Shown here one piece after another: positions 1-64,000 of a stretch of 64,000 nt of DNA. The stretch comes from Octopus sinensis. Lineage: Eukaryota. Within the stretch, counting starts at the first letter, position 1. The number at the start of each line of letters is the position of its first letter. The notes under the pieces were generated by a model. The model was not told the origin of the DNA and did not search any database. It saw nothing but the letters and a program-made list of their open reading frames with translations. The position numbers and the translations under genes were made by a program. Location of the stretch: the NCBI RefSeq assembly GCF_006345805.1, contig NC_043025.1, positions 11,284,001 to 11,348,000 on the forward strand. The letters run 5' to 3'.

Positions 1-39
<39 letters not shown>

Positions 40-493
40 TAGTTTTACTTTTATCACGTGCTTTCACTTCACTACCAAGCGCAGCTGTGTGTGCCTTGGG
101 TATGTGCTGTGGTTTGTTGTGATGCTCTTTCTTTTGTTGTGATGATCTTTCTATTGAAAGATTCCTTCTTTTTTTCTTCTTCTTTCTCTCTCTCATTCAA
201 TTACCATTTCTTCCTTCTTTAAATTTACTTATCATCATTATCACCACCATCATTATTTAATTTCTTTTGTAACTTTCCTCTTCTTGGAGAAATCAGATTC
301 CTCTTCTTTCAGAAATCAGATTCTGATAGCAACCATTATCATTCCTTCTTGAAAATTCTTCAAAATTTCATCTTTTACAGTCTCTTTTCTCAAATGGCAC
401 CATTTCAGATGGACATTAAATGATGATGACGGTGATGATATATATCATGTGAACAGAAAACAAAAATCTGTTATACTTCAAAAATTTCATTTG

Positions 494-833
494 TTTTGTA
501 TTTGTTCTGCAGCCACCTTCATACCTTAAATGCAAACATCATCAAACATGTAATTATTACATAATTAATTTGAATGTGATGAGCATATCATTTCATCAGG
601 AGTAAATACTTTGAAATTCCATGGAAGTCTTTTTCCAGCGCTTAAGTATGAATCGCAACACATTTTGTATTTGTTCTGCTGCCAATTTCATACGTTAAAT
701 GCAAACATCATCAAAATGTAATTATTACATAATTAATTTAAATGTGATGTGCATATCATTTCATCAGGAGCAAATACTTTGAAATTTCATGGAAGTCTTT
801 TTCCAGCGCTTAAAGTATGAATCGCAACACATT
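494..833. repeat. ~170-bp tandem duplication
   Basis: TTTGTATTTGTTCTGC...GTATGAATCGCAACACATT occurs twice back to back. Confidence 0.85.
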
Positions 834-1296
834 AAGAAACAGAGGCTGGTAAATAACGATGGATTAAATTACTAGTTTCTTCTGAGGATCTGGTGTTTGA
901 GTGTGATATTGCAATCATCTACTACATAACAATTACTGCACAATGTACGAGTATTTGCCAGTGAAACATGTGTAAAAAGCGGGAGAGACAAGGTTTTACA
1001 AAGACAAGTGGAGGATTTGAGTAATGAAGAACTGGACATCATCAGGAATATATTGATTAGGTGATTGATTGATTGATTGATTGATTAATTCACTAATTTA
1101 TTGAGTGGGAGAGTGAGCAATGGACGAATGGAGGGATTGAGAAGACAAATAAAGAATACTGAGAAAAAGAACTATGTTTGTTTGTTCATCATCAAATCAC
1201 CATTTAGCATGGTTCCCATGCTGGTAGGCAGAGGACTGGTGCAAGCTCAGTTGCTTACTGCACATGCAAATATATATTGATGTATGTACATGCATG

Positions 1297-1336
<40 letters not shown>

Positions 1337-1421
1337 CAAAATAAGCAACAAGGATATCCAAAGGTAATGCAGTACGATCGTTTCATGCGACTCCATTTAA
1401 TTGAACAATGCAATCATTTCA

Positions 1422-1703
1422 TTACATCAATTTAAAATGTAGAGCAATCTTCAGGTGCACAAAGACATAGAATTTAATTAAATTAGAACAGATGGACGCA
1501 TTAGTATAATTTTACCTAAAATCTCCCAGGGGATATGGAGATAGACAAAGAAGATGTTTTACCAACAGCATCATGTTCTACTAACTACTTATCCTCTTAG
1601 AGATTTTAGGTAAAATTTTACTAATGTGTCCACCTGTTCTAATTTAATTAAATTCTATGTCTTTGTGCAGCTGAAGATTGCTCTACATTTTGAATTGATG
1701 TAA
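1422..1703. repeat. Fold-back element, 104-bp arms, 74-bp spacer
   Basis: 1422-1525 is the reverse complement of 1600-1703 with ~5 mismatches. Confidence 0.9.
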
Positions 1704-1865
1704 ATAACATTGAAAGAACAATACAAATTCATCAACTCGGTTTGCATAACGAGCCTGTTTTGTTTTTTAAATTGTGGATTTCTCTGATCATATGATCGAG
1801 TTTACATACATGTGCACACACATATACATTTGTGTATGTGCATATAAACAAATAAATAAATAAAC

Positions 1866-2015
1866 ATATATATATGTATATATTATTTTATTTATATATG
1901 TATATATACATATATATATATATACATATATATATATGTATATATATATATGTGTATATATATGTGTATATATTACATGTATGTATAATATATATAATAT
2001 ATATATACATATATA

Positions 2016-2053
<38 letters not shown>

Positions 2054-2186
2054 TACACATATATATGTATAGATATATATATGTATATATACATATATAT
2101 ATATACATATATATATATGTATATATATATATATGTGTATATATATGTGTATATATATATACATGTAGTGTATATATATATTTATG

Positions 2187-2219
<33 letters not shown>

Positions 2220-2248
2220 TTATATATATATTATATATTATATATATA

Positions 2249-2282
<34 letters not shown>

Positions 2283-2290
2283 TAATACAT
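1866..2290. repeat. Compound (TA)n/(TG)n microsatellite
   Basis: Direct reading. Similar tracts lie at 1299-1333, 22405-22480, 35060-35360, 55090-55320 and 55890-55980. Confidence 0.95.
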
Positions 2291-2419
2291 ACGTATAGTG
2301 TATTAAATCATTTTATCATTTTTGTTTGTTTTGTCTCTCCATATCTCCTCCTCCTCTTCCTCATCTACCCCTCCCCTCCTCCAATTTTAATTCACCCTTG
2401 TTCTCACCTTCAAAACCCG

Positions 2420-3091
2420 TCAAACTTTCCAGAAGAATTTCCGCAAAGACTTCCGAAAGTAACTCTCCTTCTTCGGCGCCAACACGCGGTCGAGGGCGAC
2501 CTGGAACACGTCGTCGACGCCTTCGCCCGTCACCGAAGAGCACTCGACGTAGCCCGCCGCGCCGTGGCGCTTGGACCACTTCGACGCCTTCCGCTTTGAC
2601 ACGAACGCCGTCGACGAAGGACCGGAACCGTCCATCCACGAGAAACGACGACGGGCGGATCGTAAATAATGAGAATGGTAACCATGGTGAGAATTACGGT
2701 GATGAAAATGATGAGCGGAGGGATGAGGAAACTGTGGCACCTCAGAAGCATCATCAATATTGTTCTTGTTGTTGCAGTCTTCCTCCTCATCATCGTCATG
2801 ACGATGCTGATGGAGATGGTTGTGATGCTGTCTGTTTTTGGTGTTGTTGTTGTTATTGTTGTTGTTGTGTTTGTTGTTGTTGCTGGTTCTGGGAGTTTCG
2901 TTCTGGAGTTTCTCTCGGAGGTCCAAGTGAGTACCGACCAGCATAAAGGGAGTGTTCGGACGGTACTCCTTCAGTTCGGTCATCCACCGAGTGCTGAGGT
3001 TCTCGAATGACGTCGGATTGACCAACGAGAAGCAGACGATGAACAGGTCGGTGTCGTAGTAGGCCAGCGTCCGGAGTCGGTCGTAGGTAAC
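2420..3091 (-). CDS. Terminal coding exon of an atypical Rho-family small GTPase (5' exons not seen)
   Basis: Acceptor tttgtccag|GTT at 3092/3091 (phase 0) gives [60 protein letters not shown]...[25 protein letters not shown], matching the Rho/Rac/Cdc42 switch II, G4 (GTxLD) and G5 (ECSA) regions. 672 bp = 223 aa + TGA. Confidence 0.9.
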
Positions 3092-3203
3092 CTGGACAAA
3101 AAATATATAAAAAAAAATATATTATAACAAAAGTTTATGAAAGTAAAAAGAAAATTACACACAGCTTGCTTACGAACCACATGGTCCGGGTTCAGTGTGG
3201 AGG

Positions 3204-3303
3204 NNNNNNNNNNNNNNNNNNNNNNNNNNNNNNNNNNNNNNNNNNNNNNNNNNNNNNNNNNNNNNNNNNNNNNNNNNNNNNNNNNNNNNNNNNNNNNNNN
3301 NNN
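3204..3303. other. Assembly gap (100 N, probably unknown true size)
   Basis: Run of exactly 100 N. Confidence 0.99.
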
Positions 3304-3402
3304 AACCCTTTTTCACTAAAGCGCAACTGGAGAATATGTCTGATTATGAGAAAAGACACCTTCAAAATTTGCGTCGGAATTATGAAGCTATGTTAATGCT
3401 TG
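3304..3402 (+). CDS. PRDM9: PRDM9-like exon: ancestral KRAB domain (5' end lost in the gap)
   Basis: PFFTKAQLENMSDYEKRHLQNLRRNYEAMLML-G aligns with the human PRDM9 KRAB ([32 protein letters not shown], from memory). Donor G|gtaatt at 3402/3403, phase 1. Confidence 0.85.
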
Positions 3403-5455
3403 GTAATTACACTTTTGCTGTATCATTGTTGTGTTTTCTCTCTCTTTTTCATTAGGATCCAATTTACTTCAGATTGTTAGAAACTGAATATTTAACCCTC
3501 TTTTATTTTAGTACACATTGTGTTATGTCCAGTTTCAAACTTTAATATCATAAACAAACTAAATTGTATGATATAAGTTGAGAATAGGCGCAGGAGTGGC
3601 TGTGTGGTAAGTAGCTTGCTTACCAACCACATGGTTCCGGGTTCAGTCCCATTGCGTGGCATCTTGGGCAAGTGTCTTCTGCTATAGCCTCAGGCTGACC
3701 AAAGCCTTGTGAGTGGATTTGGTAGACGGAAACTAAAAGAAGCCCATCGTATATATGTATATATATATGTGTGTGTGTATATGTTTGTGTGTCTGTGTTT
3801 GTCCCCCTAGCATTGCTTGACAACCGATGCTGGTGTGTTTACGTCCCCGTCACTTAGCAGTTCGGGAAAAGAGACCGATAGAATAAGTACTGGGCTTACA
3901 AAGAATAAGTCCCGAAGTCGAGTTGCTCGACTAAAAGATTTATTTTTTGTAAGCCTAGTACTTATTCTATCGGTCTCTTTTTCCGAACCGCTAAGTTACG
4001 GGGACGTAGACACACCAGCATCAATGGTGGGAGAACAAACACATACATACACACACACATATATACACATTTATATATATATGTATATATATTTATATAT
4101 TTATACGACAGACTTCTTCCAGTTTACGTCTACCAAATCCACTCACAAGGCTTTGCTCGGCCCGAGGCTATAGTAGAATACACTTGCCCAAGGTGTGACG
4201 CAGTGGGACTGAACCCGGAACCATGTGGTAAGCAAGCTACTTAGCACACAGCCACTCCTGCGCCTATATTGAGGGTCTGCAAGGTGTCCAAACTATAATT
4301 GATGTATTACTGGTGTGATCAGGCTAGTCATAGAAGTGACCCATTGCAGCCAAAAAACCCAGTAAGCTTGTAGCTGCCCCATCAGGCAAGTAGAGTGCTC
4401 CTCATGAATTTCCTGGTTTTCATTTAAACGATTTTCTTAAATTTCTTTGTCAGGTTTACGTCCCATTAAACCAAATTTTATGGAGTCAAAAAGACATCAA
4501 TTAAAAAAGAATCAAGAAACTGTAAACCATGATGACGATGACGATGATGTTGAATGGCTCCCAAGTTACAAAAAGAAAAGACAGCGACCAGGTATTCAGT
4601 TACTCTTTTACTTGTTTCAGTCATTTGACTGCGGCCATGCTGGAGCACCGCCTTTAATCGAGCAACCTGACCCCGGGACTTATTCTTTTTTGCAAGCCCA
4701 GTACTTATTCTATCGGATCTCTTTTGACAAATGGCTAAGTTTCGGGGACATAAACACACCAGCATCGGTTGTCAAGCAATGCTAGGGGGACAAATACACA
4801 CATGCATATATATATATATATATATATACATATATACGATGGGCTTCTTTCAGTTTCCGTCTACCAAATCCACTCACAAGGTTTTGGTCGGCCCGAGGCT
4901 ATAGTAGAATACACTTGCCCAAGGTGCCACGCAGTGGGACTGTACCCGGAAGCATGCGGTTGGTAAACAAGCTACTTGCCACACAGCCATTCCTAGTGGG
5001 ACTGAACCCGGAACCATGTGGTTGGTGAACATGCTACTTACCCACACAGCCACTTCTAGTGGGACTGAACCCGGAACCATGTGGTTGGTGAACAAGCTAC
5101 TTACCACACAGCCACTCGTGAACTTTAAATGAAATTCATCCATTTCAGAGTTCTTACAATATTTTTCAGTCATATTTTCTCATTCTTAGCATTCTACACA
5201 GAATCACATTACAATGATAAAGCATGCTTTCTTCATCCTCTCTCATTAAGTATTCTATTCCTACTTCAAAGACCTCCATATTTCTGAACTTCTTAAATAC
5301 ATACGAACTCCACCTAATACACTGAATTCTTCTCCCCTCATCACTTTTACTGAGTGTATTACTTAAGCCTTAAATTAACTACTTGCTCCTATCCTTTTCT
5401 GCTCAGTGTTACCCTCTAAAATCTCCTCTTTGCTGATTATGTTTAACCTGTAAAG

Positions 5456-5528
5456 GTCTACATACATTCAACGTGAACAGTTTACAATATTGGTCTCACC
5501 AGTCTCGGAGAGCCTACGAAAGCAATAG
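5456..5528 (+). CDS. PRDM9: PRDM9-like linker exon (predicted)
   Basis: taaag|GT...AG|gtatag, 73 bp, phase 1 to 2, open frame GLHTFNVNSLQYWSHQSRRAYESN. Supported only by splice signals and phase continuity. Confidence 0.55.
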
Positions 5529-5732
5529 GTATAGCACTTTTCTCCATTGTAGACTATAAAAATCATTGTTGATGACAATATGCCTGTTATTATCACTAAG
5601 TTATATATTTTATCATGTTATCCTGAAATCATAATTGTTTACTGTTTAATTTACTATTTACATCATATTTTCTTTAATTTCACATAAAAAAATATGCTTT
5701 CATATAATATATAATATTCTTCCAGTTTTCAG

Positions 5733-5784
5733 ATTACCAATTGCGCGTTCAGTACCCAATAGACCAAAACAAATAGTAAAAACT
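5733..5784 (+). CDS. PRDM9: PRDM9-like linker exon (predicted)
   Basis: ttttcag|A...ACT|gtaagt, 52 bp, phase 2 to 0, RLPIARSVPNRPKQIVKT. Confidence 0.6.
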
Positions 5785-5819
5785 GTAAGTTAACTGACTA
5801 TTTTATTAATTACAAATCA

Positions 5820-5860
<41 letters not shown>

Positions 5861-7151
5861 TATAAGTAATTTTAGAGACAGAACCACCATCAACTCAATC
5901 AACACTGAAAGGTTTTATACCCACCACTCCATAATATTTTGAAAATTAAATCTTGTACTAACTATATCTATTCTGAATCCTGTATTTTCTGTTTATAAGA
6001 CTACACGTGGAGGCGCAGTGGCCCAGTGGTTAGGGCAGCGGACTCGCAGTCGTAGGATCGCAGTTTCGATTCCCAGACTGGGCATTGTGAGTGTTTATTA
6101 AGTGAAAACACCTAAAGCTCCACGAGGCTCCGGCGGGATGTAGAGGTGAACTCTGCTGTACTCTTTCACCACAACTTTCTCTTACTCTTTCTTCCTGTTT
6201 CTGTTGTACCTGTATTTCAAAGGGTCAGCCTTGTCACACTCTGTGTCGCACTGAATTTCCCCGAGAACTACATTAAGGGTACACGTGTCTGTGGAGTGCT
6301 CAGCCACTTGCACATTAATAAATGAGCTGTGACGTCACTGGTGCCAAGCTGTTTCGGCCCCTTTGCCTTTCCCTTAGATAACATCGGTGGTGCAGAGAGG
6401 GGAAGCTGGTATGCATGGGCGACTGCTGGTCTTCCATAAACAACCTTGCCCAGACTTGTGCCTCAGAGGGTAACTTTCTAGGGGCAATCCCTTCAAATCC
6501 TGCTGAGATTAACTTTAGATTTTTGTCCTTTCAATGTCGATGAAGTACCAGTCAAGTACTGCATTTGATGATATTCAGTATTCAGCCCCACTATCCACCT
6601 TCAAAATTACTGACCCTGTGTCTAAATGAAAAGAAATTTTCTTTTTTCTTCTAAAATAAAGATTTTCAAAGCTGGTTAAACAATATTCTACTTGAAAAAA
6701 TATTCTAAATCAATCATAAATAGCTGTCCTCTTTCCTCTCTCTCTCTCTCTCTCTAATATATATATATAATATATATATATATATATGTGGAGGCACAAT
6801 GGCCCAGTGGTTAGGTCAGCGCATTCGCGGTCGTAGGGTCGCGGTTTCAATTCCCAGACCGGGTGTTGTGAGTGCTTATTGAGCGAAAACTCCTAAAGCT
6901 CCATTAGGCTCTGGCAGGGGATGGTGGTGATCCCTGCTGTACTCTTTCACCACAACTTTATCTCACTCTTTCTTTTGTTGGCCTGCTCACTTAGCCAGCG
7001 GGGTGGCATCATTTGAAGGCTAAAACAATGCGAAGCGCATTGTGACCAGTGATGTGTAGCAACATCTGATAGCCTGGTCGGTCAAGGTGATATATATATA
7101 TATATATATACATATATATGTATATATATACACACATATATATATATATAT

Positions 7152-7182
<31 letters not shown>

Positions 7183-7186
7183 ATAT

Positions 7187-7303
7187 ATTAGAGGGAAACC
7201 ACCATGTGGACACCCATATACTAGAAATAGATCCACTATGGTCTCAACACCAAGCAGATCTATTTCTAGCATATGGGTGTCCACATGGTGGTTTCCCTCT
7301 AAT
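7187..7303. repeat. Hairpin, 47-bp arms, 23-nt loop
   Basis: 7187-7233 versus 7257-7303, one mismatch. Confidence 0.9.
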
Positions 7304-7545
7304 ATGTATATAATACAGTTTTACTGAACCTTCAGTTTTTTTTTATGCTAGACCACTTGTGTGAAATCGATGTTAATTAAATTAATATCTAATTTCTCAC
7401 CCTTATTTTAAATTTATGTCTATATATATATACATACATATATATACATATATATACACATCCAACCTCTCTAGTTGCCCTTGTCATTATAATCAATTTC
7501 ATTGTCCTTTATCTGCTTTAGTATCATCAATTAACTTTTATCTAG

Positions 7546-7654
7546 ATTAAACCAGAAAAAACTAAAGTAAGTAACATCATGTTTCCTATGAAATTAAGGA
7601 AAAGACCTGAAAATTCCACTTCTTTAGAAGTACCATCTGACGATAGCTTTATTT
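7546..7654 (+). CDS. PRDM9: PRDM9-like exon: SSXRD motif
   Basis: ttttatctag|ATT...T|gtaagt, 109 bp. IKPEKTKVSNIMFPMKLRKRPENSTSLEVPSDDSFI resembles [23 protein letters not shown]. Confidence 0.85.
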
Positions 7655-7999
7655 GTAAGTATAATGGTTTGTTTTGTGATGATTTTCATGAAAGTGTTTG
7701 TTATTTAAGCAGACATCCACACATTGCTCTGTTTGTGTGGGTAGTGAATTGAACTTACAGCCCAGCCCCCAAACATTACAAACTAGAAGCAGTGATGTTG
7801 GCAACTGATATATTGGTATGAATATGAATTGACATTGAGCTTTGATTTGGCTTTCTGCCTACAATTTGAACATTACATGTTAGGTGATTGTGTTGTTATA
7901 CTGAACTATGGAATTTCTTTACAGTTGAGAGACCAGTATAAGAATTAAGTGATGTAAACCATGGATTCTTAACTCTGAGCTTTTTTGATAGCTATCTAT

Positions 8000-8420
8000 C
8001 TATCTATCTATCCGCTCAGTCGAAGTTGACTCTCGGTCACTCGATGGATTAGTGTCCTCCAGTCAGTTCTTTCCTGGGCCGCTTCTTTCAGATTGGCTAT
8101 GTCCATTCCGGTATCCCTCTTGATGGTGTCAAGCCAGCGGGTTCTTGGTCGGCCTCTTCCTCTCTTGCCACTGACCATTCCGAGCATGATGTCCTTCTCC
8201 AGGGATTTTCTCCGCATAATATGACTGAAATATGCCAATCTATGCTTGGTGATCCTAGCTTCTAGCGACATTTTCAGCATGATCAGGTAAAGAACTTCTC
8301 CATTGGGGAGCCTCGCTGTCCATGGAATCCGTAAAAGTCTTCTCCAACACCAAAGCTCGAATGCATTAATTCTTTTCTGGTCAGCTTTCTTTAGTGTCCA
8401 GATCTCGCATCCATATGTTT
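8000..8420 (-). mobile_element. RTE-clade LINE 3' fragment
   Basis: YGCEIWTL...AFELWCWRRLLRIPWTAR...KRGRGRPRTRWLD followed by a (GATA)n tail. Confidence 0.88.
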
Positions 8421-8938
8421 GATAGCAGAATGTAAAAATATTAATAGAAGCTGTAGTTTGATTATACAACATAAACTATATACAGTATGAGTGATAGGAG
8501 TAAAAAAGTTGTGATTCAGAGTAGCTCTTAGATTTGAAGAGCCACATATGAACATTTAAGCAAATATATTTATTTCTATATCCATCTGTTTCATGTGATC
8601 TTTCATAGAATTGAAAATCATTAGACATACACATATAACTGTAATGGAGATAAAACTACTTCAGTTTAACTAATGGAAAACATTGGCTGTAGACTTAGCC
8701 ATTGTGGGATAGTGTAGAGCAAGGTTACACATTTAGCAGTATAATTAGCCAGAAAATATCTAACAACAGGGATTTAAAACTGAGATGCTCTGCCAGCAAT
8801 TAATACAAGAATCTCGCTTTACAGTGCTACAATAAAGCATTCTATGAATTTACTAGAATATTAAAATATATTCACTCCGGGATAACGTAGTAAAACAATG
8901 TAATTGTTTTAAATTTATTTCTTGCTGACTTTCATTAG

Positions 8939-9015
8939 ATTGTGAAGACTGCAATGAAGAGTATACTGGCGACTGTCCTAATCATGGCCCACTCCTTGTG
9001 GTTTCAGATAATAAG
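8939..9015 (+). CDS. PRDM9: PRDM9-like exon: pre-SET zinc knuckle (C-x2-C-x7-C-x2-H)
   Basis: ttcattag|AT...AAG|gtaaac, 77 bp, (Y)CEDCNEEYTGDCPNHGPLLVVSDNK. Confidence 0.9.
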
Positions 9016-9189
9016 GTAAACATTCCTGACCATTATAACTATATACACTTTCATGATGGTTTGTTTAATAATATATTCCAATATAGATTAAGGAACAAAA
9101 GTGTTTATGCATTTGTATTTCATGATTGTTAGAAACAAAATATAATCTAGCTTTGTTACTCGAGTGATTGAACACATCTTTTATTAAAT

Positions 9190-9610
9190 AAAGTTCGTGT
9201 TCGTTGTCAGCCTCGGCTGGCCCCCGTGCCGGTGACACGTAAAAGCACCATCCGTTCGTGTTCGTGGCTGTTTGCCAGCTCTATCTGGCCCCGTGTCGGT
9301 GGCACGTAAAAGCACCATCCGTTCGTGGCCGTTGCCAGCATCGCCTGGCCCCGTGCCGGTGACACGTAAAAGCACCATCCGTTCGTGGCCGTTCGCCAGC
9401 TCTGTCTGGCACCTGTGCAGGTGGCACGTAAAAAGCACCCACTACACTCGCGGAGTGGTTGGCGTTAGGAAGGGCATCCAGCCGTAGAAACACTGCCAGA
9501 TCTGACTGGGCCTGACGAAGCCTTCCAGCTTCACAGACCCCAGTTGACCCGTCCAACCCATGCTAGCATGGAAAGCGGACGCTAAATGATGATGATGATG
9601 ATGATGATGA
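9190..9610 (+). mobile_element. Non-autonomous retroelement family D with RTE-like tail and internal ~55-bp minisatellite
   Basis: GGTTGGCGTTAGGAAGGGCATCCAGC...GCATGGAAAGCGGACGCTAAA(TGA)n. Minus copies near 15545, 45335, 46570, 47220, 51365 and 63650; plus copy at 24285. Confidence 0.75.
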
Positions 9611-10576
9611 AAGTTTAGTTTATAATTATCTTTGAATGATATAAATCGTATCTGTGGTAAAAAGTGTGTTTCCCAACCACATGGTTCCAGGTTCAGTCTC
9701 ACTGCTTGGCACTTTGGGTAAGTTTTTATTCTGGTATAGCTGTGGGCTGAACAAAGCTTGTGAGCAGATTTGATAGACAGAAACTAGAAAAAGTCTGTCG
9801 TTCGTGTGTATAAATGTTGCTGACTCATTGCTTTGACATCACATAATAATTATAACTGGGTGTCACGGCAATGTAAGCAGTATCCTTTATTTCCACTCTT
9901 CCTTGGAAAATACGTCTGATTATGGAGATAGGAAACTTGAAAACAGGTGAGGGTTGGTGATAAGAAAGTTATTTACCCATAGAAAATCTGCCTCAACAAC
10001 AAATTTCATCTGACCCATGCAACATGGAAAAAAAAAATGTTTAACGATGACCATAGATGCTTCTTATAATTAGTCTGGTAATATAAATTTCCAACCATTT
10101 ATAGCAAGACTTTAAAGAAGACGAAATATGTTGCCAGGTGTTGTTTTGGCCGATAAGAGATAATACAAATAGTCTGTTCAGAGTGGCTGTGTGGTAAGTA
10201 GCTTGCTTACCAAGCACATGGTTCGAGGTTCAGTCCCACTGCGAGGCACCTTGTGACTTCTACTATAGCCTCGAGCCGACCAAGTGGATTTGGTAGACGG
10301 AAACTGAAAGAAGCCCGTCGTATATATGTATGTGTGTGTGTTTGTCCCCCCCAACATCGCTTGACAACCGATGCGGGTGTGTTTACGTCCACGTGACTTA
10401 GTGTTTCGGCAAAAAAAAAAACGGTAGAATAAGTACTAGGCTTACAAAGTCCTGGGGTCGATTTGCTCGACTAAAGGCGGTGCTCCAGCATGGCCGCAGT
10501 CAGACTGAAACAAGTAAAAGAGTATAGAATTTATTAGAGTTGGAGTCAATTATCAATTATTTTTCTTTGCATTTAG

Positions 10577-10771
10577 GTTGCTAAAGGATCTCCGAATCGA
10601 GCCAAATTAACTGCTCCACCTTGTGTGTCTATCACAAAATCAAAAATCCCAGGAGCTGGTCTTGGAGCTATTGCACTTGTTACAATTCATGCTAGAAGCA
10701 GGTTCGGCCCTTATGAAGGAAAAGTTATCGATGATCAGGATGAAGCTCATATTTCTGGTTACAGTTGGCAG
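10577..10771 (+). CDS. PRDM9: PRDM9-like exon: PR/SET N-half
   Basis: atttag|GTT...CAG|gtactg, 195 bp. VAKGSPNRAKLTAPPCVSITKSKIPGAGLGAIALVTIHARSRFGPYEGKVIDDQDEAHISGYSWQ contains the Y276-equivalent in GYSW. Confidence 0.93.
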
Positions 10772-10921
10772 GTACTGTGTTAAAAACAATGGAATATACT
10801 TAACATGTTTTAATATCTATGAAATATTGTTAATGTATTAGCTATAGCAATATTAAATTATTAACTTATAGTATAGCCTAGAAACTGAAAGAAGCCTGTT
10901 GTGTGTGAATATGTATGTATA

Positions 10922-11308
10922 TCTCTCTATATATAAACGGCAGTTTGTCTGTGCGTGTTTCTGTGCGTCTGTTTTCTTGTACCCTCACTCTGACCACGGC
11001 TTTCAACCGATTCTGATGAAACTTGACACACACATAGCCCAATGTCATAATTCAAAACTAACGCAGCGAAAATTTTGAAAAGTTCCCCCAGTTCTGAAAA
11101 AAATCGATAAATTCGACATGGGGTCGAGAATCAAAAAAAACAAACCACAGACTGTCTAGGGGACGCAACTCAACCTTTTTTTACTCTCAAAAAAAAATTT
11201 ACCATCATTTTTTTTCCATTTTTTTGCTATTTTTTGGCTATAACTCTCTAAAAATGCTTTATAGTTATTTCCCTTACAAACCTGAGCAACGCCGGGCGAT
11301 ACTGCTAG
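10922..11308 (+). mobile_element. Non-autonomous Helitron
   Basis: 5' TC...TATATAAA start and 3' GAGCAACGCCGGGCGATACTG-CTAG|T end. No TSD. Confidence 0.8.
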
Positions 11309-11320
11309 TATGTATATATA

Positions 11321-11491
11321 GGCACAGGAGTGGCTGTGTGGTAAGTAACTTGCTAACCAACTATATGGTTCCGTTTTCAGTCTCACTGCGTGGCATCTTG
11401 AGCAAGTGTCTTCTGCTATAGCCCCGGGCCGACCAATACCTTGTGAGTGGATTTGGTAGACGGAAACTGAAAGAAGCCTGTCGTATATATG

Positions 11492-11524
<33 letters not shown>

Positions 11525-11725
11525 TTGTGTGCCTATGTTTGTCCCCCTAGCATTGCTTGACAACCGATGCTGGTGTGTTTACGTCCCCGTCACTTAGTGG
11601 TTAGGCAAAAGAGACAGATAGAATAAGTACTGGGCTTACAAAGAATAAGTCCCGGGGTCGATTTTCTCGACTAAAGGCGGTGCTCCAGCATGGCCGCAGT
11701 CAAATGACTGAAACAAGTAAAAGAG
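11321..11725 (+). mobile_element. tRNA-derived SINE family A (representative)
   Basis: A-box TGGCTGTGTGG, B-box GGTTCAGTCCC, internal (TA)n(TG)n, 3' CCAGCATGGCCGCAGTCAAATGACTGAAACAAGTAAAAGAG. Other copies or fragments near 3586, 4000-5110, 10180, 15010, 19814, 26418, 35990, 42958, 43710, 44440, 47717-48587, 52105, 53900, 54415, 60065-60790, 62658 and 63925. Confidence 0.9.
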
Positions 11726-11729
11726 TATA

Positions 11730-11760
<31 letters not shown>

Positions 11761-11869
11761 TCGCTCTCCTATGCTGCATGCAGTCTCTCAAATATAGGTA
11801 GTTGTCATGTTTCTGCACCATCCCTCAGTATATTGTAAGCTATACACTACATTCCTAACCTTCCAGTTA

Positions 11870-12752
11870 GCCTGTGGGTTCATCTTACATACAACACAAT
11901 TGTACTCTGTACAGGGAGACTTATCAAAGGGATAGGTATTGCAGATCAGAGATTTTAAAGGGGCAGTTATGTTTTTGGAAAATTCTGGATGTGATTCTAT
12001 TGTATTATGATCTCTTAACCCCTGAAGTGACAGCTCAGCTGGGATTGCTGAATCACTAAGTACTGGTTGGTGAAGGAAAATAGAATTATAGTCTTTGCAT
12101 GACATAAACACTAACTTAACCACCGGCTTTATATAGCTATGATAAGACCTCACCTGGAATTTGCATCACCGGTCTGGAACCCCTATCTTGCCCAGGATAT
12201 CAATTGTCTGGAAGCCGTTCAGCAACGTGCAACCAAAAGAATACCCTCCATCAGGCATTTGCCATATTCTGAACGCCTTACTTCCCTGGGCATGGACACA
12301 TTGAAACTCCAACGTTTGGCAGCTGACTTGACAGACACCAATGAAATTATCAACCATCGTACAAACAATAACTCTGAGCACCTTTTCAAACTCCACCCAT
12401 CTAACACATGTGGACATATTTACAAAGTCAGAAAACAGCACAGCTCCCATGACTCTTGGAAACATTTTTTCACGCTGAGAGTTGCTGAAGCATGGAACAA
12501 ACTGCCGGCATCAGTTATTAGTTGTCGGAGCACTGCATCCTTCAAAACTTCCATGCTTTCTGAGATTCGCCAACACTACACCTTATTTTCTCCCCTCCAT
12601 ACACACACAAGCATGTATCTGACTCATGCATTGTTCGCTTTCCAGACATTTGTACATTACTGCATATGCTTTATACGCACTTTTGACAAGTTGTGGGGCA
12701 CCTGAGCACTGTATACAATAAATTCATTATTATTATTATTATTATTATTATA
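11870..12752 (+). mobile_element. CR1-like LINE 3' fragment
   Basis: RPHLEFASPVWNPY...LEAVQQRATK...YSERL...FFTLRVAEAWNKLP followed by an (ATT)n tail. Confidence 0.88.
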
Positions 12753-12840
12753 ATATCAGTCTACTCTTTCTTCTATGACTATTAAAAGTCATTGTTTCTC
12801 TCATTTTTCACAATATTTTCTCATAAATATTTATATACAG

Positions 12841-13135
12841 ATTAATACTTATGGAAAATCTACCTATTTTGTTGATGCAATGAATGTGACAATTTCTAAT
12901 TGGATGCGATATGTAAACTGTGCAAGGACCGAAGAGGAACAGAATTTAAATGCTTTTCAGTACAATGGTAATATTTACTATAGAACATTAAGAAACATTG
13001 TTCCTGGTGAAGAATTACTTGTTTGGTATGGAGAAGAATATGCCAAAGATCTTGGTATCTCACACTGTGAACAACTGAAAGCAAAGACTGTGTCCACTGT
13101 TGGAGCACAGTTATCAGAAACAATCAGTTCTGCAG
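12841..13135 (+). CDS. PRDM9: PRDM9-like exon: PR/SET C-half
   Basis: tatacag|ATT...G|gtaaaa, 295 bp. SNWMRYVNCARTEEEQNLNAFQYNGNIYYRTLRNIVPGEELLVWYGEEYAKDLG contains the Y341 and Y357 equivalents. Confidence 0.95.
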
Positions 13136-13164
13136 GTAAAAACCTCTTACCTATAGTTTATCTC

Positions 13165-13355
13165 TACAGTTTGTTCTCTCTCTCGCTCTTTCCCTACCTC
13201 TCCCTCTCTCTCTGTGACTTTCTCTCTCCCCCTCTCTCTCTTTGACTCTGACTCTCTCTCTCTCTCTGACTCTCCCTCTCTCTCTCTGACTTTCTCCCCC
13301 CTCTCTCTCTGACTCTCTCTCTCCCTCCCTCTCTCTCCCTCTCTCTCTTGCTCTC

Positions 13356-13415
<60 letters not shown>

Positions 13416-13437
13416 CGACTCTGACTCTCTCTCTCCA
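13165..13437. repeat. (CT)n-rich polypyrimidine tract
   Basis: Directly after the SET C-half exon donor. Confidence 0.95.
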
Positions 13438-13855
13438 TTTACCATCCTAATTAACATTACTACCTCAGAACCACTGTTATAGCTACCAACATCTGTTTCT
13501 TACTTCCCTTAGTAGCTACAGATGTATTTATTACCAGAAGCTGGTCTGCGGACTGAGAATTAAGAAGCTGCAGTCAAGTCCCATATCCCATCATCAAAAT
13601 ATATGAAAGGTAAAAACTTTGTCATGGGTACATTTGTCTAACTTGGTAGAACACTATCAACACTCAGTAACTGATGAAGAAATCAGCAAAAGACCTTCTA
13701 AGTGAGGCCTGTGATGCATTTGGAAGCATGAATCAAGGTTCTGGTTGCAGTTAAACATCGAAGCCATAGCAAAAATTCAGGTCTTTCAAGCATGTGTTTT
13801 AATCATTGCTGTTGTATGGATGTTAGACCTGGACAACCGTCTGCTGACATTTCCA

Positions 13856-13895
<40 letters not shown>

Positions 13896-14050
13896 TGTGT
13901 ACAGTGCTCAGGTGCACTACAACTCATCTAAAGTGTATATATAATCAGGTGTAGTTTCGACGGATTTCGGGAAGCATGAGGGCCTTAAAGGATGCAGTGT
14001 CATGGCAGTCAACAACTGATGCAGGCAGTTTATTCCACGCTTCAGCAACC
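13856..14050 (-). mobile_element. CR1-like LINE extreme 3' end
   Basis: RVAEAWNKLPASVV plus a 3' UTR similar to the 12.5-12.75 kb copy, with an (ATT)n tail on minus. Confidence 0.75.
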
Positions 14051-14275
14051 CTCCTGCAATGCTTGCATAATATTCTGAAAATGTTTTGGCAGTTCCATGA
14101 GCTGGATATGAGAGTACTGCGGCTGGGGAAGATAATGAGTACCAAGTCCATGATAACGAAACTACTAATTTAGATGGTCCAGTCATACGAAAGCAGGTGC
14201 TGAATGGTGAGATGAGGTGAGGAAAACATCTCCAGTGCAACCTCTGGAAACATCTGAAAGACAACCTTAAAAATA

Positions 14276-14492
14276 CCCTAACACTAACACTAACCCTAAC
14301 CTTTAACCCTTAACCCTTAACCCTAACCCTAACCCTTAACCCTAACCCTTAACCCTTAAACCTAACCCTTAACCCTAACCCTTAACCCTAACCCTTAACC
14401 CTAACCCTTAACCCTAACCCTTAACCCTAACCCTTAACCCTAACCCTTAACCCTAACCCTTACCCTTAACCAAACCCTAACCTTAACCCTAA
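14276..14492. repeat. Interstitial telomere-like tract (CCCTAA/CCCTTAA)n
   Basis: ~215 bp of alternating CCCTAA and CCCTTAA units inside a PRDM9-like intron. Confidence 0.9.
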
Positions 14493-14760
14493 AGACACTT
14501 TGCATTGATACTAACAATGGACAAGATCTTGCGGTAGACAGGGAGCTGTGGAGGAATCTGATTGCTACAGGTGTTAAAGAATTTGAGAACCGCAGTTTTG
14601 CATACACTGAGCTGAAATATGCTGGTAAATATATGGAAGATGTGAATCCACCCCGTGAGAAAGGCATGGAGGAGACTTTTTTGTGTAACCAGCGTGTTCG
14701 TATCTGCTTCTCAAAAGTAGGCCTATTCAGTCACGAAACACCTCCATCTGCTATACTCAT
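14493..14760 (+). mobile_element. Degenerate RTE-like LINE 3' end
   Basis: Degenerate (frameshifted) translation DLAVDRELWRNLIATGVKEFE and a C-terminal zinc-finger remnant (CFSKVGLFSH). Confidence 0.6.
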
Positions 14761-15176
14761 CACAGTCTCTCATACACCCTTTGTAACAAAGTATGTAGGG
14801 TAACCAGGGGTGTCACTTGGCATTATAAATTGTAACATCTAGATAGTTTGGTTGCTACTGGAAAACTAATTTGTAATTGGTGTGGAATGACTTGCAACTT
14901 ACTTGCAAGACTTTAGAACCATACGGAACATCATCAGGGATAAGGAAGTCAAATTAGAACAAAATGAGTTTTAGAAGTGGTCGTACTCAGTCACAAGTTG
15001 ACGTATACATAGGCGCAGGAGTGATTGTGTGGTAAGTAGCTTGCTAACCAGCCACATGGTTCCGGGTTCAGTCCCACTGCGTGGCATCTTGGCCAAGTGT
15101 CCTCTGCTATAGCCCCGGGCCGACCAATGCCTTGTGAGTGGATTTGGTAGATGGAAACTGAAAGAAGCCTGTTGTA

Positions 15177-15221
<45 letters not shown>

Positions 15222-16512
15222 CTGTGTTTGTCCCCCTAGCATTGCTTGACAACCGATACTGGTGTGTTTACGTCATAAGTACTGGGCTTACAAAGAAAAA
15301 GTCCCGGGGTCGATTTGCTCGATTAAAGGCAGTGCTCCAGCATGGCCGCAGTCAAATGACTGAAACAAGTAAAAGAGTAGATATATATATACATACAAGC
15401 ATCATAATCATCATCATTTATCAATTACCATATCTTTTTTCAAACTGGCATGGGTTGGATGTTTCAACATATACTGGCAAGTCAGAAGGCTATATATATA
15501 TATATGCAATCATAGATATACACATAAATGCATACATACATATGTATCATCATCGTTTAGAGTCCGCTTTCCATGCTAGCATGGGTTGGACGGTTCAGCT
15601 GGGGTCTGGGAAGCCAGAAGGCTGCACGAGGCCCAGTCTGATCAGGCAATGTTTCTACGGCTGGATGCCAACCACTAACGCCAACCACTCCGTGAGTGTA
15701 GTGGGTGCTTTTTACGTGCCAGACGGGGCTGGCAAACTGCCACCGGCACGGGGGCCAGGCGAGGCTCGCAATGGCCATGAACGGATGGTGCTTTTTACAT
15801 TCCACTGGCACGAGGCCAGTTGGGGCGGCGCTGGCAACGGCCACGTTCAGATGGTTCTCTTACGTGCCACCTGCACTGGTATCACAGCTGCAATTTCCAT
15901 TGATGTTGATCGATTTCGATTCTCACTTGCCTCAACAGGTCTTCACAAGTAGAGTTATGTGTCACAAGAAGGAAAAGTATGCATAAGTGACTCGCTACAT
16001 CCCATGTAGGGGCCATGGGGTTATGGTCTCACTTGTCCTGCCAGGTCTTCTCACGCACAGCATACTTCCAAAGGTCTCGGTCTCTAGTCATTTCCTCAGT
16101 GAGACCTAAAGTTCAAAGGTCATGCTTCATGCGTATATTTTCATCTTCAGAATTTTAGGGACTTTGAGAGACATTAATACTTCATTCTGTACCTAGAATA
16201 GCTTTAAGCAATGGCATGTAAAATATTGAGTTAAACCGGGTTTTTTTTTAGAAAAACCCTTGTATGAAAAAAAGTTGAGGGATGTCCATAGAACAGATGT
16301 CAGATATGCTACCATTACACCTAAGCAAACCTTAGAATTTTCTCCATCTTATTAAGAAGCTTTGTTCTTAACACCAAGAATTTGTCATCCAAGAGGTTTT
16401 CTCACCCAATATTCTCTATGATTCCATTAACAAAGATGTATTTATGTATTTGAGTGTATTTATTTGTATTTAAAAACATTTTTTTCTCAGTCATGTTTCT
16501 TTATATTTACAG

Positions 16513-18398
16513 ATAAATGTCATTCTTCAAATTCACGGATTGATACATTTCCTGACAGTACCAAAATGCTTGAAGGCTTGGAACAACATAGAATTAATTT
16601 GTCACCAGAAAATAATAAAATACAAACACAGTCTATTAAGAGTGACACAAACTGTATAAGGGATCATTTATTGAATTGTAGTAATGTGAATTCCAAAGAG
16701 AAACCATTTCGATGTGAGGACTTTGGAAAGACATTCTCTGACTCTACTATATTCAAAGAACACAAGGAAATGAATTCTGGAGAGAAAGCATTGCAGAGTA
16801 AGGGTTTCGGAAAGAAATTTTCTGACTCTAGTATATTCAAAGAACACAAGGAAATGAATTCTGGAGAGAAAGCATTCCAGAGTAAGGATTTCGGGAAGAA
16901 ATCTTCTGACTGTAGTATATTCAAAGAACACAAGGAAATGCAACCTGGAGAAAAAGCATTCCAGAGTAAGGATTTCGGGAAGAAATTCACTGAATCTAGT
17001 GACTTAGGTAAACAAGTGAGAACAAACAACGGAGGGAAACGATTTCACTGTAAAAACTGTGGGAAATCGTTTTATCAGTCTGCTAACTTAACAATGCATG
17101 AAAGAACACACACTGGAGAGAAACCATTTCACTGTAAAATATGTGCGAAATCGTTTGCTGTTTCTTGTAACTTAACAAACCATGAAAGAACACACACAGG
17201 AGAGAAACCATTTCGTTGTAAAAACTGTGGGAAGGCGTTCTCTCGTTCTAGTGTCTTAACAAACCATGAAAGAACACATACAGGAGAGAAACCATTTCAT
17301 TGTAAAAACTGTGGGAAGGCGTTCTCTCGTTCTAGTGTCTTAACAAACCATGAAAGAACACATACAGGAGAGAAACCATTTCATTGTAAAAACTGTGGGA
17401 AGGCGTTCTCTCGTTCTAGTGTCTTAACAAACCATGAAAGAACACATACAGGAGAGAAACCATTTCATTGTAAAACATGTGGGAAGGCGTTTTATCAGTC
17501 TGCTAACTTAACAATGCATGAAAGAACACACACTGGAGAGAAACCATTTCACTGTAAAACATGTGGGAAGGCGTTTTATCAGTCTGCTAACTTAACAATG
17601 CATGAAAGAACACACACTGGAGAGAAACCATTTCACTGTAAAACATGTGGGAAGGTGTTTGCTCAATCTCGTGATTTAAAAAGACACGAACGCATTCATA
17701 CAGGAGAGAAACCATTTCACTGTAAAACATGTGGGAAATCGTTTTCTTGGACTTCTATCTTAAAAACACACGAACGCGTTCATACTGGAGAGAAACCATT
17801 TCACTGTAAAACATGTGGGAAATCGTTTTCTCGGACTTCTATCTTAAAAACACACGAACGCGTTCATACTGGAGAGAAACCATTTCATTGTAAAATATGT
17901 GGGAAGGCGTTTGCTGACTCTGCTAACTTAAAAACACACGAACGCATTCATACAGGAGAGAAACCATTTCACTGTAAAACATGTGGGAAGGCATTTGCTG
18001 ACTCTGCTAACTTAAAAACACACGAACGCATTCATACAGGAGAGAAACCATTTCACTGTAAAACATGTGGGAAATCGTTTTCTCGGACTTCTATCTTAAA
18101 AACACACGAACGCGTTCATACTGGAGAGAAACCATTTCACTGTAAAACATGTGGGAAATCGTTTTCTCGGACTTCTATCTTAAAAACACACGAACGCGTT
18201 CATACAGGAGAGAAACCATTTCACTGTAAAACATGTGGGAAATCGTTTTCTCGGACTTCTATCTTAAAAACACACGAACGCGTTCATACTGGAGAGAAAC
18301 CATTTCATTGTAAAATATGTGGGAAGGCGTTTGCTGACTCTGCTAACTTAAAAACACACGAAAGAAGACACATAGAGGATGAGAAACGATTGCAATGA
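16513..18398 (+). CDS. PRDM9: PRDM9-like terminal exon: 4 degenerate + 16 intact C2H2 zinc fingers
   Basis: ttatatttacag|AT (phase 1). 84-bp units: degenerate 16707-17042, intact 17043-18398 with TGEKP linkers. The visible exons sum to 2784 bp (927 aa + stop) in one frame from 3306. Confidence 0.93.
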
Positions 18399-18505
18399 AA
18401 GACATATTGATTATTATTATTCACAGCAACAAGTGACATTAATTGAAATTCTCTACATTATGAGTACATAACACTAATCATAATTTGTTTTGACTGATTA
18501 TATAT

Positions 18506-19103
18506 CACTTACCACCCCACAACCCTACCTCTCCAACGCACCATTCTTCGAGCTTTCCGACATCTCCAGTCCGACCCGTCCACTTCACACCTCTTCCCTA
18601 ACCGACCCCTCCCCTCCTTCAAACGAGCCCATAACCTACGAGACCTCTTGGTCCACAGCTCCTTCCCTGACCCTACCTCCCAACCTGGCTCGTTCCCCTG
18701 CTCCCGCCCACATTGCCGCACTTGCCCTTACCTCTTCAACACCACCCTCCTCACCGGCACCCATCATCGACCCTATCGCATCATCAACTCCTTCACCTGC
18801 ACCTCCAGCAATATCATCTATTGCATCTCCTGCTCTCTCTGCCATTCCCTGTACATCGGACAAACGGGACGCCGCTTGGCTGACCGGTTCGCGGAACACC
18901 TCCGTGACATCCGCCTTGCCAATGACACACTGGTCTCACGCCATTTCCGCTCCACCGGTCACTCCTTGCAACACCTGTCTGTGTTTGGATTGTCCTTGCA
19001 CAGAAGCCATCCGGATTCCCGTTTGCGCCGTGAACAGGAATTAATCTTCTCTCTTCGCTCTTTCACGCCATTTGGTCTCAACTCTCCCCCCCTTCTCATC
19101 TAA
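18506..19103 (+). mobile_element. Penelope-like element fragment (GIY-YIG endonuclease)
   Basis: TYHPTTLPLQRTILRAFRHL...FKRAHNLRDLLVHSS...PCSRPHCRTC...IYCISCSLCHSLYIGQTGRRLADRFAEH...RLRREQELIFSLRSFTPFGLN. A probable pLTR-like piece lies at 19520-19790. Confidence 0.9.
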
Positions 19104-19987
19104 CCTCCCCCCTGACTCCTAATTCTCTTCAGTCCTTGATCTTTTCACCCCTACTCTCTTTCCCTCCTCTTCTTTCCTCTTTCTTCTTCCCTTTTTCTCT
19201 CTGCTACCTCAGTCCCCCTCCTCCTTCCTTCTCCCCCCCTCACCCCTCATCTCATCTCCTCTCTCCCCTCCTCCTCATCTCTCTTCCCTCCTCCTCATCT
19301 CTCTTCCCTCCTCCACTCCTCTCTCTTCTCTCCCCCTTTCACTCTCGCCACAACCCCCACTCTACCCCAACCCCCAGCCGAACCCACACCCCACACCACA
19401 CTACACTACACTACTCCATACGACATTACACATCACATCATACATACATACACACGTCCAGACCTTTCATACGCACATACATACTCTCTCATACATACAC
19501 ACACCCTTATGTTGGGGCGAGGTCATTTGACCCTCTTATCTCCCCTACTATCCCACTTGCGTCTAATGTCTGATCTCTGACTTCTGGCCGAAATCAGACC
19601 GCCATGTTGAATCGTTAGCTCCTGCACGCATTTTTTTTTCTCTCCTTGTTTCTTTTCTGTGTGTCTTTCTGTTGAAGAGCGCAGGCTCGAAACATAAAAG
19701 ACTTGTTTTATTTCTATTCCTGAGCGCCATACTAATACAATTGTTTGTTTGTACTCCACCTGCCTTCGTCTTTTGTTTATTTTCATAAAGCTTCCCGTTA
19801 TATATATATATATAGGCGCAAGAGTGGCTGTGTGGTAAGTAGCTTGTTTACAAACCACATGGTTCCTGGTTCAGTCCCACTGCATGGCATCTTGGGCAAG
19901 TGTCTTCTACTATAGCCTCGGGCCGACCAAAGCCTTGTGAGTTGATTTCGTAGATGGAAACTGAAAGAAGCCCGTCGTATATATATG

Positions 19988-20018
<31 letters not shown>

Positions 20019-20609
20019 GCGTGTGTGTATATGTTTGTGTCTGTGTTTGTCCCCCCAACATTGCTTGACAACCGATGCTGGTGTGTTTACTTCCCTGTAA
20101 CTTAGCGGTTCGGCAAAAGAGACCGATAGAATAAGTACTGGGCTTACAAAAGAATAAGTCCCGGGGTCGAGTTGCTAGATTAAAGGTGGTGCTCCAGCAT
20201 GGCCACAGTCAAATGACTGAAACAAGTCAAAGAGTCAAAGAAAAAGAGTAATATATATATATATATTATATATATATATATATACACACATAATATACAC
20301 ATATATATACCCAAACACATGTTGTTGTCATGTTGTATACAACATCACTCCCATAAAAAAATAAATAACGACTTTCTTTCATATATTACCTACAATATTT
20401 TGGTTTTAGACTGTGATTCATTGAGAAGAGTATATGTAAGAAGTGACATTAATTGAAATTCTTTACATTATGATTACATAACACTAATCATAATTTGTTT
20501 TGATTAAACTACATTCTCCAAAGCTCCTTCTCCTAAAGGAGGAGGGTTACAATTATTTAACAAATGCAACACAACAATGTTTCCTTTACGAGGAACCAAC
20601 AAACGTGAT

Positions 20610-21052
20610 AACAATAGTTAAACAACAGATCCTGGAGGGACGTGTCTCAAACTTTGGCATCGAGAGTTACACAAATGCCAGAACTGGGCGCCACTGCGTG
20701 GTGCCTAGGACTCCAAATTTGCCATCAAGATGTAGGACAAGATACTGTGATAGCCTGGGCTTCCGTGGCCCACAGCTCTTCAATATCCTCCCGAAGAACC
20801 TGAGAGACCTGCATGGGGTGGATGCAGATGTCTTTAAAATGGAACTGGATCTCTTCCTGTCAGGAGTCCCAGATGAACCAACTTCACGTCAGGAGGTGCA
20901 GATGAGGGCAGCTGCATCGAACTCTCTCATGCACCAAATGGCAGTTGCTAAAAAGCTTTCGTGAAGTAAAACCAAGTAGCAACACCAAATGGCGGTGCCC
21001 CAGCATGGCCACAGCTCATGAGCTGAAACTAGAATCAATCAATCAATCAATC
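20610..21052 (+). mobile_element. CR1/L2-group LINE 3' fragment
   Basis: GPQLFNILPKNLRDL...FKMELDLFLSGVPDEP...RAAASNSLMHQ, then a short 3' UTR and a (TCAA)n tail. Confidence 0.8.
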
Positions 21053-21815
21053 AAACAGTAATAATAATAACAACAAATCTTACGATGAATCAGAAAGCAG
21101 TTAGCAGTTGAAGCTTTAGTCCTTTATGTATAAGAAATAAACCAACAGCAGTACTCTGTAGAAGCGGCTGTTCGAGAAAACAGATATTACATACAGCCAA
21201 ACTTCATATAGATACTTAATGCTAGCTAATTAGTGGATAATCTAATGTAAAAGCACAGCTCCATCTGGACTATTCCATTTCTGCACACTAATTTCATTTT
21301 TAATTTATTCCCATTCATGTGAAACCACTTATTCAAGTTCAAGTCATTGATGGTAATTTTATACCAATTGCTATTTTTACTTTTGTTATGTTACGATTAT
21401 ATTATACTTTAGTTTGATTTTAATTATTACTTATTACATATAATTCAATTGTTATTATTATTTTTATTATTAAAGTGAAAGTATCTGACATAAAATAGAG
21501 AAATGTTTTTGTTTCACTTTTAACATGTAATACTGAAATAGTGGAGAAGATATGATATTGCTATGGGCTCGCTCTAGGCAAGAAGTTAAACATGGACCCT
21601 AAGTAAGGCATGTGTAAAATTTGAATGAAATTGGTTGTGTAGTTCTCAAGTTTTAGGGAAACACACAGACACATATTCTCAGTTTTATATATAGAGAGAT
21701 TATTTACAGTATATGTGACAAGTGACATTAATTGAAATTCTTTACATTATGATTACATAACACTAATCATAATTTGTTTTGACTAAACTACATTTTGTGA
21801 CTGATTATATATATA

Positions 21816-22233
21816 TCTATATAAACGGCAGTTTGTGTGTCTGTCAGGTTGTACCCTCACCCTGACCATGGCTTTCAACCGATTCTGATGAAACTTGGCA
21901 GACACATAGCCCAATGTCATAATTCAAAACTAATGCAGTGAAAATTTTGAAAAGTTCCCCCAGTTCTGAAAAAAATCAATAAATTCGACATGGGGTCGAG
22001 AATCTAAGCTTTTTATATGCAACACATTTTCTGTCCAGGGGACACAACTCGACCATTTTATCGCCCAAAGGGACAGCTAGGAACATCGTATACACAGAAG
22101 TATTCGAGTGAAGAGAAGACATTGCAACCTACACATGCGCCTTCGTTCCCTAGAGGGAAAGGACTAGATTGGGATTAGTCGTTGCCTACTAGGGGCTCTT
22201 ACATACCCGGGCAACGCCGGGCTATGCTGCTAG
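21816..22233 (+). mobile_element. Non-autonomous Helitron
   Basis: Same 5' end as the 10922 copy. 3' hairpin CCCGGGCAACGCCGGG, then CTAG|T. Confidence 0.82.
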
Positions 22234-22401
22234 TATATATATATATATATATATAAATATCAAACTAAGGTTACAGAACAGACAAATGCAAGGTCATCCA
22301 CATAACATTTCAGGTTTCTTTTATTTGAAAAGTAATTTATAAAAGATTTTCTAAACGATGAACTTTTATTTTTACATTATATATTACTTATTTATATGCT
22401 T

Positions 22402-22452
<51 letters not shown>

Positions 22453-22852
22453 CCTATATATTTATATATTACTTTATACTATATTTTTACGTATTTATTT
22501 TCTAGGTGTTGTTATGTTTTTTTTTTTAAATATATATTTCTTAATCGCTAAAGTACTAACATTAACCGTGATGAACTGTATTCACATATATTCACAAATT
22601 TTCTCGCACTTTCTTATATGCTTGTACAGGTAAGTTATGTTTCATCTTCCATGATGTCATAAATGTATATTCTATGATTAAATGTTCGAGTTATGAAATG
22701 TTATGTGGATGATCTTGCATTTGTTCGTTCTGTAACCTTAGTTTAATATATTTGTCTCATTCAATTCAGCACTTCTATAGCAGTCCTATTAAACATTTTG
22801 TTCCTGATAAGAAACAATCACTGTATTATTGATATATATATATATATATAAA

Positions 22853-24232
22853 TCTATATATATAAAACTGTAGTTGTGTGAGTGTCTGTCCCCTTCGATT
22901 TAGATTCCTAACTCCTCCCACATTTTGCGGTGCAGTTTAACCAAATTCGGGTATCTTATAGTCGTGATTCATATCGAGCCCGTCTGACTATTAGCGCGCG
23001 TCAACGATGAGTCTACGATTTTAAAAATAATTTAACATCATTTTTTATTCCATTTTAATGCATAAAATGCATCGTGTGTCGATGGCGGCGGAGTTGGCGT
23101 CCACGCTCACAGCTACACCTGTTTGCTTCTCCCCCTTCCCTCCCTCGTGAAGCTGTGGGGAAGGGAGTGTAAAGAAATCAACGTCGTAATGCGTTGTGAA
23201 GGAAACCAGCGTTCTTTTAGAACAACGACTTCATGGCTTGAAGACACCAAAACAAAAATGGCTAAGAAAGCCCAAATTTATAAGGGAAGTAACTCTCTAA
23301 AAATGCTTATATAGTTATTTCCCTTACAAACCCGAGCAACGCCGGGCGATACTGCTAGTATATATATAAAACTCTAGTTGTGTGAGTGTCTGTCCCCTTC
23401 GATTTAGATTCCTAACTACCACCACATTTTGCGGTGCAGTTTAACCAAATTCGGGTATCTTATAGTCGTGATTCATATCGAGCCCTTCTGGGTATTAGCG
23501 CGCGTCTACGATTTTAAAAATAATTTAACATCTTTTTTTTATTCCATTTTAATGCATAATTTTTCGTGTGTCGATGGCGGCGGAGTTGGCGTCCATGGTG
23601 ACACCTGCACCTGTTTGCTTCTCCCCCTTCTTCCCTCCCTCGTGAAGCTGTGGGGAAGGGAGTATAAGGAAATCAATGTCGTAAAGCGTTGTCAAGGAGA
23701 CCAGCGTTCTTTTAGAACAACGACTTCATGGCTTGAAGACACCAAAACAGAAATGGCTAAGAAAGCTCGAATTGGCATCTATAAGGGAAGTAACTCTCTA
23801 AAAATGCTTATATAGTTATTTCCCTTACAAACCCGAGCAACGCCGGGCGATACTGCTAGTATATATATAAAAGTAAGGTTGTGTGTCTGTCTACTCCGAT
23901 TTAGATTCCTAACTACTCCCACATTTTGCGGTGCAGTTTAACCAAAACCGGGTATCTTATAGTCGTGATTCATATCGAGCCCTTCTGGGTATTAGCGCGC
24001 GTCTACGATTTTAAAAATAATTTACCATCACTTTTTTCCATTTTAATGCATTTTTTCGCTATTATATAAGGGAAGTAACTCTCTAAAAATGTCTACGATG
24101 AGTCAACGATTTAAAAAAGAATTTTACCATAATTTTTTTCCATTTTTAATGCATTTTTTGGCTATAATTCTCTAAAAATGCTTTATAGTTATTTCCCTTA
24201 CAAGCCCGAGCAACGCCGGGCGATACTGCTAG
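22853..24232 (+). mobile_element. Three head-to-tail non-autonomous Helitrons (22853-23358, 23360-23859, 23861-24232)
   Basis: Each unit starts TATATATAAAA...GTTGTGTG and ends CCCGAGCAACGCCGGGCGATACTGCTAG. Confidence 0.85.
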
Positions 24233-25138
24233 TATATATATATATATATATACACACACATAATATACACATATATATGCAGGTGGCACGTAAAAAGCAC
24301 CCACTACACTCACGGCGTGGTTGGCGTTAGGAAGGGCATCCAGCTGTAGAAACATTGCCAGATCAGACTGGGCCTGGTGCAGCCTTCTGGCTTCCCAGAC
24401 CCCAGTTGAACCGTCCAACCCATGCTAGCATGGAGGACGGACGTTAATTGATGATGATGATGATATACCCAAACACATGTTGTTGTCATGTTGTATACAA
24501 CATCATTTCCATAAAAAAATAAATATGGACTTCCTTTCATAGATTACTTACAGTATTTTGGTTGTAGACTGGGATTCATTGAGGGGGTAAGCCTGTTCTT
24601 TCAGCAAATTCTTTGCAACATTTCATCATCATCATCATCATCGTTGTCGTTAAGGGTTCATCTTCCATGCATGCATGGGTTGGATGGTTCACAAGAGTTG
24701 GACAGGTAGAAAAACTACCCTAGGCTACTGAGTCTGTTTTGGCAGGGTTTTTATGACTGGGTACCCTTCCTAACATCGACTGCTCTGCAGAGTGGATGGA
24801 GGCGCAATGGCCCAGTGGTTAGGGCAGCGGACTCGCGGTCGTAGGATCGCGGTTTCGATTCCCAGACCGGGCGTTGTGAGTGTTTATTGAGCGAAAACAC
24901 CTAAAGCTGTTATTTCCCATTTGCTGAACCCTAGAAACCATGAAAAAAGGGCTAATAATTCCATGTAACTTTGCTTTTGTTACATTTATTCAAACCCCAA
25001 AGAATCTCTCTCAACACATGGCTGTGATGCTCCCTCACTACCCTTGCTCATCATCAAAAATGCACATATTTTCAGCCACTAAGGTCTAGCAACTGGCTAG
25101 CAAATCCGTGATGTTGAGATAATGATATTTCTGCTTCA

Positions 25139-25520
25139 GTGGAGGCGCAATGGCCCAGTGGTTAGGGCAGCGGACTCACGGTCGTAGGATCGCGGTTTCG
25201 ATTCCCAGACCGGGCGTTGTGAGTGTTTATTGAGCGAAAACACCTAAAGTTCCACAAGCTCCGGCAGGGGATGGTGGTGATCCCTGCTGTACTCTTTCAC
25301 AACAACTTTCTCTCACTTTTACTTCCTGTTTCTGTTGTACCTGTATTTCAAAGGGCCGGCTTTGTCACTCTCTGTGTCACGCTGAATATCCCCGAGAACT
25401 ACGTTAAGGGTACACGTGTCTGTGGAGTGCTCAGCCACTTACACGTTCATTTCACGAGCAGGCTGTTCCGTTGATTCGGATCAACCGGAACCCTCGTCGT
25501 CGTAACCGACGGAGTGCCTC
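25139..25520 (+). mobile_element. tRNA(Arg)-like SINE family B (representative)
   Basis: Head GGCGCAATGGCCCAGTGGTTAGGGCAGCGGACTC(A/G)CGG..GGTTTCGATTCCC with a shared ~300-bp body. Copies near 6007, 6787, 24797, 27315(-), 32105, 35425(-) and 50958. Confidence 0.88.
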
Positions 25521-26087
25521 CATCCAGAGTGGATTCAGTGCTTTTTACACGGCACTAGCACAGGTGAGGTTAGTTTTGGCATGATTTTTACAGCTGGATG
25601 CCCTTCCAAATGCCGACCACTTAGTAGCGAGGACTGGATGCTTTGCTTTTTACGTGGCACCAGCACTAACAGGGTCATACATACACACACACACACACAC
25701 ACATACATACATGCATGGGGGAGATGGCACAAATCAATCCGTAGCTTATGTTCCAAGAGATTAACTATGCCGTCATAATCCGTTAACCGAGTGCTCACTC
25801 ATAATCCTGCATCACCTTTAATTCTTTATTAACCGTCAAAACAGCCAACCTTGTTTCAGAGATGATCCCTGTCAATTCCGATAAAGTTTCTGTCTCAGGT
25901 TTGACACCAACAGATAAAGGACGATAATTCAAAGAGAAAGAATAAGTTTGTTTGTAGTTATCTCCCCCTACATCATTCTCTATTCATATAGAGATATACA
26001 ATAAGAGGCTTCCAAATAGGAAACCGTTGTGCTAGAAAGAGCAGTAGAAATGAAAATTAAAAACGTTTACCATCTGGTAATAATAAT

Positions 26088-26925
26088 GGCAATATTTCGT
26101 CTCTAGTAGACCTTTCCGTAGATTTCCGTAAAATTTTTTTTTTTTTTACATATGGGCTTGCGGGAACTTTTGAAGTAATGAGAGCGAAAGAGACTAAGTG
26201 AAAGCGATTGTATGACGAGGGAAGTTCTTTTGAAGTTACCGTGCATGTGAAGCATTGATGTACATGTGTGTGTGTGTTTGATGGGGTGTGGGAGACAGAC
26301 AGTATGTTGTGTAAGTGAAGTGCTTCTGTTAGTGTGTGTGAAGAGACAGAGTAATGTGTGAAAGAAAGAGATAACTGAAATTTTTTACTCGGTGTATGTG
26401 TATTCTCTTTTCTCTTTCTCTTTTCTCTTTTACTTGTTTCAGTCATTTGACTGCGGCCATGCTGGAGCACCGCCTTTAGTCGAGCAACTCGACCCCGGGA
26501 CTTATTCTTTGTAAGCCCAGTACTTATTCTATCGGTCTCTTTTGCCGAACCGCTAAGTGACGGGGACGTAAACACACCAGCATCGGTTGTCAAGCAATGC
26601 TAGGGGGACAAACACAGACACACAAACACACACATACATATATATATACATATATACGACAGGCTTCTTTCAGTTTCCGTCTACCAAATCCACTCACAAG
26701 GCATTGGTCGGCCCGGGGCTATAGCAGCAGACACTTGGCCAAGATGCCACGCAGTGGGACTGAACCCGGAACCATGTGGTTGGTTAGCAAGCTACGTACC
26801 ACACAGCCACTCCTGCGCCTGTATATGTATATTACTTCAAAAGTTCCCGCAAGCCCATATGTAAAAAAAAAAAAAATTTTTTTACGGAAATCGACGGAAA
26901 GGTCTACTAGAGACGAAAGATCGCC
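26088..26925. mobile_element. Long-TIR MITE copy 1 with nested SINE
   Basis: ~90-bp TIR GGC(G/A)AT..TTCGTCTCTAGTAGACCTTTCC... and flanking ATAATAAT duplication. Confidence 0.8.
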
Positions 26926-27219
26926 ATAATAATTTATTATTAGCCTATGTATTATGTTTAAATATCCTTTTATCGTTGTAATAGTTTTTTTTATATCCAT
27001 TGATTTCGAGAAAACTGAAAAATACTCAGCTTCTACGTCTACGACAACGACAATTACAAGGCATCGATGATAGGACCTCAGCGTGGTCACCCATATGCTA
27101 AAAATAACAGTTAAAGTTCATTCATTTCAAAGAAATGACTTTGGTCCCTTCAAAAGATACAAAGTTTTGAATTTTTTTTTTTTTTTTTACTTAAAGATTC
27201 AGAACGGTATTGGCTAACG

Positions 27220-27988
27220 GGCGATCTTTCGTCTCTAGTAGACCTTTCCCTCGATTTCCGTAAAAAAATATTTTTCTTTTACATATGGGCTTACGGGAAC
27301 TTTTGAAGTAATATTTTAAAAGACTCCGCCGGTTACGACGACGAGGGTCCCAGCTGATACGATCAACGGAACAGCTTGCTCGTGAAATTAACATGCAAGT
27401 GGCTGAGCATTCCACAGACACGTGTACCCTTAACGTAGTTCTCGGGGATAATCAGCGTGACACAGAGAGTGACAAGGCTGACCCTTTGAAATACAAGTAC
27501 AACTCATTTTTGCCAGCTGAGTGGACTGGAGCAACGTGAAATAAAGTGTCTTGCTCAAGGACACAACGCGTCGCCGGGAATCGAACTCACAACCTTACGA
27601 TCATGAGCCGAATGCCCTAACCACTAAGCCACGCGCCCTCACATGAAGTAATATACATACATATACACATACACCGAGTAAAAAATTTCAGTTATCTCTC
27701 TCTTTCACACATTACTCTGTCTCTTCACACACACTAACAGAAGCACTTCACTTACACAACATACTGTCTGTCTCCCACACCCCACCAAACACACACACAC
27801 ACACACATGTACATCAATGCTTCACATGCACGGTAACTTCAAAAGAACTTCCCTCGTCATAAAATGGCTTTCTCTTAGTCTCTTTCGCTCTCATTAATTC
27901 AAAAGTTCCCGCAAGCCCATACGTAAAAAAAAAAAAAAAAATTCCTACGGAAATCGACCGAAAGGTCTACTAGAGACGAAAGATTGCC
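27220..27988. mobile_element. Long-TIR MITE copy 2 with nested SINE (11-bp TSD TGAAGTAATAT)
   Basis: Same TIRs. The SINE at 27315-27643 is flanked by TGAAGTAATAT at 27304 and 27644. Confidence 0.8.
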
Positions 27989-28454
27989 GACGATGCCAGA
28001 AAAAGAAGAAGGAAATATAGTTTGAAGTGGAAAGATCCCTGTCCGTCTCTCTCTCTCTCTTTCCCATCATTCCACCTTTATTTCTTCCCCTCCTCTACCA
28101 CCCTTACACTCACAGTTATACGAGCAACAACCGAAGTTTGAGTCGAAAACATCCGGAAACAACCGACGCTTTTCCCGCCTTTTCCCTTCTCAGCAGACGA
28201 CATCCTTCCAAAGAGACAGACGTCCATTTGATCTGTTCTAAGTCTTGTATATCTGCGTCATTCTTTACACAATCTTTCCTGTATTCTACACTTTAAAGGT
28301 AAAACTACATTATTAATTTCAATGAAAAATAACCAACTAAATCACTTAATTTCCTACGTTTGCTTCAAACTTTGAATTTGCTTGGGAAAGTATTTTTTTC
28401 TTCATTTTACGGTTAACTTGTTGAAATAATGGAAAGGGCGACGTTACGGTACAA

Positions 28455-29210
28455 GTACCTATTTCTTTACTACCCACAAGGGGCTAAACATAGAGAGGAC
28501 AAACAAGGACAGACATAGGTATTAAGTCGATTATATCGACCCCAGTGCGAAACTGGTACTTATTTAATTGACCCCGAAAGGATGAAAGGCAAAGTCGACC
28601 TCGGCGGAATTTGAACTCAGAACGTAGGGCAGACGAAATACCTATTTCTTTACTACCACAAGGGGCTAAACATAGAGGGGACAAACATAGGTATTAAGTC
28701 GATTATATGGGCCCCAGTGCGTCACTGGTACTTAATTTATCGACCCCGAAAGGATGAAAGGCAAAGTCGACCTCGGCGGAATTTGAACTCAGAACGTAAC
28801 GGCAGACGAAATACCTATTTCTTTACTACCCACAAGGGGCTAAACATAGAGGGGACAAACATAGGTATTAAGTCGATTATATGGGCCCCAGTGCGTCACT
28901 GGTACTTAATTTATCGACCCCGAAAGGATGAAAGGCAAAGTCGACCTCGGCGGAATTTGAACTCAGAACGTAGCGGCAGACGAAATACCTATTTCTTTAC
29001 TACCCACAAGGGGCTAAACATAGAGGGGACAAACATAGGTATTAAGTCGATTATATGGGCCCCAGTGCGTCACTGGTACTTAATTTATCGACCCCGAAAG
29101 GATGAAAGGCAAAGTCGACCTCGGCGGAATTTGAACTCGGAACGTAGCGGCAGACGAAATACCGCTAGGCGTTTCGCCTGGCGTGCTAACGTTTCTGCCA
29201 GCTCGCCGCA
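28455..29210 (-). mobile_element. Tandem array of SINE family C (probable Meta-domain SINE)
   Basis: Four ~180-bp units containing the reverse complement of GCCGAGGTCGACTTTGCCTTTCATCCTTTCGGGGTCGATAAATTAAGTACCAG. Other copies near 31475, 37000-37405, 43325, 49072, 56412 and 59160-59700. Confidence 0.8.
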
Positions 29211-29399
29211 GAAAAGTGGGGTTTTTTTTACATATGGGGGGAGGTTATGGTTTGTGTTAGGGGTGGGAGAAAAGGGTTTCTGTTATCTTCAGAAATGTAA
29301 ACAAAGTCACGTGTGTATCTACACCGAAGCATCGCCACGTACCCTAACCCCCCATATATATATATATATATAAAAAAAACCTTTTTTTAAATGTATCTG

Positions 29400-29415
29400 G
29401 TACTTCCGGAAGTAC
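29400..29415. promoter_or_regulatory. 16-bp perfect palindrome GTACTTCCGGAAGTAC (double ETS-like core)
   Basis: The palindrome is read directly. A promoter role is inferred. Confidence 0.4.
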
Positions 29416-29548
29416 ACCGGTACTTATACCGTAACATCGCCAATAATTATAATAATATTTAATAATAATAATAATAATAGTAATAATCGTTGAAGATTTT
29501 CCTTTTTTTATATAACTGTTTCCTTGCTTGTTACACTACTTCACATGG

Positions 29549-29961
29549 GGCGATCTTTCGTCTCTAGTAGACCTTTCCGTCGATTTCCGTAAAAAAAATT
29601 TTTTTTTTTTTACATATGGGCTTGCGGGAACTTTTGAAGTAATATACATACATATACACATACACCGAGTAAAAAATTTCAGTTATCTCTTTCTTTCACA
29701 CATTACTCTGTCTCTTCACACACACTAACAGAAGCACTTCACTTACACAACATACTGTCTGTCTCCCACACCCCACCAAACACACACACATGTACATCAA
29801 TGCTTCGGTAACTTCAAAAGAACTTCCCTCGTCATACAATCGCTTTCTCTTAGTCTCTTTCGCTCTCATTGCTTCAAAAGTTCCCGCAAGCCCATATGTA
29901 AAAAAAAAAAAAAAATTTTACGGAAATCGACGGAAAGGTCTACTAGAGACGAAAGATTGCC
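29549..29961. mobile_element. Long-TIR MITE copy 3 (uninterrupted, ~413 bp)
   Basis: Same TIRs, flanked by a direct repeat (C)TTCACATG(G) of 8-10 bp. Confidence 0.85.
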
Positions 29962-30139
29962 CTTCACATGGCTTTATTTATTAAAACTTCTGTCATTGAA
30001 CGTTTTATCGTCATAATGTTGTCACCAAGTACAGAAAACAAGCTTCCAAAACCTGTTTTCTGATCAGGTAAAAATAATCAAACTTTAACCCTCTGTAACA
30101 TTTTAATGCCACAGTCGAACCAATTCTACTCTATGGCTC

Positions 30140-30532
30140 AGAAACCTGGACGTTATCAAAGAAGCTTGAGAGGTGGTTGGATGGAACCTACACTCGCCTC
30201 CTTATGAGAGCTCAAAATCTCTCGTGGAAGCATCATCCAACCAAAATGCAAATATATGGGAAACTACCACCTGTATCATCTCCTGTGAAAGGTAGGAGAG
30301 TCCAGTTTGCTGGACATTGTTGTAGAGCTGAAAAAGAAGTAATTTCTACTCTTCTCCTCTGGAAGCCATCTACTCGCAATACCAGAGGGCGCACACTCTC
30401 CTACCCTGATGTAATCTCCAGGCATCCAGTAACAGGACCTCCGTAATGCTATGATGGACCGTGAAGTCTGGTGTAACATAGTAAATTCCATTGTCTCGAC
30501 CACGGTCGAACAATGATGAATGATGATGATGA
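30140..30532 (+). mobile_element. RTE/RTEX-like LINE 3' fragment
   Basis: DGTYTRLLMRAQNLSWKHH...YGKLPPVS...RRVQFAGHCCR...LLLWKP and an (ATG)n tail. Confidence 0.8.
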
Positions 30533-30605
30533 ACATTTTAATAAAATCTTCCAAGAAGTGAATAACATCAGATTCCAGCGCAAAAAATTAAATTACGTCA
30601 ATATA

Positions 30606-31012
30606 TGGATCTTTTCGGTTTGAACGGCAGTTTTTAACATAATTTCCACGTAACTAAAAAATTTTAAACTTCGTATACTGGTAGAATGTGTTTATAAAAC
30701 ATCTTTTTCTCTTCGCTTCATTGGGAAAATTCTATAGTTTGTAGGATATTTGTTGTTTTCTTTCTTCAATTTCAACCAATCAATGACGTCTATTGAGGTA
30801 AAAAACACATTCTGTGCTGTATGAATATGTCCCTCGTTTAAGAAACAGATTGGGTTTATTTACATTTGTGAAGAAAAAAATATACCCTTCCCCCAACCCC
30901 TAACCCTAAAAGAGATTGAAATGCAATAGATCGATTCTAGGGCCATAATTATGGGTGACAATTTCATATGACACCGCTAGAAAAAAACTGCCGTTCAAAC
31001 CGAAAAGATCCA
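30606..31012. mobile_element. MITE with 30-bp TIR TGGATCTTTTCGGTTTGAACGGCAGTTTTT
   Basis: Perfect inverted match at both ends. A truncated relative lies at ~53578-53905. Confidence 0.75.
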
Positions 31013-31014
31013 AG

Positions 31015-31260
31015 CGCCGATGTGCATTTATCGCTGGAGACGGTTGGCAGAGGACGAAGACGCATGAGCCGCTTTTTGCGTTTCCGACGTCTGATCTCTG
31101 CCTCTCTTGCTTTCCATCTGATCCATTCACTTGAGGATCACATGCCGCCGCTTTGGGCTGTCCTTGGCGATTGCCTCCCAGGTATTTGGGTCAATGGAAC
31201 AGCGGAGGAATGTGCTCTTGAGCTGCTCTCGGAAACGGAAATTTATGTCAAATTCTTCAA
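31015..31260 (-). mobile_element. RTE-like LINE 3' remnant
   Basis: RFREQLKSTFLRCSIDPNTWEAIAKD. Confidence 0.6.
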
Positions 31261-32700
31261 AGAGGAATCGATGAGGGAGGCATATGTACGATGTACCCCG
31301 ACGAGCGGACGTAGTGTCCTTTTGACTGTGGCCATGCTGGAGCACCACCTTTAGTCGAGCAAATCGACCCAAGGAAAATATTCTTTGTGAACCTAGTACT
31401 TATTCTACTGGTCTCTTTTGCCGAACTGCTAAGTTATGAGGACGTAAAGACACCGGCATCGGTTGTGAAGCGGCGAGCTGGCAGAGACGTTAGCATGCCG
31501 GGCGAAATGCTTAGCGGTATTTCGTCTGCGTTACGTTGTGAGTTCAAATTCCGCCGAGGTCGACTTTGCCTTTCATCCTTTCGGGGTCGATAAATTAAGT
31601 ACCAGTTACGCACTGGGGTCGATGTAATCGACTTAATACCTATGTCTGTCCTTGTTTGTCCCCTCTATGTTTAGCCCCTTGTGGGTAATAAAGAAATAGG
31701 TTGTGAAGCGATGTTGGACACACACACACACACACACATACTTATTAGGTTGTGCTGAAAGTTTGTGCACACAGAAAAAAAAAACGAGATGGTCACAGGT
31801 GGAATGTCTTTGATGATAGGTCTGTTCTCTCAGGCTGAGTTGGGTTTAAGGAGGGGTTTTTATATGGTTGTTTGATCTGATAGAAACAGAAGTCAAACCT
31901 CCTTCAAATCACATTTTACTATATTAAAAAAAAGGGTAACATTTTAGATGATGTGGTCCTAGGATTCACTGCAATTTGAAAAAAAACACAGGATGGTCAC
32001 ATTTGGAATGCTTTGATCATAAATCCACTCTATCATGTTGACCTGGGGCTGAACAACAACAAAGTAGACTCTACATGGTTGCTTCATGAGCTAGAAACAG
32101 TAGCGTGGAGGCACAATGGCCCAGTGGTTAGGGCAGCAGACTCGTGGTTTCGATTCCCAGACCGGGCGTTGTGAGTGTTTATTGAGTGAAAACACCTAAA
32201 GCTCCACGAGGCTCCGGCAGGGGATGGTGGTGATCCCTGCTGTACTCTTTCACCACAACTTTCTCTCACTCTTACTTCCTGTTTCTGTTGTACCTGTATT
32301 TCAAAGGGCCGGCCTTGTCACTCTCTGTGTCACGCTGAATATCCCCGAGAACTACGTTAAGGGTACACGTGTCTGTGGAGTGCTCAGCCACTTACACGTT
32401 AATTTCATGATCAACCGGAACCCTCATCGTCATAACCGATGGAGTGCTTCCGGAAACAGTAGCTAAATCTCCTGCAACTCAAACCATACCATATTGGATA
32501 AGTAGGTCCAGGCTTCACTGCATACAGAAAGAAATTGGGATGGTCATGGTTGGAAGAATTTTGATCATAGACTTGTTGGATCAGACCTAACATGGTAAGA
32601 AACAGCAACATCGTCTCATTTCATGACACTGAGAAAGCTACAACATAGTCCTTGTATCTGCTAGAAATAGCAGTTAATGTAGCTTTCATATCATACTATA

Positions 32701-34060
32701 TCATCACCGTCGTTTAACATCCATTTTCCATGCTAGCATGGGTTGGACGGTTCCACCGGGGTCTGGGAATCCAGGAGGCTGCACCAGGCTCCAGTCTGAT
32801 CTGGCAATGTTTCTACAGCTGGATGCCCTTCCTAACGCCAACCACTCCGTGAGTGTAGTGGGTGCTTTTTACCTTACCACCTCCTCCTCCTCATCATCAT
32901 CGGTTAACGTCCGTTTTCCATGCTAGCATGGGTTGGACGGTTCAACCAGGGTCTGGGAATCCAGGAGGCTGCACCAGGCTCCAGTCTGATCTGGCAGTGT
33001 TTCTACAGCTGGATGCCCTTCCTAACGCCAACCACTCCGAGAGTGTAGTGGGTGCTTTTTACCTTACTACCTCCTCCTCCTCCTCCTCATCATCATCATC
33101 GTTTAACCCTTTAGTGTTCAGATTATTCTGTCAAATGTGATGTTTGTTTATTTAAAATGGTTTGAATTAATCCTGCATTATCTTGTAATTTAGAGATTTC
33201 AATGATGTAATTTTTTAGTTTTAGAATGACATGGTAGGGCTGAGGTGAGAGGCGACAGCTGGTCAGTTTCAATATAAAACAGGTCAAATATTTTGGCCAG
33301 ATATGGCCGGTTTGAATGCTAAAGGGTTAACGTCCGTTTTCTATGCTAGCATGGGTTGGACGGTTCCACCGGGGTCTGGGAAGCCAGGAGGCTTCACCAG
33401 GCTCCAGTCTGATCTGGCAGTGTTTCTACAGCTGGATGCCCTTCCTAACGCCAACCACTCCATGAGTGTAGTGGGTGCTTTTTACCTTACTACCTCCTCC
33501 TCCTCCTCCTCCTCATCATCATCGTTTAACGTCCGTTTTTCCATGCTAGCATGGGTTGGACGGTTCCACCAGGGTCTGGGAATCCAAGAGGCTGCACCAG
33601 GCTCCAGTCTGATCTGGCAGTGTTTCTACAGCTGGATGCCCTTCCTAACGCCAACCACTCCGTGAGTGTAGTGGGTGCTTTTTACCTTACTACCTCCTCC
33701 TCATCATCATCATCGTTTAACGTCCGTTTTCCATGCTAGCATGGGTTGGACGGTTCCACCAGGGTCTGGGAAGCCAGGAGGCTGCACCAGGCTCCAATCT
33801 GATCTGGCAGTGTTTCTACAGCTGGATGCCCTTCCTAACGCCAACCACTCCGTGAGTGTAGTGGGTGCTTTTTACCTTACTACCTCCTCCTCATCATCAT
33901 CATCGTTTAACGTCCGTTTTCCATGCTAGCATGGGTTGGACGGTTCCACCAGGGTCTGGGAAGCCAGGCTCCAATCTGATCTGGCAGTGTTTCTACAGCT
34001 GGATGCCCTTCCTAACGCCAAATACTCCATGAGTGTAGTGGGTGCTTTTTACGTGCCACC
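32701..34060 (-). repeat. Six tandem ~190-bp copies of the family D 3' end
   Basis: Units are separated by ACCTTAC(T/C)AC(CTC)n(CAT)n. A MITE is inserted at the TTAA of the third unit. Confidence 0.85.
33107..33326. mobile_element. piggyBac-like MITE
   Basis: TTAA|CCCTTTAG...CTAAAGGG|TTAA. Confidence 0.85.
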
Positions 34061-35065
34061 GGCACAGGGGCCAGAGGAGACGGGCAAATGGCCACCATCG
34101 GTTGGTGTTTTTACGTGTCACTGACATGGACACCACTCAGGCGGCACTGGAATCTGCCACGTTTGGACGGTGCTCTTTATGTGCCACTGGCACAGGTGTC
34201 TTAACTACATTTTCCATTTAATTTTTTTTTTTTTTGGATGTTGGTGTTGACAACAGAGCACGTTAAATTATGTAGTCTTAGATATACTGTTCCTCAGTAA
34301 ATACAGACAGGGTGGAAGGTCTTGCCTGATGCCTCTTTGATCATGGGTCTCCTTATAGAAGCTTGGCCTAGGGTTAAATGGTAACAACATATTGGATAAG
34401 TAGGTCCAGGCTTCACTGCATACAGAAAGAAAAAATGGGATGGTCATGGTTGGAAGAATTTTGATCATAGACTTGCTAAATCAGACCTAACAGGGTAATA
34501 AACAGCAACATCACCTGTCTCATTTAATGACACTGAGAAAGCCATAACATGGTCCTTGTATCTGCTAGAAATAGCAGTTAATGTAGCTTTCATATCATGT
34601 TATATCATATTTAAAAAAAACAGAACACATTAAATTATGTAGTCTTAGGTATACCGTTCCTTGGTAAATACCGACAGGGTGGATGGTCTTGCCTGATGCC
34701 TCTTTGATCATGGGTCTCCTTATATGTGCTTGGCCTAGGGTTAAATGGTAACAGTAGCAGTATGAAATAAAGATACACAAGAAAGTATGTAGGGACAGGA
34801 GGAAGGAGAGAAGAGGAAGGAGAGAGAGAGAGAGAGAGGGCAAGAGAGAAAGAGAGAGAACCCTTATGAAGTCAATTGAAGTTGATCTGCTAGAAATTAT
34901 AGCAAATCTCCCTCAATTCACACACTATGGGCTTTAATTAAAAAAAAAAAAGGACCCATGTTTGGAAAAAAAAATAAATGGGATTGTGACATTAGGGGCA
35001 GACTAATAACAACAACAACAACGGCACAGGTATAAATAAATGTATACATCAGTCAATCATATATA

Positions 35066-35096
<31 letters not shown>

Positions 35097-35598
35097 CATT
35101 GTAGGTTTTATACACAAATATATACAGTTTAGCAAAAGTACATGCAATTGTGAACAATAATGTAATATGTACAATGTGTGTGTGTGTGTATACACACACA
35201 CAAACATATATATATACACACACATTCATACATACACAAATATATATATATATTGCATATATATATATATTATATAATATATATTGCATATATAATATAT
35301 ATATATATAATATATATTGCATATATAATATATATATATATATATAATACATATTATATATAAAACATATCTCTTTTACTTGTTTCAGTCATTTGACTGC
35401 GGCCATGCTGGAGCACCGCCTTTAGGGTGAAAGAGTACAGCAGGGTTCGCCACCATCCCCTGCCGGAGACTTGTGGAGCTTTTAGGTATTTTCGCTCAAT
35501 AAACACACACAACGCCCGGTCTGGGAATCGAACCCGCAATCCAATGACCGCAAGTTTGCTGCCCTAACCACTGGGCCATTGCGCCTCCATATATATAT

Positions 35599-35643
<45 letters not shown>

Positions 35644-37893
35644 TTACATTCAGTATTTTTTTTTATTCTTTTATTTGTTTCAGTCATTGGACTGTGGCCA
35701 TGCTACAGCATCACCTTGAAATGTTTTGTCGATCAAATTAACCTCGGTATTTTTTGTATTTTTTAAAGTCTGGTACTTATTCTATCAGTCTCTTTCTGCT
35801 GAACTGCTAAGTTATGGGGGATGTAAAGAAACCAATACTAATTGGGCAGAAAGTAAGAGACAGGTACATACACAGGTATAATATACACTCACCCTGAATG
35901 TTTGGGAAAAAGCTGACAATTTTTTACATTTCCTTTATTGAGGAACAGCTTGGCGGATTGGGGGACAGTCAATGGCGTTGGAGAGCATACTCTCTTTTAC
36001 GTGTTTCAGTCATTTGACTGTGGCCATGCTGGAGCACCACCTTTTAGTCGAGCAAATCAACCCCAGGACTTATTCTTTGCAAGCCTAGTACTCATTCTAT
36101 CGGTCTCTTTTGCCGAACCGCTAAGTTACGGGGATGTAAACACACCAGCATCAGTTGTCAAGCGATACTGGGGGGACAAACACAGACACACAAATGTATA
36201 CATATGCATACATACAACGGGCTTCTTCCAGTTTCCGTCTACCAAATTCACTCACAAGGCATTGGTCGGCCCGGGGCTATAGCGGAAGACACTTGCCCAA
36301 GATGCCACGCAGTGGGACTGAACCCGGAGCCATGTGGTTGGGAAGCAAGCTACTTATCACACAGTCACTCCTGCGCCTATGCTCTGTGTTTCTTTCAATT
36401 AATTTTAAATATAACAAAGAATTTAGTAAAATAACTTCGTTATCATTCAGCTAGTGTTAGGAACATGAATTGTGACTAAGGTTTGGTGGAAGATTTTAAT
36501 TCAGAACTTTTGATAACAAGACATTTGTATTAGAGAGCTAGAGGCAGTTTCAGGCGGGTTGTTATCGAAAGGGTTAATAATAACAATGATTTCAAATTTT
36601 GGTACAGGGCCAGCTATTTCAGGAGTGGGGGCAAGTCAATTACATCGACCTATCTTGAAGTGGTACTTATTTTATCGACCCTGAAAGGACGTAAGGCAAA
36701 GCCGACCTCAGTGGAATATCAAACAGGTTGGTCGGACATTTATCTGTTAAATTTATCAAATCTAACCCAGCCTCCCACTATTCTTGCGTGGTACTTTTAT
36801 GAGTGTACACTGGGGGGAATGATAAGCAATGTTGAGCTTTGCAGGATTTGAACTTAGAACATAAAGCGCTGTAACTAATTCTCCGAAGCTTTATTCTGAT
36901 TCTGCCACATCAAAATTCTGCTAAGCATTTTGTCTGGCGTGCTAACAACTCTGACAATTTGCCACCTAAATAATAATAATAATAATAATTTTTTTTTTAT
37001 TTCATTACTACCCACAAGGGGCTAAACACAGAGGGGACAAACTAGGACAGACAAACGGATTAAGTCAATTATATCGACCCCTGTGCGTAACTGGTACTTA
37101 ATTTATCGGCCCCGAGAGGATGAAAGGCAAAGTCGACCTCGGCGGAATTTGAACTCAGAACGTAGCGGCAGACGAAATACCTATTTCTTTACTACCCACA
37201 AGGGGCTAAACACAGATGGGACAAACAAGGACAGACAAAGGGATTAAGTCGATTATATCGACTCCAGTGTGTAACTGGTACTTAATTTATCGACCCTGAG
37301 AGGATGAAAGGCAAAGTCGACCTTGGCGGAATTTGAACTCGGAACGTAACGACAGACGAAATATGGCTAAGCATTTCGCTCGGCGTGCTAACGTTTCTGC
37401 CAGCTAATGGTTTCAAATCTTGGCACAGAGCCAGCAATTTTGGGGAAGGGCCTAAGTTGATTGCATCGACCTCGGTGATCAACAGGTACTTATTCTATTG
37501 ACCCCGTAAAGGATGGAAGGCAACGCTGATCCAAGCAGCATTTGAACTCAAAGCTTAACAGTATTTTGTACGTCGTTCTAACAACTCTGGCAGTTTATCA
37601 TAATAATAATAATAATAATAATAATAACTTAAAAATTTGAAAATAGAATTATTACAAAATAAATTTAAATAAATACAATAAATTGATGACTGAAGTGTTG
37701 CTGGTGAGTGATGGTGATTGTTAATTAATAAATATATATAAGAGATGATGACGATGATGATGAGGGTTATTTCAACAGTCATTATACACAATGTTGTTGT
37801 TAGAAAGATGGGGATTGTGATGATGGTGTGGGTGCTGCTGGTCATGTTGGAAGGTAACAAGGTGCAAATTCTAACGAGATTTGGCAGAGGTAG

Positions 37894-37926
<33 letters not shown>

Positions 37927-37939
37927 CATATTCATTTGT

Positions 37940-38300
37940 AAATGCTCTCACAAATATGGATATGTGTGTGTATGCTTCTTTACAAATGTGTGTGTGTGCA
38001 TTTATGAATGAATGTGTGTACACTTGTTTACAAATGTGTATGTATATGTGCTTACAAATGTGTATGTGTGTGTGTATATCTGTGTATGCTTGCTTACAAA
38101 TGCATGTGTTTGGGTATGGATATGTGTGTATACTTGTTTACAAATGTGTGTGTGTTTGTGTATATCTGTGTATGCTTGTTGACAAATGTGTATGCGTATG
38201 AATATGACCTTACAAATGGATATGTGTATGTGTGCGTGTTCACAAATGTTTGCATGAGTAGAAGGCATCAGATAGCATGTGTATGAGTATGTGTAGAAAC
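37940..38300. repeat. Degenerate minisatellite built on TTACAAATG(TG)n
   Basis: About nine recurrences of TACAAATG-like anchors separated by TG/TA runs. Confidence 0.75.
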
Positions 38301-38717
38301 GCAAGTGTTAACAGATGTGTGTGTACATGTATGAAAATGTGTGTAGCGAGCAATAATGTGTGGAAGAGAATGATAACGATGATGCGTGAGAATAATTAGT
38401 TAAGCTGGCAGATAGTGACCAGAAGCTATTGATGATGATGATGATGATGACGATGATGTTGATGATGATGATTACAGTGATAATTGGCATTACCAGATGC
38501 AGGATGTGTCAATAATAAGAGACAAGCAGTTGTATAATGTCTGTGCGTCCTGAGTTGGTCAGAAGGAAAAGTGTCAGAAACTTTGGCGGGGTTTCTGACA
38601 TGCAGGACGGCCAGTCCAGTGCACAGAGAAGCCTGGGGACAGGTCCCCTCCCCTGTATTTCTGTTGTTCTCTAGAAACAGTCCTTGTGTTGGTGATCCCA
38701 TGCAATAATTTCTTTTT

Positions 38718-40802
38718 TCATTCATATTCATCATACGGGTCGTCGTATTCCGGGTATCCCTCTTGGCTGCCGTGCCCCAACAGTTGAGCTGCGCTCATGT
38801 GCTCCATCTCTTCCTCTTCTTCCTCCTCCTCCTCCTCTTCTGCCGTTGTCGCTGCATACTGGACCGGTCCGCTCTCGTACTGCACGGGGCCCGTCTCCAC
38901 CACGACGTTGTCTTCCTCGACGCTGCCCTTGCCCGTGTCCGCATTCGTGACCTGAGACAAAATCTTGACCTTTTTGCCCCTTGGCGGACCGACTGGGCCA
39001 GCATCGACCTCCGAATGACTCCTTAGATCACCGTTGCTGCTGATCAGGCTTCCGGGCCGTTTCAACCGCAGTGACGTTATGCTGTCGTTCTTGGTCAAGA
39101 CGGCTGGTGAGGCCGATACTGGAGAGGCAGGGGTCTGTTTGTCGATCGGCTGACATAAGTCCTTCAGAACTTCATAATTAATTTTACTGGATATTTTTTT
39201 CTCCTGTAACATTGTCCGAATTGCTTCCCCCGCTGTGCTTGCTTGGACGTGGGACTTCCGTTTGTAGGTTTTCTTCTTTTTCTTCTCCGGTTTCGATGCC
39301 GCTTCTTCTTTCTCCTTTGCCTCGTGGGCTTCCTTCAGTTTCTGCTCCATCAAATAGTCTGCGTTTGCCTCCATCCAGATCTTCGTCTTGATGCGGACTT
39401 CATTCTCGTTCAGCAGAAATCTCTCCAACTCTTCATCATCGATGTCGGTCAAATCCAACTCACCGTCACCGTCAGTCGCGTCCTCAAAGTCTTCCGTGAG
39501 ACATTCTGCCACACAATCTCGAATACCAAGACTTGCAGCTGTTGGGGCAGGGCCTTTGAAGTCAGGGAGCACAAGTTGGCATAACTTATCCTCAACGTTT
39601 TTCGTCATAGCATCTTGACTCCCGCTGTCTTCTAGCTCCCTCGGCATCTCATTTTCCGATTCAAACATGGCCTTCTTTTCCGGACAGATGGACTCCTGTA
39701 TTTCTGAGCAGAGATCATTTAGACTGTCGTTAATTTCGGAGGCGATGCTGTCAGCGTCATCACATACTTTCGAATAGGAAGCAAAAATGCCCCTCGGTTT
39801 CCGTGCTTCAAGAGCTTTTTCAATTTCCTTCTGGATGTTAGTAACTTCGAAAGTTAATTCATTCAACTTACATTTGTCGTCCAGCTTGTTTTGCTCCACT
39901 TTCCGCTTTTTGCTGCCGGCACTGAAGGACGGTGGGTCCATTTCCTGCTCAAGGTCGATCTTAGAGAATTCCTCGATGGTCAGCTGACTAGAAGGGGTCA
40001 CTTCGAACTCGTTTAGTCGTTTCCGGATAGTCGATTCACAAACCTTTACTACATGTATCAGGTTTTTCACCGTTCGATTAAAGCCATAAATCCGACAGGC
40101 AACCAAAAGGGCCGCACCACACAGACCCGATGGTCGTCGCCCAGTATGCATCCAGTCTCTCTTCATTCGCTGCACCAGACGTAACGCCGTCATAGACACG
40201 TCGTGCTCCTTGTCCCCCAACTGGAGTTTGTGTGCGAAACGTGCAATGTAAAGACAGGGATCAATGGCAGGGGCCACAATACATAACTCACGTGCCAGCT
40301 GGTTGTAGACTTTGCCCAGGACATACACGTTGGTCTGCAGGACGTCGCTGAAGTCGAGCAACATGTGTGGCGTACCCTCTGTCCGACACACCAAATACAA
40401 ACACGCTGCGATAACGTGTAGCGATTTCCGTCCGCGTGTCAGCCTCTTCACCACTGCCATCTTGAAGAAGTTCACGGCTGTGTCCATGCAGTGTTGGTTC
40501 ATGTGGAGCTGTGCACCCAATTGCTGGATTTTGCGTCGGCCGTTTTCCAAAGTGATCGCCCTCGACTCCTTGCCGACTCCCACGTGGAAATTTCCTCCCA
40601 TGGAGTGGCTGCGGGACTCGTCGGAAGACACAAACTGCCCGATGATGCTGGAACCTCCCCCGGCATGTTCGGCGAACTGGACTTCGGAGACGATGATCTG
40701 ATCGTCCAGCACAGAACCACATTTCGTACACACGGCATCGCCTCGGGCCGGATCGTAGTCGATCTCGCTACAACCACAATGAGAACAAACTGCATTCGGC
40801 AT
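38718..40802 (-). CDS. BRF1: Transcription factor IIIB 90 kDa subunit BRF1, single coding exon
   Basis: 694-aa uninterrupted ORF: N-terminal Zn ribbon (CSHCG...CTKCG), two cyclin folds (GRRPSGLCGAALLVA) and C-terminal BRF1 homology blocks (DGELDLTDIDDEEL; ASTAGEAIRTMLQEKKISSKINYEVL). Confidence 0.96.
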   Translation of the reverse strand: MPNAVCSHCGCSEIDYDPARGDAVCTKCGSVLDDQIIVSEVQFAEHAGGGSSIIGQFVSSDESRSHSMGGNFHVGVGKESRAITLENGRRKIQQLGAQLHMNQHCMDTAVNFFKMAVVKRLTRGRKSLHVIAACLYLVCRTEGTPHMLLDFSDVLQTNVYVLGKVYNQLARELCIVAPAIDPCLYIARFAHKLQLGDKEHDVSMTALRLVQRMKRDWMHTGRRPSGLCGAALLVACRIYGFNRTVKNLIHVVKVCESTIRKRLNEFEVTPSSQLTIEEFSKIDLEQEMDPPSFSAGSKKRKVEQNKLDDKCKLNELTFEVTNIQKEIEKALEARKPRGIFASYSKVCDDADSIASEINDSLNDLCSEIQESICPEKKAMFESENEMPRELEDSGSQDAMTKNVEDKLCQLVLPDFKGPAPTAASLGIRDCVAECLTEDFEDATDGDGELDLTDIDDEELERFLLNENEVRIKTKIWMEANADYLMEQKLKEAHEAKEKEEAASKPEKKKKKTYKRKSHVQASTAGEAIRTMLQEKKISSKINYEVLKDLCQPIDKQTPASPVSASPAVLTKNDSITSLRLKRPGSLISSNGDLRSHSEVDAGPVGPPRGKKVKILSQVTNADTGKGSVEEDNVVVETGPVQYESGPVQYAATTAEEEEEEEEEEEMEHMSAAQLLGHGSQEGYPEYDDPYDEYE

Positions 40803-40930
40803 GTTCTCCTATAGATCTCCGTTTCTGTCGCTTTCTACCGCTGCTGAGCTTCACTGTCCGGCTTTCTCGGCTTCGTTTCTCACACTTTGCGGCTTCACGG
40901 CGTGAGACACCTCACCATTACTGGTGTAAA

Positions 40931-40940
40931 CAGGAAGTGA
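40931..40940 (+). promoter_or_regulatory. ETS-like site (CAGGAAGTGA) in the candidate BRF1/LRWD1 bidirectional promoter
   Basis: Motif lies ~130 bp upstream of the BRF1 ATG in CpG-containing non-repeat DNA. A plus-strand donor-like ACG|gtagca follows at 40979/40980. Confidence 0.4.
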
Positions 40941-41171
40941 CGGTCACAACGAGGCTCGACTTCATCATCCTTATCTACGGTAGCACATAAGTGATATAAT
41001 AGTTTATCATTCGAAACCCGGTATCGTCATGTATGGAACCTACCAAGTGACATAAATAGAATACAGTTGAAAAACCATTACCACAAGACTGTAATTAATT
41101 TTCGCTTGTGACACACATCCGTTAGAGTCTAAATTCTATGCATGCACAAGTAATATTATTCTTATTATATA

Positions 41172-41558
41172 CTAGCAGTATCGCCCGGCGTTGCTCGGGT
41201 TTGTAAGGGAAATAACTATATAAGCATTTTTAGAGAGTTATAGCCAAAAGATATTAAAAAAATGCATTAAAAATGGAAAAAAAATTATGGTAAATTTTTT
41301 TTTAAATCGTTGACTCATCGTAGACATTTTTAGAGAGTTACTTCCCTTATATAATAGCGAAAAAATGCATTAAAATGGAAAAAAATGATGGTAAATTATT
41401 TTTAAAATCGTAGACGCGCGCTAATACCCAGAAGGGCTCGATATGAATCACGACTATAAGATATCCGCTTCTGGTTACACTGCACCGCGAAATGTGGGAG
41501 TAGTTAGGAATCTAAATCGTAGGAGACAGACACACAACTTCACTTTTATATATAAAGA
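41172..41558 (-). mobile_element. Non-autonomous Helitron between BRF1 and LRWD1
   Basis: Reverse complement of the 23861-24232 type, with CTAG at 41172-41175. Confidence 0.82.
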
Positions 41559-41955
41559 TATATAGTGTACATTTAAGCGCATAAGAGGTATCCATCATAG
41601 GAATCCTGGCACGCTAGAAAGAACAGCCAAAATCCAAACCGCTATTAGGGGATAAAAACTTCGAAGGGAATGAAAAATAAAAACAAATCTAAAAAAACAG
41701 TAAGCCGAAATAGATAATTTCCGACGCTAATGTAAATGATTATCTAATGTTTTTTCTTTCCTTTTCTGTTCAGGACGCGCAGGCGTAAACATTAATAACG
41801 CGGGAAAATCGAAGAGGAAGCACATGTCCATGTCAGCGGAAGCCGTCAACGTTGTCTACGCTTCTTCATCTCTTATTAATTGGATACTGATTTCATTCAT
41901 TTACAGACTTCTTTCTTTCTCTCCCTAATTCCATAGACCTATCATCTACATATAC

Positions 41956-41986
<31 letters not shown>

Positions 41987-42194
41987 TATATGTATGTAAA
42001 TACACATAGATGAATGGGATTAGACCAGGAAGAACACGTAAAAATTGTTGGTGGTCGCTGTTGTCGATAGTAAATTAGTTCATTGAAAAAAATTGGATAA
42101 ATTTAATAAACTTTACTATAGCATCAAACCCTTCGCCATTTCTTCTGGGACTGACAAAAAGATTGAGAAGTTGGGTGTTGATAATCGTTATACC

Positions 42195-42938
42195 ATGGCA
42201 GAAAGGACCAAACGTTCGATTAAACCGAAGCAATTTCACGGAGAGGTGTTGAGCTATTCTGTCAATATCCGACGCAATATGGAATCGGAAAATAGCAAGC
42301 GTGTGGTGAAGAGAAAACACTTTTTTGACGAGCTTTACCAAGGTTTTAGCCCAACAGCTGCAGCGAAATCTTCGCCTTTGTTCTCTTCGTCACAGCAGAA
42401 AAGGCATAAGGGGAACACCTGTTCGGATTATCGAGGGTCGAAGACGAAGAACGAGGATGACAAACCAGATAATAACAACAGCAGCAAGAAATCAAAAGCG
42501 TCCAAAACCTCTGAATACTCCAACATCAGGAACGACGAAAAATCGAACCCCCAAAATCGAATCTATGAAAGGCTCCAGAATTTACAGCTGCAGAAATCTC
42601 CGGCCGTGCCTGACATGGACCCGGCTTTCTTCCTTCGTTGTCATTCCGATAGTAACCGACCCGATGACGACGGTAACAAGGTTTGGATGTGTCGGTTCGA
42701 ACCTCGGCTGAAGGATCCTGCTCGCTCCGGTCGGAGCGGCCAATTGATCGCCTCGTGTGGCGGCAAAATCATCTGTCTCGTGGACTCTGGCTCCGGCCGA
42801 GTGATGATGCGATACAAGGACAGTGACAAAGATGAGAATTTCTATGCCATGGCCTGGACAACCTTGGAGATCGCCGGCGACAAAAACAGGGACCCACAAC
42901 TCACCAACATACTCGCTGTAGCCGGGGAAGGACGACGG
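42195..42938 (+). CDS. LRWD1: LRWD1/ORCA-like WD40 protein, coding exon 1
   Basis: From accATGg at 42195: a basic/Ser-rich N-terminus, then FFLRCHSDSN...VWMCRFEP...IASCGGKIICLVD...ENFYAMAWT...LAVAGEG, matching LRWD1 HFLQCHSKNN...LWACAFEP...VATCGGEAVCVID. Donor CGG|gtaaga. The start codon is uncertain. Confidence 0.85.
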
Positions 42939-43631
42939 GTAAGATACTCTTTTTCTCTTTTACTTGTTTCAGTCATTTGACTGCGGCCATGCTGGAGCAC
43001 CGCCTTTAGTCGAGCAACTCGACCCCGGGACTTATTCTTTTTTGTAAGCCCAGTACTTATTCTATCGGTCTCTTTTTGCCGAACCGCTAAGTGACGGGGA
43101 TGTAAACACACCAGCATCGGTTGTCAAGCAATGCTAGGGGGACAAACACAGACACACATATATATATATGCGACTGGCTTCTTTCAGTTTCCGTCTACCA
43201 AATCCACTCACAAGGCATTGGTCGGCCCGGGGCTATAGCAGAAGACACTTGCCCAAGGTGCCAAGCAGTGGGACTGAACCCGGAACCATGTGGTTTGTAA
43301 GCAAGCTACTTACCATTGCTTCTATAATAATAATAATAATACCTATTTCTTTACTACCCACAAGGGGCTAAACACAGAGGGGACAAACAAGGACAGACAA
43401 ACGGATTAAGTCGATTATATCGACCCCAGTGCGTAACTGGTACTTTATTTATCGACCCCGAAAGGATGAAAGGTAAAGTCGACCTCGGCAGAATTTGAAC
43501 TCGGGGATCCAAGATCGCCATAACAACGAGGACGGAAAATGATACCTGTGATTATATTGTCTCTGTTATATGTCTGTTTGTCGCTGGTTACTTTCAATGG
43601 CATCAGTCCCGGTATAAATGGGTACTACTTA

Positions 43632-44406
43632 AGAAGAATGGTCCCGGTGCGCGCACTCGCGCATCCGCGCTAGCTAGCTAGTGACTAGTCGATCCTTTGT
43701 GTTTTGTTTTACTCTTTTACTTGTTTCAGTCATTTGACTGCGGCCATGCTGGAGCACCGCCTTTTAGTCGAGCAAATCGACCCCCAGGACTTATTCTTTG
43801 TAAGCCTAGTACTTATTTTATCGGTCTCTCTTTTGCCGAACCGCTAAGTGACGGGGACGTAAACACACCAGCATCGGTTGTCAAGCGATGTTGGGGGGAC
43901 AAACACAGACACACAAGATATACACACACATAAACATATATATACATATATATGACAGGCTTCTTCCAGTTTCCGTCTCCCAAATCCACTCACAAGGCAT
44001 TGGTCGGCCCGGGGCTATAGCAGAAGACACTTGCCCAAGATGCCACGCAGTGGGACTGAACCCGGAACCATGTGGTTGGTAAGCAAGCTACTTACCACAC
44101 AGCCACTCCTGCATATATATACATATATATGACAGGCTTCTTCCAGTTTCCGTCTCCCAAATCCACTCACAAGGCATTGGTCGGCCCGGGGCTATAGCAG
44201 AAGACACTTGCCCAAGATGCCACGCAGTGGGACTGAACCCGGAACCATGTGGTTGGTTAGCAAGCTACTTACCACACAGCCACTCCTGCATTTACTTTGT
44301 TTTAAAAAATTATTTATTTTGTTTTATTTACTTTGCTAGGTAGTCGTTGTAGGATCGACTAGTCACAACTAGCTTGCGCGAGTGCGCGCACCGAGTCCAC
44401 TCTTCT
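43632..44406. mobile_element. TA-flanked MITE with CpG-rich ~60-bp TIRs and nested SINE pieces
   Basis: TA|AGAAGAATGG..CGGTGCGCGCACTCGCGCA..GACTAGTCGATCCT, inverted at 44351-44406|TA. Confidence 0.7.
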
Positions 44407-45959
44407 TATATATACACACACACACACACATGCACCTTGGGCAACAGTCTTCTTGTATTTGGTAGACAGAAACTGAAAGAAGCCTGTCATATATATGTTT
44501 GTGTGTCTGTGTTTGTGTCCCCAACATCGCTTGACAACCGATGCTGGTGTGTTTACGTCCCCGTAACTTAGCAGTTCGTCAAAAGAGTCCGATAGAATAT
44601 GTACCAGGCTTCCAGAAATTAAGTCCTAGGGTCGATTTGCTCGATTAAAGGCGGTGCTCCAGCATGGCCACAGTCAAATGACTGAAACAAGTAAAAGAGA
44701 GTAGAGTATACATAATATAAATTAGAGAAAAAACCCTATTATGCAATTCAAACAATGATAGACATAAACCAAATCATATTGTGAAATTTGATTTAATACT
44801 AAATTGAATTTTTCCCTGCAAGTTTGGAGTTATACTCCCTAATATTATTATTATTATTATTGAGTGAGGGAGCAGAGCATACCATCAAAGTGACACAGGT
44901 AAAATATACGAAGCCCAATATATCCATCATGACTACCCGTCTGATAAGGGCACACCAGGCTCATGCATCACAAGCATATGTGCATGACATGGTGATCTCA
45001 TAACAAGATAAACAGAATATGACCTTGCGGGTGGGGCCCAGTTAGAATTTTCTTTTGGTCGGGTAACCCATCTCACTCAAAAGGTCCCTGATTAAGGGTT
45101 GTTTAAGGATGTTGAATGAAACACCCATGTTTCCAGAGGTGAGTTATTCAAACCCTAAAAGAATCCCTCTCAACACATGGCTACGATGCTCCCCCACTAC
45201 TTCTACTCATGATCAGAGATGCACATATCATCAGTCACTAAGGGACATGCACAACTGATTACGGTCAAACAACTGACAAGCAAATCTGTGGTATTGAGCA
45301 GAATATTTGCTGTAGCCCATCTTTTATACCATTCATCATCATCATCGTTTAACGTCCGTTCTCCATGCTAGCATGGGTTGGACGGTTCAACCGGGGATCT
45401 GGGAAGCCAGAAGGCTGCACCAGGCTCCGGTCTTATCTGGCAAAGTTTCTACAGCTGGATGCCCTTCCTAACGCCAACCACTCTGTGAGTGTAGTGGGTG
45501 CTTTTTACATGCCACCTGCACTGGTGCCAGGCGAGGCTGGCATCGGCCATGGTCGGATTGGTGCATTTTACCTGCCACCTGCACGGAAGCCAGTCGAGGC
45601 GGCACTGGCTTCGGCCACGATTCGGATGGTGCTTTTTACGTGCCACCGACACGGAAGCCAGTCGGGGCGGCGCTGGCATCGGCCACGATTCGGATAGTGC
45701 ATTTTACGTATCTCCAGTCCAGGGGTCCTGGCATCTGCCGGGTGCCAGTCATAGGATTGGTTCAATTTCGATTTCGATTTCACTTGCCCCAACAGGTCTT
45801 CGCAAGCAAAGTGGGGCTGGCATAGGTGCCTGTCGTCGGGTGAGGTTCTATATCGACTTCGCTTGCCTCAACAGGTCTTTGTGTGTCCAAGGGAGGAAAG
45901 GCATGCATAAGTGGGCTGGACTCACTTGTCCTGCCTGGTCTTTTCACGCATTATTGTTG

Positions 45960-45993
<34 letters not shown>

Positions 45994-46027
45994 TCTAATT
46001 TTGTTGTATTTTGTTAATCTTGAACAG

Positions 46028-46346
46028 ATCAAACTCCTGCATCCGTCTCAGCTGGTTATTTATGCTAACATCACCGGCCATAAGAAGTGTATCACCTGTT
46101 TACTCTTTCATCCATCACGAGCAACATGGCTGTTCAGTGGTTCCGATGACTGTCGGATCATTTTGTGGGACATTGGCGTTCCCAGTTTCCCGGATTACTC
46201 CACCAAACACCTTCAGTTAATAGTCCTAGAAAGTCCAGCAAATGTCGTCAACATGGTGTATAGTAGAGCCACAAGCTTGTTGTTGGCTGGCACTGAAGAC
46301 GGTTGTTTTGGTTGGAAGTTTAAAGATTCCAGAGCGAACATTTGTG
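46028..46346 (+). CDS. LRWD1: LRWD1-like coding exon 2
   Basis: tgaacag|ATC...G|gtaaga. GHKKCITCLLFHPSRATWLFSGSDDCRIILWDIGVP matches LRWD1 AHKKAIATLCFSP...RIILWDIGVP. Confidence 0.9.
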
Positions 46347-48906
46347 GTAAGACTAATGATGAATTTTTCTATATATTTCTTTGTTTTGTAGTAAAGATTG
46401 TTTGCCAACATAACATAACATGGCAGTCCTGGTTTAGGATGAAAGTTGCTGTAATTTAATCCCAGGAGACATAGTCTCCAGCTGGCTATATGCATGATCT
46501 GTGCCCTTATATTTTCGAACAAAGGAATTTAGCACCCCCACTCAGCTCAAAACAATATCTGTGTATCGCGATTTCTGGCTTGGGCGGTTTGACCAGGGTC
46601 TGGGAAGCCAGGAGGCTGCATCAGGTTCCAGTCTGATCTGGCAGTGTTTCTACAGTTGGATGCCCTTCCGAACGCCAACCACTCCATGAGAGTAGTGGGT
46701 GCTTTTTACCTTACTACCTCCTCCTCCTCATCATCATCGTTTAACGTCCGTTTTCCATGCTAGCATGGGTTGGACGGTTCCACCAGGGTCTGGGAAGCCA
46801 GGAGGCTGCACCAGGCTCCAGTCTGATCTGGCAGTGTTTCTACAGCTGGATGCCCTTCCTAACGCCAACCACTCCGTGAGTGTAGTGAGTGCTTTTTACG
46901 TGCCACTGACACAGGAGCCATAGGAGGCTGGCAGCAGCCACAATCGGTTTGTGCTTTTTACGTGCCACCAGAACAGAAGCCAGTCAAGGCGGCACTGGCA
47001 TCGGCCATGTACGGATGGTCCTTTTTACGTGCCACTGGCACAGGTATCACTACTACTATTTCCATTTAATATTTTAAAAATCTGCAATAGTTGAACCGGG
47101 AAGTAGCAAGGGGTCACTGTATTATGTAGTATGTCATGGTTGCATAATGAAATATTGTGTCCCTACAAGTATTTATGTACAGGGCTTTCAGGAATGTTTA
47201 ATATGTAAAACTGATATATCATCATCATCATCATTTAGCGTCTGCTTTCCATGCTAGCATAGGTTGGATGGTTTGAGTGTGGGTTGGCAAATCAGATGGC
47301 TGCACCAGGCTCCAGTCTGATCTGGCAGTGTTTCTACGGCTGGATGCCCTTCCTGACGCCAGCCACTCCGTGAGTGTAGTGGGTGCTTTTTACGTGCCAC
47401 CTGCACAGGAGCCAGACGGGGCTGGCAAACGGCCACGGTTGGATGGTGCTTTTTACATGCCACCGGCACGGGGGTCAGACAGGGCTGGCAAACGGCCACG
47501 GACGGATGGTGCTTTTTACGCGCCACCGGCCTCCAATAATATTACACTACTATATTTAGTGGCAATGAGTTTATTGATGGTTAATTTGTTGGACGGGTGC
47601 TGATGAAGGGGCAAAAACCCTTGAAATATGGTTTATACGCTGCTCACTTGTCATCTTCTATCTCATTGTTTGTTTACATCAGGCATTTTGGATTTGAAAT
47701 TTAATGTGGTTGGATGGCGCAGGAGTGGCTGTGTGGTAAGTAGCTTGCTTACCAACCACATGGTTCCGGGTTCAGTCCCACTGCGTGACATCTTAGGCAA
47801 GTGGCTTCTGCTATAGCCCCGGGCCGACCAATGCCTTGTGACTGGATTTGGTAGACGGAAACTGAAAGAAGCCTGTCGTATATATGTATATATATGCAGG
47901 AGTGGCTGTGTGGTAAGTAGCTTGCTAACCAACCACATGGTTCCGGGTTCAGTCCCACTGCGTGGCATCTTGGGCAAGTGTCTTCTGCTATAGCCCTGGG
48001 CCGACCAATGCCTTGTGAGTGAATTTGGTAGACGGAAACTGAAAGAAGCCTGTCGTATATATGTATATATATATATAATATATATATATATGTGTGTGTG
48101 TGTATGCTTGTGTGTCTGTGTTTGTCCCCCTAGCATTGCTTGACAACCGATGCTGGTGTGTTTACGTCCCCGTCACTTAGCGGTTCGGCAAAAGAGACCG
48201 ATAGAATAAGTACTGGGCTTACAAAGAATAAGTCCTGGGGGGCGATTTGCTCAACTAAAGGCGGTGCTCCAGCATAGCCACAGTCAAATGACTGAAACAA
48301 GTAAAAGAGTAAACTTAGCGGTTCGGCAAAAGAGACCAATAGAATAAGTACTGGGCTTACAAAGAATAAGTCCCGGAGGTCGAGTTGCTCGAGTAAAGGC
48401 GGTGCTCCAGCATGGCCACAGTCAAATGACTGAAACAAGTAAAAGAGTAAACTTAGCGGTTCGGCAAAAGAGACCGATAGAATAAGTACTGGGCTTACAA
48501 AGAATAAGTCCCGTGGGTCGATTTGCTCGACTAAAGGCGGTGCTCCAGCATGGCCGCAGTCAAATGACTGAAACAAGTAAAAGAGTATGGTAGATAGGGC
48601 TGGCAGAAATAGCAGCAAAATCTCCCTCAAATCACACCCTACTGTCTTATGTATGTTTATATTTAGTCCATTTGCTCGACTAAACGCGGTGCTCCAGCAT
48701 GGCCGCAGTCAAATGCCTGAAACAAGTAAAAGAGAGTAAAGAGTATACTGACTAAGCGGCAAAATCTCCTGAAATGCAGCAAACACGTACTTAACCCATT
48801 TCCCATTTTCCATATCCAATTTCAGTGTTGTTTACATTAGGTGTACCGAGGTATGAAACGTCTTAACAAATCAATGTTGGCTGCAATCTCTGTAGAAAAT
48901 CTTTAA

Positions 48907-49373
48907 CCCTTTAGCATTCAGATTATTCTGTAAAATGTAAAGCTTATGTATTCACACCATGTAAAATTAATCTTGCATCATTTCATGGCTTTGAGATTTC
49001 AATGATGTGATTGTTTATTTTTGAAATGACACAATAAGGTAGCTATGAATGACCATATCTGACTAGAAAGGTGGTGAGCTGGCAGAAACGTTAGCACGCC
49101 GGGCGAAATGCGTAGCCGTATTTCGTCTGCCACTACGTTCTGAGTTCAAATTCCGCCGAGGTCGACTTTGCCTTTCATCCTTTAGGGGTCGATAAATTAA
49201 GTACCAGTTACGCACTGGGATCGATGTAATCGGCTTAATCCGTTTGTCTGTCCTAGTTTGTCCCCTCTGTGTTTAGCCCCTTGTGGGTAGTAAAGAAATA
49301 TATATCTGACTAATTTGAACATAAAATAGGTAGAATATTTTAGCCGGATATGGCCGGTTTAAACACTAAAGGG
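48907..49373. mobile_element. piggyBac-like MITE (same family as 33107) with nested SINE
   Basis: TTAA|CCCTTTAGC...CTAAAGGG|TTAA, with a SINE at ~49072-49300. Confidence 0.82.
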
Positions 49374-49429
49374 TTAAAGATAAATCAGTGATGTGTATGT
49401 GTCGTGTATGTTTGTGTATGTGTATATAT

Positions 49430-50150
49430 ATAAAGCTGGACACAAGAATCATCTTCGTAGTCAGAAAGCGAGACAGATGAGTGACAACCTGGCCACTGGT
49501 GGTGGTGTAACACCCCATACTAATCATATCTGTCGGGCATGTGGAAGAGAGTGTAATTCGGCAGGAGGACTTAAACGACATGCAAAGGTACATGAAGCCC
49601 AGTTACAACTACAGCCGGCTTTTTACCGGTAAAGGTTTTAGTTGCCAATTCTGTACAAGACATTGTAGATCTTTGGCTGGGCTAAAATGTCACATTCGAT
49701 CACAGCACCAATAACAGTTAAGCTTCGTGCAATGGCCATACTCGATAACGAGGGGGCAGCCATCATCATGTATGTATGTATATGGGAAGGGTCTTCCTAT
49801 AATACTGACATGCAGTGTCTGTGCAAGACCCTGCCTCAGTAAAGCTGGACTCATGAGTCATCTTCGTAGTCAGAAAACGAGACAGATGAGTGACAACCTG
49901 GCCACTGGTGGTGGTGTAACACACCATACTAATCATATCTGTCGGGCATGTGGAAGAGGAGGACTTAAACGACATGCAAAGGTACATGAAGCCCAGTTAC
50001 AACTACAGCCGGCTATTGCCCAGTAAAGTTGCCAATTTTGTACAAGGCATTGTAGATCTTTGGCTGGGCTAAAAAGTCACATTCGATCACAGCACCAGTA
50101 ACAGTTAAGCTTCGTGCAATGGCCATACTCGATAACGAGGGGGCAGCCAT
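49430..50150 (+). mobile_element. Tandemly duplicated RTE-like LINE 3' end with C2H2-type fingers
   Basis: Two ~340-bp near-identical copies encoding CSVCARPCLSKAGLMSHLRS...CRACGRECNSAGGLKRHAKVH. Confidence 0.65.
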
Positions 50151-50237
50151 CATATATATATACGCATACACACACATATATGTAGTGAGTCATACACTCG
50201 GCTAAATTTTAACAACTTCTCTTTGACTCTCTTTCAG

Positions 50238-50881
50238 GTAAATCTCGTAAACCTTTGGCAAGATTCTGCTTGCCACAGTTAACGAATTCCAGTGACGAGT
50301 GCATCGATGGCTTGGTTTTGGTGGACGACAACACGGTGGCCTCTAAGTGTGTTGAAGAAAAATATATATACCTCTGGAACCTTACTGATCATGCACCCCC
50401 TGCTACGGCACTGAACTCCAGCTCAAAGACTCGTAGAATTGAAGTCAATCCGTTTACCTGCCTCAAGTACCAGGTCATGGATGAACCCTACATATACATG
50501 TCTGGCGGGAAGGACCGTCTAGTTGTGGGTGACGCAGAGGGCAGAATCTTCATTTACAACCTGAAGCACGTCCTAGGGAAGTCTAGCTCTAAGGGAGATA
50601 ACCCAAACTTGACAATTTCAAAGGGAGGTAATTTGCTTCATTTGCCTTCACGAGTGCTCGACTGGCCGAAAATTGAGTACAATTGTGATGGCAATGGGGA
50701 AAAAAGGACAGAGGAAGAGGCAGCGATGGGTAATGATGATGGCTCCAGGAAGGAAGAAGATGAAGAAGAAGAGGAGGAACGACCCATCATCAATAGCGTT
50801 GTTATGGATGACAAGGGCGAGGTTTTGGCTGCGACAGCCGATTGCAATCTCGTCTGTATCTGGAAGGTCTGCACCAATTGA
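50238..50881 (+). CDS. LRWD1: LRWD1-like terminal coding exon
   Basis: ctctctttcag|GT (phase 1). IDGLVLVDDNTVASK...VVGDAEGRIFIYNL...LDWP...INSVV...ATADCNLVCIW. The three exons total 1707 bp = 568 aa + stop. Confidence 0.9.
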
Positions 50882-51809
50882 AAGCCGGACTGTGGTGTAT
50901 GTGTGTGTGAGTGTAACTGTATATACATGTGTGTGTTTATGAGGGGAGTTCACACACACAATGGCCCAGTGGTTAGGGCAGCGGACTCGCGGTCATAGGA
51001 TCGCGGTTTCGATTCCCAGACCGGGCGTTGTGAGTGTTTATTGAGCGAAAACACCTAAAGCTCCACGAGGCTCCAGCAGGGGTGGTGGTGATCCCTGCTG
51101 TACTCTTTCACCACAACTTTCTCTCACTCTTACTTCCTGTTTCTGTTGTACCTGTATTTCAAAGGGCCGGCCTTATCACTCTCTGTGTCACGCTGAATAT
51201 CCCCGAGAACTACGTTAAGGGTACAAGTGTCTGTGGAGTGCTCAGCCACTTATACGTTAATTTCACGAGCAGGCTGTTCTGTTGGTCGGATCAACCGGAA
51301 CCCTCGTCGTCGTAACCGACGGAGTGCTTCCATCCATCACACACACACACACACACATATATATATCATCATCGTTTAACGTCTGTTTTCCATACTAGCA
51401 TGGGTTTGACGGTTCAGCTGGGGGGGGCTGAGAAGCCAGGAGGCTACACCAGGCTCCACTCTGATCTGGCAGTGTTTCTACAGCTGGATGCCCTTCCTTG
51501 TGCCAACCACTCCGTGAGTGTAGTGGGTGGTGCTTATTACGTGCCAGAGGAGGCTGGCAAACATCCACAATCGGTTGGTGCTTTTTACATGCCACGGGCA
51601 CGGAAGCCAGTGAAGGTGGTGCTGCCTTCAGTCACGTTCGGATGGTGCTTTTTACGTACCACTGGCACAGGTATCACAACTACAATTTCCATTTGATTTT
51701 GATGTTGATGTACTTGACTCAATAGGTCTCCTCAAGCACGGCATGTGAGTATGTGTGACTGAATATGTGTTTGTGTGTGAGTATAGTGTGCATCATCATT
51801 ATTGTCTAA

Positions 51810-52029
51810 CCCTTTCGTTACCGTATTTCTGTTGAGATGCTCTGTGTTTCTTTCAATTATTTTAAATATAACAAAGAATTTAGTAAAATAACTTCGTTAT
51901 CATTCAGCTAGTGTTAGGAACATAAATTGTGACTAAGGTTTGGTGGAAGATTTTAATTCAAAATTTATGAAAACAAGACATTTTACCACAGAGCCAGAGC
52001 CGGTTTTGGCCGGGTTAGTAACAAAAGGG
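51810..52029. mobile_element. piggyBac-like MITE, second family
   Basis: CTAA|CCCTTTCGTTAC...GTAACAAAAGGG|TTAA. A related partial copy lies at ~36380-36572. Confidence 0.75.
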
Positions 52030-52328
52030 TTAACGTCCACTTTCCATGCTAAACGATGATGATGATGATGACCTGCACACTATACTCATGCAGGTATGAT
52101 TGGTTACTCTTTTACTCTTTTACTTGTTTCAGTCATTTGACTGTGGCCATGCTGGAGCACCACCTTTAATCGAGCAACTCGACCCCAGGACATATTCATT
52201 TGTAAGCCCAGTACTTATTCTATCGGTCTCTTTTGCCGAACCGCTAAGTAACGGGAACATAAACACACCAGCATCGGTTGTCAAACAATGCTAGGGGGAC
52301 AAACTAAGAAACACAAACACACACACGC

Positions 52329-52359
<31 letters not shown>

Positions 52360-52990
52360 CATATATACGATGGGCTTCTTTCAGTTTCCGTCTACCAAAT
52401 CCACTCACAAAGCTTTGGTCGGCCTGAGGCTATAGTAGAAGACACTTGCCCAAGGTGCCATGCAGTGGGACTGAAACCGGAACCATGTGGTTGGTAAGCA
52501 AGCTACTTACCACACAGCCACTCCTACGCCTATAAAGTGACACTGGGGTAAAATATACAAAGCCCAGTATACCCATCATGACTACCCGTCTGATAAGGGT
52601 ACACTGGGCACATGCATCACAACCATATGACCTTGCAGGTGGGGCTTCTTTAATAATTATCAATATCTATGTGCGCCTGTATGGAGACACAATGGCCTAG
52701 TGGTTAGGGCTATTAGAAGACATTTGCCCAAGGTGCCACGCAGTGGGACTGAACCCGGAACCATGTGGTTGGTAAACAAGCTACTTACCACACACAAAAC
52801 CTGCTTTGCAATCTCTGCCAGGTGGTTGTATGTATATGTGTATATATATATATGTATGTATATGTGTATATATATATTGCTTTTTTCAGTCATTTGACTT
52901 TGGCTATGCTGGAGCATCGCCTTTAGTTGAACAAATTGACCCTAGGACTTATTCTTTGTAAGCCTAGTTTCCATTATTTTGTCCAACCCC

Positions 52991-53060
<70 letters not shown>

Positions 53061-56000
53061 TATATATATATTCGGCTGTAAAAATCATGTCAAAACAGAC
53101 ACAGAAGTCCGGTGCAGGCTCATGCCTGACCAGCTCCTATCAAACGGAAGGCAGATGTTACACGATGATGAATCAAAACCTCATGGTCAGTTGCATTGCA
53201 TCATAGAAAAATGACTTTCATGACAACCTTAGATCAGTCCAGGCTTTGTAAATGAAAAACAAGTTCGTTGGAGATTGTATGAAAAGGCTCATTGGATGGA
53301 CCGGCTGGTTTGGATCCGTTTAGTGGATGCCCAGTCTTGTATTGTATGTATATTCACTCATACTGCAACACTGGACATTATGTTAACCCTTCAGCATTTT
53401 AAGATACATTGTTTTGAATTACGCACTATCACATCGTCAAGGTTTTGTGATGTGATTTTAATGTTACTATGACATTGTGGGGTAGGTCTGATAGGCTGGA
53501 TCTGGCCTTGTTTTGAATTAATCTTGTATTATCTCATAGCTTCAAGATTTCACAGTTGTGATTGTTTAATTTTAGAATACTGGTAAAATGTGTTTATAAA
53601 ACATTTTTTTCTCTTGGCTTTATTGAGAAAATTCTATAGTTTGTAAGATATTTGTTGTTTTTTTTTTCTTCAATTTCTGCAATTTCAACCAATCACTGAC
53701 GTCTATTGAGGTAAAAAAAAACATTTTGTGCCATATGAATGTGTCTCTCGTTTAAGAAACAGATTAGGTTTATTTACATTTGTGAAGAAAAAAAGAGACC
53801 CTTCCCCCCACCCCTAACACTAAAACAGACTGAAATGCAATAGATCGATTCTAGGGTCATAATTATGGGTGACAATTTCATATGACACCGCGAGAAAAAA
53901 CTGTTGGTCTGTTTTTGCTGAACCGTTACAGGGGACGTAAACACCAGCATCAGTTGTCAAGCGATGTTGGAGGGGGGGACAGACGCACAAACACACACAC
54001 GTATATATATGTATATACATATATATGACGGGCTTCTTTCAGTTTCCGTCTCCCAAATCCACTCACAAGGCTTTGGTCGACCCGAGGCTACAGCAGAAGA
54101 CACTTGCCCAAGGTGCCACGCAGTGGGACTGAACCCAGAACCATGTGGTTGGTAAGCAAGCTACTTACCACACAGCCAATCCTACGTCCATTCTATAAAA
54201 AACAACAAAAATTTGTAATATTTTATCAATGAATATTTTAATGACATAACTCAATAATCGATATTTTAATATAAGATATCAATAATTAATATTTTAATGT
54301 GAGATATTAATATTTTTATACATGTGTTAATGGAAAATGCGTTAACAAGAAAAAAGAGATAACAAGCAAAAAATGCCTAGATTCTGTCTTTCACACACAT
54401 GCATGATCACATATACTCTTTTACTTGTTTCAGTCATTTGACTGCGGCCATGCTGGAGCACCGCCTTTAGTCGAGCAAATGGACCCCGGGACTTATTCTT
54501 TGTAAGCCCAGTACTATTCTATTTGCCGAACCGCTAAGTGACGGGGACATAAACACACCAGCATCAGTTGTCAAGCAATGCTAGGGGGACAAATACAGAC
54601 ACACAAACACACACACGCATATATATATGCATATATACGACGGGCTTCTTTCAGTTTCCGTCTACCAAATCCACTCACAAGGCTTTGGTCGGCGCGGGTT
54701 ATAGTAGAAGACACTTGCCCAAGGTGCCATGCAGTGGGACTGAACCCAGAACCATGTGGTTGGTAAACAAGCTACTTACCACACCCCTGCACATCACAGC
54801 AATAGGCAAGTGTGTGTGTATATATTTTTACTCATGCGGTAACCTCCCCTCTCTGGGCTGGGGGGGATGTAATTTAGCCTGCAGGCAGTATAGAGCAACA
54901 TCAGACAGACCAAGAAGTATACTGAGTATTTCCTGATGAATATATATGTATGTATGTATATGTGTATATTATATATATATTGCTTTTTTCAGTCATTTGA
55001 CTTTGGCTATGCCGGAGCATCACCTTTAGTTGAACAAATTGACCCTAGGACTTATTCTTTGTGAGCCTAGTTTCCATTATTTTGTCCAACCCCTATATAT
55101 ATATATATGTATATATTATAATAAATTATTATTATTTATATATGTATATATATATATATATACACATATATATACATATATATACACACATATACATATA
55201 TATATATACACACACATATATATATATATACACATATATACACACACACATATATATATATATATACACATATACATATCTGTATATATATATATATATA
55301 TACACACACACATACACGTACATTTGTCCAAGACAAATCTGGGAAACAAATTTTAGATATAACAGTTAAAAGATTTTTTTTTTCTTGCTTCTCATATGTT
55401 AAGTTTTGAAATTAAGGAAATGAAAATTGATGAGGAATATGAAAATGGCAGCTTCTAGACGCAGAAACACACACACACTCACACGTACAGATAATATATA
55501 CAGAGGCATGGCTAGAATTTTGCCAAAAAAAAAAACAGAAGAAAAAAATGCCTTCTCCAGTGTTAAAACAGAATCACCATTAGCTTTAAAAATTTACAGA
55601 ATACATGAAATTATAATAAGCTGTTAAATAATAATTATATTTGCATGAAGAAGTTGAATGTGAGATGTGAGAAAAGGGGAGAGTTGTCTGAACATGCTGA
55701 CATTACCCCTGGCTATGGGAGTGAGGGACATATATATATATGTATATATATATATATGTATGTATGTATATATATATGTATATATATATATATAATATAT
55801 ACATACATACAAATTGAGATGGGGTTGCAAATTCAACCCTCCATGAGTTGATTAATGATTTAGATGTATTTCTCCATTTTCTGATTTTGTATAATATATT
55901 ATATATATATATATATTACACATATATATATATATACATATATATATATTTATATTTACATATATATATATATATATATAAGGACAAGATCGCTAATTTA

Positions 56001-56092
56001 AATTAAATAACAATCTTATCAAGTGGCCAGCAGAGAAATAAAAACTTTCAAAAGTAATAATTATTACTGAAATTATAAATTAGGGTTGATAC

Positions 56093-56298
56093 GAGATACT
56101 GCCGTGCTGAAAATAGCAGCCAAGTTCTGACTCTAAACTCACATTAAATGCCCATACAGCACAAGGAGAGAAGACAAAAACACAAAAATTTTTACTAGTT
56201 TTATTTTCTCTTTTTGTCTTCTCTCCTGGTTCTGTATAAACATTTAATGTGGTTTTAGAGTCAGATCTTGGCTGCTATTTTCAGCATCGCAGTATCTC
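56093..56298. repeat. Fold-back element, ~88-bp imperfect arms
   Basis: 56093-56180 versus 56211-56298. Confidence 0.85.
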
Positions 56299-56876
56299 TT
56301 AGATACCCTAAATTATATATATATATATATATATACACAGTATCAACACACACACACATATATATACATACACACACACATATACATACATGCATATACA
56401 CACATATATAAAGGTGGCAAGCTGGCAGAAACGTTAGCGCGCTGGGCGAAATGTTTAGCGGTATTTCATCTGTCGTTACGTTCTGAGTTCAAATTCCGCC
56501 GAGGTCGACTTTGCCTTTCATCCTTTCGGGGTCGATAAATAAAGTACCAGTTTTGCAACTGGGGTCATTGTGATTCCTTTGTCCTTGTTTGTCCCCTCTA
56601 TGTTTAGCCCATTGTGGGCAGTAAAGAAATATATACACACATATACAGTTATGTTATATTCTATTAGGAACGTGATAGAGCATAATATAAAGTATTACTA
56701 TCGGTAACTTCCGAGTTTGAGCATTCGTCGTGTGTGAATGTAAAATTGAAGATATTGGAGTCAAGAAGATATTTTTGGACATTTTTTCATTATTTCCTAC
56801 AATTATTTCAACCCAACGTAGTTCTACCAGAATACAGGTATCTGATTATGCAGCTGTTTGTTTGCATAATCATTAT

Positions 56877-57133
56877 ATATAAAACTGAAGTTGTGTGAGA
56901 GTCTGTCTCCTCTGATGTAGATTCCTAACTACTCCCACATTTTGCGGTGCAGTTTAACCAAAAGCAGGTCTTCTGGGTATTAGCGCGCGTCTACGATTTA
57001 AAAAAAATTTTACTATCATTTTTTCACTTTTTTAATGGATCTTTTGCTCGGTTTATATAAGGGAAGTAACTCTCTAAAAATGCTTATATAGTTATTTCCC
57101 TTACAAATTCGAGCAACGCCGGGCGATACTGCT
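56877..57133 (+). mobile_element. Helitron copy truncated at the RTE junction
   Basis: Same family body, 3' hairpin present. Confidence 0.7.
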
Positions 57134-57134
57134 T

Positions 57135-58884
57135 GTGAAATCTAAATGCGTTAGTTTAAAACCATCGACTTCAAGGCCATCTCTTGAAGCGTCGCTCTTG
57201 CACACCACATCTAATGCTTCTATGTCCAGCATTTCTCACAGAGTGCTTACACTCTGTCGTGTGTGCACACTGACATTACACATCCAGCGGATCATGCTAG
57301 TTTCATTTCTTTCAAGTCTACGCATGTCCTCTGCAGTCACAGCCCATGTTTCACTATCGTGAAACATGGCAGTTCGCACACATGCATCATACAATCTACC
57401 TTTCACTCTGAGCGAGAGACCCTTTGTCGCCAATCGGGGTAGGAGCTTCCTAAACTTTACCCAGGCTATTCTTTTTCTAGTGGTATCACTCTCTGAGCAT
57501 CCACCTCCACTACTAACTTGGTCACCCAAGTAGCGGAAACTATCAACTACTTCTAGTTTCTCCCCCTCGAGTGTGATGGAATCTGTTTTCTGAGTATTTG
57601 TGGTGTCTATTGTCCCTGTGCATCTGCCGCACATGAAAGCTATCTTATCAGTTAATTTCCCTTTGATGTTGCTGCACCTCTTATGCCTCCATAGCTTACA
57701 CTGGGTGCATCTTATGGAGTTTCTACCTACACCTTTCCTACAGATTGAGCAGGGCCACCTGCCCGAGGGTGTGTGTGCTGTGTTCGCCTTTCTGCTTACT
57801 ATAACTTTGGTCTTTGCTACATTTACTCTAAGGCTCTTTGATTCTAACCCTTGCTTCCACACCCGAAATTTCTATTCTAGTTCTGGTAGTGATTCTGCTA
57901 AGAGAGCCAGGTCATCAGCATAGAGGAGCTCCCAGGGGCAACCTGTTTTGAATTCCTCTGTTATTGCCTGGAGGACTATGATGAATAAAAGGGGACTGAG
58001 GGCTGAGCCTTGTGTACATCTACTTCTACCCGGAATTCTTCACTATATTCGTTGCCAATCCTAACCTTGCTGACAGCCTCTCTGTATAGGGCCTGTACAG
58101 CCCTTATTAGCCATTTGTCAATCTCTAGTTTCCGCATCGACCATGGCTTTGTCTACTGCACTATTCCACCACCACGTAACTCTAGGTCTGGAAGGGACTT
58201 TGCACCATCCACAGACTTGGTCTGTGGCACTCAGCAAGCTGTCCCGTAGGAATTTCCAGCTACCTTCTATGTCCGACGTCTGTAGCTCCTCCCCCCTCTC
58301 ATCAAATTTCTTGATGAGGATGTCCCTAAATCTCTGACCATGTGAAGGGTTCTTTAGCTTCCAAATCCTTCTTTTCTGGATTGGTCTGTTTTTTTGAGTC
58401 CTTCTGGCCTGAAGCCTAAAGTCACTAATGATTAGCCTATGCTGAGAGATACATTCTTCACCCGGGAGGGTCTTTGTATTTAAGAGCGACCCTGCATCCC
58501 GCTGTCTGGTGAGGATGAAGTCTATTTGGCTAGCGGAGTCTCCTGACTGATAAGTTATAAGGTGGAAGTCAGGCTTCCTGAAGTTAGTGTTGCAGATTAA
58601 AAGGTTACATGCATCACAGAATTCCAGTAGTCTAGTTCCCTCATCATTTCTGGTGCCAATACCATGGCCACCGTGTACCCCAGTGAAGATACCCGATTCC
58701 CTCTCAACATGCCCATTAAAGTCTCCACCCATGAAGATGAGGTCCTTGCCACTAGTCTTTGAGGTAGCCTGTAGAAGGGTATCATAAAAGTGGTCCTTCT
58801 GATCATTTGGTAACCCCGCATGTGGGGCATAGGCGGAGATAATCGTAGCTGTGCCACTCTGTAGGACTAACCTGAGCTTTAGTA

Positions 58885-58888
<4 letters not shown>
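57135..58888 (-). mobile_element. Internally deleted RTE-clade LINE (APE endonuclease part joined to RT part)
   Basis: ISAYAP...MGGDFNGHV...RNDEGTRLLEFC...SQIDFIL (endonuclease), followed directly by GSALSPLLFIIV...LLYADDL (RT) and YDACVRTAM...ETWAVT. Confidence 0.92.
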
Positions 58889-58927
<39 letters not shown>

Positions 58928-59794
58928 ATATTACACCACCACACACATACAAAATATACTTAGAGATATGCTATGCAATATATGAAAAGATGGGATAGTC
59001 ATGGCAGGAACATATATGAACATAGTATCTGTTGGAGAAAACAACAAATGGTGGACATACTAGACAATGTAGTCCAGATATGCCTGAATAGAAGATGGGA
59101 TGGTCATGGCTGGAATATGTTGACCATAGGTCTGCCGGGTTAGGGGCTTCACAACAATACTACCTATTTCTTTACTACCCACAAGGGGCTAAACACAGGG
59201 GACAAACAAGGACAAACGGATTAAGTCGATCATATCGACCCCAGTGCGTAACTGGTACTTTATTTATCGACCCCGAAAGGATGAAAGGCAAAGTCGACCT
59301 TGGCGGAATTTGAACCCAGAACGTAGCGGCAGACGAAATACCTATCTCTTTACTACCCACAAGGGGCTAAACACAGAGGGGACAAACAAGGACAGACAGT
59401 GCTAAATGCTCAGCAGTATTTCGTCTGCCGCTACGTTCTGGGTTCAAATTCCGCTGAGGTCGACTTTACCTTTCATCCTTTCGGGGTCAATAAATTAAGT
59501 ACCAGTTACGCACTGGGGTCGATGTAATCAACTTGATCCCTTTGTCTGTCCTTGTTTATCACCTCTGTGTTTAGCCCCTTGTGGGTAGTGAAGAAATAGG
59601 TATATCGTCTGCCGCTACGTTCTGGGTTCAAATTCCGCCGAGGTCGACTTTGCCTTTCATCCTTTCGGGGTCGATAAATTAAGTACCAGCAATACTACCA
59701 CCACCAACAACAACAACAACAAATACCAGCCTCTCTGTCATACGCACACACACATAAATATGCATACAGCGGTTGACCAAGACGTCTGTACGCT

Positions 59795-60009
59795 TCATTC
59801 AATGTCATGCCAGACTCCAATTGTCTGCGAGACGTGCTCCAGTTGGTGAGATGTCCATGTTTCGTTGACGCTAAGGACTCGTTTCGCTGAGATCAAACAT
59901 AAAACATCTCGATGGCTCCGCAGGAATTTCAGGCTCTGGTGATAAAGGGTTGTGCTTCCTTCTAATTGGTCAGAGTTTTTGTCTCCTGTCATCACCAGGA
60001 ACACATCAG
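59795..60009 (-). CDS. Terminal exon of the same unrecognised protein
   Basis: ttttgcag|CT (phase 1, compatible with the 63132 donor). (A)DVFLVMTGDKNSDQLEGSTTLYHQSLKFLRSHRDVLCLISAKRVLSVNETWTSHQLEHVSQTIGVWHDIE*. Confidence 0.75.
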
Positions 60010-61239
60010 CTGCAAAACAAACACAGAAAAAGAAAAATATATATATATATATATATAAGTATAAGGCGCAGGAGTGGCTGTGTGGTAAGTAGCTTGCTTA
60101 CCAACATCATGGTCCCAGTTCAGTCCCACTGCGTGGCACCTTGGGCAAGTGTCTTCTACTATAGCCTTGGGCCAACCAAAGCCTTGTGAGTGAATTTGGT
60201 AGAGGGAAACTGAAAGAAGCCCGTCGTATATATGTATATATATATATAGGCGCAGGAGTGGCTGTGTGGTAAGTAGTTTGCTTACCAACCACATGGTTCT
60301 GGGTTCAGTCCCACTGCGTGGCACCTCGGGCAAGTGTCTTCTACTATAGCCCTGGGCCGACCAAAGCCTTGTGAGTGGATTTGGTAGACGGAAACTGAAA
60401 GAAGCCCGTTGTATATATATATACATATAGGTGCAGGAGTGGCTGTGTGGTAAGTAGCTTGCTTACCAACATCATGGTCCCAGGTTCAGTCCCACTGTGT
60501 GGCACCTTGGGCAAGTGTCTTCTACTATAGCCCCGGGACGACCAAAGCTTTGTGAGTGGATTTGGTAGACAGAAACTGAAAGAAGCCCGTCGTATATATG
60601 TATATATATATATATATATATATAGGCGCAGGAGTGGCTGTGTGGTAAGTAGCTTGCTTACCAACCACATGGTTCTGGGTTCAGTCCCATTGCGTGGCAC
60701 CTTGGGCAAGTGTCTTCTACTATAGCCTCGGGCCAACCAAAGCCTTGTGAGTGGATTTGGTAGACGGAAACTGAAAGAAGCCTGTCGTATATATGTATAT
60801 ATATATATATATATATATACATACACATAAATATAAGGGGGAACCACTAAGTGGAAGCCCTTACGCTAGAAAGGTCTCTTACGCATAGGTCTCAACCACT
60901 AAGAATTGTTCTCCAGAAAATTCATTTGTCTTGCTCACTTACGTTTCTGGTGTGCTGAATTTTTTATGAATATTTATGTATAAAATACTATTTACTGAAT
61001 CTCAGTTTTTTATATGCTAGACCACTGGTGTTAAAATTGATGCTATTTAACTAATATCCAATTTTTCACCCTCATCTTAATTTTTACATATATATATATA
61101 TATTATTATTTTTTTTTTATATATATATATATATGTAAATGTGTGTGTGTGTGTTTGTTCCCCCAGCATCGCTTGACAATATATATATACATATATGTGT
61201 GTGCGTGTATATGTATATATATGTGTGTGTGTGTGTATA

Positions 61240-61628
61240 TCTATATATATAAAACTGTAGTTGTGTGAGTGTCTGTCCCCTTCGATTTAGATTCCTAACT
61301 ACTCCCACATTTTGCGGTGCAGTTTAACCAAAACCGGGTATCTTATAGTCGTGATTCATATCGAGCCCTTCTGGGTACTAGCGCGCGTCTACGATGAGTC
61401 TACGATTTTAAAAGTAATTTACCATCATTTTTTTCCATTTTCATGCATTTTTTTTAAAGGGAAGTAACTCTGTAAAAATGTCTACGATGAGTCAACGATT
61501 TTAAAAAAAATTTACCATCATATTTTTTCCATTTTTAATGCATTTTTTGCTATTTTTTGGCTATAACTCTCTAAAAATGCTTATATAGTTATTTCCCTTA
61601 CAAACCCGAGCAACGCCGGGCGATACTA
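61240..61628 (+). mobile_element. Non-autonomous Helitron (CTAG eroded)
   Basis: TC start, family body and 3' hairpin. Confidence 0.75.
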
Positions 61629-62185
61629 TATATAAATATTAAGTGGCACTCCATCGGTTATGACAACAAGAGGTCTAGTTGATCTGATCAGTGGAACGAC
61701 CTGCTTGCGATATTAACATTCAAGTGGCTGAGCACTCCACAGACAGGTGCATCCTTAACATAGTTCTCAGGAAGAGTCAATGCGAAGCAGTATAAGTGCA
61801 GTCTATATTTATATACACACTTCACATTCAAACAATGTATGTATTCATGTATACACTTCTTCATATACAAATGATATACGGCCACCACCACTTGCTGGGC
61901 ACTCCTTTGGTTACGAGGATGAGAGTTCAAGTTGATTTGATCAACGGAACATCTTGCTCATGAAATTAACGTGCAAGTGGCTGAGCACTCCACAGACATG
62001 TGTACCCTGGACGTAATTCTCAGGGAGATTCAGTGTGACAAAGCTGGACCTGTGAAATACAGGTACAACTCATTTTTGCCAGGTGAGTGCACTGTGTACT
62101 CAAGGACACAAAACACCACCAGGAATCGAACCATGACCGTACAACCTTCAGACAAATACCCTTACCACTTGGCCACCAAATTCAC

Positions 62186-62620
62186 ATATTTTCAATTCAA
62201 TTCAATTCAATTTTTATTGGCTCAAAAAGCAAAAGCAAGGCCATGTAAGGGGACAGGGAGGGTGGTCATACAAAGAGAGACTTTGAACCGAGGGGTCGTT
62301 GGCATCTTCGCTATCTCATCTGGCAGCTTATTCCACGGATCCGCAACCCAGACGGAGAAAGCCCCTCTCCTTCGATTGAGATGAAATCGTCGCAGATAGA
62401 GCTTTTCGGAGTGACCCCGCAGCCAATGCTCTGGAGCAGGAGTGAAGAACAGCTCTTTCGAGAGGTTACACTTTCCACTTATGATGTGAGCAAGAATGAG
62501 ATCACCACGGCGGCGGCGTTTTTCGAGAGAATAAAGGTCGAGCATCTTCAGCCTTTCTTCATGAGACAAATTCTTGAGACCAAGAACCATGCAGGTAGCC
62601 AACTTCTGGACTCTTTTGAG
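62186..62620 (-). mobile_element. CR1-like LINE 3' fragment
   Basis: LSHEERLKMLDLYSLEKRRRRGDLI...FSVWVADPWNKLP and a (TTGAA)n tail. Confidence 0.82.
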
Positions 62621-63131
62621 ATGATGTATGTATATATACTAAATAACCGCAAACATATAGGCGCAGGAGTGGCTGTGTGGTAAGTAGCTTGCTAACCAAC
62701 CACATGGTTCCGGGTTCAGTCCCACTGCGTGGCATCTTGAGCAAGTGTCTTCTGCTATAGCCCTGGGCCGACCAATGCCTTGTGAGTGGATTTGGTAGAC
62801 AGAAACTGAAAGAAGCCTGTCGTATATATATATATGTATGTGTGTTTCTGTTTGTCCCCCTAGCATTGCTTAACAACCAATGCTGGTGTGTTTACGTCCC
62901 CGTCACTTAGCAGTTCAGCAAAAGAGAACCGATAGAATAAGTACTGGGCTTACAAAAGAATAAGCCCCAGGGTCGATTTGCTCGACTAAAAGGCGGTGCT
63001 CCAGCATGGCCGCAGTCAAATGACTGAAACAAGTAAAAGAGCAAAAGGGATATAAATACCCCCCAACCCCACCCCCACCTCAGTATCAACCCAATACGGG
63101 CCCCAAAAAAGCAAAATATCGGCCAACTCAC

Positions 63132-63432
63132 CACCCATGCGCTGCACACCATTCAGCAGGAAAATCTTCAGATTGTTGGTGCCCTTGATGGGGTCAATGC
63201 CATTCTTTTGTTTAAGGTCAACAAACAGCAGGTAGGTCTTTGCTCGGGGGATCGATAGGATGTCACTGGGTTGCTCCACGTAGCAATATTCCACCCTCAG
63301 GTTCGGCACATTCTGTTTCAGATTCTCTGTCAGTGATTCGTGAAGCTGATAGCGTTGGTCGAAATACAAAGAGCATACCACGTCGTCCAGGTCACTTTGT
63401 CGTATCATCTCCAAGATATTTTCAGAGGAATT
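63132..63432 (-). CDS. Internal exon of an unrecognised alpha/beta protein
   Basis: Long pyrimidine tract ...ctctcattag|AAT (phase 0) and donor G|gtgagt (phase 1). Open frame NSSENILEMIRQSDLDDVVCSLYFDQRY...TYLLFVDLKQ...KIFLLNGVQRMG. Confidence 0.75.
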
Positions 63433-63535
63433 CTAATGAGAGAAACAAAGAAAAAAAGGGAAGAAATAAATAAATCAAATCCAATAATAAATCTGTCTGG
63501 CTGTAGAGGAGATATAGAGAATACCAAACGAGTTC

Positions 63536-63646
63536 CCTATGGATACCGTATTATTACAACGAGTGGCTTGTAAACGTATCTATCGAGCGAAAGTGAGTTA
63601 GATACGTTTACAAGCCACGAGTTATAATAAATACGGTATCCATAGG
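63536..63646. repeat. Hairpin, ~47-bp arms, 16-nt loop
   Basis: 63536-63582 versus 63599-63646, 3 mismatches and a 1-nt bulge. Confidence 0.88.
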
Positions 63647-64000
63647 TAATCATCATCATCATCATCGTTTAGCGTCCGTTTTCCATGCTAGCATGGGTTG
63701 GACGGTTCAACTGGGGTCTGTGAAGCCAGAAGGCTTCATCAGGCCCAGTCAGATTTGGCAGTGTTTCTACGGCTGGATGCCCTTCCTAACGCCAACCACT
63801 CCGTGAGTGTAGCCTTTCTTCATAAGACAAATGCTTGAGACCAAGGACCATGTGGGTAGCCAGCTTCTGGACTCTTTTGAGATGATGTATGTATATATAT
63901 ATATATAAATAACCGCAAACATATAGGCGCAGGAGTGGCTGTGTGGTAAGTAGCTTGCTAACCAACCACATGGTTCCGGGTTCAGTCCCACTGCATGGCA

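What the first reader, a model, noticed from the sequence alone, without database searches (positions are those of the whole stretch)
17043..18398. Zinc-finger array looks like a fast-evolving PRDM9 minisatellite
Seen: 16 units of 84 bp with near-identical backbones. Residues at helix -1/2/3/6 read QANM, VCNN, RSVN x3, QANM x2, QRDR, WSIT, RSIT, DANT x2, RSIT x3, DANT. Fingers 9 and 10 differ by a single base (TGG versus CGG), exactly at position -1. There are two homogenised blocks: fingers 1-7 (LT[M/N]HERT) and 8-16 (LK[R/T]HER[I/V/R]). Established: DNA-level homogeneity with diversity focused on contact residues is the signature used to infer hotspot-directing PRDM9. Inference: the array is under concerted evolution with turnover of binding specificity.
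Basis: partly seen in the sequence, partly recalled or inferred. Interest (0 to 1): 0.75.

Follow-up and report, generated by a model that had tools for sequence, protein, structure and literature searches.

The report
Octopus PRDM9 zinc-finger array
The repeat is the DNA-binding finger array of the octopus counterpart of PRDM9, the gene that places meiotic recombination hotspots in mammals. The rest of the gene lies upstream in the window, and no protein for it was found in the databases searched. The fingers have been duplicated and replaced since octopus species diverged.

Summary

Six upstream exons on the same strand (3306-13135) splice in phase onto the finger exon. They encode an ancestral-type KRAB region, an SSXRD-like stretch, the PR zinc knuckle and a complete PR/SET domain. 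The closest solved structures to that domain are mouse and human PRDM9, and all three catalytic tyrosines are kept.

The window is Octopus sinensis CM016887.1:11284001-11348000. No protein for this gene was found in the databases. The O. bimaculoides orthologue is misnamed "zinc finger protein 391, partial".

- **Array dynamics:** the array behaves like a coding minisatellite. Some units are identical, and exact repeats of 156-176 nt cross unit borders.
- **Concerted evolution:** each finger is nearer to other O. sinensis fingers than to any assembled O. bimaculoides finger.
- **Selection:** contact codons change about 2.6 times faster than synonymous sites.
- **Overstatement:** "near-identical backbones" is too strong. 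Only 39% of amino-acid diversity sits at -1/2/3/6, the low end of the full-length PRDM9 range.

A role in placing hotspots is inferred, not shown. This is a new member of a known kind.

The parts
3205..3303 (.). Assembly gap of 99 N. It cuts off the 5' end of the KRAB-related exon and hides the start codon.
   Evidence: Sequence read. Molluscan relatives carry about 25-70 residues before the FFTKAQL motif.
3306..3402 (+). Exon with the KRAB-related (ancestral-type KRAB) region, incomplete at its 5' end: PFFTKAQLENMSDYEKRHLQNLRRNYEAMLMLG. GT donor follows.
   Evidence: tblastn with scallop, abalone and oyster PRDM9-like proteins, E down to 1e-7. BLASTP to the KRAB region of a deer PRDM9-like protein, E 5e-11. 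The Pfam KRAB model is not hit.
4454..4591 (+). Exon continuing the N-terminal region: LRPIKPNFMESKRH...DDDDDDVEWLPSYKKKRQRP. AG acceptor and GT donor, phase 1 to phase 1.
   Evidence: It aligns to the conserved LP.IKP.FM ... D.DEEW.P stretch of mollusc and vertebrate PRDM9.
7556..7654 (+). Exon with the SSXRD-like stretch: MFPMKLRKRPENSTSLEVPSDDSFI.
   Evidence: Position, phase and motif match the Y[PS]LR.R...Y.E..P.DDD.LYCE pattern in the alignment. The Pfam SSXRD model is not hit at E<=10.
8939..9015 (+). Exon with the PR zinc knuckle: YCEDCNEEYTGDCPNHGPLLVVSDNK.
   Evidence: Pfam PF18445, E 5.6e-6, 26.5 bits against a cut-off of 25.8. tblastn hits.
10577..10771 (+). Exon with the N-terminal half of the PR/SET domain, including GPYEG (equivalent of human Tyr276).
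   Evidence: 83% amino-acid identity to O. bimaculoides P0022.
12841..13135 (+). Exon with the C-terminal half of the PR/SET domain: NWMRYVNCAR...IYYRT...LLVWYGEEY (equivalents of human Tyr341 and Tyr357).
   Evidence: Pfam PF21549 on this exon alone, E 1.9e-30. Spliced domain matches positions 2-122 of 123, E 6.5e-43. Best solved structures are PRDM9 4c1q, 6nm4 and 4ijd.
16513..16706 (+). Start of the last exon: a unique linker. The AG acceptor completes the codon G|AT.
   Evidence: 86% nt identity to O. bimaculoides. P0022 has the same junction.
16707..17042 (+). Four degenerate 84-bp finger relics without the Cys/His ligands. Units 2 and 3 are O. sinensis-specific duplicates.
   Evidence: TRF 16697-17000, period 84, 88% matches. 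Translation. One-to-one orthology of relic 1 and relic 4 with O. bimaculoides units, 83% and 81%.
17043..18386 (+). Sixteen tandem C2H2 fingers of 84 bp each: the finding itself.
18387..18398 (+). Three tail codons (RLQ) and the TGA stop codon.

Best explanation
The array is the DNA-binding domain, encoded in the last exon, of the Octopus sinensis orthologue of PRDM9.

Shown:
- The gene has the full-length layout: a KRAB-related region, an SSXRD-like stretch, a PR zinc knuckle, a PR/SET methyltransferase domain with the three catalytic tyrosines, and then a long tandem finger array.
- The array evolves as a coding minisatellite. Whole fingers and multi-finger blocks are duplicated or converted, so copies stay identical within the species while one-to-one correspondence with another octopus species is lost.
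- The four base-contacting residues change faster than silent sites, while the rest of each finger is under purifying selection.

Inferred from vertebrate PRDM9, with a probability of about 0.4-0.5:
- In meiotic prophase the fingers bind a sequence motif.
- The PR/SET domain trimethylates H3K4 and H3K36 on neighbouring nucleosomes.
- The N-terminal KRAB/SSXRD part recruits the break machinery, so the array decides where recombination starts.
- Erosion of its own target motifs by biased repair then favours new finger combinations, which would explain the turnover.
For: Architecture:
- Seven exons on the + strand have GT-AG borders and consistent phases, and give one open frame of 928 codons.
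- PR/SET: Pfam PF21549, E 6.5e-43, over the whole model.
- Solved structures: PRDM9 at 174-180 bits, against PRDM11 at 125 and PRDM12 at 91. The alignment keeps GPYEG, IYYRT and LVWYG.
- Zinc knuckle: PF18445 above its cut-off.
- The N-terminus aligns to the KRAB region of a mammalian PRDM9, E 5e-11, and to mollusc, amphioxus and vertebrate PRDM9 in a multiple alignment.
- Named database relatives are mostly 'PRDM9-like', including oyster, abalone, scallop and snail proteins.
- The O. bimaculoides model P0022 carries the same SET-to-finger splice.

Minisatellite behaviour:
- Units 4=5 and 10=13=15 are identical.
- Exact repeats of 176 and 156 nt cross unit borders.
- Relic copy number is 4 in O. 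sinensis against 2 orthologous relics in O. bimaculoides.

Concerted evolution:
- Every O. sinensis finger is 82-89% identical to other finger types of its own array, but only 65-80% identical to the best O. bimaculoides finger.
- Flanking unique coding DNA is 86-90% identical between the species.

Selection:
- Non-contact codons have pS 0.31 and pN 0.10, giving omega 0.26.
- Contact codons have pN 0.57, about 2.6 times the silent rate.
- Four random positions out of 28 reach the observed contact diversity in 0.05% of draws.
- The contact share of 0.39 lies inside the range of complete vertebrate PRDM9 (0.33-1.0). In those genomes values of 0.33-0.41 rank 4th to 12th among 227-313 finger genes. 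Slow-evolving SET-only PRDM9-beta genes have 0.16-0.19 (PMC5519329).

Not a cluster member:
- The window holds no other tandem finger array.
Against: - **Contact share:** at 0.39 it is low for PRDM9. Other molluscan PRDM9-like arrays reach 0.60-0.90. In my non-octopus control set, 20% of ordinary finger genes reach 0.39.
- **Age of finger types:** types differ at silent sites (pS 0.31), so homogenisation across the whole array is incomplete.
- **N-terminal domains:** the Pfam KRAB and SSXRD models are not hit. The spacer between them is much shorter than in other species. The lone proximal finger that follows the SET domain in oyster, abalone and vertebrate proteins is not seen.
- **Missing 5' end:** the start codon and the first part of the KRAB region are lost in an assembly gap.
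- **Missing data:** there is no expression, polymorphism or recombination data. The only species comparison uses a truncated O. bimaculoides scaffold with a gap inside its array.
Confidence: 0.8

Rival explanations
1. It is a true PRDM9 orthologue, but in octopus it no longer (or never did) places recombination hotspots. It would then act as a germline chromatin or transcription regulator. Its array would change only through the ordinary instability of tandem 84-bp repeats plus the usual variability of contact residues.
For: - The contact share of 0.39 is far below other molluscs (0.60-0.90), and 20% of control finger genes reach it.
- Finger types are old enough to differ at silent sites.
- The Pfam KRAB and SSXRD models are not met, and the proximal lone finger is absent.
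- Vertebrates show that PRDM9 can persist without a hotspot role (PMC5519329).
Against: - In vertebrates the non-hotspot forms lack KRAB/SSXRD and have contact shares of 0.16-0.31.
- Here the KRAB-related and SSXRD-like exons are kept in frame, and the catalytic tyrosines are intact.
- Contact codons outrun silent sites.
- Fingers cluster by species.
Confidence: 0.3
2. The array belongs to one of the many lineage-specific C2H2 finger genes of cephalopods, and the PR/SET exons upstream belong to a separate gene.
For: - Coleoid cephalopods have large C2H2 expansions (PMC12513265).
- The O. bimaculoides orthologue is named 'zinc finger protein 391'.
Against: - That same O. bimaculoides model contains the PR/SET domain spliced to the fingers.
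- The phases of all seven exons fit.
- The window has no other tandem finger array.
- No database protein shares more than 57% identity with the array.
Confidence: 0.03
3. The number and order of units are an assembly artefact, produced by collapse or expansion of a repeat. On this reading the identical units say nothing about biology.
For: - Three units are identical over 84 nt, and exact repeats reach 176 nt.
- The O. bimaculoides scaffold breaks inside the same array.
- This assembly has a gap 13 kb upstream in the same gene.
Against: - The frame is open through all 16 units.
- Single-base differences between copies are consistent.
- The array is only 1.3 kb long.
- The identity of the gene and the between-species divergence do not depend on the exact unit count.
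Confidence: 0.2
4. The gene is a decaying pseudogene.
For: - No protein for it was found in the databases searched.
- Four N-terminal finger relics have lost their zinc ligands.
Against: - 928 codons run without a stop or frameshift.
- Omega is 0.26 at non-contact codons.
- All 16 fingers keep C2H2.
- The catalytic tyrosines are kept.
Confidence: 0.05

Closest known systems
Mammalian PRDM9 (human, mouse): the protein that positions meiotic recombination hotspots
   Same: - Same domain order: KRAB-related, SSXRD, zinc knuckle, PR/SET, tandem C2H2 array in one terminal exon.
- About 51% identity over the knuckle and SET region.
- The three catalytic tyrosines are kept.
- 84-bp units with minisatellite-like duplication, and excess change at contact residues.
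   Different: - Only 39% of diversity lies at contact residues, against 0.69 in human and 0.91 in mouse.
- The array is built from six older finger types in two backbone blocks.
- The Pfam KRAB and SSXRD models are not hit.
- The KRAB-SSXRD spacer is short, and no proximal lone finger is present.
- Function is untested.
Prdm9 of the limpet Lottia gigantea and of Capitella and Nematostella (Oliver et al. 2009, PMC2779102)
   Same: Invertebrate orthologues for which concerted evolution among fingers was reported. The Lottia gene is supported by a male-gonad EST.
   Different: This is a cephalopod, and no paper in the library links PRDM9 with octopus or cephalopods in substance. The homogenisation here is patchier.
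Predicted 'PRDM9-like' proteins of bivalves and gastropods (Ostrea, Argopecten, Pecten, Haliotis, Pinctada, Biomphalaria)
   Same: - Closest named full-length relatives.
- Same FFTKAQL...RNYE N-terminus, knuckle and SET domain.
- In the surfclam, PRDM9 is testis-specific and co-expressed with SYCP3, MSH4 and HFM1 (PMC9716669).
   Different: - Their arrays are much more uniform, with non-contact identity of 0.93-0.99 and contact shares of 0.60-0.90.
- The oyster and abalone proteins keep the lone finger after the SET domain.
Full-length cnidarian PRDM9 (bioRxiv 10.64898/2026.09.07.749791)
   Same: The same four-domain criteria were applied outside vertebrates. Contact shares of 0.29-1.0 overlap the octopus value.
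   Different: Different phylum. Cnidarians often carry several full-length paralogues. Only one copy is seen here, in one window.
Teleost PRDM9-beta and other SET+finger partial orthologues
   Same: PR/SET domain plus a finger array.
   Different: They lack KRAB and SSXRD and have contact shares of 0.16-0.19 with no rapid evolution. The octopus gene keeps the N-terminal exons and has twice that share.
Cephalopod-expanded C2H2 finger genes
   Same: Long tandem C2H2 arrays in octopus genomes.
   Different: No PR/SET or KRAB-related exons are described for them. The paper on these expansions does not mention PRDM. This locus is not in a finger-gene cluster.

Membership tests
PRDM9, full-length type (criteria of Baker et al. 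2017 and the 2026 cnidarian preprint) | PR/SET domain closer to PRDM9 than to other PRDM proteins | tested here: met
   Pfam PF21549, E 6.5e-43. Solved structures: PRDM9 at 174-180 bits, against PRDM11 at 125, PRDM12 at 91 and others at or below 78.
PRDM9, full-length type (criteria of Baker et al. 2017 and the 2026 cnidarian preprint) | Three catalytic tyrosines of the SET domain (human Y276, Y341, Y357) | tested here: met
   GPYEG, IYYRT and LVWYG align to the corresponding human and mouse residues. The residue numbering is from my own count of the human sequence.
PRDM9, full-length type (criteria of Baker et al. 2017 and the 2026 cnidarian preprint) | KRAB (ancestral-type) domain at the N-terminus | tested here: inconclusive
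   Pfam PF01352 is not hit at E<=10, in the octopus or in scallop P0037. Octopus residues 2-74 do align to residues 36-104 of a deer PRDM9-like protein whose KRAB hit is 30-67, E 5e-11, and to all PRDM9 sequences. The first part is lost in the assembly gap.
PRDM9, full-length type (criteria of Baker et al. 2017 and the 2026 cnidarian preprint) | SSXRD motif | tested here: inconclusive
   Pfam PF09514 is not hit at E<=10. A divergent stretch, FPMKLRKRPENSTSLEVPSDDSFIYCEDC, sits at the expected place and exon, directly before the knuckle.
PRDM9, full-length type (criteria of Baker et al. 2017 and the 2026 cnidarian preprint) | Tandem C2H2 array in the terminal exon | tested here: met
   16 canonical 28-residue fingers in one exon.
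PRDM9, full-length type (criteria of Baker et al. 2017 and the 2026 cnidarian preprint) | Share of amino-acid diversity at -1/2/3/6 in the top 5% of the species' own C2H2 genes | tested here: inconclusive
   The share is 0.386 for 16 fingers and 0.427 without the terminal finger. It is 0.51 and 0.47 inside the two blocks. This falls within the full-length range of 0.33-1.0. No set of octopus finger genes could be fetched. Among 119 non-octopus finger genes, 20% reach the octopus value.
PRDM9, full-length type (criteria of Baker et al. 2017 and the 2026 cnidarian preprint) | Concerted evolution of fingers: closer within a species than between species | tested here: met
   Best match within the array to another finger type is 82-89%. 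Best match to an O. bimaculoides finger is 65-80%. Flanking coding DNA is 86-90% identical. Caveat: the O. bimaculoides array is truncated.
PRDM9, full-length type (criteria of Baker et al. 2017 and the 2026 cnidarian preprint) | Expression in meiotic germ cells, and binding sites that coincide with H3K4me3 or break hotspots | not testable with these tools
   No octopus expression, ChIP or recombination data are available here.
PRDM9, full-length type (criteria of Baker et al. 2017 and the 2026 cnidarian preprint) | Co-occurrence with ZCWPW1, ZCWPW2 and other partner genes | not tested
   The rest of the octopus genome cannot be searched with these tools.
Coding minisatellite | Head-to-tail units with very similar copies, and duplications that span unit borders | tested here: met
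   TRF score 1431. Identical units. Exact repeats of 176, 156, 121 and 109 nt at shifts of 1, 5, 4 and 2 units.
Coding minisatellite | Length and sequence polymorphism among individuals | not testable with these tools
   Only one assembly of this locus was reachable. The O. vulgaris array lies more than 10 kb from any gene on record.
Cephalopod-expanded C2H2 finger genes | Finger-only protein, usually in clusters of paralogues | tested here: not met
   PR/SET and N-terminal exons are spliced to the array. The window's 64 kb hold no other tandem array.

The most novel reading that the evidence does not exclude
Octopuses place their meiotic recombination hotspots with PRDM9, as mammals do. That would make this the first protostome in which the system could be shown to work. 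The O. sinensis / O. vulgaris sister pair would then carry different arrays and different hotspot maps, with possible consequences for hybrid fertility.
Probability: 0.4. Interest if true: 0.8.

Novelty: new member of a known kind. Interest (0 to 1): 0.5.

Why it matters
Whether PRDM9-directed recombination is a vertebrate speciality or an old animal trait is still open. Outside vertebrates the evidence is a handful of sequence surveys (Lottia, Capitella, Nematostella in 2009; cnidarians in 2026).

- **What the locus adds:** a cephalopod with the full domain set, intact catalytic residues and an array that turns over between species.
- **A ready comparison:** two very close species with chromosome-level assemblies, in which array and hotspot turnover could be measured directly.
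- **An annotation gap:** no protein for this gene was found for O. sinensis, and the O. bimaculoides orthologue is named as an ordinary zinc finger protein. Surveys based on annotation would therefore score cephalopods as lacking PRDM9.

Tried and rejected
1. **Homologue search with the SET exon alone.** It returned only short fragments and missed even the O. bimaculoides orthologue. The word index is patchy, so absence from it is weak evidence.
2. **Homologue search with the array.** It was swamped by vertebrate finger genes. The best identity was 57%, and no octopus protein was listed. It served only as a rough control set.
3. **Exhaustive representative search with P0022.** It was swamped by very long finger proteins. 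Two of the 150 hits matched best in the SET region. One looks vertebrate-like and the other shows no cephalopod-like linker. No cephalopod relative was gained.
4. **Reaching the O. vulgaris array.**
   - The BRF1 look-up gave both assemblies, but no gene is on record within 10 kb on the PRDM9 side.
   - The finger-exon ORF is not on record.
   - The neighbouring Rho-type GTPase gene lacks its first exons in the window, so its product could not be written out.
   - A metagenome scan for a unit-junction 35-mer found nothing.
5. **An octopus-specific background of finger genes.** The supplements of the cephalopod C2H2 paper hold no sequences.
6. **Rejected readings.** These were an ordinary finger-gene cluster member and a pseudogene.
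7. **My first splice model.** It joined exon 3306-3402 directly to 7556. Homology then revealed an extra exon at 4454-4591 with the same phase.
Full report
**1. The observation**

Tandem Repeats Finder reports one array at 17031-18362, with period 84, 15.9 copies, 90% matches and score 1431. Read in frame from 17043, it gives 16 units of 28 codons. Each unit follows the pattern C-X2-C-X12-H-X3-H and is joined to the next by a TGEKP linker. A short tail and a stop codon at 18396-18398 close the frame.

Units 9 and 10 differ by one base, TGG versus CGG, at the -1 codon. The two backbone blocks, fingers 1-7 and fingers 8-16, are real.

The phrase 'near-identical backbones' is too strong.
- The 16 units fall into six types: QANM, VCNN, RSVN, QRDR, R/WSIT and DANT.
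- Copies of one type differ by 0-5 nt. Units 4=5 and 10=13=15 are identical.
- Different types differ by 9-26 of 84 nt, so the mean pairwise identity is 81% and the range is 69-100%.
- Eight non-contact positions also vary.

Directly upstream lie four more 84-bp units (16707-17042) that have lost their cysteines and histidines.

**2. What the array belongs to**

An ORF 3.3 kb upstream on the same strand contains NWMRYVNCARTEEEQNL...IYYRT...LLVWYGEEY, which Pfam calls a PR domain (PF21549, E 1.9e-30). I combined stop-to-stop ORFs, splice signals and tblastn with molluscan relatives. Together these give seven exons with GT-AG borders and consistent phases:

| Exon | Content |
|---|---|
| 3306-3402 | KRAB-related region, 5' end missing |
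| 4454-4591 | continuation of the N-terminal region |
| 7556-7654 | SSXRD-like stretch |
| 8939-9015 | PR zinc knuckle |
| 10577-10771 | PR/SET, N-terminal half |
| 12841-13135 | PR/SET, C-terminal half |
| 16513-18398 | linker, finger relics, 16 fingers, stop |

They join into one open frame of 928 codons. The 5' end is cut by a 99-N assembly gap at 3205-3303, so the start codon is missing.

Tests on the spliced N-terminal part:
- **PR/SET domain.** It matches the Pfam PR model over positions 2-122 of 123 (E 6.5e-43).
- **Zinc knuckle.** PF18445 scores above its cut-off.
- **Solved structures.** The best matches are mouse PRDM9 4c1q (180 bits, E 3e-52) and human PRDM9 6nm4 and 4ijd (174 bits). 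PRDM11 follows at 125 bits and PRDM12 at 91.
- **Catalytic residues.** The alignment keeps the equivalents of the three catalytic tyrosines: GPYEG, IYYRT and LVWYG.
- **KRAB and SSXRD.** The Pfam models are not hit, in the octopus or in a scallop 'PRDM9-like' protein.
- **KRAB by alignment.** Octopus residues 2-74 align to the KRAB region of a deer PRDM9-like protein (E 5e-11).
- **Multiple alignment.** With oyster, abalone, scallop, amphioxus, turtle and mammal PRDM9, it shows the shared FF[TS]K..L..M..YEK.R..N..RNYE...G....KP.FM ... D.DEEW.P block. It also shows a divergent SSXRD-like stretch directly before the knuckle.
- **Differences from relatives.** The spacer between the two N-terminal elements is much shorter than in the other species. 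The lone finger that follows the SET domain in oyster, abalone and vertebrate proteins is not seen.

**3. Source and relatives**

A look-up of the BRF1 ORF in the window found two assemblies. The O. sinensis locus is identical to the window over 22,085 nt. The window is therefore O. sinensis CM016887.1:11284001-11348000. O. vulgaris is 93-97% identical in long aligned stretches nearby.

No protein encoded by this gene was found in the protein collection. The closest entry is P0022, 'zinc finger protein 391, partial [Octopus bimaculoides]'. It carries the same SET exons spliced to a finger exon, which independently supports the last two junctions of my model. The other best hits are mostly named PRDM9-like and include many bivalves and gastropods.

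The paper library has no paper that links PRDM9 with octopus or cephalopods in substance. Oliver et al. 2009 reported concerted evolution of Prdm9 fingers in the limpet Lottia, in Capitella and in Nematostella. A 2026 preprint states that PRDM9 outside vertebrates remains poorly explored.

**4. How the array evolves**

*Within the array.* Exact repeats of 176, 156, 121 and 109 nt occur at shifts of 1, 5, 4 and 2 units, and they cross unit borders. Blocks of fingers have therefore been copied recently. Even the first 59 nt of the terminal finger take part. Copies of the RSIT type differ by 0.8 nt per 84 on average. That is less than the 3-7% non-coding divergence between O. sinensis and O. vulgaris. 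I infer that these copies arose or were homogenised after that split.

*Selection between finger types.*
- Non-contact codons have pS 0.31 and pN 0.10, giving omega 0.26, which indicates purifying selection.
- The four contact codons have pN 0.57, about 2.6 times the silent rate.
- This is a crude pooled Nei-Gojobori estimate on non-independent pairs.

*Share of diversity at -1/2/3/6.*
- The share is 0.386 for all 16 fingers and 0.427 without the terminal finger. It is 0.51 and 0.47 within the two blocks.
- Four random positions reach the observed contact diversity in 0.05% of draws.
- Complete vertebrate PRDM9 orthologues span 0.33-1.0. In those genomes values of 0.33-0.41 rank 4th to 12th among 227-313 finger genes. 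SET-only PRDM9-beta genes have 0.16-0.19 (PMC5519329). Cnidarian full-length genes span 0.29-1.0.
- In my own controls, 119 mostly vertebrate finger genes have a median of 0.26, and 20% of them reach the octopus value. Oyster, abalone, scallop, pearl oyster and Biomphalaria PRDM9-like arrays have 0.60-0.90.
- The octopus value is therefore compatible with a full-length PRDM9 but sits at the low end. The proper test, ranking against octopus finger genes, could not be run.

*Between species.*
- The O. bimaculoides scaffold has a 10-N gap inside the array and ends in it.
- Its assembled fingers use a different backbone ([29 protein letters not shown]) and different contact residues.
- Every O. 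sinensis finger is 82-89% identical to other finger types of its own array, but only 65-80% identical to the best O. bimaculoides finger.
- The unique coding DNA on either side is 86-90% identical between the species.
- The degenerate relics keep one-to-one orthology at 81-83%. Two extra copies are specific to O. sinensis.
- This is the pattern expected from concerted evolution and replacement of fingers. The caveat is that part of the O. bimaculoides array is unassembled.

**5. Mechanism**

Shown: this is the finger array of a full-length PRDM9 orthologue. It behaves as a coding minisatellite, with diversifying change at the base-contacting residues.

Inferred from vertebrate PRDM9, with a probability of about 0.4-0.5:
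- The fingers bind a motif in meiotic prophase.
- The PR/SET domain marks neighbouring nucleosomes with H3K4me3 and H3K36me3.
- The N-terminal part recruits the break machinery.
- Erosion of its own motifs selects for new finger combinations.

Indirect support comes from a bivalve, in which PRDM9 is testis-specific and co-expressed with SYCP3, MSH4 and HFM1 (PMC9716669).

The main rival, at about 0.3, is that the gene is retained for another germline role and the array simply drifts as tandem repeats do. Three further readings are unlikely or affect only details:
- an ordinary cephalopod finger gene;
- a pseudogene;
- a pure assembly artefact.

**6. Verdict**

It is a new member of a known kind. 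PRDM9 with concerted finger evolution was already described in a gastropod, and many molluscan proteins carry the name. The cephalopod gene, however, has no protein in the databases searched or is misnamed.

Interest is moderate. The value lies in making PRDM9-directed recombination testable in a protostome with two closely related, well-assembled species. The decisive comparison with O. vulgaris could not be reached with the tools.

Noticed in passing
window 3205-3303: A 99-N assembly gap flanked by a SINE-like sequence. It hides the first exon(s) of PRDM9. It probably also hides those of the head-to-head Rho-type GTPase gene, because the first 60 residues of that GTPase are nowhere in the window.
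   Followed up: partly
window 2420-3094 (-): Last exon of a Rho/Rac-family GTPase (57% identical to Rac1 over residues 61-121). It carries a long Asn/His-rich low-complexity insert inside the GTPase domain.
   Followed up: partly
window 16707-17042 (+): Four finger relics without zinc ligands precede the array. O. bimaculoides has two orthologous relics, so O. sinensis has gained two copies. Unequal exchange therefore also acts on the non-functional units.
   Followed up: yes
window 18648-19103 (+): ORF with a GIY-YIG nuclease motif (YIGQTGRRLADRFAEH), as in Penelope-like retroelements. It starts about 250 nt after the PRDM9 stop codon, probably in the 3' UTR. The Pfam score is just below the cut-off.
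   Followed up: partly
window 14275-14492 and 13175-13435: A telomere-like repeat (ACCCTTAACCCTA)n of 17 copies and a 260-nt (TC)n tract lie in the last intron of PRDM9. That intron is 3.4 kb here but only about 0.56 kb in O. bimaculoides.
   Followed up: no
window 38718-40802 (-): BRF1 (TFIIIB subunit) is encoded as one uninterrupted 694-codon ORF. The protein is identical in O. sinensis and O. vulgaris. An intronless BRF1 is unusual for an animal gene.
   Followed up: partly
window 42093-50881 (+): Exons of an LRWD1-like WD-repeat gene (Pfam PF23215). Isolated LINE-type zinc fingers lie in one of its introns, at 49531-50095.
   Followed up: partly
window 4933-5117, 43935-44291, 47719-48072, 60042-60805 and many others: A repeat of about 180 nt with a tRNA-like core (GGCTGTGTGGTAAG...GGTTCAGTCCCACTG) recurs across the window, often as tandem pairs. 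It is probably a cephalopod SINE.
   Followed up: no
L001 (O. bimaculoides LGKD02035502.1) 12831-13005: The O. bimaculoides orthologue is named 'zinc finger protein 391, partial'. Its scaffold has a 10-N gap inside the finger array and ends within it, so the array is unresolved in that assembly.
   Followed up: yes
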